DNA of 64,000 nt. It comes from Epithemia pelagica (lineage: Eukaryota > Protista > Bacillariophyta). Shown here one piece after another: positions 1 through 64,000 of this stretch. Numbering within the stretch: position 1 is the stretch's first letter; the number at the start of each line of letters is the position of its first letter. The position numbers and the translations under genes were made by a program. The DNA lies in assembly GCA_946965045.2 (NCBI GenBank), contig OX337236.1, positions 1,612,001-1,676,000 of the forward strand, given 5' to 3'. Under the pieces are notes generated by a model. That model was given only the letters and a program-made list of their open reading frames with translations. It made no database searches and was not told where the DNA came from.

Positions 1-306
1 ACCAGTACTCCAGTCAAATCCACCACGGAATCGATTGCCGTCTTGGGGGACGTGAAGGAATTGGGCGCCAGCTTGGCTGCCAAACGCAATGCGCAATTGA
101 TTGCGGCCCAAGAACGACAAACGGATGGCATTGTCTTTTACAAATTTGAATTTGCCCTCAATGATGGCACTCATCAACTCTTGCAACTCTGCGTGAGTCG
201 AGGCAAGTTATGGAGCATGGACGCCAATGCCAAGGAAAAGCGATGGTCCAAACGGGCCGAACTATACGAAAATGTCCTGGGCAGCTTTATTCCCAAACTC
301 GCGTAA
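1..306 (+). CDS. PsbP-domain protein, C-terminal part (5' truncated by window)
   Basis: Frame is open from base 1. The pattern 'YKFEF...HQLLQLCVSRGKLWSMDANAKEKRW...VLGSF' matches PsbP-like C-termini. Confidence 0.7.
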   Translation, partial: TSTPVKSTTESIAVLGDVKELGASLAAKRNAQLIAAQERQTDGIVFYKFEFALNDGTHQLLQLCVSRGKLWSMDANAKEKRWSKRAELYENVLGSFIPKLA

Positions 307-624
307 AACACCACCACCAACAACAACAACAAGTCTACAAACTCGGACGCAACGCAACCCAATCAAAGGCACCAACCGTAACTACCAGAATAATGCAATG
401 GTTACCAAGACTCTATAGTTGTGTTTCCACAGTGGAATGGTGTAGTGTTGTCTAGTGTGTGCCGCCACCTCGCGCCACAGACCCGAATACACGGCAACAA
501 GAACGGCTAGTTCCAATCGTGACAATATGTATGGAAGGACTCCTACCGCATTGGTTTGGACTCCGTCCCACACTCTGGGACCAGCAACAACTCGATCGAG
601 ACTGACTGTTGTGTTGCTTCATGT

Positions 625-2412
625 TTAGACCGCCACAGCCTCCTCCTCTTCTTCTTCTTTTTTGGGGTGTTGTTGTTGTTGTGGGTGATGTTGCAACCAT
701 TCTCGTTCCCATTCCTTGTGTTTGAAACGAACCATCCAGGAATGCAAATGCTTGTCTCGATCCCATTGATGTACGACTGGACTCAGAACCAGTGGTTCAT
801 TGTTCTTGTTGTTGCTGTTGTTGTGAATGGGCCATTGAAAGACTTGATGCGTCTCGGGATTGTACAAGTTGCCCCATTCCTGGAGCTCCTTGGTCCGCAA
901 GGCACCCAAATTGTTAATGTGACCTCGTCCTTGTTCCCACACCACAATGCGTTCAATGGCGGTGGCGTGCGTCAATTTTTGACTGTAATACAAATACTGC
1001 TCGACACACAGACAACCAGGCGCAACAAAACGAACGAGAGGACACAATCCACAACAGCAGCAATACAGGGATACAACAAAAGTGTGAGAGACCAACACAA
1101 CAGGACAGGAACACAAGCGTGGCCACAGAGTCGAGCCGCCTCGTGTCCACACTCGACAATCCGTATACATACGTACATTATGAAATCCTTGATCGGCCCC
1201 CATCATTTTGATGTGACATTCATCGTGTTCATTCACCATGGCCCGCAAATAACTTTCAATTGCCACTTGTTCTCCCATGGTGGATCCACTGCAAATCGTC
1301 GGCTTGTCCTTGAGGACTTGGATGGTGGCTTCGCCATAGGCCTTGCGAATCCATTGTTGATTCTTTTTGGAAATGCCCAATCGTGTTGCTTGCGCATTTT
1401 CGCCATACAAGTACAACAAGCCACTCGTCTTTGGTTGGTTGGGATTGGATCGAGGCAATTGGACAAAGGGATTGGTTTGAAAAAACGAGTCACGAGCATC
1501 CAAGAGCATGAGCCAGGATTGTGGTTCATATTGTAAGGACCAGATCCAATACCATTCGTAACGAAGCGTCGCCACGACACGTCCCGGACGGGGATCGGCA
1601 ACGGGTTCCACTCGATTGTCGTTGTCGTCCTTGTATTGCCATCCATAAAAGTGTGTCAGTCGACACATTTGAAAGGGATTGGTATCGCCCTGTTTGGTCA
1701 ATTGTCGATGATTGGTGCCATAATAGTCGGTATTGGACGGAGAGGGATTGTCGCAATCCAATTCTTGTTGATAGACAATCACATTGGGTTTGTCTGGATT
1801 GTGCACGGTAAAGGTTTGCAAATAGTCCACCACATGTGGACTGACAATGCGAGGTTCGGCAATGGCCAAGACCACATCGCCACGATATCCGGTACTCGTC
1901 AAGGTTTCCAAAAACATTTGATACCACGGCAATTTGTATCCTTCGGCATAGGCCAAAATGGCATCCGCATCGGGACGGTGTTGCCCGTACGTGGGTTTCA
2001 CCAACACGACGGGACGGGCCGTGGTTGTGGTACGATTGTGGCCTTTTTGATACAATTTGTCGGTGGGTTTGGGAAATTCCGTCGGTCCCACCACTCGAAT
2101 TTCGGGTGGTGGTGCAAACAAGTCGGCCGCATGAAACTGTCCGGGATCCTCTTCGTTGTCCTTGTGGTGGTCGTTGTTGACCAGGCCATGACACACGAGA
2201 CCATGAGGAGGACCCGAGAAGGATGACAAGAGGACAACGACAAGGACCATGTACCTTGTCCGCCATAGCCACTGGATTCGTGGACAAGAATGGCGGTTCC
2301 ACTGGATGCCGCCATGTAAAGGAGGAGGAGGAAGGGTACGGGTCATTGTTTCGAAAACTTCCTCTCCAGAATCAATGGTCCTCCTTCCCTTGCTCCGTTG
2401 TTTCGCAAACAA
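625..2412 (-). CDS. Type II membrane GT-A-like (nucleotide-diphospho-sugar transferase-like) diatom protein; intron 997-1176
   Basis: N-terminal TM segment plus motifs LLDARDSFFQTNPF, ICSGSTMG and DQGFHN|YLYY. The 180-nt GTACGT...CAG intron is confirmed by alignment with the paralogue at 25770-27308. Confidence 0.75.
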   Translation of the reverse strand: MFAKQRSKGRRTIDSGEEVFETMTRTLPPPPLHGGIQWNRHSCPRIQWLWRTRYMVLVVVLLSSFSGPPHGLVCHGLVNNDHHKDNEEDPGQFHAADLFAPPPEIRVVGPTEFPKPTDKLYQKGHNRTTTTARPVVLVKPTYGQHRPDADAILAYAEGYKLPWYQMFLETLTSTGYRGDVVLAIAEPRIVSPHVVDYLQTFTVHNPDKPNVIVYQQELDCDNPSPSNTDYYGTNHRQLTKQGDTNPFQMCRLTHFYGWQYKDDNDNRVEPVADPRPGRVVATLRYEWYWIWSLQYEPQSWLMLLDARDSFFQTNPFVQLPRSNPNQPKTSGLLYLYGENAQATRLGISKKNQQWIRKAYGEATIQVLKDKPTICSGSTMGEQVAIESYLRAMVNEHDECHIKMMGADQGFHNVRMYTDCRVWTRGGSTLWPRLCSCPVVLVSHTFVVSLYCCCCGLCPLVRFVAPGCLCVEQYLYYSQKLTHATAIERIVVWEQGRGHINNLGALRTKELQEWGNLYNPETHQVFQWPIHNNSNNKNNEPLVLSPVVHQWDRDKHLHSWMVRFKHKEWEREWLQHHPQQQQHPKKEEEEEEAVAV

Positions 2413-2742
2413 TACTCGAGTCTCTAGAGTTTCGGGTGTTGTCTTCTAGTCTTTGGGAGTGCAGGATCCTGAACCGACCACAACAACCCAAGTGTTGTAT
2501 TTTTTGTGATGTGTCCATTGTCCCCCAAATGACCTGACCCCTTTTTGGATGTACCCAAAATGAGTGGTCACCCCTCTTCACTTCTTCCTTTGCCCCCCCC
2601 CAAGAAAAAGATCTTTTCTGTATCTTTGCTTTGATGTATATCTTTGCGAATTGATCCACAAGTGTCTATCCGGAAGAAAGCCAGAGCAAGAGAAACGAGA
2701 GAACCAAAAACCAAACCTCTCTCGCTCCAAGCAAAGAACTCT

Positions 2743-3741
2743 ATGGATCCCTTTGGAGCCTCGGCTGTGACGACCGCCACGGTCGTATCCACCTTGTTGG
2801 CCTACCGTGCCGTCAAGAAACAAAGTTTGACCAAGGCTGGTGCCGTGACGGGATGTATCGTAGGATTCTTGTTGGTCGGCACCGGTTTGCGAGGCTTGAC
2901 CCTGTTTTTCATGTATCAATTGGGCTCTTGGGCCACCAAATACAAGGCTGACATCAAGGCACGGTGCGATGAAACGGTTGCCACAGCCTCGATTCGAGGC
3001 GCGCGTCAAGTCTTGGCCGTCAGTGTCACGGCAGTCTTCTTGTCCCTCTACCATGCCTGGCACTATGGACCCGAACAAGCCTACACTACTACTACGGTGC
3101 ATCCTTCTTCTTCTTCTTCTTCTTCTCCTCAGTCCTGGTTGTCTCCCCACCATTTGGCAGCCGCCATTTTGGCCCATCATGCCGTCTCCTTGGGCGATAC
3201 CTTGGCCAGTGAATTGGGCATGGCCACGGCACAACCAACCGATAGGGTCCGCTTGTGTATTCCACCCTTTGATCAAGTTCCACCCGGTACCAATGGAGGC
3301 ATGACGGTACGGGGGACGCTGTGGAGTTTGGTGGGTGGTGCCTTGTGTGGACTGTTTGCCGTGGCCATGGATGGCCTCTCGGGGTTGTGGCCGTCCCATG
3401 ATGATGATGGACGACTACTACTCGACTATACCCTTCGGGTCGTTTGGTTTGCGACCCTCTGTGGAGGCTTGGGGTCCTGGTTGGATTCCCTCTTGGGTGC
3501 CACGGTACAAGTCACGTATTGGGATGAGGAAACCAAACAAGTGTGTCATGCGGCCCGAAAGGACAACGACAACCACAAGAAACAACAACCAAGACGCAAA
3601 CGCATTGCCGGATGGATTCCCTTCTTGTCCAATGAAGGCGTCAATTTTGTTTCCGTCGTACTCACCACCGTTTTGGGAGGATGGATCCTGGCACCCTGGA
3701 TCTTGATTCCGGACGACCACCACAACGACTCCTCCTCCTAA
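2743..3741 (+). CDS. TMEM19: DUF92/TMEM19-family membrane protein
   Basis: Motifs 'SLTKAGAVTGCIVG', 'RGARQV', 'GDTLASELG', 'VPPGTNGGMT', 'GSWLDSLLGATVQ' and 'FLSNEGVNF'. First plausible ATG is at 2743. Confidence 0.85.
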   Translation: MDPFGASAVTTATVVSTLLAYRAVKKQSLTKAGAVTGCIVGFLLVGTGLRGLTLFFMYQLGSWATKYKADIKARCDETVATASIRGARQVLAVSVTAVFLSLYHAWHYGPEQAYTTTTVHPSSSSSSSPQSWLSPHHLAAAILAHHAVSLGDTLASELGMATAQPTDRVRLCIPPFDQVPPGTNGGMTVRGTLWSLVGGALCGLFAVAMDGLSGLWPSHDDDGRLLLDYTLRVVWFATLCGGLGSWLDSLLGATVQVTYWDEETKQVCHAARKDNDNHKKQQPRRKRIAGWIPFLSNEGVNFVSVVLTTVLGGWILAPWILIPDDHHNDSSS

Positions 3742-4184
3742 CCACTGGCGCGCACAATCCGCTCGCACACAAGAACACACCACACAAGAACACCACACAA
3801 GAACGAGCCAGCGCTCACGTATCTGCACTACTGGAACCAGTCATGGGCGCCGCATCCTCCGAGGCTGGAGCGCCGCCGGACACGCACCGCTTCTTCTAGT
3901 CTGCCTTGTGCAACCTACGATGCTCCAGGGGCATGCCGTATCACGTGGTGTGCACCACACCTCTTCGATCCGCGTATTCCCCTGTATCGCACACCGGCGG
4001 CCTACCGGGGCAACTCAAGCCATATTCGGAAGGAACGCCTGGTCCTGAATTGAAATATCCCATAGTCCTAGCTCAATAGGACTATCAGTAGATGCAATAG
4101 GAAAGTGCACCGAGGAGTTTATAGCATACTTACAAGCATTGCTCAGCAGGTTGCCCCATCTAATTTCCATGGACCTCTTATCCG

Positions 4185-4430
4185 ATTTTGCATATAGTCC
4201 AGAGTGGTCGGCAGATGGAGGGCGGCAAGAATGTTGTGTGCGTCCAGTTTCCTTGTTGGGTGCGGATACGCTTCTGCTGTCGTCCATGCCGTGGTCGAGT
4301 GTCGGCAATTTTGCATATAGTCCAGAGTGGTCGGCAGATGGAGGGCGGCAAGAATGCTGTGTGCGTCCAGTTTCCTTGTTGGGTGCGGATACGCTTCTGC
4401 TGTCGTCCATGCCGTGGTCGAGTGTCGGCA
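4185..4430. repeat. Two-copy tandem duplication, 123-bp unit
   Basis: 4185-4307 and 4308-4430 are identical except for one T/C difference. Confidence 0.95.
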
Positions 4431-4438
4431 TCCCAGCC

Positions 4439-6265
4439 CTAGTTCGTCGGGTACCTCGTCCGTTCCACGTGAAACTTGGTTCCATTCGCATACATCACAA
4501 CGACAAATCCAGCGACCATACGCTTCTTTTCCTCCTTGGACACAGTTTCCACATATCGATAAAGCTCATCGTGGTACTGGGTCAATTGGGCTTGTGTTGG
4601 AGGGGCGGTTTCGCTTGGCTTCTGCTTCAATTCCAGAATCAATACGGTATTTTTCCCCCAAAGTTGAATATCGGTCCGGCTCTTCTCGTCCACAACGTCT
4701 TGTTGCGTTGTCAAAACATCTCCATTGTCCTCTGAAATGAAATGATCATGCAGCTCGCCAACAAGAAACCCTTGAAATTGCAGTTCCAAAATTCGATTCT
4801 TCGTTGACGTTTTCGCCCATTGGATCATTTTGGACATTCCAGACTCCGGGAGCGTCAAAAGAAATTCTTCAAGATAAATCTGATGATCATATATATTCTG
4901 GACAGATGAGAGGTCAAAAAGAGGGCCGAGAGTCACTCCAAGCAATTCATTCAGGTACTCTGAGCGGAAATAGCGGCTTGTGAGGCGAAAGATATGTCCA
5001 GTTCCCGTTGTGCTTTCCTGCGCAGATGCAATTCCAAGATGAACGAGAAGGGTCAAATAGTTATCTTTGGTAATATTGGTCGTAGCCACGTCCGGGAGAT
5101 TCAAATATTTGTTCAGTGAGCCAGATATGTCCTTTTTGGCAACCAGATCCTTTGCAACTTCGCGACAGACCCTGCTCGTTCGCAATAGCTTGTATACCGC
5201 ACGGGGAGCACGTTCACGCGCCACCCCAGCAGGCAAGGAACTCAAATCCCGCATCCACGAATCTCGTTCAGCTCGATCCAGAAGGGCATTCATTATTTCA
5301 TTAACTATGCGGGTGTGGTATAGTGATGTTTCCGTCCCAAACTGCAAATGGTTCGCGTGGTCGCGAATGGCCTCGCGCACCAGGGTCTTCTGCACATCAC
5401 TGTCAAATGGCTCGGCAGAGTGCACAACTTCCAACATGCGGTCCACATCTTCATCCCGAAGCCCCACAGCTTCCGCCATACTCTTCGTAAAGGTCATGTT
5501 CTTAGGTTTGAATTCACAAATGAGGTCCAACGCAATCGGTACAACTCCGGTGAGCCATACCATATTTCCTGAAACTTCACCGACCGATTTGCATGTGTTG
5601 AAAAAAGAAATATAGTGCGGACAGTGGGGTGCTACCGCAGACTTTGTCGAGTTTTCAAAGAGGTGAAATAGCGTCTCACGAAGGGGTCTGTCATACTCGT
5701 CTACCAGAACCATGAAACCCTCTTTCCTAACGTTGGTCGTGGAATATTCCTCAATCGCATGCGACAAACTCTGAAGGTAGTCTCCCGCTAGCGCGACCTG
5801 GTCATTCGGAGCGGTGAAAAATTGCTGGAGCTCTGGATTCCGTCGGAGGTATCTCGACACGGACCTTTTGATATATTCAAGAAGAGCACTGTCAATTCTT
5901 GCCAAATCAGTCTGCCATGGTGACGTTGTCCTGGCGATACTAATTTCGAGGAAACACAATCGTAAAACAAAGCGAGCGTTCCGCTCGTCGTCCGGAATGA
6001 TTCCAGTGGATATACCAGGTGCTTTTTCGGTCTTGCTGTACACTTTTTCGGCCAGCGAGAACAGCGTCGATTTTCCCATTTGCGTGGGACGTGTGAATAG
6101 TACAGACAGGTTGTCCATGGAGCGAAGGAATGCCACGTTGTTGCGGACGACCATACCCTCATCCACAAGATAGTAGATATCAGCGAGCTGATACGGTACA
6201 GGAAAGAACGGGCGTTTAGCCGTCTGATACGATTCTCCTGGCTCAGAGCAGGAACGCTTCGACAT
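4439..6265 (-). CDS. AAA-ATPase-like domain plus C-terminal PD-(D/E)XK nuclease (DUF1703/PDDEXK_9-type architecture)
   Basis: Walker A-like 'FTRPTQMGKSTL', Walker B 'VLVDEYDRPL', 'WLTGV', and C-terminal 'RTDIQL...LILELK'. Intronless; ATG at 6265, though the ORF is open to 6418. Confidence 0.8.
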   Translation of the reverse strand: MSKRSCSEPGESYQTAKRPFFPVPYQLADIYYLVDEGMVVRNNVAFLRSMDNLSVLFTRPTQMGKSTLFSLAEKVYSKTEKAPGISTGIIPDDERNARFVLRLCFLEISIARTTSPWQTDLARIDSALLEYIKRSVSRYLRRNPELQQFFTAPNDQVALAGDYLQSLSHAIEEYSTTNVRKEGFMVLVDEYDRPLRETLFHLFENSTKSAVAPHCPHYISFFNTCKSVGEVSGNMVWLTGVVPIALDLICEFKPKNMTFTKSMAEAVGLRDEDVDRMLEVVHSAEPFDSDVQKTLVREAIRDHANHLQFGTETSLYHTRIVNEIMNALLDRAERDSWMRDLSSLPAGVARERAPRAVYKLLRTSRVCREVAKDLVAKKDISGSLNKYLNLPDVATTNITKDNYLTLLVHLGIASAQESTTGTGHIFRLTSRYFRSEYLNELLGVTLGPLFDLSSVQNIYDHQIYLEEFLLTLPESGMSKMIQWAKTSTKNRILELQFQGFLVGELHDHFISEDNGDVLTTQQDVVDEKSRTDIQLWGKNTVLILELKQKPSETAPPTQAQLTQYHDELYRYVETVSKEEKKRMVAGFVVVMYANGTKFHVERTRYPTN

Positions 6266-6613
6266 GTTGCTGCTTTCGTCGACGGAAATTGGATCGAGTT
6301 GGGGAACTGTTACCCAACATTTAGCGCTAAAAACAAATAGCGCATTGAAAACTGCAAATGGTCGCAAAAAAATCTCATTTGTTGTGTAACACAGAACTCG
6401 ATCCTGTGTTATGCACAATCAGGGTTGTGCTGGAACATTGATGCGGGTGAAGGTGCGATTGCGGGGGCGAGCCCCCGCTCTCTCGTCAACAAAATAATCC
6501 TACGGACTCCGGGCGCCCGTAAGCCGTAAGTGCCCCCACGATAGCCCGTGTAAAATCTAGGAGTAGCACTATACTTTATTCCAAAGTAGCTTTCAAATCA
6601 ACCAACGTGCTCC

Positions 6614-6654
6614 AAATTTGCTTCCAACGACAAAAAATTTGCTTCCAACGACAA
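6614..6654. repeat. Two-copy tandem repeat, 21-bp period
   Basis: AAATTTGCTTCCAACGACAA occurs at 6614 and 6635. Confidence 0.85.
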
Positions 6655-8128
6655 TGACGACCCGAAAGATTGCTGCGCGTCCCCAATGACTCTAGTATAC
6701 GCCAACACCGTCGTCCAAAACAGTGAGCGGGAACGACGGCAACAACTGTCACCAACCTTGTGTTTTTTACCCTTGCCTTTGCCGTGATTCAAAACAAGAA
6801 CGACAACGAGGACAACTCCTTGTTCCTTGTTGCGTGGCTTCTCTTCACCACCATCCGTGGTTGAACAACTCTGTCGTTCCCGTCCCTCTCGACAATTGTG
6901 TGAAAACCATCCTATTGGTGCCTGGTTGAATCCGGACGAACCGAATCCATACGAGTACGACAACCACCTTCCCCTTGCATCTCCTACTTCCCTCAGTCCA
7001 TATTCTTCATCCTCGTCGTCGTCCTCCTCCTCCTGTTTGATATTGCTCGAGTCGTTGTCGCCCAGTCCTCCTCCCTTGGCGTACTGGAATTCCGATTTGT
7101 TGGTGGATTCATCATCATCCATCATCATCCATCATCATCATCATCATCATCCTGTTTGGGTCGACTTGTATGGAGTCATTGTCGTACCACCACTCCCACC
7201 ATCAGTCCTTGGAAGACGATACACTCCCATCACAAGATTCGTGGTGTTGTGGATCCGCCCATCCCCACCAAACCCCACTGGTCGTCCGAGGAGGTGCCGT
7301 CTTCCTCCTCCTGTGTTGCCATGGACATTGATGAATCCTGGTCCTCCTGGTTGTCGTCGGATTCCGGAACAAGGTGTTTGTTTGGTAGGCGGAGAGAGGT
7401 TGGTGTGTGCCTTGGTTGTGTGTTGTGACCCACCACCAAGGTCCACAACGACCACAACACCTACCAAATTCCTGCACCACGGAACGTGTAGAGTAGATCA
7501 AAGTTCCGGCAGCTTGTGCGCGTTTGTGGGACACGACGAATGTTGGGGTGTGCACTGTATACAAAGACCGGGGAGAAGAGAGGAGTTGTTTGACTCTTTC
7601 GTTCTCTCTCTCTCTTGCGGTGGAACCCAAGGACCTACGGAGACTCTTTTCTTGTTCCTAGTATTCCCTCGGATGGTTTCCTAGGTAGTTTTGTTTGTTT
7701 GGAGGAGGAACCATTGAAGCGTTTTTCATGTGTGGAGCACAACCACGATTCTACCTGCGGAACCAATAAATCACCTTGTGCTGTAAAAGAAGAAGAAATA
7801 AGAACTACTCCCATGACCCATGGTCTCAAACTTCTACGAGCAAGAAGCACGACTACTACCACCTCAACCACTGGAAAGAACCATGGTGTTGTTCCCTTGT
7901 CCTTTATGTAGAAGTGTAATATTGGGTTTCCTCGATTGTGGTATATTGCCTTGGTGGCAGCGGCATATACCTAGAGCCTTTAGTCGTCCCGTGGCTGGTA
8001 CGTGGTCGACAGCGACGGAGCCGTTCCCTAGCCTCTCTCTCTCTCTCGATCTCCATCCACGACTGTTGGGTGATCATGATGATGATGATAATGATATCAA
8101 TAGATAGGAATAGGATGCTGGTCAAGTC

Positions 8129-9325
8129 TTATACTACTATGCTGGACTTGATGCACCGCGACACTTGGACGACGGGTCTCTTGCGCGAGTTTGGCTGGAT
8201 CTTGCTTGTCACGTCCTTGTCGTATTCTCCCTCGAAACGTTCAAAGGTCCAGTTGGTCAATCCTACGGATTGGCCTTGGTGCATCAAAAAGGCTTGGGTC
8301 GATTCCGGTAACGGGTAACTGACAATGAGATAGGATCCACCCGGATGCAAGACCCGACTCACTTGATATAACAAACGCAACACCCCGGTATCCCAACCCT
8401 CACCGCACAACAAGGCATCCAACAAACCCTTGTCGTACACACAATCCACCAACACGGGTGGAGTATTTGCATCATTGTCGTCGTCGCCGTCTTCTTGTGC
8501 ATGGTGTGAATCCTCCAAGAGTTGGGCCAGTCGAGTGACATCCCCACACAGGTATACCAATTCGTGGTTGGTATAACGAGGTTGATATCGGTCTTGCAAG
8601 AGTTGCATACACGTACGAGAGGAATCCACCAGTACAAGTTGTCGCCATGGATTGGAGGGATGATCCAAAATGTACTCGGGCAATTCGGATGTTCCACATC
8701 CAATCAACACCAGGACGCCGTCGCCCGGCCACATGGTTGTCTCCAGTCTCTGGTTGTGGTTGTTGTCGTGGTTCATGGCACGAATGGGTGGCGGAATCAA
8801 TTCCACCAAGGTGGACATGGGAATGGACGAATGCCATTCGACGACAGGAGTTGCAGTGGTGTTGGTGGATCGTTTTCTTCTTTTGGTGGAAACAGCCTTT
8901 GCGGTTGCGGGGAGTGTCCCATTGTGTTGGTGCGGCAATGGCCCTTGCTGTTGTTGTTGTTGTTGTTGCTGTTGTTGATAGAATTGTTCCCATTCCACCT
9001 TGGAGGAAAAATCTTGAAAGAATCTGGACGTTTCGGCCGATTGCAAGGAGAGCAAAGACTTGGCTGGGTCACGACCGCACCATGGATGCCTTGTCACAGT
9101 CCTAGCATGCCGAGGCCTGTTAGGGAAGCAAATGTGTAGCGGTACAATCGAAACACGATTGTTGGGGACAAAGGCAGCCGTCACACCATTCTGTCTTGGA
9201 CTGGAAGTCGAAGAAAAGAAACCAGTCGACCACAGTAGTATCCACGGAAGCAGCAACGACGACAAGGACGACGACAAGGCGCAAACCAGAAACCTGTGAC
9301 ACAACGATATGGAAAATAGGATCAT
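8129..9325 (-). CDS. Class I SAM-dependent methyltransferase (EEF1AKMT4/METTL13-like), possibly plastid-targeted
   Basis: Motif I 'VLIGCGTSEL', 'VDSS', 'CGDVT' and 'DCVYDKGLLDALLCG'. Hydrophobic leader followed by 'TAAFVP'. Confidence 0.8.
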   Translation of the reverse strand: MILFSISLCHRFLVCALSSSLSSLLLPWILLWSTGFFSSTSSPRQNGVTAAFVPNNRVSIVPLHICFPNRPRHARTVTRHPWCGRDPAKSLLSLQSAETSRFFQDFSSKVEWEQFYQQQQQQQQQQQGPLPHQHNGTLPATAKAVSTKRRKRSTNTTATPVVEWHSSIPMSTLVELIPPPIRAMNHDNNHNQRLETTMWPGDGVLVLIGCGTSELPEYILDHPSNPWRQLVLVDSSRTCMQLLQDRYQPRYTNHELVYLCGDVTRLAQLLEDSHHAQEDGDDDNDANTPPVLVDCVYDKGLLDALLCGEGWDTGVLRLLYQVSRVLHPGGSYLIVSYPLPESTQAFLMHQGQSVGLTNWTFERFEGEYDKDVTSKIQPNSRKRPVVQVSRCIKSSIVV

Positions 9326-9830
9326 TCCTCTTTTCGTCCTGAAACAACGATGCCTTGTGTTTTGGTGGTTGTTGAACACAAGACCTCTGTGGACGACAAA
9401 AGATACCAGTGTGTGATGGGAAAGATCCAAAACGTCACTTGAATGACTCAATGACCTCTGAGTCCCGGTAAAAACAGTCGCTGATAATTAGCGAATGAGT
9501 CTCTTCTAAGAGTCACAAATGACTGGCATTTGTGACCGTTTCTCTTCACAAGTAGATCTTGGCGTCTTTTCTTCCATCAACGACGACTACGAGTACGCGA
9601 AAGATACGGCCTTGATCTTGCCGTTGGAGAGTCATCTTTTACTTTGTGTCACTCGCTCCATAAAGGCTCACATTACGGATACCTACCGTAGGTAGTCAGT
9701 CATTATTTGCATCTCCCAGCAGCAAGTATCAACTTACTTTGCTTGATTCGTTACCTTCTAGTAGAGGTCTCTCGACTCTCGACACCCACACACCAACCAC
9801 TACCAACAGCAATACTTTAGTTTGTTCACA

Positions 9831-11861
9831 ATGGCTCCCTCTGGTCCCGATGCATCCAACGCTTCCTTGCCCGCTGCCTCTCCGGTGACGGTTTCCATTC
9901 CTCCCGTCCCCTCGTGCGAACGGGGAGAACGATGTGCCTTGGATGGGATTGCCGGTCGAGTCAACAAGGGCAAGGCCGTCTTGGCCTATCCTTCGGGTCG
10001 TAACGTGGTCGTCCGCAACATTGATGGAGAACTCCTCTTGCCGGCCACCGAATCCAAAGTGGATGCCTTGGTGTATCGTGGCCATGCCTACAATGCCACG
10101 TCGGCCAAATTTTCGCCCAGCGGTGCTTGGATGTGTTCTGGCGACGATCGAGGACGGATTCGTATTTGGGCCTTTGATCATGAAGAACACTTGTGCAAAT
10201 ACGAATGCCATGGATTGACTGGACCCGTCCGGGATATCGATTGGGATTTTGAAAGCAAACGGGTCGTGTTTGGTGGAGAAAAGGATGGAGCCGGTGCCTC
10301 GGATTGTGCGCGCGCCATTCAATGGGATACCGGGGTCAGTGTCGGACAATTGGCGGCCCATCTCAAGGGACGATGCACCTCGGTTGCCTTTAAACCTTCA
10401 CGACCCTTCAAGTTGGTGACGGCTGGAAAAGATGATCACAAGACGTATTTGCACAAGGGACCACCCTTTCAAAAGGTCCCCGTGGTGGATGGAGTTCCCG
10501 AAGAAAATGCGCACAGCAAGGGAAGTATTTTTTGCCTTCGGTACAATTCCAGTGGGACCCTTGCCGTTTCGGTCGGTACCGATCGGAGTATTTGTTCCTA
10601 CGAAGGCAAGGAATTCAAACTCTTGAGCAAATTGGAAAATGTCCATGCGGCGACCATTTACTCCGTGGCCTGGGCCGATGACGACAAGACCATCATGACC
10701 GCCGCAGGCGATGGTACCTGCAAGTTGTTGGAAGTGGCCGCCGATGGTACCATGACGGAAAAGGGAACCTGGAAGCCGGCCGAATTTCAATTGGGCAAGT
10801 CCTTTGACAAGGTTCCCTTGGGCGGCAATCAATTGGGCTGTACCTTTGTCAATGGCAAAACTCCCGTCGCCGTGGGATTGAATGGTCAATTGTCCGTGTT
10901 GCCCGCCACTCCGGCCGGTACGTCGGGCATTCGGGTCATGACCGGTCATTATGCCGCCATTAATGCATTGGCCGTCCATGCGGAAGCCAAGAAATTTTAT
11001 ACCGGCGATTCCAATGGTATTTTGTGCGAATGGGACTTGACCACCGGTCAACCCGTGGGCCGTCTCTCCAAGGGAAACAATGACGATTTGATGTATGTGA
11101 CACATGGAGGAGCCATTTCCGGACTGGCAGTGACGCCCGGTACCAAGACCATGTACAGTGTGGGATGGGATGACAAGGCCTATGTCACTGCCAATGGCAA
11201 CAAGGTACAAGACTCTCCCTTGTCCTTGGGAGGACAACCGTCGGCCGCTGGGGCGGGAAGCTCGGTGGCGGTGGTGTGTACCGTCAAGGGATTGCATGTG
11301 ATTCAAGGTACGGCCATTTCCGACTTGGTTGCCACCTCCTACACTCCCCAAGCAGTCTGTGTCAGCAGCGACGACAAGACTGCCTATGTGGGAGGAGACG
11401 ACTGCAAGGTTCATATTTATTCCATTGGCAAGTTGTCCTTGTCTGAAACAAGTGTCATTGCCAATGGCCATCGACAACCCATTCATTCTCTGGCCTTGTC
11501 CAACAAGGGAACCAAATTGGCCTCGGCCGATGTCAAGGATGTTTGTGTCTTTGATTTGGAAAATGGCAACAAACCACTGGTGGGCAAGGGACGCTGGTGT
11601 TTCCACATGCAACGCATTACCACCTTGTCCTGGTCCCCCGATGACAAGGTCATTGCCTCGGGCGGTGCGGATGATTCCATTTACTTGTGGTGCTTGGAAA
11701 AGTTGGGCAAACGCATTCATTACCAATTTGCTCATCGTGGAGGTATTACCGGTCTCGCCTTTTTGCCCACGGCCGGCGCCTACAAGTTTGTGTCCGTGGG
11801 TGTGGATTCCGTGGTCAATCAATGGGATGCTGCAGCCGATGTCCAAGACAAGTTTCAGTAA
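9831..11861 (+). CDS. AIP1: Actin-interacting protein 1 (WD40 repeat, AIP1/WDR1)
   Basis: 'YRGHAYNATSAKFSPSGAWMCSGDDRGRIRIW', 'FKPSRPFKLVTAG', 'WCFHMQRITTLSWSPD' and multiple WD repeats. Confidence 0.88.
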   Translation: MAPSGPDASNASLPAASPVTVSIPPVPSCERGERCALDGIAGRVNKGKAVLAYPSGRNVVVRNIDGELLLPATESKVDALVYRGHAYNATSAKFSPSGAWMCSGDDRGRIRIWAFDHEEHLCKYECHGLTGPVRDIDWDFESKRVVFGGEKDGAGASDCARAIQWDTGVSVGQLAAHLKGRCTSVAFKPSRPFKLVTAGKDDHKTYLHKGPPFQKVPVVDGVPEENAHSKGSIFCLRYNSSGTLAVSVGTDRSICSYEGKEFKLLSKLENVHAATIYSVAWADDDKTIMTAAGDGTCKLLEVAADGTMTEKGTWKPAEFQLGKSFDKVPLGGNQLGCTFVNGKTPVAVGLNGQLSVLPATPAGTSGIRVMTGHYAAINALAVHAEAKKFYTGDSNGILCEWDLTTGQPVGRLSKGNNDDLMYVTHGGAISGLAVTPGTKTMYSVGWDDKAYVTANGNKVQDSPLSLGGQPSAAGAGSSVAVVCTVKGLHVIQGTAISDLVATSYTPQAVCVSSDDKTAYVGGDDCKVHIYSIGKLSLSETSVIANGHRQPIHSLALSNKGTKLASADVKDVCVFDLENGNKPLVGKGRWCFHMQRITTLSWSPDDKVIASGGADDSIYLWCLEKLGKRIHYQFAHRGGITGLAFLPTAGAYKFVSVGVDSVVNQWDAAADVQDKFQ

Positions 11862-12665
11862 ACTTCTACGACTTGTTGTGACACGAACAGCAACCGACCG
11901 TTGGGAAGAACGAATGTATCGTGATATATCCATGACATGCACGATGCCACAAGGAGCGAAATGGAATGAGGGAGAAATGTCTCGCCACAATAGCACAACA
12001 ACAACGTATGAGGGTAGTAGAAAATAAAACAGACAAATGTTAAAAATGAATATTGAAATTTGTTTCCAATAGATGATTGTTGAGCGGAGTAAAGTTTCTT
12101 GCCAATGGAGGAGTACATTAACTTTCCAAGGAACAAGTCATGCGCATGAAACGTGACAGCATAGGTCCCTGTGAGGAGTGATGGTATATGGCCAGAGTTC
12201 TATTCCCAGCGAGTTCTTTTTTCTGGCCGCCAGCGGAGTGTGTTCCTGGAACCTTCATCGTTCTTTCGTTTGTACGCATGCGTAGAACGAACACCAAGGT
12301 TCCAAGTGATTGGCGGGTACAACATACATCCAAGGACATGGGAGTATGACTCTGGAATAGGCAAGTGATCATGATGAAAGAGAAAAGCAAGAGAAAACCT
12401 TCCATACATAGATCTCATAGCTCGTGTGATCCGCTTTTGAATTTTAAGTTTTCAAATTTCAAAACTTGCAATCGGAAGTGTTTTGACCACCACGGAAAAA
12501 TTTCAGGAAAGCCGAAGCAATCAGCGATGAGATGTCAGAGGACAACGCGTCGCCACAGCAACATCTTTTACCATCACCGTAGGAGGCTTTGAGTCCAATT
12601 CCGAGGACGTTTGGGCGTTTGTCTCTGATTGACTGATTCTCGTGGAACGGCATCATCCATCAATC

Positions 12666-13571
12666 ATGTCGTCATTACGCAATGCCGTCAAACGCATCAC
12701 GCACAAGGAGCGTTCCCAACCACGGGCGCGATCTCATTTGGGCATTCTCGAAAAGAAAAAAGACTATGTCCAACGTGCACAGGACTACCACAAGAAGGAG
12801 AGTATTGTCAAACGAATGCGTCAGAAGGCTTCGATGCGGAATCCAGATGAATTTTATTTTGGCATGCACAATTCGCAAGTCGATGGGAAAACCGGCAAAC
12901 ATGGCAAAACGCAAGAGGCGAAACAAAAGGAATTTGATCAAGCGGTTGGTGAAGATACCATCCGTATCATGAAAGATCAAGACTTGAGCTACGTTCGTAT
13001 GCAACGTGCGAAGGATCGAAAAAAGATTGAAAAACTGGAAGCGTCCTTGCATTTGTTGGGAGGAGAGACCCATTCTGGACACGTCCAGAGAACGCACACA
13101 ATATTTGTGGATTCGAAAGAAGAAGCAGAGGATTTTGACGCTGCCAAACATTTCGACACTCTCCCAGAGCTGGTAGGTAGAGTTCATAATCGACCACGGA
13201 CAGCCTTGATCAAAGAAATGGCCATGGGAGAAGGATCAGAAAAAGCAAAATCGACGACGCAGCAAGAACAACGACACGATAATGAACGGGATAACAACCA
13301 CCCAGACAAAGGTACCACGGGGAAAACCATGTCAGACTTGCAACGGCAAGCCAAATTTGATCGCAAGAGTGCTCGTCGATTAGCCAAAGCCCGAGCTTCC
13401 GCATACAAGGAAATTGCGGCCCGCACCGAACGAGTACGTGCCATGGAACGGGCCGAGGCGCACTTGGTGACGGAAAAACTGGTGGCTGGTAAAGGCCGCA
13501 AACGAAAGATACAAGGGCAGCAAGACGGTATGCCTGCACAATATGTATGGAGAACAAAACGATTAAAGTAA
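12666..13571 (+). CDS. UTP11: U3 snoRNA-associated protein Utp11
   Basis: 'MSSLRNAVKRITHKERSQP..R.HLGILEKKKDY..RA.DY', 'RNPDEFYFGM', 'QDLSYV' and the C-terminal 'YVWRTKRLK'. Confidence 0.93.
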   Translation: MSSLRNAVKRITHKERSQPRARSHLGILEKKKDYVQRAQDYHKKESIVKRMRQKASMRNPDEFYFGMHNSQVDGKTGKHGKTQEAKQKEFDQAVGEDTIRIMKDQDLSYVRMQRAKDRKKIEKLEASLHLLGGETHSGHVQRTHTIFVDSKEEAEDFDAAKHFDTLPELVGRVHNRPRTALIKEMAMGEGSEKAKSTTQQEQRHDNERDNNHPDKGTTGKTMSDLQRQAKFDRKSARRLAKARASAYKEIAARTERVRAMERAEAHLVTEKLVAGKGRKRKIQGQQDGMPAQYVWRTKRLK

Positions 13572-13709
13572 ATTGGTTGATACATCGGAAGTGTAAAAGT
13601 AGGGCCTTGACGAGGCTGCAACCGAAACAACTTCATTACTTCCTCCCAACCAGTGGAGCATGGAGTGCGTTACTTCGAACTCTTTACAGAGCTGTACGAC
13701 CGGGAATTG

Positions 13710-14597
13710 CTATCTTGCTCTTCTACTTTGAATGGCGCGCTCATCAACACTCTTCTGTACCAAGCGACCCGCTTCTCTGAGGTCTGGTGTATTGGTTCCT
13801 TCCACCAAAATTTTGGAATCATCAAACTTTTGCAAGGCCTGTTTGGAGAAAGCGTCAATGGCTGTCCAGGGGCCAGGATATTCTCGAATCACATAGCCCG
13901 ACAGTTGTGAATTGTAGGTCAGGGGCTTGAGATAGTACGCCATGGTCGCTGCCCCGGGTACGCTGTCGCGATCTTTGGCAAAACCGTTCACAATCACCAC
14001 CTTATTTCGTCCCGTCTCAACCAGCGCTTTGGCAATTTGATAGTCGGTTCGTGTTGAGGGTGCCAAGAGGACACAAACCACATTCGGGGACAGATTCTGT
14101 GGCGCACCGTCGCGAAGGGACCAGCATTTGCCACCGGCAATAGATTTTGCTTTTTGCAAGAATCCAGCCGATGCTGCAGAACTGATCAAGAGACGTACTT
14201 CCGATCCAATCAGTGGCAAGGAAATGGATCCAATCAATTTCTTTCCAAAGTCTAGATTGGCCTTGTCGACTTCCTGTGCTGATTGACGTGATCCGTCACC
14301 AAGCTTGTTCAAGGCTCCAAGTGGAGGCAATTCGCACTCGATCATGGGAAATGATGGGTTCTTGGGAGATCCCAAAGCTCTTTGGATAGACGCAATGGCA
14401 CGGTTGGATCGATCATTGGTTGAAGTGGGTATCTTGGGTGCACCGCCTCCGGCCAAGCCTCCAAATACCATATTCAACGAACAACCGCAACCATTCTTTG
14501 GACCAGCTATTCCAAATCGTTGGTGCGATCGGACAAAAGCCTGAGAGGCTGTGGCAAGCACCAACACAGCCAAAGAGACTATCAGCAACCTCGTCAT
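13710..14597 (-). CDS. DUF1995-domain (LPA3-like) protein with bipartite plastid-targeting signal
   Basis: Signal peptide ending 'ASQAF', plus 'IECELPPL', 'VVIVNG' and 'YYLKPL...GYVIREYPGPW'. Confidence 0.7.
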   Translation of the reverse strand: MTRLLIVSLAVLVLATASQAFVRSHQRFGIAGPKNGCGCSLNMVFGGLAGGGAPKIPTSTNDRSNRAIASIQRALGSPKNPSFPMIECELPPLGALNKLGDGSRQSAQEVDKANLDFGKKLIGSISLPLIGSEVRLLISSAASAGFLQKAKSIAGGKCWSLRDGAPQNLSPNVVCVLLAPSTRTDYQIAKALVETGRNKVVIVNGFAKDRDSVPGAATMAYYLKPLTYNSQLSGYVIREYPGPWTAIDAFSKQALQKFDDSKILVEGTNTPDLREAGRLVQKSVDERAIQSRRAR

Positions 14598-14717
14598 GTT
14601 TTGTAGGAGTAATGTTTGGTCAAACTAGAGGCAACCTGACGGTTTAGCGCATGAGTCACGCCATAATTCCTGAGTCACGACCATGTTGCCCTTTTTCAAT
14701 TTTAAGCAGCGGAATAG

Positions 14718-14878
14718 TCACTTATTCGCGTCGTGGCAAAAAGCAAGTTCCTTATTCAACAAAAGACTAAGCTTAACACTACGTTTTCCCTTTTAGTGAG
14801 GGTGTAAGGAATAATGACTGTTGGGCCTCATTTTTCCCCCATGACTCGTCAATCACGTGTCAATCCCGGATGACCACC
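14718..14878 (-). repeat. 3' LTR of copia element
   Basis: Matches 21047-21207 at 159 of 161 positions. Confidence 0.92.
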
Positions 14879-14947
14879 GTCCCCGCAAGTCCAAGAATCC
14901 ACAGTCCAAAGATGAACGGACTTGACATGACAACCAAACGATGTACG

Positions 14948-17900
14948 TTACAAGTTATGAGCGTTGGTTGAACTGATGGTAGGTGGTCCAGATTGTCCAA
15001 AGGCCGATGAGTATGTGAACTGTGAAACTAACGCATTCCGTCGTTCTTGTGGCAAAATTTTGTAAACAGATCAGCAATGTTAGACTCGGTATCCTCCTTG
15101 CCCACTCGGATGATAGCTGCAGCGGCGGCCTCACGCACAGCGTGGTAGTTGATCGCATTATGGCGTTTCGAGAGGATGGACGATGGAATGCTTGTGTTCT
15201 TGACAACGCCCCGGTTGTCACACATAACATCGGCTGGTTCTGGAACAGGTACTCCGAACATGCGGAGTTTATACCTGAGTGCAACAATCATCTCCTATGC
15301 GATCCTCATGGCGACAAATTCGCTGCCAAAACTTGAGGTCTCCACTGTGTTCTGTCGCTTCGAAAACCACAGAATCGGTGCATTCTGGGCGAAGATGAGT
15401 ATTCCGCTATGAGAACGTCGCGTGACCAGGTTCCCAGCGTGGTCCGCATCCACAAAACAGGTGATTTTTACTGGCCGTCCGAGTGGTTCCGGCATTCCCA
15501 CGGGCAGTTCCTCAGCAACTTCACCGTAAAACTCACGCCATTCGCCCACCGGAACCTGAGCAAAGCATGACTCATCAATTTGCACGTCTTTCGGGTCGAA
15601 GACGATCTTTAATTTTTGGTGTCTCTTGAGGAACGCAAAGATGTGGTATACTGCCTCCAGATGCCCTTCGCGCGGGTTCGCCAAATATTGTGACATGATG
15701 GATACCTCCAGGTAGACGTCCACGCGCCCGAGCTCTACCGCCCATCGCAGAATGCCAATTAGCTGTTGGAATCGAGTCGTCAAATCTGGGCCAAGCTCTG
15801 GACTCGTGTCCAATTCCGGCTTGTACAACGAGACTATGGGCACCCTCGCAGTCGTCTTGAGGTGCTTGCCGTCCCCGTCTTTTTCCAACATATTCTCGAC
15901 AATTCGCACAGCATTTGCGATGTATTTCTCGCTTGTCATTCCCCACGCCCATCGGCCATCTGGTAAGCTATGTTTGTAAATCTGCGCGCCCAAGTAGACA
16001 CTGGGCTCACCAGTACTTCCAGCCTTGATCTTGTAGTGGCTGTCAATTTCGTCTAGAACAGGTTGCGGCTTCTCGCTGACCAATAAAATATCGTCAACGT
16101 ACACCAATATTAATTCATAATATTCTTCACCGGATTCTCGCTTCGCTTTCCTCCTTAGGACACAGGGATCAGCCCTAGTGTCCACGAACCCCATCTCATA
16201 TAGGGTAGCCATAAGCGTCGCCCTCCAACTTGCACCCGAGGATTTCAAGCCGTATAGGGCTCGGGTCATCACGCACACCTTTCCTTTGTCCTCTGTACCT
16301 ACCTCGGATCCACCCAAGAACCACACCTTCTCTCTGCACGGCGCATTTAAGTATGCATTACCGATGTCGCACGCCAGAATATTCAGGTTGTTCAACGCAG
16401 CGATGAGAAAGGCCACTCGTATCGAGTCACGACTCACCACGCTCGAGTAGGTTAGACTCGCGGGCGCATCCGTCATGTGACCGCCAGCTACCAATTGGGC
16501 CTTCCTTGTAAGGTCCATTTTTATATCGAAAACCATGTGGCATTTGATTTCCGTGTAACCGATGAGTTGTTGCCCGGCGCAGACCTCATCCAAACTCAGA
16601 TCTTCGCGTGATTCCCAAGAAATATTCACCACTTTTAACTCTTTCTCTATCGCCTTCTCCCAGTAGTCCGTCCCCGTCTCTTTATCAATCGCGAGTGCCT
16701 CATCGACGGAATGCGGGAGTCGGATTCCGAATTTCTCCGTTGTCTTCCAGTACTTCTTTTTCACTTTGTTGATCATTCGACGCATGTGATTCAACGTCTG
16801 CGGGACCCACCACTGGAATGCCGGCTCCTGTTCGATCCCTTGTGCGACCACGTATTCCGCCAGGTCGATAGGATATCCGTCTTTCACTTCTCTCATGGGC
16901 AGCCATTCTTGTGAACCGTCCATAAGTTCAACAGCAATCTCCCATCCCTTTGTGGTTCTCCTTGGGTGCTTGTTTCCATTGCTCCCTATGGTGAAGCCTT
17001 CTTCCTTGGGAACGGCGTCCCCGTTCTTCCTGTGCCCTACGATTTCCTTCACCAAAAGGAACTCCCTTCCTTCATCATCGATCTTTGCAAAGATATTCTC
17101 AGCGACGACGTTTGCAGTGTACTCATGGATGATTTCCCCCTGGGAATTTAACCTCGTAAGTACGGGTGTCGAACAGTGGATTCTTATTCTTTCTACCCAC
17201 AGGCTTCCCATCTAATCCCTTTTGCCTTTTCACTACTGTTCCAATCAACTGTTCTCCCCCGATGTCCATCTTTATCTGCGCCCCAACATACTCGTCGTAT
17301 GCGTTCCCGAGGTCATCAGCCTCGGGTTTCTCCTCTTGCACCATCCTCCCGTACTCCTCGTCCGACGGGACGAGGCCCTGTCGCCGCCACTCTTCCTCTT
17401 CTACCACCACGTCCTCCAAGTACCCTGGCTTTGCATCTCCGTCGTCGGTAAAATTCCTGTCATCCAACCTTTGCGCAACAATCAACCTAAATTCTACCTC
17501 TTCCTTCTCCTGGTCCTCCTTTGTGACATGCTGGACGGTTGTCCTAGCCACAACCTTGCCAGATTTTGTCAGGATCCAATAGCAAAGATCGCTGCCGATG
17601 CGATGTGCAATGCCAAGCCAGTACCCCAGCTGATATTGTGCCTCCGTGGCATCAGCTTTTTGGTTCGTGTGATACCAAACAACATCGTAAAACTCAAAAT
17701 CAATCCACTCAGAAATATCGGGAGTCTCCCCAGTGAGTCGCTCAATGCCGGAACGGCCGTCGTGTCCCCGGGCGACTCGGCTGAGGAGACCCGCCTCGTA
17801 CACGAGGCCAAAGTCCCATAGACGATTTGGAACTTTGCGATCTTGCATGCGTTGCCTCCATCGCTGTTTCAGCAATCCTATCTCTCGTTCCGCCTTATGA

Positions 17901-20900
17901 TTCTGCTTGCTTGTCCCTTTTTCGGCCCATCGCATGTCAATTCGATGGAAACGAGATAGTTTCTGAAACATCGTATTGCTTCCTGTCTGTTCACCGGCAA
18001 GATCGGCGGTCAACTTTTCAGGTACACCGACCTGGTCGATGAAGTCTGCCAAGGCTTGTCCCGCGTGGGCCTTGGTAGATAGCGGGTAAACCATAGTAAA
18101 TCCACCATCCGTAAATACCTGTGCACATTTGTTCCCAGACAGCGATAGCGTCTTACTAAACAAGGTGTCGGTATACAAATGCGTGTTCAGGCGATTTCGG
18201 TGCAGAGCTAGATTGTCTACCCGATAGCGTCGGGTGATAGGTGCCACGGCCGTGCGGATCCCCTGTTGGGTGGTCACACGGATGGTGTTCTGTGCGGTCT
18301 GCAAACCAATCTTCCACTTGCGACTCAACGACTCCGCCGAAACGCCCGAGTGTCTGGAAGTTTCGAGCTGTGCTACTGACGCCAACTTGCGGTTAATCCC
18401 AGTTGGCTCGAGGACGCTCGAGATGTGACCGATATCCGCCACCGCCACGCCGTGCGCTTCCTTGTACGGGCTCGCGCCTGGCTGCGACAAGTCTACGCGC
18501 TTTGGGTCCCATACTTCCTGTCTAGTGAGTGTCACATGTGGTAACTTCTCTATCTCCTGATAACTAGGCGCCCGGGACTCGAAAAAGATAGTCGTCCCCT
18601 GATTCATGAACGGTATGAAAGCGCCGTCCGCCCATATCCCGAAGCCTTCGCATTCTTGGCGGGTCGGGTCGTCCCGTACAACGTGCCCAGCGTGGCGGAT
18701 CTGGTTTTGGTTGAGTAAGGTTTTCGTCAATTTGGATCCAAACCACAACATTTGATGACCGATCAAGATCATTTCTACACCTGTCTTGCCATCACGGATC
18801 AAGGTCGCACAAGTTGCCACCGGTACATGTTGTGTCCCAACTTGATTTCCTGCAAAATCGTTTACTGAGCACTCCATCCCGGTGGTCTCGACCAGTGTCC
18901 AGTTGTCACCAGCGCAGCACGTGTCTGCCATAGTGTCCATTTCGTTTCGTCGGAGATCTGACCCCCCTGCCTTGTCCTGACTCAACAACCAACTCTGTTC
19001 GACCTTGCCCACGAACCTACGCGGTCCACAAGTGACCATTGACACCTCCCTTCCTTCCTCGTTGTTGTACGCCCCGGCACCAAACCGTCGGCCATTGTTG
19101 CTCCCGCGTTCATTCTCGCCATTTGCTTCGACCGGTCGGTTATCATCGGTTTGGACCATTCCGACGCCTCGTCCGCCGCGTCCACCACCATTTCCTCGAC
19201 CGCCATTACCGCGGCCACGTCCTCCTCTGCCTCCACGGCCTTGCTCCCCTCCGTTGGAATGCTGTCCGCGAAGACATGCCCGTTCGTCGAACACGTATCG
19301 CTGCCCGGCCACGCCCAAGGTTGCCATTTCGTGACTGGTGAATCGACGGTACACGTCGGTAACGTCCACCCCATACAAGGTATACACCCCGTTGGAGTGA
19401 CTGAGCCCTTGAATTTGACGCGGGCGGTTGTTGGAATCAGAAGCTTGGCGACTATCAACTTCGGAAACGAAACGATGTCGGTTGTTCTGGCGTGTCCCCC
19501 CAAGAACAGCCTGCGGAAACAATTCGGACACCTCGGTAGAGATGTAGGAGATGGCTCCTTGGAGATCGGAGCGAAAGTTAGAGCGGACATGTCCCTTAAT
19601 GACGGCAAACTCGGGCGTCGAGAGTTTGATGTTGTCGAGAAGAATCTTGACTTGGTTGGAAGCCGTGCGACGGTTGTCCGTGCTCTCAAGAGTGCGGAAA
19701 GCACGCAACAACTTAGCGGAATAGGCATCAAAACTAAAGATGCGTTCGTTATTATAGAAAATATTGTCAATAACCGCTTCAGCCTTGATGATACGCTTCT
19801 CCTTCTGTCCGCCTCCATCGTAGTGGGCAACGAGAGCTAGCCAAGCCCCGCGTCCATCCTGAGACGCCTGATATGGTTGGATCCAGGTGGCCTGCTGATC
19901 CTTTACCAGATCACTCAGCAGCCGATAGACTTGACGGTTGTCTTCACGATAGAAAGCGCCTTGGAGAGGGTAGCTATACACTTCTCGCTCACGGGCCGTA
20001 GCAAAGACATGTCCAGCGGGTAGATCCGGCCGGATGACATAGTCAATGGCGATCTTCTGCTTTCCGATGACGTTCGATAAGTACGTCGGAAACTCTAGGC
20101 TCCACTCTTCCCAGTTCTCTTCTTTGAGAACGTCGGGCTTAATATCTGGCGACGTATCGTTCGCGTCGGCAATTTCCATCGCGTCCAATGATGTAGCTAA
20201 GGCTAAGACATCAAATTCCCCCGCTAAGATAACACGACCTTGACGCCGGGCCTTGCCTGCCCAGAAACAGAGACCTTGAATGTTCAACACGACACCCGTC
20301 GGAATGCTGATCGGAGGATTCCGTTTCTCCAAGCGCGATGCCAATTGGGAAACGTCATCCGGTCCCATCCTTCCGAACGCGTGCATCGTGTTGAGACGCT
20401 CGGTGACTTCAAGGGCGTAAATCTCATGAGGACTTGCGCCACATACGGCGAGTGCCATCCCTACAGCAGTATGGGGTACACCCCCAACTGGTGGTCCTCC
20501 GCCACCACCACCGCCACCTCCTGGCGCTCCTGGTGCTCCCCCTGGCGCTCCGCCATGGCCTCCGCCACCTGCGGCACCGGCACCACCACCGGCGCCTCCG
20601 CCAGCGCCTCCTCCGGCGCCTCCACCAGCGCCTCCTCCGGCGCCTCCTCCAGCGCCTCCTCTGGCGCCTCCACCGGCACCTCCTCCAGCGCCTCCTCCGG
20701 CACTACCACTCGTGCCTCCTGCGGTGCCCCCTGCACCTCCGACAGCGCCTCCAGCGCCCATGTATGCGGTGCCCCCAGCACCTCCGACAGTCCCGCCATG
20801 GGACCCATGTCCAGCGTGACCGCTGGTTCCTGCTCCTCCTCCACTGGCGCCATCGCCAGGTTTTCCAGGACCGCTCATACGAGCAGCCGTCCCATTGGTC

Positions 20901-21004
20901 GTAAAACCGTTGGGCGCGGCGTTCTTCGGGGTTCCGCATTCCTTCGGATTCCCCTTCGCAGTGTTCGCACCGTTCTTCGTCGTAGAGCGTGTCGTCGTCG
21001 TCAT
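14948..21004 (-). pseudogene. gag-pol polyprotein with two frameshifts and one nonsense codon
   Basis: Frameshift at ~17133-17140 between integrase and RT, in-frame TAG at 15295-15297 (MRIA*EMIVALRYK), and frameshift at ~15054-15061 at the end of RNase H. Confidence 0.88.
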
Positions 21005-21031
21005 CGTCCTTACCTTATCCGTCTTCAGTCG

Positions 21032-21046
21032 GTGGGTCTGATAAAC
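21032..21046 (-). promoter_or_regulatory. Primer-binding site complementary to the anticodon arm of a tRNA-Ile 5' half
   Basis: It abuts the 5' LTR. The complement G-TGGGT-CTGATAA-AC fits tRNA positions 26-40, with a C-U-GAU-A-A loop and A39/C40 able to pair with U31/G30. Confidence 0.65.
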
Positions 21047-21207
21047 TCACTTATTTGCGTCGTGGCAAAAAGCAAGTTCCTTATTCAACAAAAGACTAAG
21101 CTTAACACTACGTTTTCCCTTTTAGTAAGGGTGTAAGGAATAATGACTGTTGGGCCTCATTTTTCCCCCATGACTCGTCAATCACGTGTCAATCCCGGAT
21201 GACCACC
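21047..21207 (-). repeat. 5' LTR of copia element
   Basis: Direct repeat of 14718-14878. Confidence 0.92.
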
Positions 21208-21464
21208 AGAATGAAACAATAGACAGAGCTCGATGAGCTCTATCTGCTGATAATATTTGTTTTGAAAAAGATCAACACCCGGGGAGATGGGGTAATCCTG
21301 AGCAGGTCGCTACCTTACCAGTCAGATACTGACTGTGACCTATTGGAGTTACCGAACGCTTTTTCTGAATAAAGAACACTCTAGCGACAAAAGATGATAT
21401 ACTGACTGCTAGTACTATTAAAACCCACCACCACCCGGTTCATAACCGCTACATATTTGTACTG

Positions 21465-22403
21465 CTAGTCATCTTCCACTTCGATCTGAAACACTTTCGC
21501 CTCACCATTTTCAATCTTCATCTGAACCAGATTCACCACTGCTCCAAACCCCTTGTGATGCCCATCCAGATCTCCTTTGTATTTCTCCTTTAAGATATTG
21601 TAATGTTTCAGTAAATTGTTGACAGTTTCATGTCTCGCCCTGGCATCAGCCATCATCTTGTCTTGATAGTCATTTCTTCCAGTAGGTGTGACAAAGTAGC
21701 ATCCAGAATCGTTGTAACCACCATCAGCAATCACTTTCTCATTCGGTAGTAGCTCTTGAACAAGCCAGTCTCTGGCAATCCGTAGGTCTGGCCAAGCGCC
21801 ACAAGGGAATGCACCATTCCACCACACTATCCAGCCAGTTTTCAGGCAGATTCCCACCTCATACCTCACACCTGCTCCCTTAAACTTGTGCGAGTACCAT
21901 TTTGGATCAAAAGGTGACGGCTCCAAAATCCTGAAGTCAGTACCATCCAAACTAATGAAACAGACCTGTCCAGGTACACAACAATCAAACCTATTGTCCC
22001 ATACAATCTGTTATAAGAACAACAGCAATGGTCAGATATGAGGAGGACAACTTCATGGCAAATTCATGTAGGGCCATGTACTTACATAATGAAGACCACT
22101 ATACAACAAATCTACAAACACTTTGACCCACTTCCTGAAGGTCTTCCTCGTTGTTTTGCCAATTGAGACCATAACATCCTCTGTAGCATAGACTTTCAGA
22201 AAAGCCAGTGTCCACAACAAATGACGAGGCGATGCACCTTTGGGCAATGAACTGTCCAGTTCATCCCACACATGAACACAGAGCAAAGGAGACATTCCAA
22301 AGTAAGAGCAAAAAGCACGTGAGAAATCAAGTGAATGTGAGTGTCTTGCTCTACCAAGCATTGGCAGAGCCGAGTTAATGAATGTTCGTTGTGTCACCAA
22401 CAT
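21465..22403 (-). CDS. Harbinger-like DDE transposase, ~286 aa; intron 22008-22085
   Basis: 'ISLDGTDFRILEP...WYSHKFKGAGVRYEVG', 'WPDLRIAR', 'VIADGGY' and 'RARHETVN'. The 78-nt GTAAG...CAG intron joins the two ORFs in frame. Confidence 0.85.
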
Positions 22404-22740
22404 GGTGGGAGAAAATCGCTTTGGAAAATTTATGTGTGCTCAGTTTGTGTCGCGATGCTGACCACACCTTCACTCTGATCTCGGTCTGTCTCTGTGTAGT
22501 ACTGTCAGTTCATTGGAACAGGTTTTTTGAAATTTCATCACGTTCATTTGATTGGCTGGTCAGTTGAGCAGTGAGACTAAACTTTGTACTGTTCTACATA
22601 TAGTGACTCATTCGAATTCGTGTCGGTCATTGGAACCGGCCTGGAACGGGGCAGAAATCGATTCAAAAATCGTTTTCATTCAAAAACTGGAATTTCTGAA
22701 GGGCCCTACCTCGCCAACATCCTATTCCTTTCTACATCTT

Positions 22741-22965
22741 AAGCGACCCACATATTGCCCTTATCTTGGGTTAACTGTGGGTCGCTTGATTATATAATTT
22801 GAACCACTAGAAAGTGTCCTGGGTCGGTTTTGAAAAAACGACCTGGCTCGAAAAAAACGACCCAGCTCGTTTTTTTAAAACCGACCCAGGACACCTTATA
22901 AGTGCCCAATTCATTTGGACAAACGACCCACGGTTGACCCAAGGCAAGGGCAATACGTGGGTCGC
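22741..22965. repeat. Symmetric nested palindrome (hairpin A - spacer - hairpin B - spacer - inverted hairpin A')
   Basis: A (22741-22787) is the near reverse complement of A' (22921-22965). B (22814-22894) is self-complementary. Both spacers are 26 nt. Confidence 0.9.
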
Positions 22966-23158
22966 ACTACTTTCAGAATTGGAGCCAAATTGGGCATGGC
23001 CTCCTCGATTGAAAAATGGAGTCCATGATGAAAACCGACCCAGTTTGGATTTTGGTGAACTGTTTTTAGGGTCATAATTAGTTTTCGTGCGAACAGACCA
23101 GTCTGGTTTTGCACTCCCTCGCGCTACAGTTTTAGGTACTAATAGTACCTATACTCCG

Positions 23159-24230
23159 ATGACCAGGTCTGGCCGCAACACTTTGGGCGAGGGTGCCCTG
23201 CTTTCGTGGGATTCAAAGTCGAAAGATGCCGAATTCCTTGACAAAATCGTGTCAGAAGGCTTGATCCTGGAGAGCGCCACACCCAAATCTGTGTGGTTGG
23301 AACATGTTGTTTTCCAAAAGTACAAATTGCAATCATTCAGGTCGGCCCTCAACAAAGCCAAAAAAAATATCAAGTCCACTTGAAGGATCAACATGAGAGA
23401 GAGACTGGTCATGAGTTGTTGGGTGGTGGTGAGACGGCCCCATCTATGGGTGGAAAGGTAAGGAACCCCAATGATGGAGATCTCAAACCAGCTCCTTCTT
23501 TGTTTGGGTCGTCCAAAGGACAAGGTAAGTGCCAGTGTACACTGTTTGTTTGATTGTTGAGTCACTGTCCTTACCTGTGGTGGTTTATTGTCTTTTATGA
23601 CCAGGTGTTGCTGCCAAGGTCGCTCCTGAGTCTGTTGTCAGTGATGATGCTATGGTGAAGAAAAGGGCGGCAGGATCCATGCCATTACAGGAGACACTAC
23701 AGGTACAACTACAACAAAAGAGGAAAAAGACAAATGAAGAAGACAGTGGTAATGACATGATGAGGAATTGGGAGCCTCCTCATGTCTTGACACAGTGGGT
23801 CGACGACAAGAAACAGCGTCATTTGGTGATTTTGGTGGTGTTGCCTACAGGTATTGCACATGAAGACACAACAAATTGCTTGATTGAAGTGGATCCAAGC
23901 CAGCTACAGGTACATGTGAAGGTAATTTGGCCTGACAACGCAACTCATATCCAGTATCTAACCCAACACATGCACAGAGAGTGGCATGTCGAGGAGAAAA
24001 ACCTACGAATGAAACTTGCTTTGGAAGACGCCATGAATCAGATGCGAAAAAGAGAAACAGACTTTGTCAGGTCAAAGTTTTCTCTGACTCTTCCTTTCAT
24101 GGTCCAAAGCAGGTTCGACTACAAATTTATGTGCAACACAACAAACGGATTCAGAGCGTTGTTGATTTCCTTACATGAGCCGGACGCCAAGTTTGAAGGC
24201 GGCATGAAACACAAGATGGTGCGTCTGTAA
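23159..24230 (+). CDS. Transposon partner protein, frameshifted in an A8 run (23360-23367); intron 23525-23604
   Basis: Helical N-terminal domain 'WDSKSKDAEFL...YKLQSFRSALNKAKK'. One extra A restores the frame. The GTAAGT...CAG intron joins in frame to ORF 23652-24230. Confidence 0.65.
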
Positions 24231-25769
24231 ATAAATGTAGTATGATTTGGGGCGGTTGCAAAAACCGGGTGGTGGTGGGCCTAAATCTTTCTATTAGTTC
24301 TCTATTTGTCCATGTTCATAGTTTATGCTATAGTACATCGATTAAGCGTTCTGGTCGTGTTCCGCTTTGTAGTCAGACTTTGCCTGGCATGACAGCGAGC
24401 TGCTCAGGATTACCCCAGCTCCCGGTCGAGTTATTCAGGATTTTCTGGATTTCTGGATTCAGGCAAATATCTGGTCTACCTGACAATTTGGCACCGCGAT
24501 AGCCCGTACCAAAATGTTTTTACACGAGCTATCACGTGAATTGACACGTAACTTCTCACTATAACACTATTTAATCGGATTTCTTCCCTATTCATTGTCT
24601 TTCATGTCCTTCATGGCTTTCTCAATAGACAGGATCAAGTTCTTCTTGTTCATACTGCTGGTTCCCTCGGAGTCGAGATAGATGCCAGTCCTTCTGGACA
24701 AGACACAGCGAGAATAGGGTTTAGCATGATGTACACGATGTGTGCTGATAATGATACTGTTGGAGCTGAAGGTAGACATTGCATGTTGACAACAATGAAG
24801 TTGTTGGGTATACACTATGCATTCATGTTACCTTGATGGATGCTGACTTTGTCATTGTCACGTTTCTTGCTAGGAGTAGACTGCACCGAGACTGTGTGTG
24901 GGCAGGTAGCTGAGTTAGACTACCAATTTCCTTCATCCATTTGGCGACAAAAACACATTTTGAAGTGCCCAATCGACAGATCTCGTTCTGGGCTTTTGAA
25001 TGACACCTCAAATTCCAAAATTGGTTAAGTAGAAGTTAAGTTATAAATTGTCAAAGTTTTCTACGGTGGCATCGCGGTGACCCCAGAATTCCGCCCACCA
25101 AATTTAGTCAGGCTGCCAAATTAGTCAGGTTGCCTCTACACATGAACCGATTTGTTGTCTTCAAAAAATGGGATGACGTGGCGTTTCCCAAGAAATTTTC
25201 TCCCACGAGAATCGGTCGCGTTTCGTGTATCCCCCAGTTTGGGGGATCCTTCTCTACCCAGGCTACAATATAACTACGCGCCGCACTATCTTTCATCCTC
25301 CCCTTCCTCTAGGAGTATAGGAGCAGTAGCTTGTTACTCCTACAACTAAAACTAGGAGGAGATGCAACATGAACGAAGAGAATGGACTCGAATGGACTCA
25401 CAGCGTCTTCTGGTGCGCTAGAGAGGAATGGTCAAAACTAGTTTGGTCGAAAAGTTCGCTTATGACCGCACGATGACGACGGTTGGCTGATTGCCGAAAT
25501 CATTTCGCTGGATTAACCTGTCCAGATGATCTTTGAAGTCGTCAATCAAAGAACTCGAACAATCGTGGTATACGTATTGAGATTTCCACAGTGGTCGAAG
25601 AAACGCACCACTGCGAGTCAGGCGCTAATACTAATCGCATTCGTAGCATTGTCGTGTACATTGTTCTCGTCTCCGTATCCACAAAAAATGAATGAGAAAG
25701 AACAACAAACAAAGTTGGCCGTCATCAGAGTCAAGTCCACCCGATGGGTTCTGTACCTCATTTGCGCCC

Positions 25770-27308
25770 CTACATGGCATTTCCATGAACCCTTGCCTTC
25801 CATCGAAAGTAGTGTTCAGATTTCCTTCCATACATGATGGCGAGCTGCTTGTGTCGGTCAAATTGATGGACAACCGGGCTGAAACATTCAGAACAAGACC
25901 GTCTTTTGTTAGGAATTATTTTCGCGGCGGATCCTTTTTTTCATAAAGATTCTTACCTAACGGTCCCATCCCAATTCAATATTGTAGAATGTTGGTCATT
26001 GATAATTTTGCCATTGCCCCATTCGTTCAATTCTTTGTACCGTAACACAGCCAAGTTGTTTATAATGCCAGCTCCCTGATCAAAGACCACAACCGAATGT
26101 ATTTTGTCCGCGTTTTTTAGTTTGTTGCTGTAGTACAATCGAATGTGAAACCCTTGGTCGCTTCCCTTGAGAATGGTCCCCGTCTCGTCGGCTTCGGCTA
26201 CCATGGCCCTCAAGTACGTTTCCACTGCGATTGTTTCACCCATGGTAGAACCCGAACACAAAATGGGCTTGTCGCGAATGGAATTTGCAGTCTTTTCCCC
26301 ATAGGCAGCACTGATCCAACGATAATTAAACCTCAAGGACTTGATGATGCGAGAAGCATCCATATTCTCTCCAAACAAGTACAACACTCCAGATTTCCCA
26401 CTTGGATCCGTTTTTCGTGGAACGTCGGCAAAAGGATTGGTTTGAAAGACGGTATCACGGGAATCGACCAACATGATCCAACTGTCGGAACTATAGGCAT
26501 TGGCCATGACCCAATAGGTCTCGTATCGAATGTTTTGAAGAGTTCGCGGTTCTCGTGGATCATCAAGCAACTCTATATCTCCAGTTTCGGGATTGCGTCG
26601 CCCATAGAGCCCGTGCAACTTGCATTTGAGGATTCCTCCATTCGCGGAGGCGACTTGCTGGTCTCCACCCGTAAAACAAACCTGACGTGGAGTATAGACG
26701 ACAACACCACGGCCATTTGCGTAGTAACTTAAATATTCATAGACCTGAGCATTTTTCAAATCACTTTCATTGACCGAGAGCACAATATCACCGTCATATC
26801 CAGTTTGAACTAGAGATTCAATAAACCGTGCATAAACATCCACATTGTATTGAGCCGCCAAAAGTAGGACAGCATCCTTCTCGGGTCGATGCTGTCCCAA
26901 AGCGGGCTTCAATGTCACGACAATATCGTCATTCCAGGATTTCTTGGCCTTGTCCGTGGGTTTCGGAAATGATGAAGGACCAACTACTTCGATTTCGGGG
27001 GAACGAGCAAATTCTTGTAAGTGTTCGGGTATTACTTTGTCCACGTACGGGTCAGTTTTTCTTGTAGATCTGTTGTTGGACTCCTCTAAGCGACGATGTG
27101 GCGGTGGCTTTTGCAGCCCATCGATAGTTGCCTCTTTATCTGAAACGATTATAGAATCCACTGCGGTGAGCCCATCGTTTGTGTCAGTGCTCCCTTGATT
27201 CAACACTGCAGGTACGACAAGGATCCAACCGATCGATAGCGCCGCTATTAAACGAATTACCACGGTCACCGAGCCTCTATGAGAACCCAGTGTCATATTC
27301 GACCTCAT
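25770..27308 (-). CDS. GT-A-like diatom protein, paralogue of 625-2412; intron 25879-25956
   Basis: Shared motifs (GQHRPEKDA, LVDSRDTVFQTNPF, LCSGSTMG, DQGFH). Splicing restores the conserved 'SPVVHQFDR'. Confidence 0.78.
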
Positions 27309-27871
27309 GATAGCTGTCGAAAAGATAAAGGAGCAAGGATGAATATTTTAGGCGAGCCACTGTCGGACAATCACATGATGATCCTCGATAACAACATGTT
27401 CTGTGATTGTTATGATGGATCTGGACTGTGCCCTGCACCTGGCCCTTTATCTGCCCTGCCTTTGATGCAGTGCCTTTCTCTGCAATGGATAAAAAATACT
27501 TAATAAAAACTGAACTTGAACTTTTAATTTGACAGGGAGAAGATGAAGGGTCATTTTCCAGTATTTAGTGTAACTACACTAAACCGTAGGGAAACGTCAC
27601 GATGAAATGGTTGGGACGGATCAACAACTTCCTTCACCAAATCAATCAGCCCGTTTCCGACAAAGAACGCTTCGACCTTCGACCACCATCACAATTGGTT
27701 TATTTTTGGCTGGAGCCAGATTCGCAAGAACCAAAGACTCCAAACCAAGTCGCATGTAAGATTTGACGACGGATTGTCATTCGAATTAGAGGGACGGTAA
27801 ACTGATTCGCCTGAAAGGGTCACAATTACCTTTGTGCAGTTTTGGACATTGGCAAGACCTAGACAATCACC

Positions 27872-30800
27872 ATGAATGTGGCCAAACAGACACTCAAACC
27901 CTTGACCTGGTTGTTTGAATCTGGCGTGGAGAATGAGGATGATCTCTCGGAAAGTTCTGAAAGTGTGTTTGACTTTCTTGACGAGGATGAGGAAAAGGAG
28001 AATTCTGGTGACTTGTTGGCGACTCGAGTGAATCGCGGAGTCAGCATTTGGCGGTCGTTGGTTCTATTGATGCTGCTGGCCGCCGGTGCCACCACCTCCA
28101 TCTTGGCCTTTTATATATTGAGAGATGAAGAAGACGAAGACTTTGAAGTTAGCGTGAGTGCAATCTTTGTGGGTGGGCTGCAGGGTTTACGTCCCAGTCA
28201 TCTCACGTGACCGAAATCGTTGCTGTTTGTTACATCACAATACATATAATCGTCTAATTGTCCCGATTGTCGTGATGATTAACGTTGTTGGTGTTGGATT
28301 TTCTTGTCCTTTTTGTGCAGTACGATTTGCTAGTACGAAATATTGAAGATGCTGGAGCAGCTAGCGTCATCAACACGGAACGCGTCTTTGCATCACTCAG
28401 CGAAGCCATTTCGGCTCACGCCATGAAAAATAATGAAACCTTTCCGTTTGTCACATTACCTGGATTTGAACTCTTTGCATCCTATGCACGACAACTATCT
28501 GGGATTGAAATGTTGGCGTATACACCTTTAGTTCAAGACCATCAAATGGCAGACTGGATCAAATACTCGATGGAGAACCAAGGATGGCTCGAAGAAAGTC
28601 GCGAAATGACGCAGCGTGAAAACACGGCAGAAGGACTATTTACTACCACCTCCTATGAACAAGGCGACATTCCGCCTCTCATTTACGAACGCAATGACAA
28701 TGGACAAGAGGTCCCCTCTAAAACACCACCTTACCTTCCCATTTGGCAGGAAGCCGATCACGATTGCTGTGTTACTGAAACAAAAGACGCGTGGGTTTCT
28801 TACTCCTATCTCATCGATTGCTTCGTTGTTGAAGACGTCTCCCCCTCCCTTTCGGCCCCAATTTATCAACGCCAACATGATGTCCCTGCCATTCGTACCC
28901 AGACTCTTTCAGGTCGTTCAGCAAACTCGCACTAGCTGGTTGACTGAAGTCATGGATCTCTCCCGTTTGGGCAGAGCAGCAATCAACATGGCGGATCATG
29001 ATGCCTTTCATGCCAGATTCTGTCCGGACGACGCATCAACAACGGAACCGTTTAATTCTTTTTCGCACCCGCATTGTATGTATGAATTTCCAGTCTTTAA
29101 GGTGCCAGCAGACGTGAATTCTCCATTGGTCGGTTTGATTCATGGAGTCTTGCCTTGGGACTATTACTTGCTAAACCTTCTTCCGTAAGTGCATGGATAA
29201 GGCCATTGTGTTTGTTTTCGTTTGTTTTGTGATTTGCTTACCCATAGCTTGAATCCGTTACAGTGATGGAGCTGGGACTATCTATGCCGTTTTGGAAAAC
29301 TCAAGAAACCAAACGTTCACATATGTTATGAATGGAACATCGGTAAGTCAACTGAATGGAGGAATGAGAAGCCAACAAAATGGGATCCTGATTCTAACTT
29401 CTGGTTCGTCAACTCCGTCCAAAGGCAATTTACCTGGGACCAGGAGATCAACACGACCGAAACTACAACCACATGAGGAGAACATTTGGTGTCACATGGC
29501 CTGATTGGGTTCCCATGTCGTTTGCTTCACAGGTTGGTCTCTATCGGTATCAGTTTTACCCCTCAAAGGATCTACATAACAACTACCGTACGAGTCTTCC
29601 AATCGTCATGGCAATTGTGGTGGCAGCCACATTCTCAGCCGTTGCGATAACCTTCTTCATGTACGATCGATTTGTCCGATCAAGGAACGTGAAAGTTGTA
29701 AAGGCAGCAGTCCGTTCCAATCCCATCGTTGCATCTCTTTTTCCCTCAACTGTACGCGATCGATTGCTTGCAGAAGAAGAGGAAGCAGAAAAGAGAGAAA
29801 CAGACCAACAGAACGGTACCCAAACTCGTCTGAAGAAATTCTTGGCGAGCGACGCTCCAACATCAGGAGACATGGAAACTGAGGATATAATACAACCGAT
29901 CGCTGATCTCTTTCCCGAAACCAGTATTTTGTTTGCCGATATTGCAGGCTTTACGGCATGGAGTTCTGCTCGGGAACCGAGTCAAGTTTTCACTTTGTTG
30001 GAAACAGTTTATAAGTCATTTGATGAGTAAGTCAGGTCAATGAATGTAATACACACCGAGAAGCGATGGCCTAATTTTCGATGGTATTCCTTTTGTGCAG
30101 AGTTGCGAAAAGACGAAGGGTTTTCAAAGTCGAAACTGTGGGGGACTGCTACGTCGCAGCTACTGGTCTCCCGGAGCCTCGTGGAGATCATGCCGTGGCC
30201 ATGGCCCGTTTTGCCAAAGACTGTATGGTTAAGATGCAGTGTCTCTCGCGAAGGTTAGAAGTCACTCTTGGACCGGATACTGCTGATCTTGCTATGCGTA
30301 TGGGAATCCACTCAGGCCCTGTAACGGCGGGGGTTCTTCGGGGCGAAAGATCACGATTTCAATTATTCGGGGATACGATGAATACAGCGTCGACAATGGA
30401 ATCTATGGGTATGAGGGACAGGATCCAGGTTTCACAAGAAACGGCAGATATGCTTGTCGCGGCCGGAAAGCGGTCTTGGATTGTTCCCATCTCGCCCAAA
30501 GGTAAGGGCCCGATGAGAACTTTCTGGCTTGAAGTTGGACGAAAAGGAAATACGGAACCTACAAACAGCAGAGCTTCGTCAAAGAGCATTAGCGCGGACA
30601 TATCTCTTTCGTCCGATGACAACACGGAAGCGCCGGGTTATGACGAAGACCGTATTGCCGCATCGTCTTCTGCAAAGATTGCTCGACTAATTGACTGGAA
30701 TGTTGATGTTCTTCTTCGTATTCTCAAGTCAATTGTTGCTCGACGCCGGGCCCGTGGTCACGTCAAAAGTGACCGTGTGCCAGACGAAAATTTCTCCAGA

Positions 30801-31993
30801 AAAGAAGGGCAAACAATACTAGACGAAGTGGAAGAACGAATAGCTTTGCCTGAATTTGATTCCGCTGTTGCAAAGAGACAACTCTCCCCGGAGCAAATCG
30901 AACTTGATCCAGCAATTCAAGCTCAACTCTATGAGTACGTGGCTGCCATTGCAGCTATGTATCGTGACAATCCTTTTCACAACTTTGAGCATGCGAGCCA
31001 TGTTACCATGTCCGTGTCCAAGTTACTTTCTCGAATCATTGCTCCGACAGATCTTGATTTCCAGAGTGCTGCGGCAAAGAATAAAAGACTTCATGACCAC
31101 ACATATGGTATCACGTCGGATCCCTTGACTCAGTTTGCCTGTGTTCTATCTGCACTTGTTCACGATGTAGATCACACCGGTGTTCCAAACACTCAGCTTG
31201 TAAAAGAGGATGTTCGCGTTGCAAACTTTTACAAAGGACGTAGTGTTGCGGAGCAAAACTCTGTCGACGTTGCTTGGGATCTTTTGTTTGAGGAAAATTA
31301 TTCTGTTCTAAGGCAAACGATCTATACCACCAATGAAGACTTGCAAAGATTCAGAAAGCTTGTTGTGAACTCTGTGATGGCGACAGATATTATGGACAAA
31401 GAGATGAAGGATCTGCGGAATGCGCGGTGGGACCTTACCTTCTCAGAGCGTGCGACAGACGATCCTTTGGCAACAATACAGCGAAAGGCAACAATTGTAA
31501 TTGAGCATCTCATCCAAGCGTCGGACGTGGCTCATACAATGCAGCATTGGTACGTACTTGTGATCCTTCCGGAAGAGCAGAAAAACGGTGTCTGACGTGA
31601 ATGACAACGTTGTTCAGGCATATTTACAGGAAATGGAATGGTCGTCTTTTTGATGAGATGTACAAAGCATATCGACAGGGTCGTGCAGAGAAGGATCCAG
31701 CCGAGTTCTGGTACAAGGGAGAAATAGGTTTCTTCGACTTCTACATTATACCATTAGCCAAAAAGCTGAAAGACTGCGGTGTCTTTGGAGTATCGAGTGA
31801 CGAGTACCTCAACAACGCCGAACTCAACAGAAAGGAATGGGAAGCCAGGGGCCAACAAATTGTGAGCGAGTTGTCGGAGCATGCGAGAAGTACATACAAT
31901 GCTGCATCCGAGCCACCTCCATCACCCACATCGCGTTCACCACGACATATGGAGTTGACTATCAGCAAGAACATGGAATCTGCCTTCACATAA
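27872..31993 (+). CDS. Receptor-type guanylate cyclase-phosphodiesterase fusion, copy 1 (degenerate features)
   Basis: TM-sensor-TM-cyclase (FADIAGFT, VETVGD, RFQLFGD)-PDE (FHNFEHA, HDVDH, QASD). Introns 28154-28320, 28750-28834 (GA instead of GT donor), 29185-29263, 29343-29424, 30027-30100 and 31550-31617. Confidence 0.8.
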
Positions 31994-32575
31994 GCTAGTT
32001 CTTGTTGTCGTTCGACAAAAAGGTCGAGCCATGCTTTACCATCAAAATATTGGCAAATACCATGGTTTAGAGGATTTTACACCGGACTCTGTTTCTGGTG
32101 TTACAAAAGAAGATTCATAAACAGTTCATTTCCACAAATATATCACTAGCATTAATTCAATTTGCCACTGTAGTGATCCCGCGGTTGTGAAGGGCCAGCT
32201 AGCCCTGAACAAATCAAACTTGACCCTGGAGTTGAAGCTCAGCTTTAGATCTATTGTTTGTGTAGACGAACTTTTGGTTGTTCTGAGCTCCCTCCTGCTT
32301 TTCCGTGGTTCAAATGCGTCTTCGTCATTAAGCTGAAAGCAACAAACTACACAAGAGGAGAATACAGATATCTTCTCCAAACTTAAGCAGCATAATAGGA
32401 GTAATTCGCCATCTAAATGCGACTATTTACCGCGGGGAAGTACTACTCCCAGGAAAGCATAAACAATAAACACGGATGTCGTACAGACAGCCCCGTCCTT
32501 TTGTGCTGTGCTCTCATCGTAGCAATTTCCAAGAACAGTCGACAGAACGGAAGAATCGCCCCTGCTATACCCAAC

Positions 32576-32914
32576 ATGATCTCCGTGAGTCAACTATTCA
32601 TGGTTATCGGCATCATAATGGTGTTGCATTCCGCATACAGCTGCCTCCACTACCGGGAGCTGCTCCGCGACTTGGAAGAATCAGGTTTCGAAGACGCTGC
32701 GGCGGTAGAGTCTCTCCCATTGCCACCCATGGATGTGATTGTGGAAGTGATTACCGGGGCGTTGCTTATTCTCATCTCTGAGTTGGTACGGACCGGGTCG
32801 TCGTTGCAGCCCGTAACAAGCAAAGGAGGATTTCGCACACGTCCAGTCGTTGCTCCGGCCTATCGGACGCGAGAATTCGATACTTACACTTCGAGAGCCC
32901 GCGCGTTCCAGTAG
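32576..32914 (+). CDS. EMC5: ER membrane complex subunit 5 / membrane magnesium transporter
   Basis: 'GIIMVLHSAYS..HYR', 'LPPMDVIVEVITG' and 'FD.Y.SR'; 112 aa with two TM segments. Confidence 0.85.
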   Translation: MISVSQLFMVIGIIMVLHSAYSCLHYRELLRDLEESGFEDAAAVESLPLPPMDVIVEVITGALLILISELVRTGSSLQPVTSKGGFRTRPVVAPAYRTREFDTYTSRARAFQ

Positions 32915-33636
32915 CGCCTTTGAAAAAGACGTAAACCTTTTGTCCTGCGGAATGTTGTGAAAACAAATATCCAGATGATGGGAGTTGTTGTGAGGGATTG
33001 CTACGAAGTCAAGGAACGTTTCTGGTACAACTAAGGAGAACCACTGGGACGGGAACTTCTTTAGGTTTCAGACATGTCTATACGAGTAGACCTCCAATGC
33101 CTTGGCCCCTACTCATAGTGAAAACTAAAAAATATTTCCCCATTTTTAAGCACTATGGAAGATCCGGACTCAATAGAGTACTGCATCTAGTACACAGTCT
33201 ATGTGTACTGACGGCCGTTCGTAATCGTTCGAGCCGAAAGACCGAGACCAACAATTCCGGCACATATTAGGAATGCTGGGAATAAAGCAATAACGAGTGC
33301 AGCAAGTCAGACATGTTTTTGATGCACTGGTAAGTGAACTCTGGAACGAGATCCTCCGAGTATGTTGGAAGTTCACTTTCACGGAGCTTGTGAAGCTCTG
33401 TCAGTCGAAAGATGGTAAATTAACACTTTTCTTCACTGGAATCGCAAACACTTTCAACGTCTAACCCTCACTCACCATAACAAATATGTATTCCATGGCC
33501 GTCCGATTGGCGAAAGAACGCACCAGTAAATTGCTTGGGAAAAGCAACAGAGACCAAATGTTCCCACTCTTCTTAGTGAGGCTTTATAGGCCCTGTTCAA
33601 CAAAAACCAGCCAATCCACGGTCCCAGGCTGACCGC

Positions 33637-36600
33637 TCATGCCATGGTTCCCTCGGTTCGGTTCGGTATGAGCTCTATTTGAGCCGGTGGCAGATCGATT
33701 GGTACATTTTCTACTGTTTGGTCATAGATTGCGCCAACGTGTTCAACTAGCTCACTGACGACTTGTTGGCCCCTAGTTTCCCATTCTTTCCGATTGCGTT
33801 CGGCATAGTTGAGGTATTCATCACTTGACACACCAAATACGCCGCAATTTTTCAACTTCTTGGCCAGCGGAATAATGTAAAAGTCGAAAAACCCTTTTTC
33901 TCCCTCGTACCAAAACTCGGCCGGGTTCTTCTCAGCCCGTCCCTCTTTGTAGGCTTTGTACATCTCTTCAAATAGTCGTGCATTCCATTTCCGATAAATA
34001 TGCCTAAGAAAAGAAATGTGAGATCCTAGATTCCAACCCACTGTGTTCAGAGAAGACTGAGCAACGTACCAATGCTGCATGGTGTGTGCAACGTCTGAGG
34101 CTTGGATGAGATGCTCAATCACGATAGTCGCCTTTCGTTGGACGGTAGCCAAAGGGTCGTCCATGGCCTTTTCCGAAAAGGCGAGGTCCCACCGCGCATT
34201 TCGAAGGTCCTTCAAATCCTTGTCCATAATATCTGTAGCCATTACAGAGTTGACGACAAGCTTTCTGAAGCGCCCCAGTTCTTCATTTGTTTTATAGATC
34301 GTCCGTCTAAGGTTTGAGTATGAATCCTCAAAAAGCACATCCCAGGCAACGTCGACCGAGTTTTGCTCGGCGACGCTACGGCCTCTGTAGTATTTTGCGA
34401 TCGCAGCATTCTCTTTGACGAGCTGTGTGTTAGGTACGCCCGTGTGATCAACATCGTGAATCAAAGCAGAAAGTACACAAGCAAACTGAGTCAACGGATC
34501 AGATGTGATGCCGTATGTGTGATCATGAAGAGTTTGGTTCTTTGCCGCGTTGCTTTGGAAGTCAAGGTCGGTTGGAGCGACGATCCGGGAAAGCAACTTT
34601 GAAACTGACATGGTCACGTGGCTTGCATGTTCAAAGTTATGAAAGGGATTTTCCCTGTACATTGCAGCGATGGCAGCAACGTACTCATAGAGTTCTGATT
34701 TAGCTTGTGGATCTAGTTCAATGTGGTCAGGTGGGAGTTGTTTCTTAGCAACTGTCGGGTCAAATTCCGGTAGAGCTATTCTTTCTTCAACTTCATCGAG
34801 AACAGTTGTACCAGTCCCCCTTGAGAAATCTTCATTTGGAGGACAGTCACTTCGGACACGACCACGGGCCTTCCGCCGTGCTACGATTGACTTGAGTAGA
34901 TGTACTAGAACATCAACATTCCAATCAATGAGTCGAGCGATTTTTGCCGACGCTGACGGTCCCGCAGCGTTGCCATCGTCATCTGCATCCGTCAAGTCGG
35001 CTGAGGAGAGAGAGGCATCGCCGCTCACGTCTTCCAGCGCAGTATTTGAGCCTTTTCGCTCCATCACCCCTCGCTTTCCAAGGTCAACCCAGTATGTTTT
35101 CATGTCTCCCTTCCCCGAAGCGTTGACATCGTCTTCCCGAAGTGTGATCCACGATTTTTTTCCAGAGGCTACCAGCAAATCTGCGGTATCTTGCGAAATT
35201 TGAATCTTATCCCTCATTCCGGTTGACTCCATTCGAGATGCCGTGTTCATTGTATCCCCAAAAAGCTGAAACCGTGATCTCTCTCCCCGTAGCACTCCTG
35301 CTGTCACGGGACCTGAATGTATGCCCATTCGTATTGCAAGATCTGCTGTATCTGGTCCGAGAGAAACTTCCAGCTTTCGCATCAGGATCTGCATCTTGAG
35401 CATACAGTCATTCGCAAAACGGGCAATGGCCACCGCGTGGTCCTTGCGGGGTTCAGGAAGACCGGTTGCTGCGACGTAGCAGTCCCCAACCGTTTCCACT
35501 TTGAAAACCCTCCTTCTTCTTGCAATTCTACGAAGAAAAAATTAGTTAGTCTCCGAACTATTTTCGTCAGCATATCTCTTTCTTACTTACTCGTCAAACG
35601 ACTTGTAAACGGTTTCGAGTAAAGTAAACACTTGACTTGGCTCTCTTGCAGAACTCCACGCAGTAAAACCTGCGATGTCGGCAAACAAGATACTAGTTTC
35701 CGGGAATAAATCCGCAATAGGCCTTGTCTTATACATGATATCGTCCGTTTCCATATCACCCATTGTTGGCCCGTCATTTGCCAAAAACTTTTTCAAGCGT
35801 GTCTGAGTTCCAGGTTGTTGCGCAATTTCGTCCTCTTCGTCAAGGGCTAGCACACGGTCACGCACAGTGGAAGGAAACAACGAAGAAACAATGCGGTTCA
35901 AACGAGCCGCCGCATGTACAACTTTCGCATTTCTCATGCGGACGAATCGATCATACATGAAGAAGGTGACCGCCATGGCGAAGAAGATGGCAGCCACAAT
36001 AATAGCCATAGTGACAGGAAGAGATGTGTTGTACTCATCACTCAGTTCTTTTGTTGGGTAAACTTGGAAGCGATACGTACACACAGGATCATCAAATTGC
36101 TCCGGGAGATCATCCTGAACTAAGATCTCAATAGTCCGCTGCATATCATCAAAATTTGTGTCATGCGAGTCTCCCGGACCAAGGTATATAGCCTTAAACA
36201 TAAATGAAATGAACATATGTGAGAAAGCGCACCATAAATAGCAGGCCAACTCTTCGTCGCTCACCGATGTGCCGTTCAAAATGTACGTGAACTTTTGGTC
36301 GCATGTATTTTCGACAACTGCATACATTGGACCAGCCCCCTCTCTGTGAATAGAACAAAACCTCAAGGTGTTAGTTTGATCGAAAAGAGCAACAATTACT
36401 TCAAAAGGATTCTCTGCCACTCACGGGATAAGACCCTGTACAAAATGATCCCAAGGAAAGATTCCTTGAAGCAGACCAACAAGAGGAGAGAACCGGTTGG
36501 CCAACTCTTCATAAACTGGATAGAGTAAAACACAATGAGGGTGTGAAAACCCATACGTTTCCTCCGAAGTATTCAAAATTTGTTTGGTTCGGGAATCCTC

Positions 36601-37668
36601 AAATTGTGCGTGGTAAGCAGCGTGGTCGGCCAGGTCTAAAGCTCTTAACCCCAAACGGCTCACATCGAGGACTTCGGTGAGCCAACTCGATCGAGTTTCC
36701 TGAATGATCGGGTAAAACCTTTTAATGAAAGGTTCAGCGAGCATATTGTAATTGACAATCCCTGGGTAGTAGGGTGGCGGAGATGTCTAAAGGCAAACGA
36801 CAAGAAGAACCGGTATTGTGAGCTGTCGAGTCGACCATGCCAACTTCGAAAACAACAAAAGACACACCTGCCAAAATGGAAGCAAAGGACTTGTAGTTGC
36901 TACAATTTCAACTGTTTGAGGAAAGAATTCTGGATCGTGCTGGTATACAACTGGTGTGACATTGCCTTCCAGATAAGTGCTGCTGCTGATTACGTCTTTG
37001 TCTCCCTGAGTCACAATTTTGCGACTTTCTTGTATCCATCCCTGATTCTGAAATGTATATGCCACCCACTCTTGCATCTGATTCCGGTCAACCACAGGAG
37101 TATAGGCCAACATTTCAATTCCCGACAAACGACGAAGATATTCACCTTTGATCTCGAAACCGCTTACGGTTACAAAAGGGAATTTTTCCCCATTGGCGAT
37201 AGCTTCGGAAGTAATAGATTCAGAAAGTGATTCAAAAGCAAGATGGGAATCCCTCATCTGTACACTGCTCGAGTCTTGAAAGTTTTGGACGAATAAATTA
37301 TACTGGTGGGCAAAGAAATACCCAAAAGTTGATGAGCGCGCTTCGGAAAAATCAATATCGGCACATAGAATGAGGAAAGCACTTACACTAACATGAAAGT
37401 CTTCCTTTTCTTCATCGTTCAAAATGACATAGGTAAGAATAGAAGTCGTCGCACCGGCCGCAAGCAGCATCAATGCAACCAAGAATCTCCATATATTGAC
37501 CCCTCTGTTTTCTCTTTTGGCAAACTTGGTCCCATTATCGTCTATTTTGTCTTCCACGAACAAAGATTCATCGTCTGAGCTTTGAGATGATTCATGCTCA
37601 TGAATGGACTCAAAGAACTTTGCGATCGGGTTGGTTAGCGGCTTCAGCGGGTTTCTTGCAGCACTCAT
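33637..37668 (-). CDS. Receptor-type guanylate cyclase-phosphodiesterase fusion, copy 2 (intact)
   Basis: All cyclase and PDE motifs are present, including NTASRMES. Canonical introns 37303-37386, 36787-36867, 36344-36424, 36193-36264, 35528-35590 and 34004-34069. Confidence 0.88.
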
Positions 37669-38219
37669 GGTGGAAGAATGACCCTCGTCACTGCATCCAG
37701 ATACATGTCCTTCGCTGTTGGGACTCTTTGTGGTGAGCACTTTGCACCCTTCGGCTAAGCCCGTTGTATGTGGGCTATAGGCAGTCTCTAGCTTGGGGGC
37801 AATATGAGGCAGTACTCGTAGTGCATAGAATCAGTCGGGACTGGTTGGGAGTACGAGCTCCATCAATCGATATGGGTAACCGTAGTGGCCCGTGCTTCAC
37901 GTTTCCGATACTCGGTTGAACTTCCGGCCCTACGAGATTCACTACACCATACATTTTCCTAAAGTAAAATGAATTGCCCTCATTCTCTTGCACATTTTGT
38001 TGCGAGATTCTTCTCACCAACTGCACCCACACCATCACCATGGTGAGGCGGCGCTAGCACAATAATCAACCCGCCTCCTCTACGAGTATGCATATAAACA
38101 GCTACTAGTACAGAACATCTATCTAGCTTAGTACATGCTTCTCTGTGTCGTAGGTCGTACAATAGGCAATCGTTTCGGTGTTGAGTATGGTGCTGTTGCC
38201 GTGCCGTGGTCGCCGAATG

Positions 38220-39200
38220 TTTTGCCGTTTGGCCGAAACGAGCAGTTGATTGTTGAGTATGTCATTGTCGTCGGATGTCGCTGTCGTCGCTTGTCGTTGT
38301 CGCCGCTTGTCGTTGTTGCCGCTTGCTTTCTTGTCGCATGCCGTTGTCGTCGCTTGTCGTTGTCACCGCTTGCTGTTGTTGAAGGGCACAGTCTCGGGCA
38401 GAGGGTTCGGTGACAGCGAATAGTTGATTGTTGCGTGGGGGTTGTTGTTGTTGTTGTTGTTGCCGAGTGTTGTTTTTGTTGTTGTTTGTTCATTCGTTCG
38501 TTCGTTCGTTCGTTCGATCAGTGGCGGTGAGTAGTTGATTGTTGTGTTTGGATTTTTGTTGTCGCCGAGTGTTGTTGTTGTCGTTCATTCGTTCTTTCGT
38601 TCGTTCGTTCGTTCGTTCATTCGATCGATCAGCTGTGACATCGTCGCCGATTGTTTCGCCATTTGTAGTTGAGCCGCTTGTGGTTGTCGTTGTCGTCGCT
38701 TGTTACCACCAGTGGACGAGGCTTCGATTTGTTGGGTGGTGGCAACGAAAAGACGAGGAGTTGATTGTTTCGTCGCACGGTAGAAGAAGGAGGACGACCA
38801 CACCATCTTGTCGCCGAGTCTTGCCGCCGAGTGTCGTTGTCGAGTGTTGTTGCCGAGTGTTGCTGTTGTTCGTTCGGTGGCAGCGAGGAGTGAGTAGTTG
38901 ATTGTTGTGTTTGGGTTTTGGGTTGTTGTTGTTGTTGCCGAGTGTTGTCGACTCGCAAGGCTCTTCGACCACCGCCCATCAGCTTCACGGCATCCCCTCC
39001 TTCTTCCACTCAAATTGTGCTGTGGGAATCAGCCGCACCACCGGCACCACCATCGTCTGTCGCAGTAGAAGCAGTCCTTCCACACAATGTTCACGTTTGT
39101 TTTGTCTGGACAAATCAGCTTTTGTTGCGTTTGAGCCACCAACGGTCGAGGCTTTCCAATGTTGTGCTCGGTCTATTAAGTGACGAGGAGTTGATTGCTG
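38220..39200. repeat. Degenerate modular satellite / low-complexity region
   Basis: Recurring AGTTGATTG(T/C)T, GCCGAGTGTTG and (TTCG)n blocks, plus a 63-bp-period duplication near 38280-38375. Confidence 0.7.
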
Positions 39201-40251
39201 CATGCGGACGTATGATCGGTGACTTGCTGGATGCATTCTATCGGTTGTCGTCGTCTTCTTCTCAAGGTCACTTCCTCTGTTTCGGATGCCAAATAAGAAA
39301 GACTTCAAAACCTTGCCGTCGGTCCATAAAAAAAGCCAACTCATCCCTGCCCGCCCATTCCCTCACGGTACACTTGATTCTTAGGCATCCTTGATGGTCG
39401 CAAGAGAGCTGGCACCTTTCGTTGGAGGTGCACACCGGCTTGAGTGTGTCATGGTGGTGTTACGCAGTGCAAAATGACCGTGGTGGTGTCCCTACGAAGT
39501 AAGAATCACTGTAGAAAAAACAGTGGGGGTATGAAAAGCACGGGCCACTACGGTTACCCATATCGATTGATGGAGCTCGTACACGTAGTCTAGAGGGCAA
39601 TATTATCGAATTGGGCCTTTTTCTGGTTATTACTGTACTCGTACTTGTAGTCTTACGCAGGGTTGTGAAGTCATAAGTCACTAATTCCAAAGTCAACACC
39701 GAATTTGACTTGATTTTGCCACTTTTTTGCAAGTCCCATTCCATTCGTCATGCCGTAGAATACGGAATGACAATTCCTTATTCAATTCTATACTCTATAC
39801 CACCAGTACTTATTCTGTTCAAGTCAAGTCTCCTTCGTTATTTACATGACTTTCATTCCCCAAGTCAATCTCATTCACTATGACCGGACGACTTGTCATT
39901 CCAAAGTCTTCTTCTATTAGGCCCAAAGTTCCCTACTTGAAGTCATTATAGTAAGTCATTTACCAAAACTCCCTAAGTCAGTTATTCCATTCTCCTAAAT
40001 TACAGACACACCGATAATCACCGTGTATTCTTCATACAAAGCGCCTCGAAACTGACAAAACAAACAACAATCAACTGATGACCTACACATACCTTCTTCC
40101 CCAACACCTATCAGAATGACCCTTGACTCTTGGCCTTGTTTCGTCGTGTCCTCACTTCTCACTCCTCACAGTTAGAACGACAAGCAGCCAGCATCCTTTC
40201 ACCACCGTCCCCCCTTTGTCACTTTGCACCCTGCACCTCTTGCGCCCAACC

Positions 40252-43200
40252 ATGGCTCCAAAGAGGAAGTCGTTGAGCCGAACATCGAGCAAGAAAAGCT
40301 CGACTGATGATCCACCATTGGATGCTGCAACGGTGAACAAGATCAAGGCTCGCCAATCTCTATACATACAGGAGAAGGAGCTCATTCCCATTCTTTCCTC
40401 CCCACTTCCCAAATTTTTCACTCAGAATCCTACTCCTCTATGGAAATGGGGGATCCACATCGATTGGGAAAAGTTCGACAAGTTTCACGAAGAATCCATT
40501 GACGAGAAACGAGACTTCTCAATGTACGAGGGAGTCACCAGCTTATTCGAATCCTACGAACATGTTGTAATCAAGAAATTATGGCCGAAGAAAAAACCTT
40601 CTCAACAAGGCAGGAAGAAACCGGTTGTATCGAAGAAGCTAGCCAAGTACCAAGATGTCTGTTGGTTCTGCATCATATGCCCTGTTTGCTTCCACGATCC
40701 GGATACAACATTGGCCAAATCCATCATCGGTTGCTCTGGCAAAACTTCCAATATCTCCCAGCACCGAACTGGGAGTCACCAAGATTTGACGTTTGACGAC
40801 GAGAAACCGGACACACAGGCTACTCTTGGCCAATATGCAACGAATCAAATGGTAACACGATCAGGTATTCGCAAGGAATTCCGACGACTCATATATGAGT
40901 TCGTGAATGATTGCTGCCTACCAGCATCGACAGTAGAGAAGCCAGAATTTCGGTCACTACTTCAGTTCGCAACCTCCCATGGCCTCCAGCTCAAAGATTC
41001 CAAGGCTGAAAATATGAGTCGAAGGGAGATCACCAAAATGCGCTTGAATTCTTATGAAGAGTTTGTCTTCGTCGTGTCAGAACTTGGCAATAACGTTCGC
41101 AATGCTTATCACAAGCTATGCAAGCAGAACGTACCTTTTGGGACCTTATGCCACGACATATGGAACGGCCCCAGGGGCGACATTCTGGGTGTCACTATAA
41201 TGTTCACAGATCCCAGAAACTGTGAAGTTTATAGAATTCCCATTGGCCTGGCTGAAATACAAGGTCACTCGGCTGCCGATGTCGCCAAGTTGACACACGC
41301 TCTACTAAATCAAGTCGGATTTTCTCAGAGTGACTTATACGCCTCTGTAAACGACAACACGGCATCAGCCGTGCTTGCAGGCAAGTACATTCTCGGCATT
41401 CCACGTCATGGGAGTGGTAGTGGCAGTAAAGGCAAGTGTGACATGCACAAGGCCGAACTGATTCTGAAACATGCCACCGGCTTGGTACAACGAAGCAGAA
41501 ACAAGATTATCATCGACGCCAATCCAGAATTTGTTGAAGCCTATGGTATTGCAAAGAAGTTTGCTGCATGGCTCATGAGCAGTCGAGCACCACAACGATG
41601 GGAGAATTTCAAAGATTTCGCGAACAAAATGGGAGCTGTGATCATCATGATTCCACTCCCCAATGAAACAAGGGTATCTGGATGCATCCTACTCATCATT
41701 GGCCTCCTTCGCAGCAAATGGATTATGGATGAATACGCTGCAAGTACTATAAATGGAGACCTAGGCTTCAAACGCCGCTATCCCAATCCGGATGTATGGG
41801 AAGTTCTTTCCCAATTTGAAGCCATTCTATCCCCTCTAAAGGCAGTGTCTCTATCGCTCCAAGTCGATGCTCCTGGTTCTTCATCTGCGTCCTTATTGGA
41901 GTTGTACAGTGCCCGTCATGTTGCCGAGTTGATGGAAATTGAGGACATCGAATGCTTGCCCATGAAAGAAAATTTGGACAACCCAATCAAGAAGTGGGAT
42001 GCCACAAAGAACATGGATGACCTGGACGAACAACGCAACCCAATTGCCTTTGAGGACTTGCATTCGACTAGTCGGAAACTCATCCGTCGGGTTATCAAAG
42101 AGTACAAGACGTACGTTCTCGAAGAAAAAGACGAAGATGCAGAGAAAGCCATGTGCTGCAACCCACTCCTGGCCAATATTTTTGAAGGACTCTTCAAAGA
42201 TTTGGATGCCTATGACGACGACAATATCTCCCGTGTTAAGACGATGTTTGTGGAGGATATGGTTGCCAAGTTTTCGAACAAACGAGTTTCGCGCCTTGGT
42301 ACAGTGTTTGCAAAACAGACTGGCAACAGTGGGGGAACAACAGACTCCACACCTACTACGAACTCGAGTGCAAAACCTAAGAAAAAATCGAAGGTGGCAA
42401 GTGCCTTTGCCAAGATCAGAGAAGCACGAGAGAAAAAACAACAGGACTTGCTTGGACTGTCTGGCAAGGCCAGTAACGCTGGCGCAGAGGCAAAACTTGT
42501 TGCGGACCTCCGCGAGGCATGCAAACAATGTTGGACCGATTTCAAGAAAATGTGTGACCTCATGATTGATCACAGATGGGAGGTGGTGATCAAGAAGTAT
42601 TCGACAGATGAATTCAAGGAGGAATCTCAGAAATGGGGGCGTTTGGAATGGGACGAGTTCAATGAACACTGCCGTGACAACTACTACCTTGGCATAGCAC
42701 GATATTTCGACGTCATGAAATGGTGGAAGGTTCATGGTTCAGAATATCCTTTCATGCTCCCTTCAGCTCTCATTTGGCTTACCAAACCTCCTACTAATGC
42801 CTTTCAAGAACGAGTGTTCTCTGCAAGCACTTGGTATCACCAGAACAAACTGATGGGCAATATGTATGAGAAACACAACGAGATGCGAACTTTGGAAAAG
42901 TTGACTAGGCCGTTGCGCAAATTGATTCTTCAGAGAGAAGCCGAAATAGAGAAAGAAGAAACAGAGAAAAAGGAAGTGATCGACATGACTGCGATAGACG
43001 AGAGTGGCACAAAGGGAGACGGCACAAGCAGCCAAGTCAAAGCCACTGCAAGTGTTGCAGTTGCAGTAGCCAGTCAACCAGTGGCTTCTGAAAGCACTAC
43101 CGAAACACCGTTGCGACAAAGAACAAGTAGTGGAACAGGAAGTGGAACAGGAAGTGGAACATCAAGTGAACCGATCAATATAACAGCGGCAAGTACACCA

Positions 43201-43788
43201 GCACAAGACATTAGCACTGGGGCCACAGACCAGCTATCCAGCACGGAACAAGATGGGAAATTGCCGTTTCAAGAGAAGAATAAGACGACACCAGTGGACC
43301 TGGACCAACATGGGCGGCAGATGCAAGGTCGACAGTTACAAATGGCAATGGCCATTCAGAAGGCCGCTATGGAACTACAAGAGTTCGGTAAGAAGAAGGT
43401 TATGGATGAAGGAACAAGCCAATACAATGACAGGCAAGATTCGGTCTCAGTGGCGGAGAGGACGACAACAACAAGATCTGTTCCGGTCGATCCAGAAGTA
43501 GCCGGCAACAGCACGACAGCCGAAGAAACAACAAAATTGATGAAGTTCTACGCTGATACAGACAATGATGATGATCTTGCTCCTCCTCTAGAAGCAGACG
43601 ACATTGTGGTCGTTCAAATTCCTATCGACGAGCAAGACAAAGACCAGGATGAGGGAGACGATGGAGATGACGGTGATTGTGGATTGTTGAAAGCCTTGAA
43701 GGAACAAATGGAAGAAGTAAAGGTAGAATCTACCGGCATTGCGATCAGCCCTACGGCTGTTGGTCTGTTGAAGGACGACGCCAACTAA
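40252..43788 (+). CDS. hAT transposase (BED-like finger, DDE core, dimerisation domain, long acidic tail)
   Basis: C/C/H/H finger near the N-terminus, 'CHDIW', 'NDNTA', 'CDMH' and 'KWWK...YP...PPTNAFQERVFS'. The frame stays open for 70 more codons after TAA 43786-43788, ending at 43998. Confidence 0.9.
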   Translation: MAPKRKSLSRTSSKKSSTDDPPLDAATVNKIKARQSLYIQEKELIPILSSPLPKFFTQNPTPLWKWGIHIDWEKFDKFHEESIDEKRDFSMYEGVTSLFESYEHVVIKKLWPKKKPSQQGRKKPVVSKKLAKYQDVCWFCIICPVCFHDPDTTLAKSIIGCSGKTSNISQHRTGSHQDLTFDDEKPDTQATLGQYATNQMVTRSGIRKEFRRLIYEFVNDCCLPASTVEKPEFRSLLQFATSHGLQLKDSKAENMSRREITKMRLNSYEEFVFVVSELGNNVRNAYHKLCKQNVPFGTLCHDIWNGPRGDILGVTIMFTDPRNCEVYRIPIGLAEIQGHSAADVAKLTHALLNQVGFSQSDLYASVNDNTASAVLAGKYILGIPRHGSGSGSKGKCDMHKAELILKHATGLVQRSRNKIIIDANPEFVEAYGIAKKFAAWLMSSRAPQRWENFKDFANKMGAVIIMIPLPNETRVSGCILLIIGLLRSKWIMDEYAASTINGDLGFKRRYPNPDVWEVLSQFEAILSPLKAVSLSLQVDAPGSSSASLLELYSARHVAELMEIEDIECLPMKENLDNPIKKWDATKNMDDLDEQRNPIAFEDLHSTSRKLIRRVIKEYKTYVLEEKDEDAEKAMCCNPLLANIFEGLFKDLDAYDDDNISRVKTMFVEDMVAKFSNKRVSRLGTVFAKQTGNSGGTTDSTPTTNSSAKPKKKSKVASAFAKIREAREKKQQDLLGLSGKASNAGAEAKLVADLREACKQCWTDFKKMCDLMIDHRWEVVIKKYSTDEFKEESQKWGRLEWDEFNEHCRDNYYLGIARYFDVMKWWKVHGSEYPFMLPSALIWLTKPPTNAFQERVFSASTWYHQNKLMGNMYEKHNEMRTLEKLTRPLRKLILQREAEIEKEETEKKEVIDMTAIDESGTKGDGTSSQVKATASVAVAVASQPVASESTTETPLRQRTSSGTGSGTGSGTSSEPINITAASTPAQDISTGATDQLSSTEQDGKLPFQEKNKTTPVDLDQHGRQMQGRQLQMAMAIQKAAMELQEFGKKKVMDEGTSQYNDRQDSVSVAERTTTTRSVPVDPEVAGNSTTAEETTKLMKFYADTDNDDDLAPPLEADDIVVVQIPIDEQDKDQDEGDDGDDGDCGLLKALKEQMEEVKVESTGIAISPTAVGLLKDDAN

Positions 43789-44075
43789 CCCATAGAGGGA
43801 ACTTCCAAGGATGCTCCCGTTATCACGACTCCTCTGGCTGTTGCCACTGATTTCTCAACTCCTGAAGCAAGTGAAAAACAAAATGCAAGCACGAGCAAGA
43901 AACAAGATGGGAAAAGGAAGGATACGAGTAGCAAGAAAACCCATAGTCCATCGAGCAAACGTACCCGCTCCAACACCACACTTAAATCACCGCCGTGATA
44001 CACTTATTCCATTTATGATTCACTAACAATGAGGCAATGAAGTTGCATGTTTGCATGATTAACCGTTAAGTTTTA

Positions 44076-45843
44076 CTAGGATCTTTGATAAATGGTCGCC
44101 ATCATAGGAATCAGTGTCTTCAAATTATTACCGGAATGTGTGTCGTTATAGGAATCGAGTGCTGATAAAACAGTGGGTTGGGTCTCATTGGATTGGAGGA
44201 GCTGGCCCAAGGAACCAAAGAGGGGATTGATCTGTTTCCATATGTTTCGTGGAATCCATGAGGTGAGAAGGTGCGAACATCTTAGAGAGTCGCTCTCCAT
44301 TTTGTAGCCATGGGTCCATTCCAAATGAAAACACCATCGGAAAACATGAATATCACAGGGTATTCCTTCATCTCGGGAAAACGCCGAAGATAGAACAATC
44401 ATGACAGTTTTGTGGCCAATCCCAATCAGCTGTTCAAATTGGCGAGCGCAAATATTGGACGGAATGGTCCCATCGTGGCGCTGTATGAAATAGTCAGCTG
44501 AGTTGACTATTCTTTCGGCATTGTTGTAGTAGCGACCAGCATCAGAAATTATGGAACAGAATGCATTCATGCCATAACGGGATGCGATGTCATAACAAGC
44601 CGTTGCAGATGTGAGGCCAATGGAGAAAAGGCGTGGGATAATTTTGCTGAGTTGTGCATCTGACGTACTCGAACTCATGATGATGATGATCAGGCACATG
44701 AAAGCTCAGTCTGGTTGTTGGGATATGTCGTCAGAGTTCGATTGGTTGTGGAGATAATCGTCCATCCATCGTTCCCAATTGTCTCGTGGGGAAATGATGT
44801 TCTTATCGAGAAGGTGTTGCCGAAAATCAAGAAGACCGGAAAGAAGATTGAGTTGTTTTTCCTTTATTTGTGGAGCCAATGGTGGAATAGGAGCCAGATA
44901 TACATTTCGGAGGGGTAGTAGTTTCGGTGGTTCACCAGGCATGTGGCGCTTCTCCGTCGAATCATAACCTAGTTTGTTGTATTGAATTTTTATTTTGGAT
45001 CGGGAGGCGGATTGAATCAGTTGTGAAATTAGTCTCGTTCGTTTCCGGGTAGAGTAGGGGTGGAACAAGGATGTATTTGTTGTGGTTTTGCGTGTGGAAG
45101 AGGATGGAGAGGATGAATTATTTGGTTTGGTGGTCGGAGACCCAGCAGGGGAAGTGATTTGATTGTCATGTTCTTGGATTATGGACAGAACTTCCTTTTC
45201 GAACATATCGATGAAAGGGAAAATGGTATCGGGAACAAATCTGAATAGGGGACCTTCCTGGCCAACTGTAATTGGAGTTTGCACAACGAAACGCGTGTCG
45301 GATCGAATCATCCAAGACATTATGTGGGTGAGTGGTGAGATTGAGCAAGTATCTCTTTGGTCCAGGGTATATTCGGCACAGAGTGTGGTAAGGAAGGTCG
45401 AACAGTCTTGTCGGTAGAATGTAGGCAAACAAAATATCTCCATGTATGGATTGGCTCCTTCTGGGACTTCATAGTTGATGGTATATGGCGAACTGTCTGA
45501 AGCTGTGGCTTCGAGAATACCGAGGGAAAATTGTTTTATGACCTCGCTGGAAGGGATGCTGTTGACTTGGCAGATGTGTGTCCTTGACATGAAAGTATTG
45601 ACTTGCTTGATTGTAATTGTCTTGTTCGAACGCATTAGCCATCTTAGAAGTATATCGGAAATAGCATCCACTAAGACGTTGTCTTCGTCAACCATTTCCT
45701 CGGGTTCAGATACAGATGAAGGATGCCCTTCAAGTTCCTCTTCTAGGAATCTGATTAAAAGTATAGGGACAGTGAATTATGTATCGAACTCGACATCGAG
45801 ATTCGAATACAATGTTGTTCTTGTTCGTGCTTACACAAGCCAT
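44076..45843 (-). pseudogene. N-terminally extended endonuclease III (HhH-GPD, NTH1-like), disrupted copy inside hAT-1
   Basis: 'LIGIGHKT', 'PCDIHV' and 'LTSWIP..W.QINPLFGSLGQLL'; colinear with 60339-62180. In-frame TGA at 44706-44708 and a frameshift in the homopolymer run at 45757-45760. Confidence 0.82.
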
Positions 45844-46729
45844 TCTGTACATTGTAAATTTGCACAGGTGCAGAGGTGCAGAGGTGCAGAGTGCAGAAGA
45901 GTTGGCGCAGACACAGTACAGAGTGCAGAGTGCAGAAGCACAGCGATTCCTTAACCATTAGTGCACAGTTGTGTCTTGCATTATGTGACTTAAGTCACTT
46001 TGACTTAAACGGTATAAGTCAGGGAATTAACAGGGAATTATGAAGAATTTAGCATTAAAGTCAAAGTCAAATTCCATCATGCTTGTATTGTTATTAAGTC
46101 GCATGAGGGAGACGGGGGGAATTGACTTGACAAATTAATTCTAAGTAAATTCTATAGCAATGGGTAGTAGACTTAATAGCTTAATAGTCATTAAGTAAAT
46201 TTACTGGAAGTGTTACAGTGACTTGCTAATCACTAAGTAAAGTCGTCCATAAATTTAAATAGTACTTGAAAGTAGCTAAGTCCATTCACTATGTCATATA
46301 TAGTTACTTCACAACCCTGGTCTTACGAGTACTCGTACGATAATCTTTTTCTCATTCAATATCCGTAATCCGTAGGGCGTACGTTGATTGGTAGTTTTGA
46401 GGACTACAATAATCCATGAGGATGAGGAGGATTTTGCAAAATATCCGTAGTTACCATGGCTAACTTGCTACGGACATCGTCAACATGAACGTGATGTTCT
46501 ACGTGTTCGTACTCCTCTTGGTAAGTATACCGCTTGATCAAGTACAAGTGTATCAAGCTAGTAACCCATCCGCATCCGCACCCTCTTGCAACAGAGAGTC
46601 TACAAAATACTGGAAAAGAGCAGAATGAGAATGAACATGGAAAATGTGGCTTACATAATATACACAAATACGCATTAGAAGACCAGACGACAGACCCCCA
46701 TAGGTCTCCCTCGTGAATTAGCGGACAAT

Positions 46730-49700
46730 CTAACTGCTTCCTCGTCTTGGAAAATCTTCTTTGATCGTAATATCTCGTGGTGGCCCATTGGTAGGTTGGA
46801 AATCCAGTGGCGGTCTATACTCTGGCGCGGATTCTGGAACTGGAGGACTGGGATCGTAGACTCTGTTCACAGTCTCCACTAACTCACTAACCACTTCCTG
46901 ACCTCGTGCTTCCCATTCCTTCCGATTGCGCTCGGCGTAGTTCAGATATTCCTTGCTCGAAACACCAAAGACACCGCACTCCTTGAGTTTCTTTGCCAAG
47001 GGAAAAATGTAAAAGTCAAAGAACCCTATCTCACCCTTGTACCAGAAATCCGCTGGGTTCTTTTCGGCGCGTCCCTCCTTGAAGACCTTGTACATCTCTT
47101 CAAACAACTTTGCATTCCATTTCCGATAAACATGCCAGTGTTGCATTGTGTGGGCCACGTCAGAGGCTTGAAGTAAATGCTCAATCACAATCGTAGCTTT
47201 CCTATTGATAGTCATGCGTTCGTTCAAAATAGCGTCTTCACTGAAATCTCGGTCCCATCGTGCGTTTCGGAGTTCTTTTAGTTCTTTGTCCATAATGTCT
47301 GTGGCCATCACACAGTTGACGACAAGCTGTCAAAATCGTTTCAATTCTTCATCGGTTGTATAGATTGCTGTTCGCAGAGCCAAAAATTCATCTTGCATCA
47401 GCTGTCAACGTCAAAAAGAAACCGGTATTGTGAGAATATAGGATTCAATCAGTCATGATCTTTTCAAGGAAGGACTCACCAAGCTCCATGATACATCGAC
47501 AGAATTTTGTTCAGCAACACTACGACCCTTGTACAAACTCGCGATACTTTGATTTTCCTTCACAAGTTGTGTATTAGGTACTCCGGTGTGATCCACATCA
47601 TGAATGAGAGCCGAGAAAACACATGCGAACTGAGTGAGTGGGTCCGAAGTTATCCCGTAGGTGTGATCATGCAAGGTTTGATCCCTAGCAGCACTGTCTT
47701 AGAAATCCATATGTGATGGTGCCACAATCTGCGAGAGTAATTTCGCCACTGACATTGTTACATGACTTGCATGCTCAAAGTTGTGAAACGGGTTCTTCCT
47801 GTACATTCCAGCAACTGATGAGACGTACTCATAAAGCTGCAACTCTACATCGGGGTCGAGAATAACAGATTTTGGATCTGGCGCCTGAGCACTGTCATCA
47901 AATTCAGGCAGCACAATGACTTCCGAAACCTCCTCAAGTACTGTATGAGTGTCATCGCCAGCGAAGGCTTCTTCCATCGGTTGTTCCCCAACGGGTGGAT
48001 GGGCCATTCTTCAAGCTACAGTGAGCTGCAAGAGCCTGAGTAACAGATCAACGTTCCAATCAATCAAGCGCAACGTCTTGTCTGAAAGAACAACATCTTC
48101 CTGGTCATTGTAGTCGTCATTCTGTGCCTGCAGCTGCATTTCAACGATGCTTTCAGCATCACTGCTCTCGCCGCTTGTGACGGAAGCACCCTCGTGCGAG
48201 GCAACTTCTAGCCAATACGTCTTCATTTCTCCCTTTCCCTTGGCAACAACAATGTCTTCACGAGGAACAATCCATTCTCCTTTCCCAGCAGCGTAAAGCA
48301 AGTCTGCGCTTTCCTGAGAAATTTGGATTCGATCACGGCATCCCGTGGATTCCATTCGAGATGCTGTGTTCATAGTATCGCCAAACAACTGGAATCGAGA
48401 GCGCTCCCCACGTAGTACGCCGGCAGTTACTGGCCCCGAATGCATTCCCATTCGCATTGCAAGGTCCGCCGTGTCGGGGCCTAATGACACTTCCAGTCTT
48501 CGGGTCAGGGCTTGCATCTTGGACATGCACTCCTTGGCAAAGCGTGCCATTGCCAAAGCATGGTCCTTACGAGGCTCGGGGATTCTGGCAAAGAAAACAT
48601 GATATGAGTAAAAAAGACGCAAGTTGGAAGTTGTCCTTTGTTTCTCTTACCCAGTTGCGGCTACGTAACAATCTCCAACTGTTTCGACCTTGAAGATACG
48701 GCGTCGCTGTGCAGAGCTATTCATAAAGAAAACAAGTACTTCGTTAGTCAACTGGCAAATGAACTGACAACATTCATGTTCTGATTCTCCTTACACATCA
48801 AACGCTCGATAAACCGTCTCTAAGAGCGTAAACACTTGACTCGGTTCCCACGCTGAGCTCCACGCCGTGAAACCTGCAATATCCGCGAAAAGAATCGTAC
48901 TCTCAGGAAATAAGTCTGCAATCGGCTTGGTCTTAAACATGAGATCATCAGTTTCCTCCATATCAAAAGCATCTGGAGCATCATTTGCCAGAAAATTCTT
49001 TAGCCTAGTTTGTGTGCCCTGCTCGCCGGGTCGGAGACTTCCTGCACCTTCCTCTTCTGCCAAAAGACGATCTCGAACATTCGACGGGAACAACGACGAC
49101 ACAATTTTGTTAGATCGAGCAGCTGCTTGTACAACAACCTTGTTACAACGTCGCACGAAACCGTCGTAAATGAAAAAAGTTACAGTGATGGCAAAGAAAG
49201 TGCCAGCGACAGCGTACGCAAAGTAAAGAGGAATCGAAGACTCCCAGTCATCACGCATAGAATCCGACGGATAGATATTTAGGGAATAGACGCAATGACC
49301 GTCTTCGGTTGCTGTTGCATTTCTTCGGTAAGTGTTCAAAGGAACGGTCACCTTCTTTCCCTCCCAACCAGGTTCATGCAAGTCTCCTTTTCCCAAGAAA
49401 ACAGCCTAGAGAAACAAAAATTCCTTTAGATCAGATTTCGTCCAATAACGGAAATTCCAGTGAGCTTTTTGGATCATACCTTGTCTTTTTCAAGACGATA
49501 CGAATAGGACTGGTCACAGCTGTTGTGAAGCACAACGTAAATTCCACTTGCTCCCTCGGTCACAAGTGCTTGGATCAAATGATCCCACTTTGAAAGAAAG
49601 AAAAAGAGGACGGACGTTCACATGAGTTAAAGTAGCTCTGGCACAAAAGTCGGCACATGAGAGACGTACTGGCACGATGCAAATGAGCATTCCGGAAATC

Positions 49701-50921
49701 GTGGAATCCGGGTCTTTGAGCTTTTCATAAACGGGCTGCAGCAACAAGCTTTGTGGATGATCAAACGCTGATTTGCCGTCATTAACGTTTCGGAATGCTT
49801 GCTGATGGAATTCTTCATATTTTTGAGCATCAACCAACGAACCACTGTATTGCCTACGATTGAAGAACCTCGAGAATACAGCCTCTGTTTCGGAATACAC
49901 AAGAAACCAACGCTTGAGCAACACAAGACCGTCTCACACGTCATCTATGAGCGACAGTACATACCCTTGACCACTAACGTGGAATAAAATGATTCACCAA
50001 ATGTTGCTGTCGTCAATGTATCATAATTTACAAAGACGGACTGCCGCGGAGGAGGAGATGTCTGTTGCAAGAAAAAAGAAAGTGGTGAACGAACAAAAAC
50101 GTGGGAGAATGAAGAATATACCTTCAATCACATACCTGCCAAATTGGAACATGGGGAGGGGGCAACGACGCGACGGGGTTTCCCAAAGCATCCGTACGCC
50201 AAATGATTGGGGTGATATCTGTCACCGTTTCATCACCAATGCCTAAAACAACATGATCCCGCTCCGGCAGGGATCTCAAATAGTCCCGACCTTCCTGGAT
50301 CCAGTCGGTGTTGTTCGCCGAATAACTATTCCATTTTGCCACATTCCTTGAATTAATAATTGGAGCGTACAAGAACATAGCAACTCCGGTGACGACTCGG
50401 GCGTGGTATCCGATAACCTTGAAATTGGGAACTGTAACAAAAGGAAATGAGGATTTTGCAACAATGGCTGCGTTTGTTATCAAGCCACTAACTTCTTCAA
50501 AGGAAAGGGCAAGATTTTTCATGTATTCTTCACTTGTTGATTTTGTTCGGACAGCAAATAATTCATACTATAAACATAATATGCAAAAGAAAATCAATTA
50601 GACCCCTGCCCGCCACCAACGCCACAGCTGCCGTTTGCAATATGAACTTACAGTTCTTTCAAAACTCTCTTCTTCTTCGTCTCGAAGAAACAAAAAAGTG
50701 AACGTAGCAATCGTTGCTCCAGTAATCAGCAGGAGCAGAACTACAATCAAACGCCAACATCGCAAACTGTTGGTTTCGAAGCAAACAAGCTTCTGCAGAT
50801 CACGGACTTCATCTCGTGTCTTCCGAGCGAAACCCCCATTATCGGAGACTTTACTTTCGTCGTCAAATGCATTCTCATCCTCCGAAACAAACACAATGCC
50901 ATTCGGCTTGTTGTTCGACAT
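46730..50921 (-). pseudogene. Guanylate cyclase-phosphodiesterase fusion, copy 3; PDE half interrupted by three stops
   Basis: Stops at 48011-48013, 47699-47701 and 47330-47332. Introns 50568-50651, 50062-50135, 49885-49964, 49588-49669, 49406-49479, 48717-48794, 48585-48650 and 47402-47479. Confidence 0.85.
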
Positions 50922-51451
50922 GTTGTGTTTCAACGCCGACTCGGTTTCCGTCTTTGTCTCGTCGCTTTTCCCGCTCACCAACACTCGTTCCTTCAATGCA
51001 CACCTAATGGACTTGCCCCAACCAAATCAGGCTACTTGCATCTCGGGGCCTCTTGAAGATGATGACTTTAACTAAAGGGCTATACTCGTAAAAGTACTGA
51101 AATTCTTCTACTCGTACTGGTACTGCTACATAACATACAACAATACGAGTATAATTAATTGCCCATTCCCATTTCTAATGACCCCAGTGCGATTTCTCGG
51201 GCTCCCTCACAGTTTTCAACCAGGTGTGCAGGCCAGACGGGGTTGACAAGAAGAAGAAGATACGAGATCATCGGACGAGAATCATCGTTTTATGTGATGA
51301 GTCGAGCTTGTTTCAACTAGAAATGGAGCAAAGAAAGTAAGAGGCAAGGAACTGACTTTTGAGGAAATTTACGCTCATCCAGTCTCACTTAGAACACTGT
51401 CCTCGTAGGGAGTAATTTTAGTTGTGTCCAGATGTTGGTTTCTAGAATATA

Positions 51452-52201
51452 TCACACATTGTGCAGTTTGAATAACTCGACTGATCCTTCTTCGTCTTCG
51501 TACACTGCTAGGATATCCACAGTTTCTTCGCTCCAAAAAATCAGAGATCGTAATGTTTGTTTCGTTTCGATCATCTGAGGTGCAGCCGAAGCCGCCACCA
51601 CTCCTGTTTGATTGTCGCTGTCTCTTTTCACGTGCGTTCGCACTACAAGCCCTGCCAATAACGACCTGTTCCCATCGTTGTCAACAAAGGAAACCTCACC
51701 TAGACCCTTCTTCCGCGACACTGTTGGACGGAGATGACCCGGGAATTCGAGCGCAGGAATGGATGCCAACTCTTCTGTCAAAAAGCGCTCCCATTCCAAA
51801 ATGTTTTCCTGTTCCTCATTATTCATTGTGCTCTCAGAAGGATGCTTCTCGGCACAGTCCTCAAAACGGGCAAACTCTTGACGACATTTGATTGCCGCTT
51901 TGTCGTTATCATCCCCATATTTCTCGGTGCAATCCCACCACACCCAAAAAAGCGATCCACAAGGCCCGTTTCCATACTTTTGGCATATGGGGCAGTCGGA
52001 GTGACGATGTCCGTTTTTGGTGGAGGAGAGGGGTCGCTTAGATACGGAAAAAAGCGGTGGCTGGATTTTTGAACACGTGGATGCTTCTGTTGTGATTCCA
52101 AGCCCTCCCACCAACGAAACACATCCCACTCCGACACAAAGTCGCTCTGCCCCAAAATTCCGACCAAGGCGTTGAAAAAGTAGCAATTTTCGAGAAAACA
52201 T
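51452..52201 (-). CDS. GCK/CHCH-like twin-cysteine domain protein, possibly mitochondrial
   Basis: 'CPICQKYGNGPCGSLFWVWWDC...KCRQEFARFEDC', preceded by a basic presequence-like N-terminus and a hydrophobic segment. Confidence 0.65.
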   Translation of the reverse strand: MFSRKLLLFQRLGRNFGAERLCVGVGCVSLVGGLGITTEASTCSKIQPPLFSVSKRPLSSTKNGHRHSDCPICQKYGNGPCGSLFWVWWDCTEKYGDDNDKAAIKCRQEFARFEDCAEKHPSESTMNNEEQENILEWERFLTEELASIPALEFPGHLRPTVSRKKGLGEVSFVDNDGNRSLLAGLVVRTHVKRDSDNQTGVVAASAAPQMIETKQTLRSLIFWSEETVDILAVYEDEEGSVELFKLHNV

Positions 52202-52456
52202 GGTCAAACAACGTTAACGTTGGGGTTGGTGGCATTGGGATTGGGCATTGGGCATGGTCGGACAGAACGAATTGCTCGGAATCTTCGAATCTTTCTCCAC
52301 TTTGTTGAGAAATATTTATGCCGCTTTTCAGTCGCGTTATTACTGTGTTCACCAATCAGATCTGTTCCCCATGCGATGGACACGAATTGTGGGGCCGATC
52401 TTGTTGCAACAAAAACATAGAGCATCACGCACGGCGCACCGACATGAGGATTGACA

Positions 52457-53722
52457 ATTCGCCATTATTTCCCCTCCATATTGGTGAGGCGGCCAGACAT
52501 ATCCCCAACCCTATCTTTTTTGAATATCGCCCGCCACTGCTCCAGGTAGCTCTAAGTATCTCTAATTGCCAACACCGTTACATCAAGGTCGGCTTGCGTC
52601 CAGTGGTTTCTGAATGCTCATAAATTTGGGCAACCATCTTGTTCTCGTCTGTCACAAAACCCAAAACCGAGGCAAATGCTTGACCATGACCTCTGAGGTA
52701 AGAACCATGGACAGATCATGCTGGGCTGAATCGCATTTAACTTCTCACTACTGCTGCTTATTTATAATCTTGTCGTCTCCTTTTCTTTCTTCTTACTCAT
52801 CACTGCTGCAATCTTTCCTTTTGTTCTTGCATGATCCTTTGGATTTGTCTCATGTTGTACGAGTAGACTGGGAAAAAGCTGCTTGTGGTCAAGTGGAATA
52901 TCCTTCCCTTTCCCCTTCTTGTAATTCTTTTGTCGTTTGATTGTTGGCTGGTTGATTACTTTCATGTTTTTTGTAGGATAGATGATTCACTATTCATAGT
53001 ATCATTGTCAATCATTTCTCAACGACCGAACATTTTGTTTGCTTCAAGTAGATGGCTCCATCTTGCTCTTGCCACTTGCCACACCCTACTTTCCAATTGA
53101 CTCAGCGAATGATTCAATTTGTAGCTGTACAAGCGTGTAAGAGCTGCTCTGTCGTGTGTTCATGGTGAAAGTGAGGGTCATTGACGTGCTCAAAACAGAA
53201 AACTGATGTACTACACGAATACAGAAGGCACTAAACTCTATGGATGGCTAGCACTTGAGTTCTATTTCTAGTTAATAAAGAAAAGGAGGTCTATAGTCTG
53301 TGGATACATGCAATGGAAGTTATGGGTATCATTTCGACAGAAATGAACAATGGCAAGTAATGAGCTGCTGAGCCAGAGACACAGCAGATGAGCAGACTCT
53401 CGTCCCATGAGCAGAGCAAGCAAAAGTGACAAGTGTGAGTGAGTATGAGCAATGTAATTGTCATGGCAATCCTCAATGGATCAAGCTCACCTGGAATGTC
53501 ATTGATACGATGTGCTTTGGCAAGAGAAAAGGATTGTGTGCTTGTCCGGCGTTATGAATTATGAAACAACCAACCCTCATCCACGCAGGGCCGCTTGCTG
53601 GCAGTTGGAGAGCTGGCAAAGCCACCCCATTTGAGAGCAAGCTCTCCCTAGCACGTGTCCACGAAACGCGACCGAGTTTGGTCTGGCCGCCTCACCAATA
53701 TGGAGGGGAAATAATGGCGAAT
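52457..53722. mobile_element. Non-autonomous TIR element (1,266 bp)
   Basis: Perfect 42-bp inverted repeats at 52457-52498 and 53681-53722, flanked by GACA on both sides. No intact ORF inside. Confidence 0.85.
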
Positions 53723-54014
53723 GACATCGGAAGAATTCAAATTCTGACAGTCAGTGGAGGAAAACGGTTTGACCTAAATTCCTAAACTCCTTCCCCCCTC
53801 AAATAGGATTTTAGGACAAACCGTGTTGACCCCCATTTTATCCTAAACTTATTCGTAGTCTGACCTGCGTAGGAGCTAGCACATCTACCTTGATCTGTAT
53901 ACAGGTTCCGAATCCAATCAAGATGCGCACATAGCATAACGAGAATTTGGCAATGCGATCACTTTTTTGTTCTCGTCACAAGAGTGAAGCAGCAATCAAA
54001 AAGAATCCCGAACG

Positions 54015-54731
54015 ATGTCGACGCAAGAACAAGACCCCCAACCTACTGGAACCGAAGACGCCAACACGAATTCTGGCGAACCAAAGAAGCAGAAGGGTCG
54101 GAAGAGGGGATCCGCGAGGTGGGGCCAAGAGGAGACCGATCTCATGCTGACGATCGTTGAAGAACTCTGTCCTGCGGGCGACGACATGTGGAAGGAGGCT
54201 GCAGGAGAACTCTACGAAGCTTCCAACGGCAAGTATCGCCGGGACGGTAACGCTGTGAAGCGCAAGTTTGAGAAGATGTGCATGGGAAAGAAGCCAACGG
54301 GTGCAACAACCCCGCCTAATACCGTGGTACGAGCCAAGCACATCAAGGATCATATTGCTTTGAAAGAGGGTGTTGGGCACTCAGGGCAGAATGACTCTGA
54401 TGATGATGAAAATAGCCAAGAGGGCAACAAAGAGGAGAAAGGAGTGCAGATTCTCAAGCGTTCGGAGTTGGGCCGTCCCTTGACCAAGAAGCGCAAATCG
54501 ACGTTGCTGAACGAAGCACTCGATCGTCTTGGTGAGCAGCAGAAGGAGTCTACAAAGATCCTTGCTAATGCCTTGGTCAAGGGACTGGCCACTGTAGGTG
54601 CAGCCCCTGCTGCAGCGACTTCTACAATGGATCGCATTGATGTGGTGGAAGACAAGCTGCAGCGTATGGACGAGAAAATGGACAGCAAGCTGGCTGTCAT
54701 TCTCAAAGCGATCCAGCAGAACGAGAAGTAA
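54015..54731 (+). CDS. Myb/SANT-like DNA-binding partner protein of Harbinger
   Basis: 'WGQEETDLMLTIVEELCPAGDDMWKEAA...RDGNAVKRKFEKM'; coiled-coil C-terminus. Confidence 0.82.
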   Translation: MSTQEQDPQPTGTEDANTNSGEPKKQKGRKRGSARWGQEETDLMLTIVEELCPAGDDMWKEAAGELYEASNGKYRRDGNAVKRKFEKMCMGKKPTGATTPPNTVVRAKHIKDHIALKEGVGHSGQNDSDDDENSQEGNKEEKGVQILKRSELGRPLTKKRKSTLLNEALDRLGEQQKESTKILANALVKGLATVGAAPAAATSTMDRIDVVEDKLQRMDEKMDSKLAVILKAIQQNEK

Positions 54732-54782
54732 TTTTCTATGGAAAACAACCTAGAGTAGAATAAACGAAGATTCTATTTATTA

Positions 54783-56066
54783 CTAGTCATTTATTTCATC
54801 GTCATCATCATCATCAGAATATTCTTCGTCGTCATTCCAGTCGTGATCGTTTGCTTGTCCTTCTTCTTGTGCTGCTGTAGATTGTTGCTGTTGTTCTTCT
54901 TGATAGTTTTCCCTCACGTAGTTAAAATACGTGCGAATCTGATTGCGATCCATGGTCTCTGTTCTGAAATTCAGCAGAAGGACAGAGCACCAAAGGATCA
55001 ATTCGCGACGCATTTGACACGTTGGGAGTTTACTTACAACACGACGAAAAACTTTCGTCAGACAACCGTTGCCCCACTCACTCGCCTGACGGAGGTGCGT
55101 CAGCAATCGTTCGTATTCCGACTTGTCCATCGTGTTTTCGTTGCCCTCCTTCAGTTTGACAAGCTTACCACTCATGTCTCCACTTGTCTTGAATGCCGAA
55201 TCGCAAACAGCCAGATATGGGTCCGGCAACTTCTTGATATGGTCGTAAATGTTCCCCCAGTAACATGACTTGCTGTCATGAAAGTTACCAGGGGCGTTTA
55301 CGACACAATCAATCACTTTTCCCGAAGGTGACCAAACAAAAATGCAGTTGCGATTCGTATCACCCGTCCATCCATTGTAATCTCGGTTTTGCTTCTTGGG
55401 ATCAGGGTCGTTGAGGGTGACCAGCTTTAAACCATCCATCATCGCAATGACGTAGCGGATGGCTTCGAAGGCTGCAGTCAGACTCGCTTGCTCCTGTAGA
55501 TTGTCTTCCGACATGTCCCAAAATACACGAGCTTTCTCGTTGTTCACTAGGGCCTTGAGGATGCTTCCAAGGCCAAGATAGACGCAGTTTTTGAATTGGG
55601 TGGCGAGTGCACCAAACTGGCAGTGTAGGTTCTTGACTTCACTGCGACATGTCAACCACTTCACCGCCATCACCAAAATATCGTAAGCGTCAAATCGTCG
55701 GCGTTGAATGTCTTGCTCCTGCGGTACACCCTGTCGCGGATCAATACTTGAGGATATGATTGATTGCTGTGTCAACTCAACCAATTCGTTGATCGCCTCC
55801 CTTGAGAAGGCGGTGAAGTGGAGGAATTCAAGGTCATCTCCATGGTGACGGACGCGGTACCAAAAAGAGTCCTTGCTTTGTCCAACGACACGTCGTCGAT
55901 AACGACCTTGTACCGCTCGGACAACCGTATCTGTCTGTTGGGAAGCAGCAACAGCAGCAACAGCAGAAACTGAAGATGCTAAGCTGTCATGGTGATGGAT
56001 GACAGCTGTAGCGATAGCAAGCAACGCCTTCTTCTTACGTTCAGCGAAAGATTCGGAAGTCGACAT
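54783..56066 (-). CDS. Harbinger DDE_Tnp_4 transposase
   Basis: 'MMDGLK', 'YNGW', 'NAPGNFHDS', 'VCDSAF' and 'RQASEWG'; uninterrupted 427-aa ORF. Confidence 0.9.
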   Translation of the reverse strand: MSTSESFAERKKKALLAIATAVIHHHDSLASSVSAVAAVAASQQTDTVVRAVQGRYRRRVVGQSKDSFWYRVRHHGDDLEFLHFTAFSREAINELVELTQQSIISSSIDPRQGVPQEQDIQRRRFDAYDILVMAVKWLTCRSEVKNLHCQFGALATQFKNCVYLGLGSILKALVNNEKARVFWDMSEDNLQEQASLTAAFEAIRYVIAMMDGLKLVTLNDPDPKKQNRDYNGWTGDTNRNCIFVWSPSGKVIDCVVNAPGNFHDSKSCYWGNIYDHIKKLPDPYLAVCDSAFKTSGDMSGKLVKLKEGNENTMDKSEYERLLTHLRQASEWGNGCLTKVFRRVVSKLPTCQMRRELILWCSVLLLNFRTETMDRNQIRTYFNYVRENYQEEQQQQSTAAQEEGQANDHDWNDDEEYSDDDDDDEIND

Positions 56067-56544
56067 GCCGAAATTTGTGAGCCGTTGGATGGAGATTTTG
56101 GTTCCAAATCGTTTAGGATTCGTTTAGGACTTTCGATTGCTTCCAGAAGATGACCGATCGAAAGTCCTAAACAAGAGGCCTTTCAATCCTAAACTGGAGG
56201 CCAAATGCGTCTGAACGTCGTACGATTTGGAGCGATCTGATTGGCTAAGAATAGGATTTTTAGGATTCTAGGTCAAACCGTTTTCCTCCAGTACTTGACA
56301 TAATACGACATGTTCCGCACGAACGTTCACGTCAAATAATGTTGTGGAAAATAATAGTCGCTCGTGCCGCGCGAGCAAGCTTCGACTCCGTTTAATTCAA
56401 GATCATCCAAAACAGCCCACGCTAAAATCTTGTCCGGTTCCCAAAACCCAAAAGACTGAAACTCACCGTTCACGAATATACAACCGACCGTGTCAGAAGA
56501 GGATATGAACAAGTACACGCTGTTCGATCATATTCCAACGCACC

Positions 56545-57414
56545 ATGTATCAGATAATGCCTCCCATGCACTTGGAACAAGATCGAGCTCCTCAGTTTGG
56601 CAGTGTTCGAAGCTTTGGCGCAGCTCCTTCAGATCGAATAGGGCTCCCAATGGACGACGATGACAACTCCCACCCATCAGCTTCGGGAAACTGTTCGGGA
56701 AGAAGGCCAAGCTGTGGGTCTGAAAGTTCAGAGAGGATCAACTGGTCTTTGACGTACAGTAGCGATGAAGAATCACAAGTAAATCAAAGATTGCACCGCT
56801 CTTATTCGGATCCATCACTGGAAGAAAGTATGTTGGTTCGAGATCCTATCCGAAGTTTGATGTATCAAGAGCCCCGCAGAAGATCCCGGAGCAGTTGCAG
56901 CAGGGATAATGAAGATCTTCTCATTGAGGGAGGTGGGAGCAGAGAACTTCAAATCGAATCCTGCTCAGAGAAGGACAAGGGGAAGGCTTCTTCTACCGTT
57001 GTGTATCATGGTTTGGCTTCTTCCATCCGTTCTGCTTTGACATGTTCTCCAACGCGAATACTGTTCGTTTTGTTTGTTGTATGTAGCTACACGACCTTCT
57101 TTCTTCCATATCCTGGTGTTCGCCCTCAAGTAAATCAAATGCCCCTTATCCGCCAAGAAATTCCAGGGAGCCCCTTGACGATGCATAATCAAAGCACGCC
57201 ACTTATTGCAAAAGCATCACCGGGAATGTATCAAGCGAGGGCAGCTCCGGAGCTGGAACTTACATTCCGACCAGGGCTGGAAAGATACTATGCACAGGAG
57301 GGATTCTCAACTTATGCCTGGACAAAATATGCTAACATAATGGCGCTTGGAACAGTTGCTGTTTGGGCGGCTGTTGAACTTCGCCAACGAGGAGATGTTG
57401 TAACCGCACGGTGA
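56545..57414 (+). CDS. Hypothetical membrane protein
   Basis: 289-aa ATG-initiated ORF with a Ser-rich disordered N-terminus and two hydrophobic segments. No family recognised. Confidence 0.55.
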   Translation: MYQIMPPMHLEQDRAPQFGSVRSFGAAPSDRIGLPMDDDDNSHPSASGNCSGRRPSCGSESSERINWSLTYSSDEESQVNQRLHRSYSDPSLEESMLVRDPIRSLMYQEPRRRSRSSCSRDNEDLLIEGGGSRELQIESCSEKDKGKASSTVVYHGLASSIRSALTCSPTRILFVLFVVCSYTTFFLPYPGVRPQVNQMPLIRQEIPGSPLTMHNQSTPLIAKASPGMYQARAAPELELTFRPGLERYYAQEGFSTYAWTKYANIMALGTVAVWAAVELRQRGDVVTAR

Positions 57415-57609
57415 TTTTTGATTCTTCTCGCATCACAAGTACATACATATAACTGTTAAGAGATTTATGTTTTTGTGTTCCTGTGTCTTAGATCAGCTGT
57501 GATTGCGTCGCCACATAAAACACTTCCCAATCATCTAGAGCTCTCTCTGATAGATACTAGGGTCGTCGTTGTTGCTTAGAAGCGAACCCAATGAAGAACG
57601 TTGTAACAC

Positions 57610-59301
57610 CTAATATTCTAGTGATACACCGGGTCTCGGTTGTTTCTCAGCACTTTTGCGAATAGATCGCCGACTTCACGGAAAGTCACACACATCATGA
57701 TCGTGAGTGTTTCTTGTTCCAAAGGTTTATGGGGACTACCAGAGAACGGATGATACGACAACTTACTTTCGATTCTTGATGTGAAACGGATGATGACGAC
57801 CAGTGGCGTCACATTTTCGACAGGTTTGCGTGGTGTGGAACATGACTCCTTTCTCATTCACACTAAACTGCAATCGAAACCCATGAGCCTTACCCCAACA
57901 TTTCTCTAGAGCCAGGAATTCATCTTCCGTGAGAATTTCAACAACTGAGTAGTTTTCACAGTCTAACAATTCATTTCGGTCCAGCATGGGAGAGGATGGT
58001 TCCACCGCAGCCGCGGCAACTGCTGGTCGAGGAAGATCCTCCATTTCTCGAAACAATGCTAGTTGTCGGTTGAGTTCAGCTGGGCTTCCGATGCCGGCAG
58101 CTCTCATAGCTTCCACAGTCTCAGGATCTGGACCTTGACCAGGAATCATGCCGGGGACAACAGATTCCGCGAGAGGTCGACCAGGAGACTCTGGGATGGT
58201 TGCCGCAACTGGTGAGCAAAGCAAGCTTTCACCATGAGGAACGAGAAGTTCCGGAGATTCACCGTACAAGTAGGTCTCCAGGTGCGGTGGCAACAAGGCC
58301 AGACGATGTGCGTCGCACAACAAGCACGCCGAGTCTGGAGGGGGAACATTTCCTCCTTCACCAGTCTTGATATAACGGCGCCATGCGTAGCACCACGAAC
58401 GAGGCAGGACATAGTAGTTACCATGAATCAAGGGACACTGTCCAGGCACTGTGGCGGTGAGAATGGAATGGGCAGGGACCCCCGTACGACGTTTGTAGAA
58501 CTGCCGAATGTCTTCGTTGGCCAGAGGACGCCTTCGTTCCAACTTTTCTTTTTCCAGCCGGTCACTCTCGTTTCTCTTTGCAGTCTCAATTTCGAGAGTG
58601 CACTGAAGACATTCACCCACGGCAGATTCAAGCTGTGTCGAATCTGGGTACAACTTCTTAAGAATCTTCCATGCCTGACGATCCAAAACACGGCGGCGGG
58701 CTCGCGCAGACTTGACACTGGTGCAACGTTGGAGGTTCTGGTGTTCGCAGAGTAGATCTATGTTCGCGTTTGGCCAAGGTGGGTTGGCATCGGAGAGCTT
58801 GCGGTCGCGGAGTCTTTTCTTCTTTTTCGATAGCTTTTGAGGACGGCAAGACTGTTCTTGTTGGACTTCCAGCCATCGAAGAGCCGCTTTGCACCATGAT
58901 TTGGAAACAATGAATCCGGTGGCAGGTTCGGGGCTACTCAATGCACGCGCAACGACCAGAAGCTCCATATTTCGAAGATGCTCGAATGTATACAACGGCT
59001 TTTTGATATTCGAACCGAGCTTTCGTCCAACAGATTTTCCTCCTTTGGGCGGCGCGGATGGTGATGATTCAAAGCCCAGAGTGTATTCGGAGGGATAAAT
59101 CTCTTCCGCAAAATGCGAAACCACTGTATCAATCAATTCAGGCTGAGCATAAAACTTGCAAGTCATCTGAACAGCCGATAGATCGTATGCTCGAAGATAT
59201 GTCAAAATGTTGACTTGAGTATCAATTGGCAAATTCAAAAGGCATGCATTGGCTTCTTGACTTCGATTTGTTGATTTAGATGATGGAGGGTTTGACGTCA
59301 T
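57610..59301 (-). CDS. F-box-like domain plus USP48-like DUSP repeats protein
   Basis: 'LLNLPIDTQVNILTYL..YDLSAVQMTCK', 'IVSKSW...W...NIDLLCEH' and 'YVLPRSWCYAWRRYI...LLCDAH'. The 3' end assumes an intron at 57674-57766; otherwise the stop is at 57763. Confidence 0.6.
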
Positions 59302-60338
59302 TGTGTAAATTGAGCTGAGTTGAGTGGATTTTGTTTGAAATATGGGTACAATAGGATGTATGCGAATGGAGAAAACAAAAGGTACACGTTTGGGAGAAAG
59401 CAAAATTCAAAAATGTTCGGTAGCAGAGAGGGGAAGTTGGCCGAAAGAGAATATACAAGAACAAAGGACGAATGAAGTAGTCTCAAAAACAAAACGTTTG
59501 TTTTTGATGAGAAATGGAATCTATGATATGTACAAAGGGTGGGAAAGCTTGCTTGAATCGATGTATGAGAAGATTCGTTCGAACAGGGAAGGCTTTGTTG
59601 CGATGAGATGATGGCGAGATGCGCTTCCGACCAGGGTGTGGAAGTTGGAAAATCAGCCATTAGACTTAACTTCCCAACTAATAATTCATTAGACAGTTTA
59701 CTGTGATGCGACTTGTACCCACTAGTTAATGCAACATGTATGATTAACTTAACTTAAACTAATCAAATCACAAAACCACGATACAGAATGAACTTGCAAC
59801 TAATAGTCTAACACGACTAAGGTACTAACTTGACTAGATTAAATATGGTTCCAATGAAGAACCTGCAACTTAACTTAGACTAACTTTGAAAGTCGTAGTT
59901 TCTTTTCTGAGTCTGCAACTAGACTAAACAAGTCCAAGTTGCAACTTTGCCCCTTGTAATTAAACTTCATCCCTCTGTCACCTCCATAGTTACAACTATT
60001 AGTTGCAACTTCTTTGTTGTCGTAGTCACAAACAACAACTTTTATTCAGAGGAACCATTCACTCTTATCTGTTTCTACGTATTTATTCACACTCTTCCTG
60101 CACATATTTACCAATATCACTCCCAGAGGAGTAGAACGTTCACGACTCACGACAGAGGTTCAACCAACACTCACAACTCTCAACCTCTCACAACATTCAC
60201 CAATCCACTGTCACCTGTCACCTTTACCTCTGTTCCTTTCCATCAACGACACAACCTTCAGTTTTCCTTCCCTTCTCATTTCTCATTGCCACTATTATTT
60301 CCCCATCCTCAACCCCATGCATCTTATATTCAAGTACA

Positions 60339-62180
60339 ATGGAAGCATCAGATGACCGTACCATCAACCTCGATGTGACTTGTCACCAAGTCATCACTGT
60401 GACCCATATTCCAATGTCGTTCATGACCATGATGCTAGAGGACTCAACTTTGCTAACCACTCCCTTGGAAAAGGCGACACAAGACTTGGCAATGGAGAAC
60501 ATAAAAGATGTGGTGTTGCTGTGGCTTACCCGGTACAATGGAAGTCTGCACTACCAACAAGTCGACTATCCATCCAACACAAGCCACCCTTGTTTATCTC
60601 CCAGTCGCATGTCATTCGAAAGCTTACTGAACACTGTCTGTCGAATAGTGTTTACGGGTCTGTATTCCCAAGAAGATGACTCATTCCAAGTCACATACGA
60701 GATGAACCCCCCCACCGACGACCTCCCCTTCATCTCCATTGAAGGAAAATGCCGACCAATATTTTCTTTGCCTTCCTCCAATGGTCTCAGAGCTTTTCAA
60801 AAATTCAATGCCGATTACCATCAGCAAAACAACTACACTAAACTTTCCGTGGAATGGAATCTTCTAACCTGGATGACCCGACACAATGCCAGAATCCAGG
60901 TTAGAAATTCCTTTGACCTACGGACAGAGTGTCCTATTTGTATTAGTCCAAGCATCGACATCGTTGTTGAGGACATTGTTGCGCATACTAAGAAGAGCAC
61001 GAAGGAGGATGACCGTTACTCAATGAAACTGGATACAACAACGTCCCCTCCTCCTATTGATACAAGTCCTCCATCAACTCCAGTTGCCAAAGCTTCTCAA
61101 TCTACCATGGGCCCAAATAGCAACAACGCTTCTACTTCTGTCAACCATGAATATTGGGCTTCTTCTCCTGTCATTGATGAATATTGGACCAAGCGACAAT
61201 TTTCCCCCACTGCCCATGTCTTGACTCGGCAAAGAAAAACTGTTCTCTGCCATGCTTTATTGCAATCATGTTCCGCCAAGGAACAGATAGTCTATGGCGA
61301 CAGACACATGCCTGGGACACCTGCAATTACCAAACCTGTCATGACCAGAATGTTTCGCCCTTCCATCCCCATTAGAAACCAATCCACAATTGATTCCCGG
61401 CTGTTTTTACTTGATAATCTTTCCCATTTACGTCGGTATTTCCTTCAGTCTGGTTTGGAAGCCCCCAGAGACACATGGTCCGAATGGATTACCAACAATA
61501 TGTCGGAATATGAAGACTCTGACCCAGCCTTCATGTGTCTCATTGTTATCTTGATGAGCTCGGCCACATCAGATCAAAGTCTCTCTCAAGTGATCCCTCG
61601 CTTATTCCAATCGGGCATCACTAGTGCACAAGGAACAATTGAAGTGTCTACATATTTTGGGATGGATGTTTTCTGTACTTTGTTTGCAGAAACAGGACGG
61701 TATCGTGTCAATGCGGAACGCATAGTCAACGCCGCTGACTATTTCGTCCAGCGACACAAAGGTCGCATTCCTAAAGACATTTCCCTTACTGAGCTTATGA
61801 CCTTACCTGGAATTGGCCACAAGACGGGAACAATCATTCTACAAACGGCATTTGGCCGGACGGAAGGAATTCCCTCAGATATTCATGTTATCCGATCAAC
61901 TAAGGTTCTCAATTGGACGGAGTCTCATATCAATGACGGCATGGAATGCTCTTTGAACCTTCAATCATGGCTTCCTAAAGAACGATGGGAGGAAATCAAT
62001 CCTTTATTTGGTTCTCTAGGACAACTACTTAACAAATCACAGACCAGAAGCAAGTGCCAAGAACAAATGGAGTCTTTTATTGTGGCTCACTCTCATGACA
62101 AATCCGAATCTAAATCTCCAGCGAATCTCCGCCATCTCAAGTATTTCTTTCTGCAGTTGATAAAAGAATATACTAAATGA
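60339..62180 (+). CDS. N-terminally extended endonuclease III-like DNA glycosylase/AP-lyase (HhH-GPD), intact, lacking the 4Fe-4S motif
   Basis: 'ILMSSATSD', HhH 'LPGIGHKT' (catalytic Lys), 'GIPSDIHV' (catalytic Asp) and NTH1-like 'LQSWLPKERWEEINPLFGSLGQ'; 613-aa uninterrupted ORF. Confidence 0.88.
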   Translation: MEASDDRTINLDVTCHQVITVTHIPMSFMTMMLEDSTLLTTPLEKATQDLAMENIKDVVLLWLTRYNGSLHYQQVDYPSNTSHPCLSPSRMSFESLLNTVCRIVFTGLYSQEDDSFQVTYEMNPPTDDLPFISIEGKCRPIFSLPSSNGLRAFQKFNADYHQQNNYTKLSVEWNLLTWMTRHNARIQVRNSFDLRTECPICISPSIDIVVEDIVAHTKKSTKEDDRYSMKLDTTTSPPPIDTSPPSTPVAKASQSTMGPNSNNASTSVNHEYWASSPVIDEYWTKRQFSPTAHVLTRQRKTVLCHALLQSCSAKEQIVYGDRHMPGTPAITKPVMTRMFRPSIPIRNQSTIDSRLFLLDNLSHLRRYFLQSGLEAPRDTWSEWITNNMSEYEDSDPAFMCLIVILMSSATSDQSLSQVIPRLFQSGITSAQGTIEVSTYFGMDVFCTLFAETGRYRVNAERIVNAADYFVQRHKGRIPKDISLTELMTLPGIGHKTGTIILQTAFGRTEGIPSDIHVIRSTKVLNWTESHINDGMECSLNLQSWLPKERWEEINPLFGSLGQLLNKSQTRSKCQEQMESFIVAHSHDKSESKSPANLRHLKYFFLQLIKEYTK

Positions 62181-62282
62181 CTGTCAATATATTATATTTA
62201 CCAAAATGCACTGCGATTATGGATGTATAGTTTCCGTGACGTTTCTTCCATTGTCACCTTCAGTGACATTCGTGGTTGGAGA

Positions 62283-64000
62283 TCAACTGGTACCGTCATT
62301 GTCCGCACTTGAGAATTCCTTCTCTGCAAGTCTTGGGCTTCTTCTCGTTGGCGAGTCGTTTGGGGTTGGGGGTGGTTTGCGATTGTCTTTCTTGCGTGGT
62401 GTTCTAACCACAGTTCTTGCGAGTGCCTCAGAGAGTGAATTCTGCTTCGTCCGTTTCCTTCCTTTTTGAATAGTTGAAGAGGCTTTACGTTTCCCACTAT
62501 CTCCTTTCTTGCCTTCATTGACATTTGCAACGGGCAGACTAGCAACAGTCTTCTCCAACGCGGTTTGTTGAATGAGTTCATTCTTTCTTTCCTGGATGGC
62601 TTCTTTTAACGCCGTGTCAGAATCTTCCTTGTCTTCGTCATCGTCGTAAGGAGCAACAACTTTTCGATCCAAAGCCTCTAGTTGATCTTCATCTCGTGGA
62701 TCGTCTACCAGATCAACCAATTCGACGTCGTCCCATGTCGCATCGCTCACAACTGTCTTCTTATCAACCTTTTTGACCGACTTGAACTTGTAACTTGTCT
62801 CCGCCTCTATGCCGTGGGCACCAATAGTTCCGGACAGTTCGTAGAGTTCCAGCTTCGACGTTGCTCGTAGTACCGTTTCCATCCGAGTCATATCGGATTG
62901 TGTCGGTGTGGCTTTTTCCAGTGGGACAACAGGAACTTGTGTTCCTGCTGCCGGGGTGCGTTGTTGTGCGGTCTGTTGTACCTGACTGACTTCTTCCCCT
63001 TTAGATTCCTGGCTGAGATCTATCACCTTCTTTGCTTGGCGGCCACTGGCTGCCTTTTTTTCGTCGGAGGTCGCGCCTTCTTTGAGTAGCTTTTCATTCT
63101 TGACAATCTCAGAGCGCACCTCCCTTGTAATACTCTCCATAGTGCGCATTTCGAAGTTCTTGTCTAGTTGGCGTCTCATTAAGGGATTCCTATCCATGAA
63201 CGACGACCGAGAGAACACGCGTTCCTGGAACGCGTTTGTCGCAGGTTTCGATATCCAAATCAAGGCACTAGGAAAGAGTTTGGGGAATAGCATCTTGTTG
63301 TCGGACCACCATTTCAAGACGTCAAAATATTTCCCAACGACATGGAAATAGTGTTCCGTACAGGCCAACTTGAATTCTTGTTGTTTTTCAGGGTTCCACG
63401 AACCAGATAGTTTCAGAAATGCGGCAGTGGGATACTGGCGAATCAAGTCCTCCCAGGATCCATGGACAACGTTCTCGCAAAATTCGAGATAGCGTCCAAA
63501 CTGTTCATCACACATCTTGTATAGCTTGGCTCTATCAACTTGGTCATCTGTACTGGTACTTGTCGCCGTCGCCTCCATTAGTGCAGCATTTTCTTTCTCC
63601 TTGGTGATGCGATGTGTCTTGAAGATGTTAAAGCAGTCCATTACATTCGTGACAGCTTTTGGGACTGAAGGCTCTTCCTCTTCGTCCTCGATGATCTCCA
63701 CAGGTGTACTTTCCTTTTGTTGTTCACGTTCCTGCTGCTGATTCGACTTGGATTGGGGATTGGTGCCATTCTTCTTTGGCTGCGAGAACTTGCGGACAAT
63801 GTCCATCACAAATTCTTTCCGAATCCGTTTAAGACTCTCATCGTCGTAAACATTTATGGTTTTCAGTATGTTGGGACCATAAGATGCAAGGAAAGGATGT
63901 CCACACATGGCGTGTTCAGCGTGGGAGTCATGGCCTTCCTCAATGTAGTTTGTATATTCCACAAGTACTCGCTCGATCAACAATTGACTCTTTTCTGACA
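62283..64000 (-). CDS. hAT transposase, C-terminal part (5' end beyond window)
   Basis: 'YFDVLKWW...FPKLFPSALIWISKPATNAFQERVFS' is clearly homologous to the hAT-1 transposase. Confidence 0.88.
   Translation of the reverse strand, partial: SEKSQLLIERVLVEYTNYIEEGHDSHAEHAMCGHPFLASYGPNILKTINVYDDESLKRIRKEFVMDIVRKFSQPKKNGTNPQSKSNQQQEREQQKESTPVEIIEDEEEEPSVPKAVTNVMDCFNIFKTHRITKEKENAALMEATATSTSTDDQVDRAKLYKMCDEQFGRYLEFCENVVHGSWEDLIRQYPTAAFLKLSGSWNPEKQQEFKLACTEHYFHVVGKYFDVLKWWSDNKMLFPKLFPSALIWISKPATNAFQERVFSRSSFMDRNPLMRRQLDKNFEMRTMESITREVRSEIVKNEKLLKEGATSDEKKAASGRQAKKVIDLSQESKGEEVSQVQQTAQQRTPAAGTQVPVVPLEKATPTQSDMTRMETVLRATSKLELYELSGTIGAHGIEAETSYKFKSVKKVDKKTVVSDATWDDVELVDLVDDPRDEDQLEALDRKVVAPYDDDEDKEDSDTALKEAIQERKNELIQQTALEKTVASLPVANVNEGKKGDSGKRKASSTIQKGRKRTKQNSLSEALARTVVRTPRKKDNRKPPPTPNDSPTRRSPRLAEKEFSSADNDGTS

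What the first reader, a model, noticed from the sequence alone, without database searches (positions are those of the whole stretch)
39658..46319. hAT transposon that carries its own endonuclease III-like DNA glycosylase/AP-lyase
Seen: a complete hAT element bounded by 14-bp TIRs and a perfect 8-bp TSD. It contains the transposase (+) and, tail-to-tail, a HhH-GPD gene (-) with the NTH-type HhH Lys and the downstream Asp. Established: autonomous hAT elements normally encode only a transposase. HhH-GPD enzymes include NTH1, the G:T glycosylases MBD4/MIG and the 5mC glycosylases DEMETER/ROS1. Transposon-borne anti-silencing genes are known elsewhere (VANC in VANDAL, TET/JBP beside KDZ elements in fungi). 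Inference: this may be an undescribed two-gene hAT lineage whose base-excision enzyme counters host methylation or deamination, or processes transposition intermediates.
Basis: partly seen in the sequence, partly recalled or inferred. Interest (0 to 1): 0.93.

Follow-up and report, generated by a model that had tools for sequence, protein, structure and literature searches.

The report
hAT transposon family with own DNA glycosylase
A recently mobile family of cut-and-paste (hAT) transposons, probably in a diatom, has carried and kept under selection a second gene for an endonuclease III-like DNA base-excision enzyme. No such pairing turned up in the literature searched, and it gives a testable case of a transposon that may edit DNA bases for its own benefit.

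Summary
Window 39658-46319 is a hAT element with perfect 14-bp TIRs and a perfect 8-bp TSD. It holds an intact transposase and, tail-to-tail, an NTH1-like HhH-GPD gene. In this copy the glycosylase is broken by one TGA at 44706-44708.

This is not an incidental capture.
- Ten insertions in the same assembly, one of them nested in another, have both genes inside TIRs, and nine have exact 8-bp TSDs.
- Two independent metagenome or read-assembly contigs show the same convergent pair.
- Glycosylase and transposase trees agree: 6 of 8 splits are shared, and 0 of 20,000 permutations reach that.
- Synonymous sites are saturated while the HhH domain stays conserved.
- The catalytic Lys and Asp are invariant across the 12 aligned members.
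- All 27 transposon glycosylases form one clade against 86 cellular Nth-like proteins.
- Two copies are 99.96% identical at different sites, and DNA reads contain the exact empty site of copy 2.

The protein has no Fe-S cluster motif and has a roughly 220-aa N-terminal domain with no detectable fold relative. One related high-copy lineage in another assembly has no glycosylase.

Substrate and role are untested. Anti-silencing base excision is the leading inference. First-stage notes flagged the same element type 7 more times elsewhere in this genome.

The parts
39650..39657 (.). Left target-site duplication GTCTTACG of copy 1
   Evidence: Identical to 46320-46327.
39658..39671 (+). Left terminal inverted repeat CAGGGTTGTGAAGT of copy 1
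   Evidence: Exact reverse complement of 46306-46319. The same TIR type bounds the outer element in L004.
40252..43788 (+). hAT transposase of copy 1, 1178 aa from the ATG (open frame from 40123), intact
   Evidence: Pfam PF05699 at 27.5 bits. It carries CPVCF..H....H, CHDIW, VNDNT and QERVFS motifs at columns that are invariant in the 9-sequence alignment A3. The C-terminal block aligns to Hermes transposase.
44076..45695 (-). Glycosylase gene of copy 1: N-terminal region plus NTH1-like HhH-GPD domain, inactivated by one nonsense codon
   Evidence: Translation. The HhH part is 49% identical to the intact copy 2. Pfam HhH-GPD scores 24.7 bits.
44706..44708 (-). In-frame TGA stop that breaks the copy 1 glycosylase
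   Evidence: Relatives carry CGA, CGG, CGT, AGA, CCA or AAA at this codon.
44409..44411 (-). Codon of the HhH catalytic Lys (GIGHKT) in copy 1
   Evidence: The column is invariant in alignment A1.
44352..44354 (-). Codon of the catalytic Asp (IPCDIHV) in copy 1
   Evidence: The column is invariant in alignment A1.
46306..46319 (-). Right terminal inverted repeat of copy 1
46320..46327 (.). Right target-site duplication GTCTTACG of copy 1
59624..59631 (.). Left TSD CTTCCGAC of copy 2
   Evidence: Repeated after the right TIR at L006 16211-16218. Contigs from DNA reads join this TSD directly to the right flank, which is an empty-site allele.
59632..59645 (+). Left TIR CAGGGTGTGGAAGT of copy 2. 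The element runs to the equivalent of window position 66548, beyond the window end.
   Evidence: Read contigs break exactly at 59631/59632.
60339..62180 (+). Intact 613-aa glycosylase of copy 2. It has an N-terminal domain of unknown fold (1-222), a disordered linker (about 220-293) and an NTH1-like HhH-GPD domain (about 376-613). Lys495 is at 61821-61823 and Asp514 at 61878-61880.
62283..64000 (-). C-terminal 566 aa of the copy 2 hAT transposase (full length 1220 aa, seen in L006)

Best explanation
SHOWN. Window 39658-46319 is one member of a multi-copy, recently mobile hAT family whose ancestral structure has two convergent genes inside the TIRs.
- The first is a long hAT transposase of about 1180-1290 aa, with a BED-like CCHH motif, a DDE triad and the hAT dimerisation domain.
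- The second is a protein of about 540-620 aa. Its C-terminal third is an endonuclease III/NTH1-type HhH-GPD domain that keeps the nucleophilic Lys and the catalytic Asp. It has no 4Fe-4S cysteine motif. It is fused to a family-specific N-terminal domain with no recognisable fold relative.

The glycosylase domains form a single clade, consistent with one acquisition from a eukaryotic NTH1-like gene. The gene has co-diverged with the transposase until synonymous sites saturated, while staying under purifying selection. Copy 1 is a recent casualty: its transposase is intact and its glycosylase is broken by one TGA.

INFERRED. The protein is an active bifunctional glycosylase/AP lyase that serves the element rather than the host. 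The role I think most likely, at about 35-40%, is base excision on the element's own DNA that opposes cytosine-methylation-based silencing. It would remove 5mC or one of its oxidised or deaminated derivatives. The novel N-terminal domain would supply targeting. This would be analogous in logic to the TET/JBP genes of fungal transposons and to VANC of VANDAL elements.

The stated confidence is for the whole package: a selected, element-serving base-excision gene. The structural part alone I put at about 0.95.
For: Architecture
- TIR plus exact 8-bp TSD enclose both genes in W1, W2/L006, L001, L002, L004-inner, L004-outer (a nested insertion), L007, L008 and L010. L003 has a 7-base shifted TSD.
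- The same convergent pair occurs in a Logan contig (L013) and inside TIRs in a sediment-metagenome contig (L014).

Mobility
- L007 and L008 are 99.96% identical over 6.8 kb but have different TSDs.
- DNA-read contigs break exactly at 59631/59632, and one carries the exact empty site of copy 2.
- The 90% protein cluster of copy 2 has 17 members on many large contigs.

Selection
- Pairwise pS is 0.67-0.94, which is saturated. pN is 0.16-0.41 in the HhH domain, 0.36-0.58 in the N-terminal part and 0.25-0.50 in the transposase.
- K495, T496, D514 and H516 are invariant in 12 sequences. The G-x-G-x-K-T motif is present in 25 of the 26 family members over 430 aa that were checked.

Co-descent
- The 7-pair trees have identical topology.
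- With 11 pairs, 6 of 8 splits are shared, and 0 of 20,000 label permutations reach 6.

Origin
- The family profile hits human NTHL1 at E = 1.6e-19, ahead of bacterial EndoIII. Foldseek gives NTHL1/EndoIII as top hits.
- 27 transposon glycosylases are one clade against 86 nearest Nth-like proteins, with SH-aLRT 99.
- In the exhaustive search, 41 representatives score below E = 1e-30. Scores then fall gradually through short fragments to about 100 bits for generic Nth-like proteins.

Consistency with methylation pressure
- Elements have CpG o/e of 0.69-0.76 against 0.83-1.03 in their flanks.
Against: - No expression evidence exists. The only runs that hold the sequence are DNA.
- No biochemical or methylome data are available, and the substrate cannot be read from the sequence.
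- The protein lacks the Fe-S cluster. No similarity to any 5mC-glycosylase-specific region was found, and the only solved-structure matches are to the shared HhH-GPD core. Canonical Nth substrates are oxidised pyrimidines.
- One related lineage in another assembly (L015) has the same TIR type and an exact TSD. Its transposase 90% cluster has 205 members. It has no trace of the glycosylase and sits among cargo-bearing lineages in the transposase tree. The gene is therefore not indispensable for proliferation, unless it is supplied in trans.
- CpG depletion of the elements shows they are not protected from CpG decay.
- The subterminal AAGTC-like repeats seen by eye contain no CpG, so methylation-sensitive transposase binding is not implied.
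Confidence: 0.6

Rival explanations
1. Transposition helper. The glycosylase/AP lyase works on transposition intermediates rather than on epigenetic marks. It might process or help repair the hairpinned donor ends or the 8-nt gaps flanking new insertions, or nick DNA to favour excision or integration.
For: The pairing with the transposase is strict and ancient, and the two genes co-diverge. The Lys and Asp of a lyase-competent enzyme are conserved. The convergent, closely spaced layout (38-287 bp from stop to stop, from coordinates) suggests co-regulation.
Against: By established knowledge, Hermes, Ac and other hAT elements transpose with the transposase alone plus host repair, and no step needs base excision. 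A sister lineage without the gene reached a 205-member transposase cluster. Copy 1 lost the gene by a nonsense mutation while keeping an intact transposase.
Confidence: 0.13
2. Anti-mutation guard. The enzyme removes deaminated or oxidised bases such as T:G, U:G, 5hmU or thymine glycol. This would slow the mutational decay of methylated element copies rather than reverse silencing.
For: The domain descends from NTH1, whose substrates are damaged pyrimidines. The HhH-GPD superfamily includes T:G enzymes, and 1kea/MIG appears among the fold hits. The elements appear to be under CpG-decay pressure.
Against: The elements are still clearly CpG-depleted relative to their flanks, at 0.69-0.76 against 0.83-1.03. 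The nonsense codon in copy 1 is compatible with a CGA-to-TGA CpG transition. The known T:G enzymes MIG and MBD4 lack the Lys nucleophile that is conserved here (my own knowledge). A diffusible repair enzyme would benefit the whole genome, so transposon-level selection for it is hard to explain without targeting.
Confidence: 0.15
3. Incidental capture or passenger. A host NTH1-like gene fragment was picked up once and is merely carried along, or the gene is a host gene that happens to lie beside hAT insertions.
For: One copy is a pseudogene and one related lineage lacks the gene. There are 3 synonymous and 3 non-synonymous differences between the window copy and the near-identical read contigs, which is a very small sample.
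Against: The gene lies inside the TIRs in every resolved insertion, at unrelated genomic sites. pN is far below the saturated pS over deep divergence, and the catalytic residues are invariant. Co-phylogeny with the transposase is significant. The clade is monophyletic with its own conserved N-terminal domain.
Confidence: 0.03

Closest known systems
Autonomous hAT transposons (Ac, Hermes, Tol2 type)
   Same: 8-bp TSD. Short TIRs starting with CAG (CAGGG). A transposase with a BED-like CCHH motif, a D-D-E pattern and the C-terminal hAT dimerisation domain, which aligns to Hermes around the E of the (S/Q)ER.FS motif.
   Different: Classical hAT elements encode only the transposase. Here a second, convergent, selected gene lies inside the TIRs. 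The transposase is also unusually long, at about 1180-1290 aa, with an acidic low-complexity tail of about 300 aa.
Endonuclease III / NTH1 (E. coli Nth, human NTHL1, yeast Ntg1/Ntg2)
   Same: HhH-GPD fold, with profile E = 1.6e-19 to NTHL1. The HhH Lys nucleophile and the catalytic Asp are in the expected motifs. The post-Asp WLP..W..IN...G.GQ block is shared with NTHL1.
   Different: No 4Fe-4S cysteine motif in any family member. By my own knowledge, yeast Ntg1 is a precedent for a cluster-less Nth. In the aligned MSSxT(S/T)D block, the position that is Gln in NTHL1 (SSQTKD in the alignment) is Ala, Asn or Ser. By my own knowledge that Gln has a DNA-intercalating role. There is an extra N-terminal extension of about 390 aa. 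The gene sits in a transposon and not at a host locus.
TET/JBP dioxygenase genes carried by fungal DNA transposons (KDZ, hAT7, IS3EU, Harbinger, EnSpm, Helitron; PMC12730594)
   Same: A DNA-base-modifying enzyme encoded as a second gene inside complete DNA transposons, including a hAT lineage. The presumed purpose is to counter cytosine methylation.
   Different: The enzyme class differs: oxidative dioxygenase there, base-excision glycosylase/lyase here. The host group differs: rust and mushroom fungi there, a probable diatom here. In fungi the gene moves frequently between transposon superfamilies, whereas here it shows single-clade co-descent with one hAT lineage.
VANC anti-silencing protein of Arabidopsis VANDAL (Mutator) elements (PMC5735166)
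   Same: A transposon-encoded accessory protein that acts for the element against host silencing. This is the proposed logic for the hAT glycosylase.
   Different: VANC is not an enzyme of base excision. Its demethylating effect is sequence-specific and indirect. There is no homology to the protein described here.
DEMETER/ROS1 5-methylcytosine DNA glycosylases of plants
   Same: Bifunctional HhH-GPD enzymes with the Lys and Asp pair. They provide the precedent that an Nth-like fold can excise 5mC.
   Different: By my own knowledge, DME/ROS1 have an Fe-S cluster and large family-specific flanking domains. Neither was found here. Family membership is not supported, and only the possible mode of action is comparable.

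Membership tests
hAT superfamily of DNA transposons | 8-bp target-site duplication | tested here: met
   Exact 8-bp TSDs in W1, W2, L001, L002, L004-inner, L004-outer, L007, L008, L010 and L015. An exact empty site for W2 is present in DNA reads.
hAT superfamily of DNA transposons | Short TIRs with a 5'-CAG / YARNG-type terminus | tested here: met
   14-bp TIRs CAGGGTTGTGAAGT or CAGGGTGTGGAAGT, and variants, in all loci.
hAT superfamily of DNA transposons | Transposase with the hAT C-terminal dimerisation domain (PF05699) | tested here: met
   9 of 9 transposases are above the Pfam cut-off. The profile aligns to Hermes at this block with E = 3e-5.
hAT superfamily of DNA transposons | DDE catalytic triad in an RNase H-like core with an inserted domain | tested here: inconclusive
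   The invariant motifs CHDIW, VNDNT and QERVFS fit the hAT D, D and E blocks by inspection. Only the E block is aligned to a solved hAT transposase. No structure of the core was predicted.
hAT superfamily of DNA transposons | N-terminal BED-type zinc finger | tested here: inconclusive
   An invariant C-x2-C ... H-x4-H pattern is present, but there is no Pfam BED hit.
Endonuclease III / NTH1 family (HhH-GPD superfamily) | HhH-GPD fold | tested here: met
   Pfam PF00730 scores 26.3 bits against a 26.2 cut-off for the intact copy. The family profile hits NTHL1 at E = 1.6e-19. Foldseek top hits are NTHL1 and EndoIII, with TM by target of 0.66-0.70.
Endonuclease III / NTH1 family (HhH-GPD superfamily) | Lys nucleophile in the HhH motif and catalytic Asp about 19 residues downstream (bifunctional type) | tested here: met
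   K495 and D514 are invariant in 12 sequences. The Lys motif is present in 25 of the 26 family members over 430 aa that were checked. The strict Asp motif is found in 20 of them, and the remaining variants were not inspected individually.
Endonuclease III / NTH1 family (HhH-GPD superfamily) | C-terminal 4Fe-4S cluster loop (C-x6-C-x2-C-x5-C) | tested here: not met
   No family member has the motif. The alignment ends in a Cys-free helical tail.
Endonuclease III / NTH1 family (HhH-GPD superfamily) | Glycosylase/AP-lyase activity on oxidised pyrimidines | not testable with these tools
   This needs enzyme assays.
DEMETER/ROS1 5mC glycosylases | Family-specific flanking domains and an Fe-S cluster around a discontinuous HhH-GPD domain | tested here: not met
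   There is no Fe-S motif. The N-terminal domain has no fold or sequence match to anything known. The best sequence and fold relatives are NTH1/EndoIII.
Transposon-borne anti-silencing / DNA-demethylation cargo (TET/JBP-positive transposons, VANC) | Accessory gene inside a complete transposon, inherited with it | tested here: met
   The gene lies inside the TIRs in 10 or more insertions. Co-phylogeny is significant at p below 5e-5 by permutation.
Transposon-borne anti-silencing / DNA-demethylation cargo (TET/JBP-positive transposons, VANC) | Demonstrated reduction of methylation or silencing of the element | not testable with these tools
   No methylome or RNA data were reachable. The runs found are DNA only.

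The most novel reading that the evidence does not exclude
A transposon has turned an NTH1-type repair enzyme into its own targeted DNA demethylase. In this reading, a cluster-less, bifunctional glycosylase excises 5-methylcytosine, or an oxidised or deaminated derivative, from the element's DNA, guided by a previously unseen N-terminal domain. That would be an origin of DME/ROS1-like active demethylation independent of plants. It would be encoded by a hAT element in a stramenopile and used as a counter-defence against host silencing.
Probability: 0.3. Interest if true: 0.92.

Novelty: new variant of a known kind. Interest (0 to 1): 0.78.

Why it matters
Cut-and-paste transposons are usually thought of as one-gene elements. 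The few with conserved accessory genes have taught much about the arms race with host silencing. Examples are VANC in VANDAL elements, the Myb-like protein of Harbinger elements, and TET/JBP in fungal elements.

This is a clean, multi-copy and apparently still active hAT family. It has kept a catalytically intact base-excision enzyme for long enough that synonymous sites are saturated. If the enzyme acts on methylated or modified cytosines, three things would follow:
- It would be the first glycosylase-type anti-silencing factor found in a transposon.
- It would be a second, independent route from Nth to a demethylase.
- It would give a handle on DNA-methylation dynamics in diatoms, where active demethylation is poorly understood.

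The family also offers natural controls. These include copies with a broken cargo gene (copy 1), a cargo-less sister lineage, and insertion polymorphisms.

The N-terminal domain is a confidently predicted fold with no detectable relative, which makes it a structural-biology target in its own right.

Tried and rejected
- RNA evidence. Both searches for sequencing runs returned only three runs of the organism. Their contigs reach 509 kb, span intergenic DNA and carry an empty site, so they are DNA. Expression could not be tested.
- Metagenome contig scan with the family alignment. It returned only two unrelated Nth loci at 23% identity, which were no use.
- Fold of the N-terminal domain. Foldseek against PDB and AFDB clusters gave TM below 0.2. 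VIA-align wide gave Z of 5 or less, with partial matches of residues 145-222 to small winged-helix or Myb-like modules, below the tool's noise level of Z 7-8. The ESM Atlas gave TM of 0.36 or less. I make no fold assignment.
- Organism identity. It was not established. The coded run label, an Atlas nearest cluster that is commonest in Bacillariophyta and diatom-associated DUF families in neighbouring genes all point to a diatom, but this is inference.
- Host NTH1 comparison. The host's own NTH1 could not be retrieved. The sister group of the transposon clade consists of unnamed metagenome proteins, so the donor lineage is unresolved.
- Excision footprint at copy 2. I first read the loose end TTCCGACGTGG... 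as a footprint. The assembled right flank shows that the genome naturally reads CTTCCGAC-TTCCGACGTGG, so the allele is a precise empty site and not a footprint.
- dN/dS as a ratio. dS is saturated in nearly all pairs, so only pN against pS is reported.
- CpG o/e as evidence for protection from methylation. The elements are depleted, not protected.
- Literature. Six full-text searches found no description of a hAT, or any other DNA transposon, carrying an HhH-GPD or endonuclease III gene.


Full report
**1. The observation**

The sequence at 39658-46319 is as described. CAGGGTTGTGAAGT at 39658-39671 is matched by its exact reverse complement at 46306-46319. Both ends are flanked by GTCTTACG.

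Between the TIRs lies one long (+) ORF at 40123-43788, with its probable ATG at 40252 (1178 aa). It carries the Pfam hAT dimerisation domain.

Tail-to-tail with it is a (-) gene at 44076-45695. Its C-terminal 209 aa are an HhH-GPD domain with GIGHKT and IPCDIHV.

One thing the title hides: this copy's glycosylase frame is cut by a single TGA at 44706-44708, directly before the HhH domain. Relatives have CGA, CGG, CGT, AGA, CCA or AAA at that codon. A one-base change explains the stop, and one possibility is a CpG transition from CGA. That is inference.

**2. The second copy and its boundary in reads**

The pair at 60339-62180 (+, 613 aa, intact) and 62283-64000 (-) belongs to an element that starts at 59632 with CAGGGTGTGGAAGT. 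Fetching the same contig beyond the window (L006) shows the right TIR and the TSD CTTCCGAC. The element is 6917 bp.

I laid three public runs of the organism on 58001-64000. The results were:
- The runs are DNA, with contigs up to 509 kb.
- Contigs break exactly at 59631/59632.
- Summed contig depth rises from about 120-170 in the flank to about 900-1100 and more inside the element. The tool warns that this is not a copy number, so I read it only as consistent with a repeat.
- The flank contig continues past 59631 with TTCCGACGTGGTGCCGAAAAAAACTCCTGA. That is exactly the sequence that follows the right-hand TSD in the assembly.

The last point is a precise empty-site allele. Copy 2 is therefore an insertion polymorphism with an 8-bp TSD. 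This is independent confirmation, from reads, of how the family's ends are defined.

**3. It is a family, and the second gene is part of it**

A search with the glycosylase found few relatives. Every relative on a long contig of the same assembly is followed tail-to-tail by a hAT transposase of 1220-1293 aa.

Searching for TIRs with matching 8-bp flanks gave complete elements of 6.6-6.9 kb that enclose both genes:
- L001: TSD CTTGTGAT.
- L002: TSD CTCAAAAC.
- L004-inner: TSD AGTAGAAT.
- L007: TSD TTGTTCAC.
- L008: TSD ATTCAGGC.
- L010: TSD CTTGGTGG.
- L003: a 7-base, shifted TSD.

In L004 the inner element sits inside an outer element that has the copy 1 TIR type, its own TSD CTCATGAC, and its own glycosylase and transposase.

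L007 and L008 are 99.96% identical over 6.8 kb at unrelated sites. The 90% protein cluster of the copy 2 glycosylase has 17 members on many large contigs, some of them truncated.

The pair also occurs outside this assembly:
- A Logan contig from another run (L013) has the glycosylase followed by a convergent hAT transposase. That transposase is 28% identical to the copy 1 transposase, with E = 7e-51 and a PF05699 match.
- A sediment-metagenome contig (L014) has both genes between CAGGGTTA(C/T)GAAGT TIRs.

First-stage notes of this scan flagged the same element type seven more times elsewhere in the genome. I treat those as leads only.

**4. Selection and co-descent**

Across seven elements of this genome, synonymous differences are saturated (pS 0.67-0.94). 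Non-synonymous differences are lower:
- 0.16-0.41 in the HhH domain.
- 0.36-0.58 in the N-terminal part.
- 0.25-0.50 in the transposase.

The enzyme domain is therefore at least as constrained as the transposase.

In a 12-sequence alignment, K495, T496, D514 and H516 are invariant (W2 numbering), as are many surrounding positions. The Lys motif is present in 25 of the 26 family members over 430 aa that were checked.

Maximum-likelihood trees of the two proteins have the same topology for 7 pairs. With 11 pairs, including the two foreign contigs, 6 of 8 splits are shared. The two conflicts are weakly supported in both trees. None of 20,000 label permutations reaches 6 shared splits.

The HhH domains of 27 family members form one clade against the 86 closest Nth-like proteins from an exhaustive search of 1.84 billion representatives, with SH-aLRT 99. 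This pattern is what a single acquisition followed by vertical inheritance within the transposon lineage predicts.

Among near-identical copies the differences are few: 3 synonymous and 3 non-synonymous in the glycosylase, and 9 and 8 in the transposase. That is compatible with mild constraint, but the sample is too small to weigh.

**5. What the proteins are**

*Transposase.* All nine aligned transposases pass PF05699. The family profile aligns to Hermes around the ER.FS block. The invariant motifs CP.C...H....H, CHDIW, VNDNT and QERVFS fit the BED finger and the D, D and E blocks of hAT transposases by inspection.

*Glycosylase.* The family profile hits human NTHL1 at E = 1.6e-19, ahead of bacterial endonuclease III. 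The AlphaFold model has mean pLDDT 75, about 88 over the C-terminal domain. Its best structural matches are NTHL1 and EndoIII.

No member has the 4Fe-4S cysteine motif. In the aligned MSSxT(S/T)D block, the position that is Gln in NTHL1 (SSQTKD in the alignment) is a small residue here. By my own knowledge, that Gln has a DNA-intercalating role.

*N-terminal domain.* Residues 1-222 fold confidently when modelled alone (pLDDT 88.6, pTM 0.76). The model is two similar units of beta-hairpin, two helices, a strand and a helix. I found no relative in PDB, AFDB clusters or the ESM Atlas. Residues of about 220-293 are predicted to be disordered.

**6. A cargo-less relative**

The transposase search found 29 clusters. 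One of them has 205 member sequences and comes from a different assembly. It belongs to an element (L015 4950-12014) with TIR CAGGGTTTGGAAGT and an exact TSD AGCACCAC.

This element has a transposase followed by about 3.3 kb without long ORFs. No glycosylase similarity is detectable by tblastn or by a profile search of the six-frame translation.

In the transposase tree this lineage is nested among cargo-bearing lineages. Loss is therefore the simplest reading, although the tree is unrooted and only one locus was inspected. The glycosylase is thus advantageous enough to be kept for a very long time, but it is not indispensable everywhere.

**7. Mechanism**

*Shown:*
- A two-gene hAT family.
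- Recent mobility.
- Long-term purifying selection on a catalytically complete Nth-type domain.
- Co-descent with the transposase.
- Loss of the Fe-S motif.
- A novel N-terminal domain.

*Inferred:* the enzyme is active and benefits the element.

I rank the possible roles as follows.
- (a) Anti-silencing base excision on methylated cytosine or its derivatives, about 35-40%. By established knowledge, transposons in diatoms are the main targets of CG methylation, and the HhH-GPD fold has produced 5mC glycosylases in plants. Fungal transposons, including hAT7, carry TET/JBP genes (PMC12730594). The elements here are CpG-depleted relative to their flanks, at 0.69-0.76 against 0.83-1.03, as expected for methylated targets.
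- (b) Repair of deaminated or oxidised bases to slow decay, about 15%. This is weakened by the same CpG depletion.
- (c) Help with transposition intermediates, about 13%. This is weakened by the cargo-less lineage and by what is known of hAT chemistry.
- (d) A functionless passenger, about 3%. This is contradicted by sections 3 and 4.

**8. Novelty**

Six full-text searches found no report of a DNA transposon carrying an HhH-GPD or endonuclease III gene. The nearest precedents are transposons with TET/JBP genes and VANC.

I class this as a new variant of a known kind: a hAT transposon with a new type of conserved accessory enzyme. It is not categorically new.

**9. Limits**

- No expression, methylation or enzymatic data were available.
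- The organism is not formally identified and is only probably a diatom.
- The donor NTH1 lineage is unresolved.
- The DDE core was not modelled.
- The loss inference rests on one locus.

Noticed in passing
L004:2301-16710 (same assembly, another contig): Nested insertion. A 6.9-kb element with the copy 2 TIR type (9467-16392, TSD AGTAGAAT) sits inside an element with the copy 1 TIR type (TSD CTCATGAC), which has its own glycosylase (2892-4523) and transposase (4576-8568).
   Followed up: yes
L015:4950-12014 (assembly ERZ25042306): A related hAT element with the same TIR type and an exact TSD but no glycosylase. About 3.3 kb of ORF-poor DNA follows the transposase. Its transposase 90% cluster has 205 members, the largest in the family. 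What replaced the cargo is unknown.
   Followed up: partly
window:54015-56066: A divergent gene pair. One gene is a 238-aa DUF6818 protein (54015-54731, +). The other is a 427-aa DDE_Tnp_4 (PIF/Harbinger-type) transposase (54783-56066, -). This looks like a two-gene Harbinger-like element a few kb from copy 2.
   Followed up: no
window:40252-43788 and all family transposases: The transposases are unusually long for hAT, at about 1180-1290 aa. After the dimerisation domain they have an acidic, low-complexity C-terminal tail of about 300 aa that is poorly conserved.
   Followed up: no
proteins P0064, P0067, P0071, P0072, P0105, P0106, P0137: Database proteins of about 150-340 aa that match only the N-terminal part of the glycosylase family profile. 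They may be truncated pseudogene products like the 329-aa N-terminal ORF of copy 1, or free-standing versions of the novel domain.
   Followed up: no
proteins P0206 (1143 aa), P0211 (1806 aa), P0205 (623 aa): The metagenomic sister group of the transposon glycosylase clade includes very long proteins labelled 'endonuclease III'. In P0206 the HhH-GPD domain sits at the far C-terminus, and no other Pfam domain is found. These may be further Nth fusions with unknown N-terminal regions.
   Followed up: partly
window:39658-39780 and 46200-46319: Both subterminal regions of copy 1 contain several AAGTC/GACTT-like short repeats, seen by eye. They are candidate transposase-binding sites and contain no CpG.
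   Followed up: no
window:58087, 58912, 58998, 59385: The host flank differs from the read contigs at a few single bases, and the reads carry the empty site of copy 2. The public runs therefore represent another haplotype or strain than the assembled one.
   Followed up: partly
L003:6963-6976 and L003:174-4607; L002:17231-21782: A lone right-end TIR of the copy 1 type lies upstream of the L003 element. Copia-type (RVT_2) elements lie close to two of the hAT insertions, so these insertions sit in transposon-rich neighbourhoods.
   Followed up: no

What the first reader, a model, noticed from the sequence alone, without database searches (positions are those of the whole stretch)
59632..64000. 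Second, highly diverged hAT with the same cargo and the same convergent layout
Seen: the cargo proteins align along their whole length despite heavy divergence (IKDVVLLWLTR/ISDILLRWLMR, RHMPGTP/RHMPGEP, PRDTWSEW/PRDNWERW, INPLFGSLGQLL in both). The transposases share the PxTNAFQERVFS motif. The termini are related but distinct (CAGGGTGTGGAAGT vs CAGGGTTGTGAAGT). Inference: the pairing predates the split of these two families, so it looks stable and selected rather than a recent capture.
Basis: partly seen in the sequence, partly recalled or inferred. Interest (0 to 1): 0.85.

Follow-up and report, generated by a model that had tools for sequence, protein, structure and literature searches.

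The report
Second hAT transposon carrying a glycosylase
This is a complete, intact-looking cut-and-paste (hAT) jumping gene in a diatom-type genome; its lineage has carried a DNA base-removal enzyme gene beside its transposase since before its families split, a pairing I did not find in the literature and whose role is untested.

Summary
DNA beyond the window end (locus L001, identical to the window over 13,662 overlapping bases) shows the right end ...ACTTCCACACCCTG followed by CTTCCGAC. That is the same 8 bases that flank the left end at 59624-59631.

Element 2 is a 6,917-bp hAT transposon. It has perfect 14-bp terminal inverted repeats (TIRs) and a perfect 8-bp target-site duplication (TSD). 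It holds an intact 613-aa endonuclease III-like glycosylase gene and a convergent, intact 1,220-aa transposase gene.

I recovered 12 elements from 8 diverged lineages of the same assembly, all with this layout inside their own TIRs; ten have exact TSDs. The glycosylase and transposase trees share 4 of 5 internal splits, and the AU test does not reject one shared history. TIR variants follow the transposase tree.

Between families, synonymous sites are saturated (pS 0.78-0.85) while pN is 0.22-0.46. Within families pN/pS is 0.44 for the cargo and 0.35 for the transposase. So the pairing is old, co-inherited and under purifying selection.

The cargo keeps the catalytic Lys and Asp, lacks the Fe-S cluster, and has a duplicated N-terminal domain with no recognised fold. 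Its function is untested; I favour anti-silencing base excision (about 40%).

This scan had already noted hAT-plus-glycosylase elements many times on other DNA of this genome.

The parts
59624..59631 (.). Left copy of the 8-bp target-site duplication CTTCCGAC of element 2
   Evidence: The same 8 bases follow the right end at L001 16211-16218, which corresponds to window position 66549-66556, beyond the window.
59632..59645 (+). Left terminal inverted repeat CAGGGTGTGGAAGT of element 2
   Evidence: A perfect inverted copy lies at L001 16197-16210. The same 14-mer ends the related elements L002, L003, L004, L016 and L017.
59646..60338 (+). Left subterminal region and upstream region of the cargo gene, with short repeats GTTGCA / AAGTTG
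   Evidence: The hexamers GTTGCA and AGTTGC occur 8 and 7 times in the left 400 bp and 3 times each in the right 400 bp, against 4 and 3 times in 5.6 kb of interior. They repeat the inner part of the TIR.
60339..62180 (+). Cargo gene, 613 aa: duplicated N-terminal domain (res 1-225), disordered linker (221-292), endonuclease III-like HhH-GPD glycosylase domain (about 297-565) and C-terminal helices
   Evidence: Pfam HhH-GPD. Closest solved structure is human NTHL1, E 3e-19; Foldseek rmsd 1.7 A over 166 columns. Lys495 (GIGHKT) and Asp514 (IPSDIH) are kept, and there is no Cys cluster after the GQ motif. AF2 model mean pLDDT 78.
62181..62282 (.). 102-bp spacer between the two convergent stop codons
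   Evidence: In the other lineages the spacer is 38-159 bp.
62283..64000 (-). C-terminal part of the hAT transposase gene; the whole gene is L001 11945-15607 (1,220 aa, intact) and runs 1,945 bp past the window end
   Evidence: Pfam Dimer_Tnp_hAT, 28-29 bits against a cut-off of 21.4. Matches Hermes transposase at the SERTFS motif.
39658..46319 (-). Element 1, the comparison element: 6,662-bp hAT with TIR CAGGGTTGTGAAGT, TSD GTCTTACG, transposase 40249-43788 (+), cargo 45695-44076 (-) with one in-frame stop at 44706-44708

Best explanation
Window 59632 to the window end is the first 4.4 kb of a complete 6,917-bp autonomous hAT DNA transposon. It has 14-bp terminal inverted repeats, an 8-bp target-site duplication and subterminal transposase-binding-type repeats. 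It carries two convergent intron-less genes, each read inward from one end. One is a BED-finger/DDE hAT transposase of 1,220 aa. The other is a 613-aa protein whose C-terminal half is an endonuclease III (NTH1)-derived DNA glycosylase/AP-lyase that has lost the iron-sulfur cluster. Its N-terminal half is a tandemly duplicated domain found only in this protein family. The glycosylase gene entered this transposon lineage once, before the split that separates element 1 from element 2. Since then it has been inherited together with the transposase and the TIRs, under purifying selection, and whole two-gene units are still transposing. All of this is shown. What the glycosylase does is inferred. 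Most likely (about 40%) it removes a modified base, 5-methylcytosine or a derivative, from the element's own DNA. The N-terminal domain would target it there, and the effect would be to counter CpG-methylation silencing, as TET/JBP and VANC do for other transposons. The confidence given here is for the shown part.
For: Ends: right TIR plus identical TSD; the window and L001 are identical over 13,662 bases. Twelve elements (ten aligned in full, plus L016 and L017) from 8 lineages of the same assembly have the same gene order inside their own TIRs. Ten have exact 8-bp TSDs that differ from locus to locus; two (L005, L016) have a TSD off by one base. L013 and L014 differ at 3 of 6,798 bases but have different TSDs, which indicates recent transposition of the whole unit. 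Co-divergence: the identity matrices are parallel; the ML trees share 4 of 5 splits; the AU test on cargo data does not reject the transposase grouping (p 0.376); Mantel r is 0.74, reached by 32 of 40,320 permutations. TIR variants follow the transposase tree: CAGGGTGTGGAAGT in E2/L003/L004, and a shared CAGGGTTGTGAA core in E1/L013/L015 (L013's left end reads CAGAGTTGTGAA). Selection: between families pS is 0.78-0.85 against pN 0.22-0.46. Within families pN/pS is 0.44 for the cargo (p 0.003) and 0.35 for the transposase (p 3e-9). Enzyme: nearest solved structure is NTHL1, and the catalytic Lys and Asp motifs are kept in nearly all of 28 members. The family is distinct: 41 representatives at E<1e-30, then a break in scores (145.7, 136.7, 134.7, 130.2, then 116.9 and 108.6 bits) down to generic HhH-GPD proteins that match only the glycosylase part. 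For the inferred role: the copies carry a methylation footprint. CpG o/e is 0.69-0.80 against 0.91-0.93 in flanks, and C>T changes are 4 times more frequent per site at CpG. Transposon-borne demethylation enzymes have precedent (PMC12730594).
Against: There is no RNA evidence: the only runs holding the element are DNA-type contigs. No biochemical data exist. Known 5mC glycosylases (DEMETER/ROS1) keep the Fe-S cluster and have extra domains that are absent here. The TIR and the subterminal repeats contain no CpG, so transposase binding itself should not be methylation-sensitive at CpG. CpG depletion in the elements shows that deamination is not prevented. All eight lineages in the trees come from one assembly. 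The two contigs from other samples are too short to show a whole element. The tree has no root, so 'before the split' rests on the pairing being present in every sampled lineage.
Confidence: 0.85

Rival explanations
1. The glycosylase is a self-repair enzyme. It excises oxidised pyrimidines or T from T:G mismatches, the products of 5mC deamination, in element DNA, and so slows the mutational decay of methylated copies rather than removing the methyl mark.
For: The closest relatives (NTHL1, bacterial endonuclease III, and the MIG thymine glycosylase 1kea) act on such lesions. The copies show CpG transition bias, so this damage is relevant to them.
Against: CpG o/e in the elements is still lower than in the flanks, so any protection is incomplete. 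A trans-acting repair enzyme would benefit the whole genome, which does not explain why it stays linked to a transposase. The host very probably has its own NTH: the nearest named cluster is a diatom AP-lyase family (a lead only).
Confidence: 0.2
2. The glycosylase/AP-lyase is a transposition cofactor. Through its N-terminal domain it binds the element ends or the transposase. It then nicks or processes DNA at the donor or target site, for instance helping repair of the 8-bp gaps or of the excision site.
For: The linkage is strict and the cargo co-diverges with the transposase and TIRs, as expected of interacting partners. The family-specific duplicated N-terminal domain could read the family-specific subterminal repeats. 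The retained Lys predicts strand-nicking lyase activity.
Against: From established knowledge, studied hAT transposases such as Hermes and Ac need no second element-encoded protein. A glycosylase needs a damaged or modified base to start. The N-domain has no recognisable DNA-binding fold: best VIA-align Z is 5.6 and the helix-turn-helix-like hits reach only Z about 4, which is within noise.
Confidence: 0.13
3. The gene is a neutral passenger or a host gene that merely lies between two hAT ends. It does nothing for the element.
For: DNA transposons do capture host gene fragments. Some copies carry a broken cargo: element 1 has an in-frame stop, and 8 of the 15 listed cargo proteins of element 2's family are truncated.
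Against: Eight lineages keep a full-length ORF after synonymous sites have saturated. pN/pS is below 1 within families. Catalytic residues are conserved. The position and orientation are the same in all elements. The TSDs put the gene inside each element.
Confidence: 0.03

Closest known systems
hAT superfamily DNA transposons (Ac, hobo, Hermes, Tol2)
   Same: 8-bp TSD; short TIR starting CAGGG as in Ac (from knowledge); subterminal short repeats; a C-terminal hAT dimerisation domain that contains the catalytic Glu motif; a BED-like zinc finger; a target site of the nTnnnnAn type.
   Different: It carries a second, conserved, convergent gene for a DNA glycosylase. The transposase is about twice the usual length (1,180-1,345 aa), with long low-complexity tails.
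Fungal DNA transposons that encode a TET/JBP dioxygenase, including hAT7 (PMC12730594)
   Same: A cut-and-paste transposon, in one case also a hAT, carries an enzyme that acts on DNA bases and is proposed to counter methylation silencing.
   Different: The enzyme class differs: an oxidase there, a base-excision glycosylase/lyase here. That paper reports frequent transfer of the TET gene between transposon superfamilies, whereas here the cargo co-diverges with a single transposase lineage.
Endonuclease III / NTHL1 (HhH-GPD bifunctional glycosylases)
   Same: The fold, the HhH motif with the catalytic Lys, and the catalytic Asp. NTHL1 is the best sequence and structure match.
   Different: There is no 4Fe-4S cluster loop. 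The protein has about 300 extra N-terminal residues, including a duplicated domain of unknown fold. The gene sits inside a transposon.
DEMETER/ROS1 5-methylcytosine glycosylases of plants
   Same: HhH-GPD superfamily, a bifunctional Lys/Asp active site, and a role in removing methylation from transposons.
   Different: DEMETER/ROS1 keep the Fe-S cluster and have a split glycosylase domain plus the RRM_DME and permuted-CXXC domains. None of these is detected here, and they are host genes.
VANC anti-silencing proteins of VANDAL (Mutator) transposons in Arabidopsis (cited in PMC12730594, ref. 8)
   Same: An element-encoded accessory protein that would act in a sequence-specific way on the element's own family to undo methylation.
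   Different: VANC is not an enzyme of base excision and the transposon superfamily differs. The similarity is only in the proposed role.

Membership tests
hAT superfamily | 8-bp target-site duplication | tested here: met
   CTTCCGAC is on both sides of element 2. Nine further elements have exact 8-bp TSDs, and two (L005, L016) are off by one base.
hAT superfamily | Short terminal inverted repeats (about 10-25 bp, typically starting CAG/TAG) | tested here: met
   A 14-bp perfect TIR, CAGGGTGTGGAAGT.
hAT superfamily | C-terminal hAT dimerisation domain (Pfam PF05699) | tested here: met
   28.3-29.5 bits against a cut-off of 21.4. A profile of 8 transposases hits Hermes transposase at E 1e-5.
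hAT superfamily | DDE catalytic triad on an RNase H-like fold | tested here: inconclusive
   D360 (CHDIW), D426 (NDNTNSA) and E908 (NAFQERVFS) are invariant in 8 lineages. Only the Glu region aligns to Hermes. The two Asp are assigned from motif resemblance recalled from the literature, and no transposase structure was modelled.
hAT superfamily | N-terminal BED-type zinc finger | tested here: inconclusive
   C199, C202, H228 and H233 are invariant with CxxC...Hx4H spacing, but there is no Pfam zf-BED hit.
Endonuclease III / Nth family | HhH-GPD fold with catalytic Lys in the hairpin and catalytic Asp about 20 residues later | tested here: met
   Pfam HhH-GPD. The profile alignment to NTHL1 puts GxGyKt on GVGPKM and gipsDvH on GIAVDTH. 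Foldseek rmsd is 1.7 A over 166 columns against 7rdt. The motifs are present in nearly all of 28 members.
Endonuclease III / Nth family | C-terminal 4Fe-4S cluster loop (Cys-X6-Cys-X2-Cys-X5-Cys) | tested here: not met
   There are 0-2 Cys in the 32-109 residues after the NPLFGxxGQ motif in the members where that motif was found. The protein is therefore Nth-derived but not a canonical Nth.
DEMETER/ROS1 5mC glycosylases | Fe-S cluster, split glycosylase domain, RRM_DME and permuted CXXC domains | tested here: not met
   Pfam finds only HhH-GPD and nothing in residues 1-394. There is no Cys cluster.
DEMETER/ROS1 5mC glycosylases | Excision of 5-methylcytosine | not testable with these tools
   This needs an enzyme assay.
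Transposon-borne anti-silencing enzymes (functional class: TET/JBP cargo, VANC) | The element-encoded factor lowers methylation or silencing of its own family | not testable with these tools
   Only indirect evidence: the copies bear a CpG-deamination footprint. No methylome or RNA data were available.

The most novel reading that the evidence does not exclude
A transposon lineage has turned a repair glycosylase into its own targeted DNA demethylase. The clusterless NTH-derived domain would excise 5-methylcytosine or another silencing base, and the duplicated N-terminal domain would direct it to the element's family-specific repeats. This would be a second, independent origin of base-excision demethylation outside plants, and it would be owned by a selfish element.
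Probability: 0.3. Interest if true: 0.9.

Novelty: new variant of a known kind. Interest (0 to 1): 0.72.

Why it matters
Transposons that carry enzymes acting on DNA bases are rare, and they show how selfish elements fight host silencing. The literature I searched yielded TET/JBP dioxygenase cargo but no glycosylase cargo.

This element and its relatives give a clean natural experiment. Eight lineages are deeply diverged, so selection is visible. Very young copies exist. Some copies have lost one gene or the other. The same genome also holds a methylation footprint on the copies.

If the enzyme removes methylated or modified bases, it would be a new route to active demethylation and a compact, possibly sequence-targeted base-excision module. 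If instead it assists transposition, it would be the first hAT known to me that needs a second protein.

Tried and rejected
A metagenome scan with the glycosylase-domain profile returned only generic endonuclease III genes at 27-34% identity and no family members.

Sequencing runs: only DNA-type contigs hold the element. There was no RNA run, no splice joints and no expression evidence. Contig depth cannot be read as copy number.

Between-family dN/dS by Nei-Gojobori is undefined because pS exceeds 0.75, so I report pN and pS instead.

The N-terminal domain gave nothing usable. Pfam found nothing. Atlas feature search scored at most 0.83. Foldseek against the PDB had a best E of 0.02. VIA-align reached Z 5.6 at best, with helix-turn-helix-like three-helix hits near Z 4, all within the tool's stated noise range. 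Atlas structure search gave TM at most 0.36; its top row was a diatom DUF6824 cluster.

I considered whether the cargo might be a host gene outside the element. The TSDs reject this.

I considered independent captures by the two families. This is rejected by the shared unique N-terminal domain, the shared loss of the Fe-S loop and the congruent trees.

I could not test whether cargo-less relatives of this transposase clade exist.


Full report
**What is in the window.** The left end CAGGGTGTGGAAGT is at 59632-59645, preceded by CTTCCGAC at 59624-59631. It is followed by about 700 bp without a long ORF. Then comes a 613-codon ORF on the + strand (60339-62180), a 102-bp spacer, and a long ORF on the - strand that starts beyond the window end (62283-64000).

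Pfam finds HhH-GPD in the + strand protein and the hAT dimerisation domain in the - strand protein. It finds the same two families in the two genes of the element at 39658-46319.

That first element has the TIR CAGGGTTGTGAAGT at both ends and the 8-bp duplication GTCTTACG. Its cargo gene is interrupted by a single in-frame stop at 44706-44708.

By BLASTP:
- the two cargo proteins are homologous along their length: N-terminal part 22% identity, E 3e-13; glycosylase part 48% identity, E 3e-60;
- the transposases are 32% identical, E 3e-47.

**The prediction.** An exact-protein look-up returned the source contig with flanks (L001, ENA analysis ERZ21939226). L001 is identical to the window over the 13,662 overlapping bases; window position = L001 position + 50,338.

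The inverted copy of the 14-mer lies at L001 16197-16210 and is followed at once by CTTCCGAC. Element 2 is therefore 6,917 bp (window 59632 to the equivalent of 66548). The transposase ORF is complete and uninterrupted at 1,220 aa, L001 11945-15607.

**The family.** A protein search found a 99% copy and three diverged relatives of the cargo at 51, 40 and 34% identity. A profile search of 1.84 billion cluster representatives found 41 at E<1e-30. Below them the scores break (145.7, 136.7, 134.7, 130.2, then 116.9 and 108.6 bits) and the remaining hits are generic HhH-GPD proteins that match only the glycosylase part.

I fetched the genomic context for eleven further cargo proteins beyond element 2's own locus.
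- Ten loci (L002-L005, L012-L017) lie in the same assembly. Each has the cargo followed by a convergent gene with the hAT domain.
- With elements 1 and 2 that makes twelve elements. I located their TIRs; ten have exact 8-bp TSDs that differ from locus to locus, and two (L005, L016) have TSDs off by one base.
- Element lengths are 6.6-7.0 kb. The layout is constant: TIR, 0.4-0.7 kb, cargo, a 38-159 bp spacer, transposase on the other strand, 0.35-0.6 kb, TIR.
- L013 and L014 differ at 3 of 6,798 bases yet sit at different sites with different TSDs, so the two-gene unit has moved very recently.
- Across the ten exact TSDs, position 2 is T in 9 and position 7 is A in 7. From knowledge, this is the hAT target pattern nTnnnnAn.

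Two contigs from other samples carry family members.
- L011 is from an ENA metagenome. It has a TIR-like CAGGGCTTTGAAGT 726 bp upstream of the cargo.
- L018 is from a JGI metagenome. It has a convergent partial ORF 35 bp after the cargo that is weakly similar to transposase tails, and GAAACTTCAAC repeats upstream.
- Both contigs are too short to show a whole element.

**Did the pairing predate the split?** For eight lineages (E1, E2, L003, L004, L005, L012, L013, L015) I built ML trees of both proteins.
- They share 4 of 5 internal splits.
- They differ only in the placement of E1 and L012. That cargo branch has 52/48 support.
- The cargo data do not reject the transposase grouping {E1, L013, L015}: log-likelihood difference 0.58, AU p 0.376. 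The transposase data do reject the cargo grouping (p 2e-5). One history therefore fits both genes.
- Patristic distances correlate: Mantel r 0.74, reached by 32 of 40,320 permutations.
- The TIRs follow the same tree. CAGGGTGTGGAAGT occurs in E2/L003/L004. A shared CAGGGTTGTGAA core occurs in E1/L013/L015, although L013's left end reads CAGAGTTGTGAA. L005 and L012 have intermediate forms.
- The enriched subterminal hexamers echo the inner TIR of their own element. They are GTTGCA/AAGTTG in E2 and GAATTA(C) in L013/L015. AAGTCA is the top hexamer in E1 and also in L003, L005 and L012, so this feature tracks the tree less cleanly than the TIRs do.
- Elements 1 and 2 lie on opposite sides of the deepest well-supported transposase split (100/100).

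The tree is unrooted and all eight lineages come from one genome. The claim is therefore that every sampled lineage on both sides of that split has the pairing.

**Selection.** Between families, synonymous sites are saturated even for the closest pair (pS 0.78-0.85), while pN is 0.22-0.46. A ratio cannot be computed, but amino-acid change is clearly held back.

Within families, two independent pairs (E2-L016 and L003-L017) were pooled.

| Gene | Synonymous changes | Non-synonymous changes | pN/pS | p |
|---|---|---|---|---|
| Cargo | 22 | 34 | 0.44 | 0.003 |
| Transposase | 61 | 76 | 0.35 | 3e-9 |

Because inserted copies decay neutrally, these values are upper bounds for the active lineage. 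Decay is visible:
- 8 of the 15 listed cargo proteins of element 2's family are truncated;
- L002, L016 and L017 have broken transposases with an intact cargo;
- element 1 has the reverse pattern, with the transposase whole and the cargo stopped.

The copy in this window is intact in both genes and in both ends.

**The transposase.** Across the eight lineages the following are invariant:
- C199, C202, H228 and H233, with CxxC...Hx4H spacing (BED-like);
- D360 in CHDIW;
- D426 in NDNTNSA;
- the CDMH motif;
- E908 in NAFQERVFS.

The last motif aligns with SERTFS of Hermes transposase. Assigning the two Asp to the catalytic triad rests on motif resemblance that I recall from the hAT literature, not on a structure.

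**The cargo protein.** Its nearest solved relative is human NTHL1 (E 3e-19), followed by bacterial endonuclease III. The AlphaFold model has mean pLDDT 78. Its glycosylase part superposes on NTHL1 with rmsd 1.7 A over 166 columns.

The catalytic Lys (GIGHKT, K495) and Asp (IPSDIH, D514) motifs are kept in nearly all of 28 family members. That predicts a bifunctional glycosylase/AP-lyase. No member has the four-Cys Fe-S loop: 0-2 Cys follow the GQ motif. It is therefore Nth-derived but fails one defining feature of the Nth family.

Residues 1-225 form a confident alpha/beta domain (pLDDT 88). It is an internal tandem duplication: hhalign of the two halves gives probability 97% and E 3e-11. It has no convincing structural match. 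Residues 221-292 are disordered. A conserved segment with the motifs TR, SxSK, RHxPG and PRDxWExW links to the enzyme domain.

**Context for function.** The elements are CpG-poor: o/e 0.69-0.80 against 0.91-0.93 in flanking DNA. Among three copies of element 2's family, C>T changes are four times more frequent per site at CpG (21 of 510) than at other C/G (26 of 2,539). This is the footprint of cytosine methylation.

That makes an anti-silencing or anti-deamination role plausible, but it does not show one. I found no RNA data.

My ranking:
- removal of a silencing base from the element's own DNA, about 40%;
- repair of deaminated or oxidised bases in the element, about 20%;
- transposition cofactor, about 13%;
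- neutral passenger, about 3%;
- something else for the remainder.

**Comparison with the literature.** Five full-text searches found no paper that describes a hAT, or any DNA transposon, with an HhH-GPD glycosylase gene.

The nearest published analogue is the set of fungal DNA transposons, including a hAT group, that encode TET/JBP dioxygenases (PMC12730594). That paper reports frequent movement of the cargo between transposon superfamilies and proposes removal of silencing marks. The diatom case differs in enzyme class and in strict co-inheritance.

The library does not cover Repbase Reports or most subscription journals, so prior description cannot be excluded.

**Earlier notes of this scan.** The scan had already recorded hAT-plus-glycosylase elements many times on other DNA of this genome: 84 notes hold both words. 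They include element 1 of this window and a separate note on this cargo ORF. I used them as leads only.

Noticed in passing
window 44706-44708: Element 1's cargo gene has one in-frame stop codon (…SQQPD*AFMCLII…). Element 2 reads …DSDPAFMCLIV… at the matching place. Element 1's transposase, TIRs and TSD are intact.
   Followed up: yes
window 60339-61013 (cargo residues 1-225): The N-terminal domain is a tandem duplication of a unit of about 110 aa (beta-hairpin, two helices, a strand with W[LM]xR..G.I, a helix). hhalign of the two halves gives probability 97%, E 3e-11. No known fold matched.
   Followed up: partly
L013 7541-14338 and L014 7541-14338: Two copies of another lineage differ at 3 of 6,798 bases and have different exact TSDs (TTGTTCAC, ATTCAGGC). 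This is a sign of very recent transposition.
   Followed up: yes
L002 9945-13603, L016 7945-11610, L017 7824-11469: These older copies keep the cargo ORF whole while the transposase ORF is split into 2-3 pieces. This may be chance, since the transposase is twice as long, or the cargo may be useful in trans.
   Followed up: partly
elements E2/L002/L016 (L001 9294-16210 and copies): C>T and G>A changes are four times more frequent per site at CpG than at other C/G. CpG o/e is 0.69-0.80 in all elements against 0.91-0.93 in the flanks. The copies look CpG-methylated.
   Followed up: partly
window 54015-56066: A DDE_Tnp_4 (Harbinger-type) transposase ORF (54783-56066, - strand) lies beside a DUF6818 ORF (54015-54731, + strand), about 3.5 kb upstream of element 2. 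This comes from the precomputed Pfam labels.
   Followed up: no
window 57763-59403 and L001 16663 onward: Element 2 sits between two divergently oriented ORFs, about 230 bp upstream of the start of the 546-aa ORF at 59403. This is an insertion into a putative 5' intergenic region.
   Followed up: no
runs X4-X6 (biofilm metagenomes): Three biofilm metagenome runs hold 5-7% of the element's sampled words. Short contigs match parts of the transposase gene, which suggests that this or a related diatom occurs in those biofilms.
   Followed up: no
L005 7580-7587 / 14232-14239 and L016 5285-5292 / 12200-12207: In two older elements the flanking 8-mers match only after a shift of one base (GTTCAAAC/TTCAAACC and TCATGGAC/GTCATGGA). 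I have no explanation; there may be a 1-bp change at one junction.
   Followed up: no

Follow-up and report, generated by a model that had tools for sequence, protein, structure and literature searches.

The window, that is the whole stretch of 64,000 nucleotides of Epithemia pelagica DNA that was analysed, carries an intronless gene coding for a putative DNA glycosylase related to endonuclease III (EndoIII). The open reading frame of the plus strand proposed in a preliminary description of this DNA proved to be real, and encodes a protein of 613 aa. The gene is internal to a hAT transposon, whose right terminus lies beyond the window, and it converges with the transposase gene, with 103 bp between the two stop codons. 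A second glycosylase gene, belonging to another element named hAT-1, is found further upstream. The features are as follows.

40123..43788, plus strand: ORF of the hAT-1 transposase (1221 aa), in convergent orientation to the hAT-1 glycosylase copy
44076..45803, minus strand: second glycosylase copy, of hAT-1, diverged and with its frame interrupted by stops at 45777-45779 and 44706-44708
59632..59660, no strand: left terminus of the hAT element, beginning CAGGGTGTGG; six copies are identical from here, with unrelated flanks
60339..62180, plus strand: glycosylase gene of 613 codons plus stop, without introns, identified by its ORF and by PF00730 and NTHL1 matches
60351..60680, plus strand: N-domain repeat 1 (residues 5-114), made up of a beta-hairpin, a pair of helices (W62-L-x-R motif), a strand and a further helix
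60681..60983, plus strand: N-domain repeat 2, residues 115-215; C138, P140, W178 and P199 invariant
60984..61223, plus strand: disordered, fast-evolving linker rich in Ser/Thr/Pro, residues 216-295
61224..61370, plus strand: basic arm, residues 296-344; T-R-x-R and R-H-M-P-G motifs conserved, R297 and G326 invariant
61371..62177, plus strand: complete endonuclease III/NTHL1 fold, residues 345-613, from predicted-model alignment
61563..61565, plus strand: Ala409, in the place of the Gln41 plug of EndoIII (Gln of SSQTKD)
61698..61700, plus strand: Arg454, in the place of the Leu81/82 wedge of EndoIII, for which eukaryotic NTH1 has Phe
61821..61823, plus strand: catalytic Lys495 in the helix-hairpin-helix (HhH) motif, aligned with the NTHL1/EndoIII catalytic Lys
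61878..61880, plus strand: catalytic Asp514, aligned with the NTHL1/EndoIII catalytic Asp
62034..62177, plus strand: Cys-poor two-helix tail, residues 566-613, in the place of the EndoIII iron-sulfur loop
62283..63983, minus strand: convergent hAT transposase, its C-terminal part only, as the gene runs off the window (Pfam Dimer_Tnp_hAT, E 6e-7)

Because of its two in-frame stops, the hAT-1 glycosylase copy is a pseudogene. About 90-100 glycosylase copies are present in the genome, including 4 more full-length ones at 99-100% identity to the gene described here. Among the 23 full-length copies having at least ~1.4 kb of downstream flank, 22 had a convergent hAT match, and the exception, L019, is truncated by a stop. 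The same tail-to-tail layout was also found in assembly ERZ21939226 and on one Logan contig.

The closest solved relative of the 613-aa protein is human NTHL1 (E 2.6e-16, or 2.5e-24 when a profile of the transposon-glycosylase family was used). The Pfam HhH-GPD match (PF00730, residues 404-545) scored 26.3 bits, just above the cut-off of 26.2, and the NCBIfam equivalog nth (TIGR01083) gave 79.8 bits, under its cut-off of 211.7; the NTH1 of the host, scored as a six-frame fragment, likewise fell under that cut-off. In the AF2 model, residues 345-613 form a predicted two-domain EndoIII fold, made of a six-helix barrel plus an N/C-terminal helical domain. This part aligned with human NTHL1 (7rdt; VIA-align Z 18.1, 214 aligned residues, rmsd 3.5) and with residues 3-211 of 1orn (Z 17.4, rmsd 2.8), and the Foldseek match of the fold had an E value of 3e-6. 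The whole fold is shared with EndoIII/NTHL1, at Z 17-18 over ~210 residues, and the eukaryote-type motif W-L-P...W...I-N...G-Q precedes the C-terminus. Lys495 lies in GIGHK and Asp514 in PSDIH, both invariant in 23 genome copies. The roles of this HhH Lys and GPD-loop Asp in EndoIII are described in PMC5924532 (K120 and D138 in E. coli), and the alignment agrees with the preliminary description in that both are kept in the two copies of the window. Judging from sequence, the transposon enzyme has kept the Lys/Asp pair of a bifunctional glycosylase/AP lyase. Differences from EndoIII/NTHL1 are the missing iron-sulfur cluster, an Ala, Ser, Asn or Thr plug, an Arg wedge, a 345-aa N-terminal extension, and the encoding of the gene inside a transposon.

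The iron-sulfur cluster motif C-x6-C-x2-C-x5-C was indeed absent, as previously remarked: none of 23 family members has it, their C-terminal tails containing 0-2 Cys each, and neither window copy is followed by one in any frame. A hidden exon coding for the cluster was considered and rejected, as all frames 3' of both window copies, as well as of the host NTH1, are free of the motif, and the neighbouring genes leave no space for one. The loss, however, is not a peculiarity of the transposon cargo. The host NTH1 (L061:1751-3115) keeps SSQTKD and the Phe wedge and has no cluster, and all 120 of the closest diatom NTH1 orthologues combine SSQTKD with absence of the cluster. Yeast Ntg1 is an NTH enzyme active without the Cys4 cluster (PMC4666366); like diatom NTH1 and the transposon enzyme, it keeps Lys and Asp and has a helical tail after the G-Q motif. 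Given its absence from the transposon family, from 120/120 diatom NTH1 and from Ntg1, the cluster does not define eukaryotic NTH. That all sampled diatom NTH1 are cluster-free bears on iron-sparing in diatoms and on the debate over the role of the cluster in repair. MutYX is a comparable HhH-GPD glycosylase in which the cluster was lost and its region structurally replaced (PMC12631127; Z 13.8 to 8uuc), but it is a bacterial, monofunctional adenine glycosylase with no Lys nucleophile, and is not transposon-borne. Descent of the transposon glycosylase from diatom NTH1 is not established, since in the tree its clade does not fall within that of diatom NTH1 and is carried by a very long stem, which calls for a long-branch warning. 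Besides its motif and wedge, the host enzyme differs by an unrelated, low complexity N-terminal region. A shift in charge of the catalytic core relative to host NTH1 was also considered, and found negligible (pI 6.5 versus 7.2).

The SSQTKD-type motif reads L-M-S-S-A-T-S-D at residues 405-412 and MSSSTSD in the hAT-1 copy, which confirms the earlier readings of both sequences. These changes had been taken to alter the pocket. The Gln of SSQTKD is instead a plug that invades the helix and fills the void, and forms no pocket wall (PMC5924532); the role of the Leu81/82 wedge position is described in PMC3794587. Where EndoIII has its two helix-invading residues, Gln41 and Leu81, the present protein has a small residue, Ala409, and Arg454. 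Across 50 further database members or fragments the plug position is Ser, Ala, Asn or Thr and never Gln, and the wedge is Arg in 29 of the 34 family members; both changed residues are held under purifying selection. The K-to-S change in the motif is inside normal EndoIII variation, bacterial EndoIII 1p59 having Thr there, and the solved EndoIII 9nzc has Arg in place of the plug Gln, so that variation of the plug exists within ordinary EndoIII. Many positions are nevertheless fixed in both NTH1 and the transposon family yet different, including the DNA-facing K297N and K299E. From these sequence comparisons, a shift in specificity is plausible. A host NTH1 sharing the substitutions and the extension would have spoken against it; as the host enzyme retains SSQTKD and lacks a comparable extension, the objection does not hold for these two features.

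The extension had been put at ~390 aa. It is corrected here to ~345 aa, because in the structural alignment the EndoIII fold begins near residue 345. It consists of an acidic, tandemly duplicated domain (the N-domain, residues 5-215), the disordered linker (216-295) and the basic arm (296-344). Conservation between the two copies of the window was verified (31% identity over residues 10-594), and the N-terminal region is conserved throughout the family. The N-domain model is of good quality (AF2 pLDDT 87, pTM 0.75), and hhalign detected the relatedness of repeats 1 and 2 with a probability of 96.7% (E 4e-10). Repeat 1 has conserved C15, H83 and C85; a zinc site formed by these residues and C138 found no support, C138 alone being conserved once metagenome relatives were added. 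The linker has a pLDDT below 50 at residues 222-299. All ordered parts of the protein are under purifying selection: between subfamilies dS is saturated, with dN of 0.10-0.22 for the core and 0.35-0.63 for the N-domain, and for the L031/L042 pair omega was 0.06 and 0.19, respectively. For the linker, dN reached about 0.7-1.5 and omega about 0.5-0.8.

The N-domain belongs to no recognised family, as first noted. Pfam searches with 18 members returned scattered single matches and no family, the ESM Atlas no match at 0.9 or above, and Foldseek against PDB and BFVD no match at E 1e-3 or better. The best Z among 48,161 chains compared by VIA-align was 4.6, and residues 145-215 reached at most 4.1 against HTH/winged-helix folds, under the stated noise level of that program. 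A search of 1.84 billion representative proteins with an N-domain HMM recovered family members and three weak or spurious matches (P0143, a bacterial InlB-repeat protein, P0144 and P0145). On these sequence searches, the N-domain is restricted to the transposon-glycosylase family, and it always accompanies the glycosylase, ~98 N-domain and 93 nth matches falling at the same loci. As first proposed, the extension may target the enzyme to the element or its transposase. The domain is acidic (median pI 5.6) and gave no DNA-binding-fold matches above noise, from which we infer a role in protein docking rather than in DNA binding, judged less likely for an acidic domain. The basic arm region (residues 296-371, median pI 10.3, net charge +8) appears from its composition the better candidate for DNA contact or an NLS. 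The tandem-repeat domain, an orphan, may represent a new fold and could help in finding the partner of the enzyme.

What could such a protein do? Our best guess, which we hold tentatively, is that of a putative glycosylase/AP lyase serving the hAT element by countering methylation-linked silencing or CpG decay. The basic arm and glycosylase core would contact DNA, while the acidic repeat domain would dock the enzyme on a protein partner, either transposase/transpososome or chromatin. The altered plug and wedge may direct base extrusion to targets other than the usual oxidised pyrimidines, the likeliest substrate being 5-methylcytosine or its deamination products (T:G, U:G) in the methylated DNA of the element itself, whose removal would counter both silencing and decay. 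The host genome carries C5-DNA methyltransferase genes. The CpG observed/expected ratio is 0.76-0.77 in the element versus 0.91 in the window, and among six copies C>T changes affected 19 of 296 CpG sites versus 21 of 1489 other C/G sites (two other subfamilies, which included unaligned flanks, were left out of this spectrum). As CpG decay is still visible in the copies, any protection is incomplete or absent.

ROS1 and DEMETER are likewise bifunctional HhH-GPD enzymes of EndoIII lineage, acting on epigenetic marks, and the model matches ROS1 (7yhq) with a Z of 11.3. In ROS1 the contact with the orphan G is made by an Arg adjoining the wedge (PMC3794587), and the Arg of the transposon family is located two positions later. 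ROS1 differs by its Gln plug, iron-sulfur cluster, split glycosylase domain and family-specific C-terminal domain, none of which is present in the transposon glycosylase; no DME-specific Pfam domain was found in a Pfam search of the 613-aa protein. Two observations count against demethylation: ROS1 needs its Gln plug for processing 5mC:G pairs (PMC3794587), and the transposon family has lost it; and the model resembles EndoIII/NTHL1 (Z 17-18) more than it does ROS1. A more elaborate version of the scheme, possible but doubtful in our eyes, is a transposon-encoded demodification enzyme derived from a cluster-free EndoIII independently of ROS1/DME, which would use Arg-based extrusion to strip the element of its own 5mC or deamination products and would dock through the N-domain on hAT transposase or silenced chromatin, as a self-encoded anti-silencing and anti-decay system.

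Elements with demodification or anti-silencing genes are known: fungal transposons carrying TET/JBP, and VANDAL with VANC (PMC12730594, PMC5735166). These are similarly cut-and-paste elements with a second conserved gene plausibly acting on their own chromatin or DNA state. Here, however, that gene codes for a glycosylase rather than a dioxygenase or DNA-binding anti-silencer, the host is a diatom, the superfamily is hAT, and the function is a putative one. Transposons carrying base-acting enzymes are rare. If the glycosylase edits methylated or deaminated bases of its own element, glycosylase-based demethylation would have arisen a second time, independently and outside plants, and DNA transposons would have a new counter-defence.

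Other explanations were weighed against this anti-silencing proposal. The N-domain might recruit the putative glycosylase/AP lyase to the transpososome, where it would process or nick DNA at excision or integration sites (damaged or abasic ends, gap repair) and so raise transposition success, leaving epigenetic marks unchanged. The strict and ancient tail-to-tail linkage with the transposase, the docking-type acidic N-domain and the retained lyase Lys fit such a role, and so does the ROS1 Q607A analogy, in which processing of AP sites and mismatches survives plug loss (PMC3794587). The change of the wedge to Arg is left unexplained, which contributes to our view that coupling to transposition is unlikely. 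A requirement of hAT transposition for a glycosylase is not known, and the majority of hAT families do without one.

We consider it still less likely that the gene is a passenger performing ordinary NTH1-like repair of oxidised pyrimidines (thymine glycol-type lesions), mildly beneficial near or within elements or to the host, with motif changes due to neutral drift. The nearest structures and sequences are those of NTHL1/EndoIII, the K-to-S/T change and the lack of Gln have their counterparts in normal EndoIII and 9nzc, and cluster-free Ntg1 is active. But NTH1 is already present in the host, plain repair needs no conserved 345-aa extension, and the very long stem branch and the differently fixed positions, K297N and K299E among them, set the family apart from all NTH1. 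Finally, the protein might be a DNA- or chromatin-binding regulator, for instance one that represses or activates the element or inhibits the transposase; its glycosylase fold would then serve to scan DNA, and catalysis would be unimportant. Conservation of the N-domain and of the basic arm is on a par with that of many regulatory modules, and plug loss could weaken base extrusion, but we regard a regulatory role as improbable: all intact copies, and 39 of the 50 database members or fragments, have the catalytic Lys and Asp, the residues of the GPD loop and the His that follows the Asp unchanged, which argues that the chemistry has been kept.

The glycosylases of the window and the transposase reading frames beside them are the following:

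60339..62180, plus strand: cargo glycosylase ORF, 613 aa, uninterrupted
62283..63983, minus strand: convergent hAT ORF with a hAT dimerisation domain, extending past the window edge
45803..44076, minus strand: second glycosylase copy, in hAT-1, 31% identical to the cargo over residues 10-594
40123..43788, plus strand: hAT-1 transposase, 1221 aa, adjoining the second glycosylase copy

The hAT-1 glycosylase copy is a pseudogene, since it has two in-frame stops (45777-45779 and 44706-44708, minus strand); the one at 44706-44708 stands in place of the Arg of the conserved D-R-A-F-M, a position that is Arg in L035, an intact relative. Alignment of six near-identical element copies begins precisely at window position 59632 (CAGGGTGTGG...) and their flanks are unrelated, so the left terminus of the element was placed there. 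A 546-aa ORF on the minus strand (57763-59403), whose F-box and DUSP-like matches are weak, lies some 230 bp from this terminus and is probably a host gene beside the insertion.

Pfam assigned residues 404-545 of the cargo to the HhH-GPD domain (26.3 bits, cut-off 26.2), and a sequence search against solved structures returned human NTHL1 as top match (E 2.6e-16), with bacterial endonuclease III (EndoIII) next. An AlphaFold2 model was obtained from 20 family sequences (mean pLDDT 78.7), in which residues 222-299 and 309-318 only are disordered. Its structural alignments were:

Human NTHL1 (7rdt): Z 18.1, 214 aligned residues, model 345-609
G. stearothermophilus EndoIII (1orn, residues 3-211): Z 17.4, 207 aligned, model 350-610
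MutY (several entries): Z 13-15, about 205-213 aligned, model about 350-613
ROS1 (7yhq): Z 11.3, 214 aligned, model 345-610

By these ranges, the complete EndoIII fold begins near residue 345 of the model, and not after an extension of about 390 residues as the preliminary description had it. Lys495 and Asp514 are the aligned counterparts of the catalytic residues Lys120 and Asp138 (PMC5924532), and both are invariant in 23 genome copies, in agreement with the earlier reading that both are kept.

The extension itself is tripartite, with a domain (5-215), a disordered linker evolving near neutrality (216-295) and a basic arm (296-344) carrying conserved T-R-x-R and R-H-M-P-G; the wider segment 296-371 has a pI of 10.3. 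Modelled alone (pLDDT 87.3, pTM 0.75), the domain is one module present twice, each a beta-hairpin, two helices, a strand and a helix, and the two halves match each other with an hhalign probability of 96.7% (E 4e-10). It is acidic (median pI 5.6, net charge -9), and W62, C138, P140, W178 and P199 are invariant among genome copies. No Pfam family, no Atlas neighbour and no Foldseek match in PDB or BFVD was found for it, and the best VIA-align Z against 48,161 chains was 4.6. Its profile gave 19 matches among 1.84 billion representative proteins, 16 of which (E < 1e-10) are members or fragments of its own family. The remaining matches are weak; one is P0144, a look-alike fragment of 219 aa, and the other two we took as chance matches.

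Absence of the iron-sulfur cluster motif from the cargo was confirmed: the Cys4 motif is missing from every family member, the tails having 0-2 Cys, and from all frames downstream. In the structural alignment, two C-terminal helices of the model (567-612) occupy the place of the EndoIII cluster loop. This loss is nevertheless no peculiarity of the cargo. Host NTH1 (455 aa, plus strand, locus L061:1751-3115, contig C1 ~6217750-6219115), which shares 79% identity with its Epithemia clementina counterpart, matches human NTHL1 (E 1e-42) as far as the G-F-G-Q motif; beyond it comes a helical tail poor in Cys, with 56 bp between the end of the gene and the following one. The cluster motif is found in none of its 120 best diatom orthologues, pennate and centric (including Epithemia, Mayamaea, Nitzschia and Cyclostephanos), whereas fungal NTH from the same searches do have it. 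SSQTKD, the Lys and the Asp are kept in 120/120 and in host NTH1 too, so that the host shares the cluster loss but not the SSQTKD substitution. Judged from these sequences, cluster loss is ordinary for diatoms, and clusterless NTH1 may be an iron-sparing trait of theirs. Yeast Ntg1 (PMC4666366) and MutYX (PMC12631127) are known cluster-free relatives; a literature search on 'clusterless' glycosylases returned MutY papers only. In a regex scan, a MUTYH-like gene of this genome (730 aa, minus strand, L062:1715-3907, C1 ~1549200-1551400) had no canonical C-x6-C-x2-C-x5-C, only a C...C-x2-C remnant following a long insertion; its product may be a further cluster-free HhH-GPD enzyme.

The sequence observation of the preliminary description was confirmed, but the change that it ascribed to the pocket falls on a helix-invading residue. 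The Gln of SSQTKD, replaced throughout the family, is E. coli Gln41, a void-filling residue, the wedge Leu81 being the second of two such residues (PMC5924532; PMC3794587). This plug, Gln in EndoIII and NTH1, is Ala409 in the cargo. Of 50 further database members and fragments, 39 have a readable motif, and in these the plug is Ser (33), Asn (3), Ala (2) or Thr (1), never Gln. The wedge, Leu in bacteria and Phe in eukaryotic NTH1, is Arg454 in the cargo and Arg in 29/34 family members, the rest having Lys, Leu or His. The Lys of SSQTKD is Ser, Thr or Ala in the family; as Thr stands there in bacterial EndoIII (Lys in eukaryotes), K-to-S is normal EndoIII variation. Further positions fixed within NTH1 and within the family, but different between the two, include, in host numbering, K297N, K299E, Y300R, M333T, G351P, M356V, R375S and W394F. 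ROS1 Q607A loses 5mC:G activity and keeps activity on mispaired 5mC and AP sites (PMC3794587). By analogy, either Arg454 would be the family's intercalating residue, or the family would prefer destabilised pairs and AP sites. We conclude that what is truly new here is the remodelling of the helix-invading residues, together with the orphan tandem-repeat domain.

Several C5-DNA methyltransferase genes are present in the genome. CpG o/e is 0.76-0.77 in the two elements versus 0.91 in the window, and in a comparison of six young copies C>T changes affected 19/296 CpG positions versus 21/1489 other C/G positions; in this the elements behave like DNA methylated at CpG. For the cargo we tentatively favour a function, possible though somewhat doubtful, as an element-serving glycosylase/lyase countering methylation-linked silencing or decay; the rival readings are an enzyme of transposition-coupled repair, a plain repair passenger or a non-catalytic regulator.

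The assembly has 23 contigs and 60.5 Mb, with the window at C9:1612001-1676000. Glycosylase matches occur at no fewer than 72 places in the genome (33-100% identity, most open); profile searches found nth at 93 places and the N-domain at 98, the same loci. Full-length copies with at least ~1.4 kb of downstream flank number 23, and 22 of them are accompanied by a convergent hAT transposase match, the sole exception, L019, being cut short by a stop. A Logan metagenome contig, whose transposase is 30% identical to that of the window, shows the same convergent layout, as does a separate assembly, ERZ21939226. Full-text literature searches for a transposon or hAT transposase associated with a glycosylase (HhH-GPD, endonuclease III) found no account of a gene of this kind. 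Comparisons between subfamilies, in which dS is saturated, gave dN values of 0.10-0.22 for the core, 0.35-0.63 for the N-domain and 0.26-0.67 for the arm with the first helices; the pair of loci L031/L042 has an omega of 0.06 in the core and 0.19 in the N-domain. By maximum likelihood the transposon clade came out monophyletic (support 100/100), with a very long stem placed outside diatom and fungal NTH1 alike. Glycosylases from metagenomes and another assembly (P0005-P0007, P0139, P0141) nest within the diversity of this one genome; the explanation would be the coexistence of many old element lineages or movement of elements between diatoms. Beside a truncated glycosylase copy lies a trinucleotide repeat of more than 1 kb (L063:173-1450, plus strand, contig C7 ~1728170-1729450), poly-Cys in one frame.
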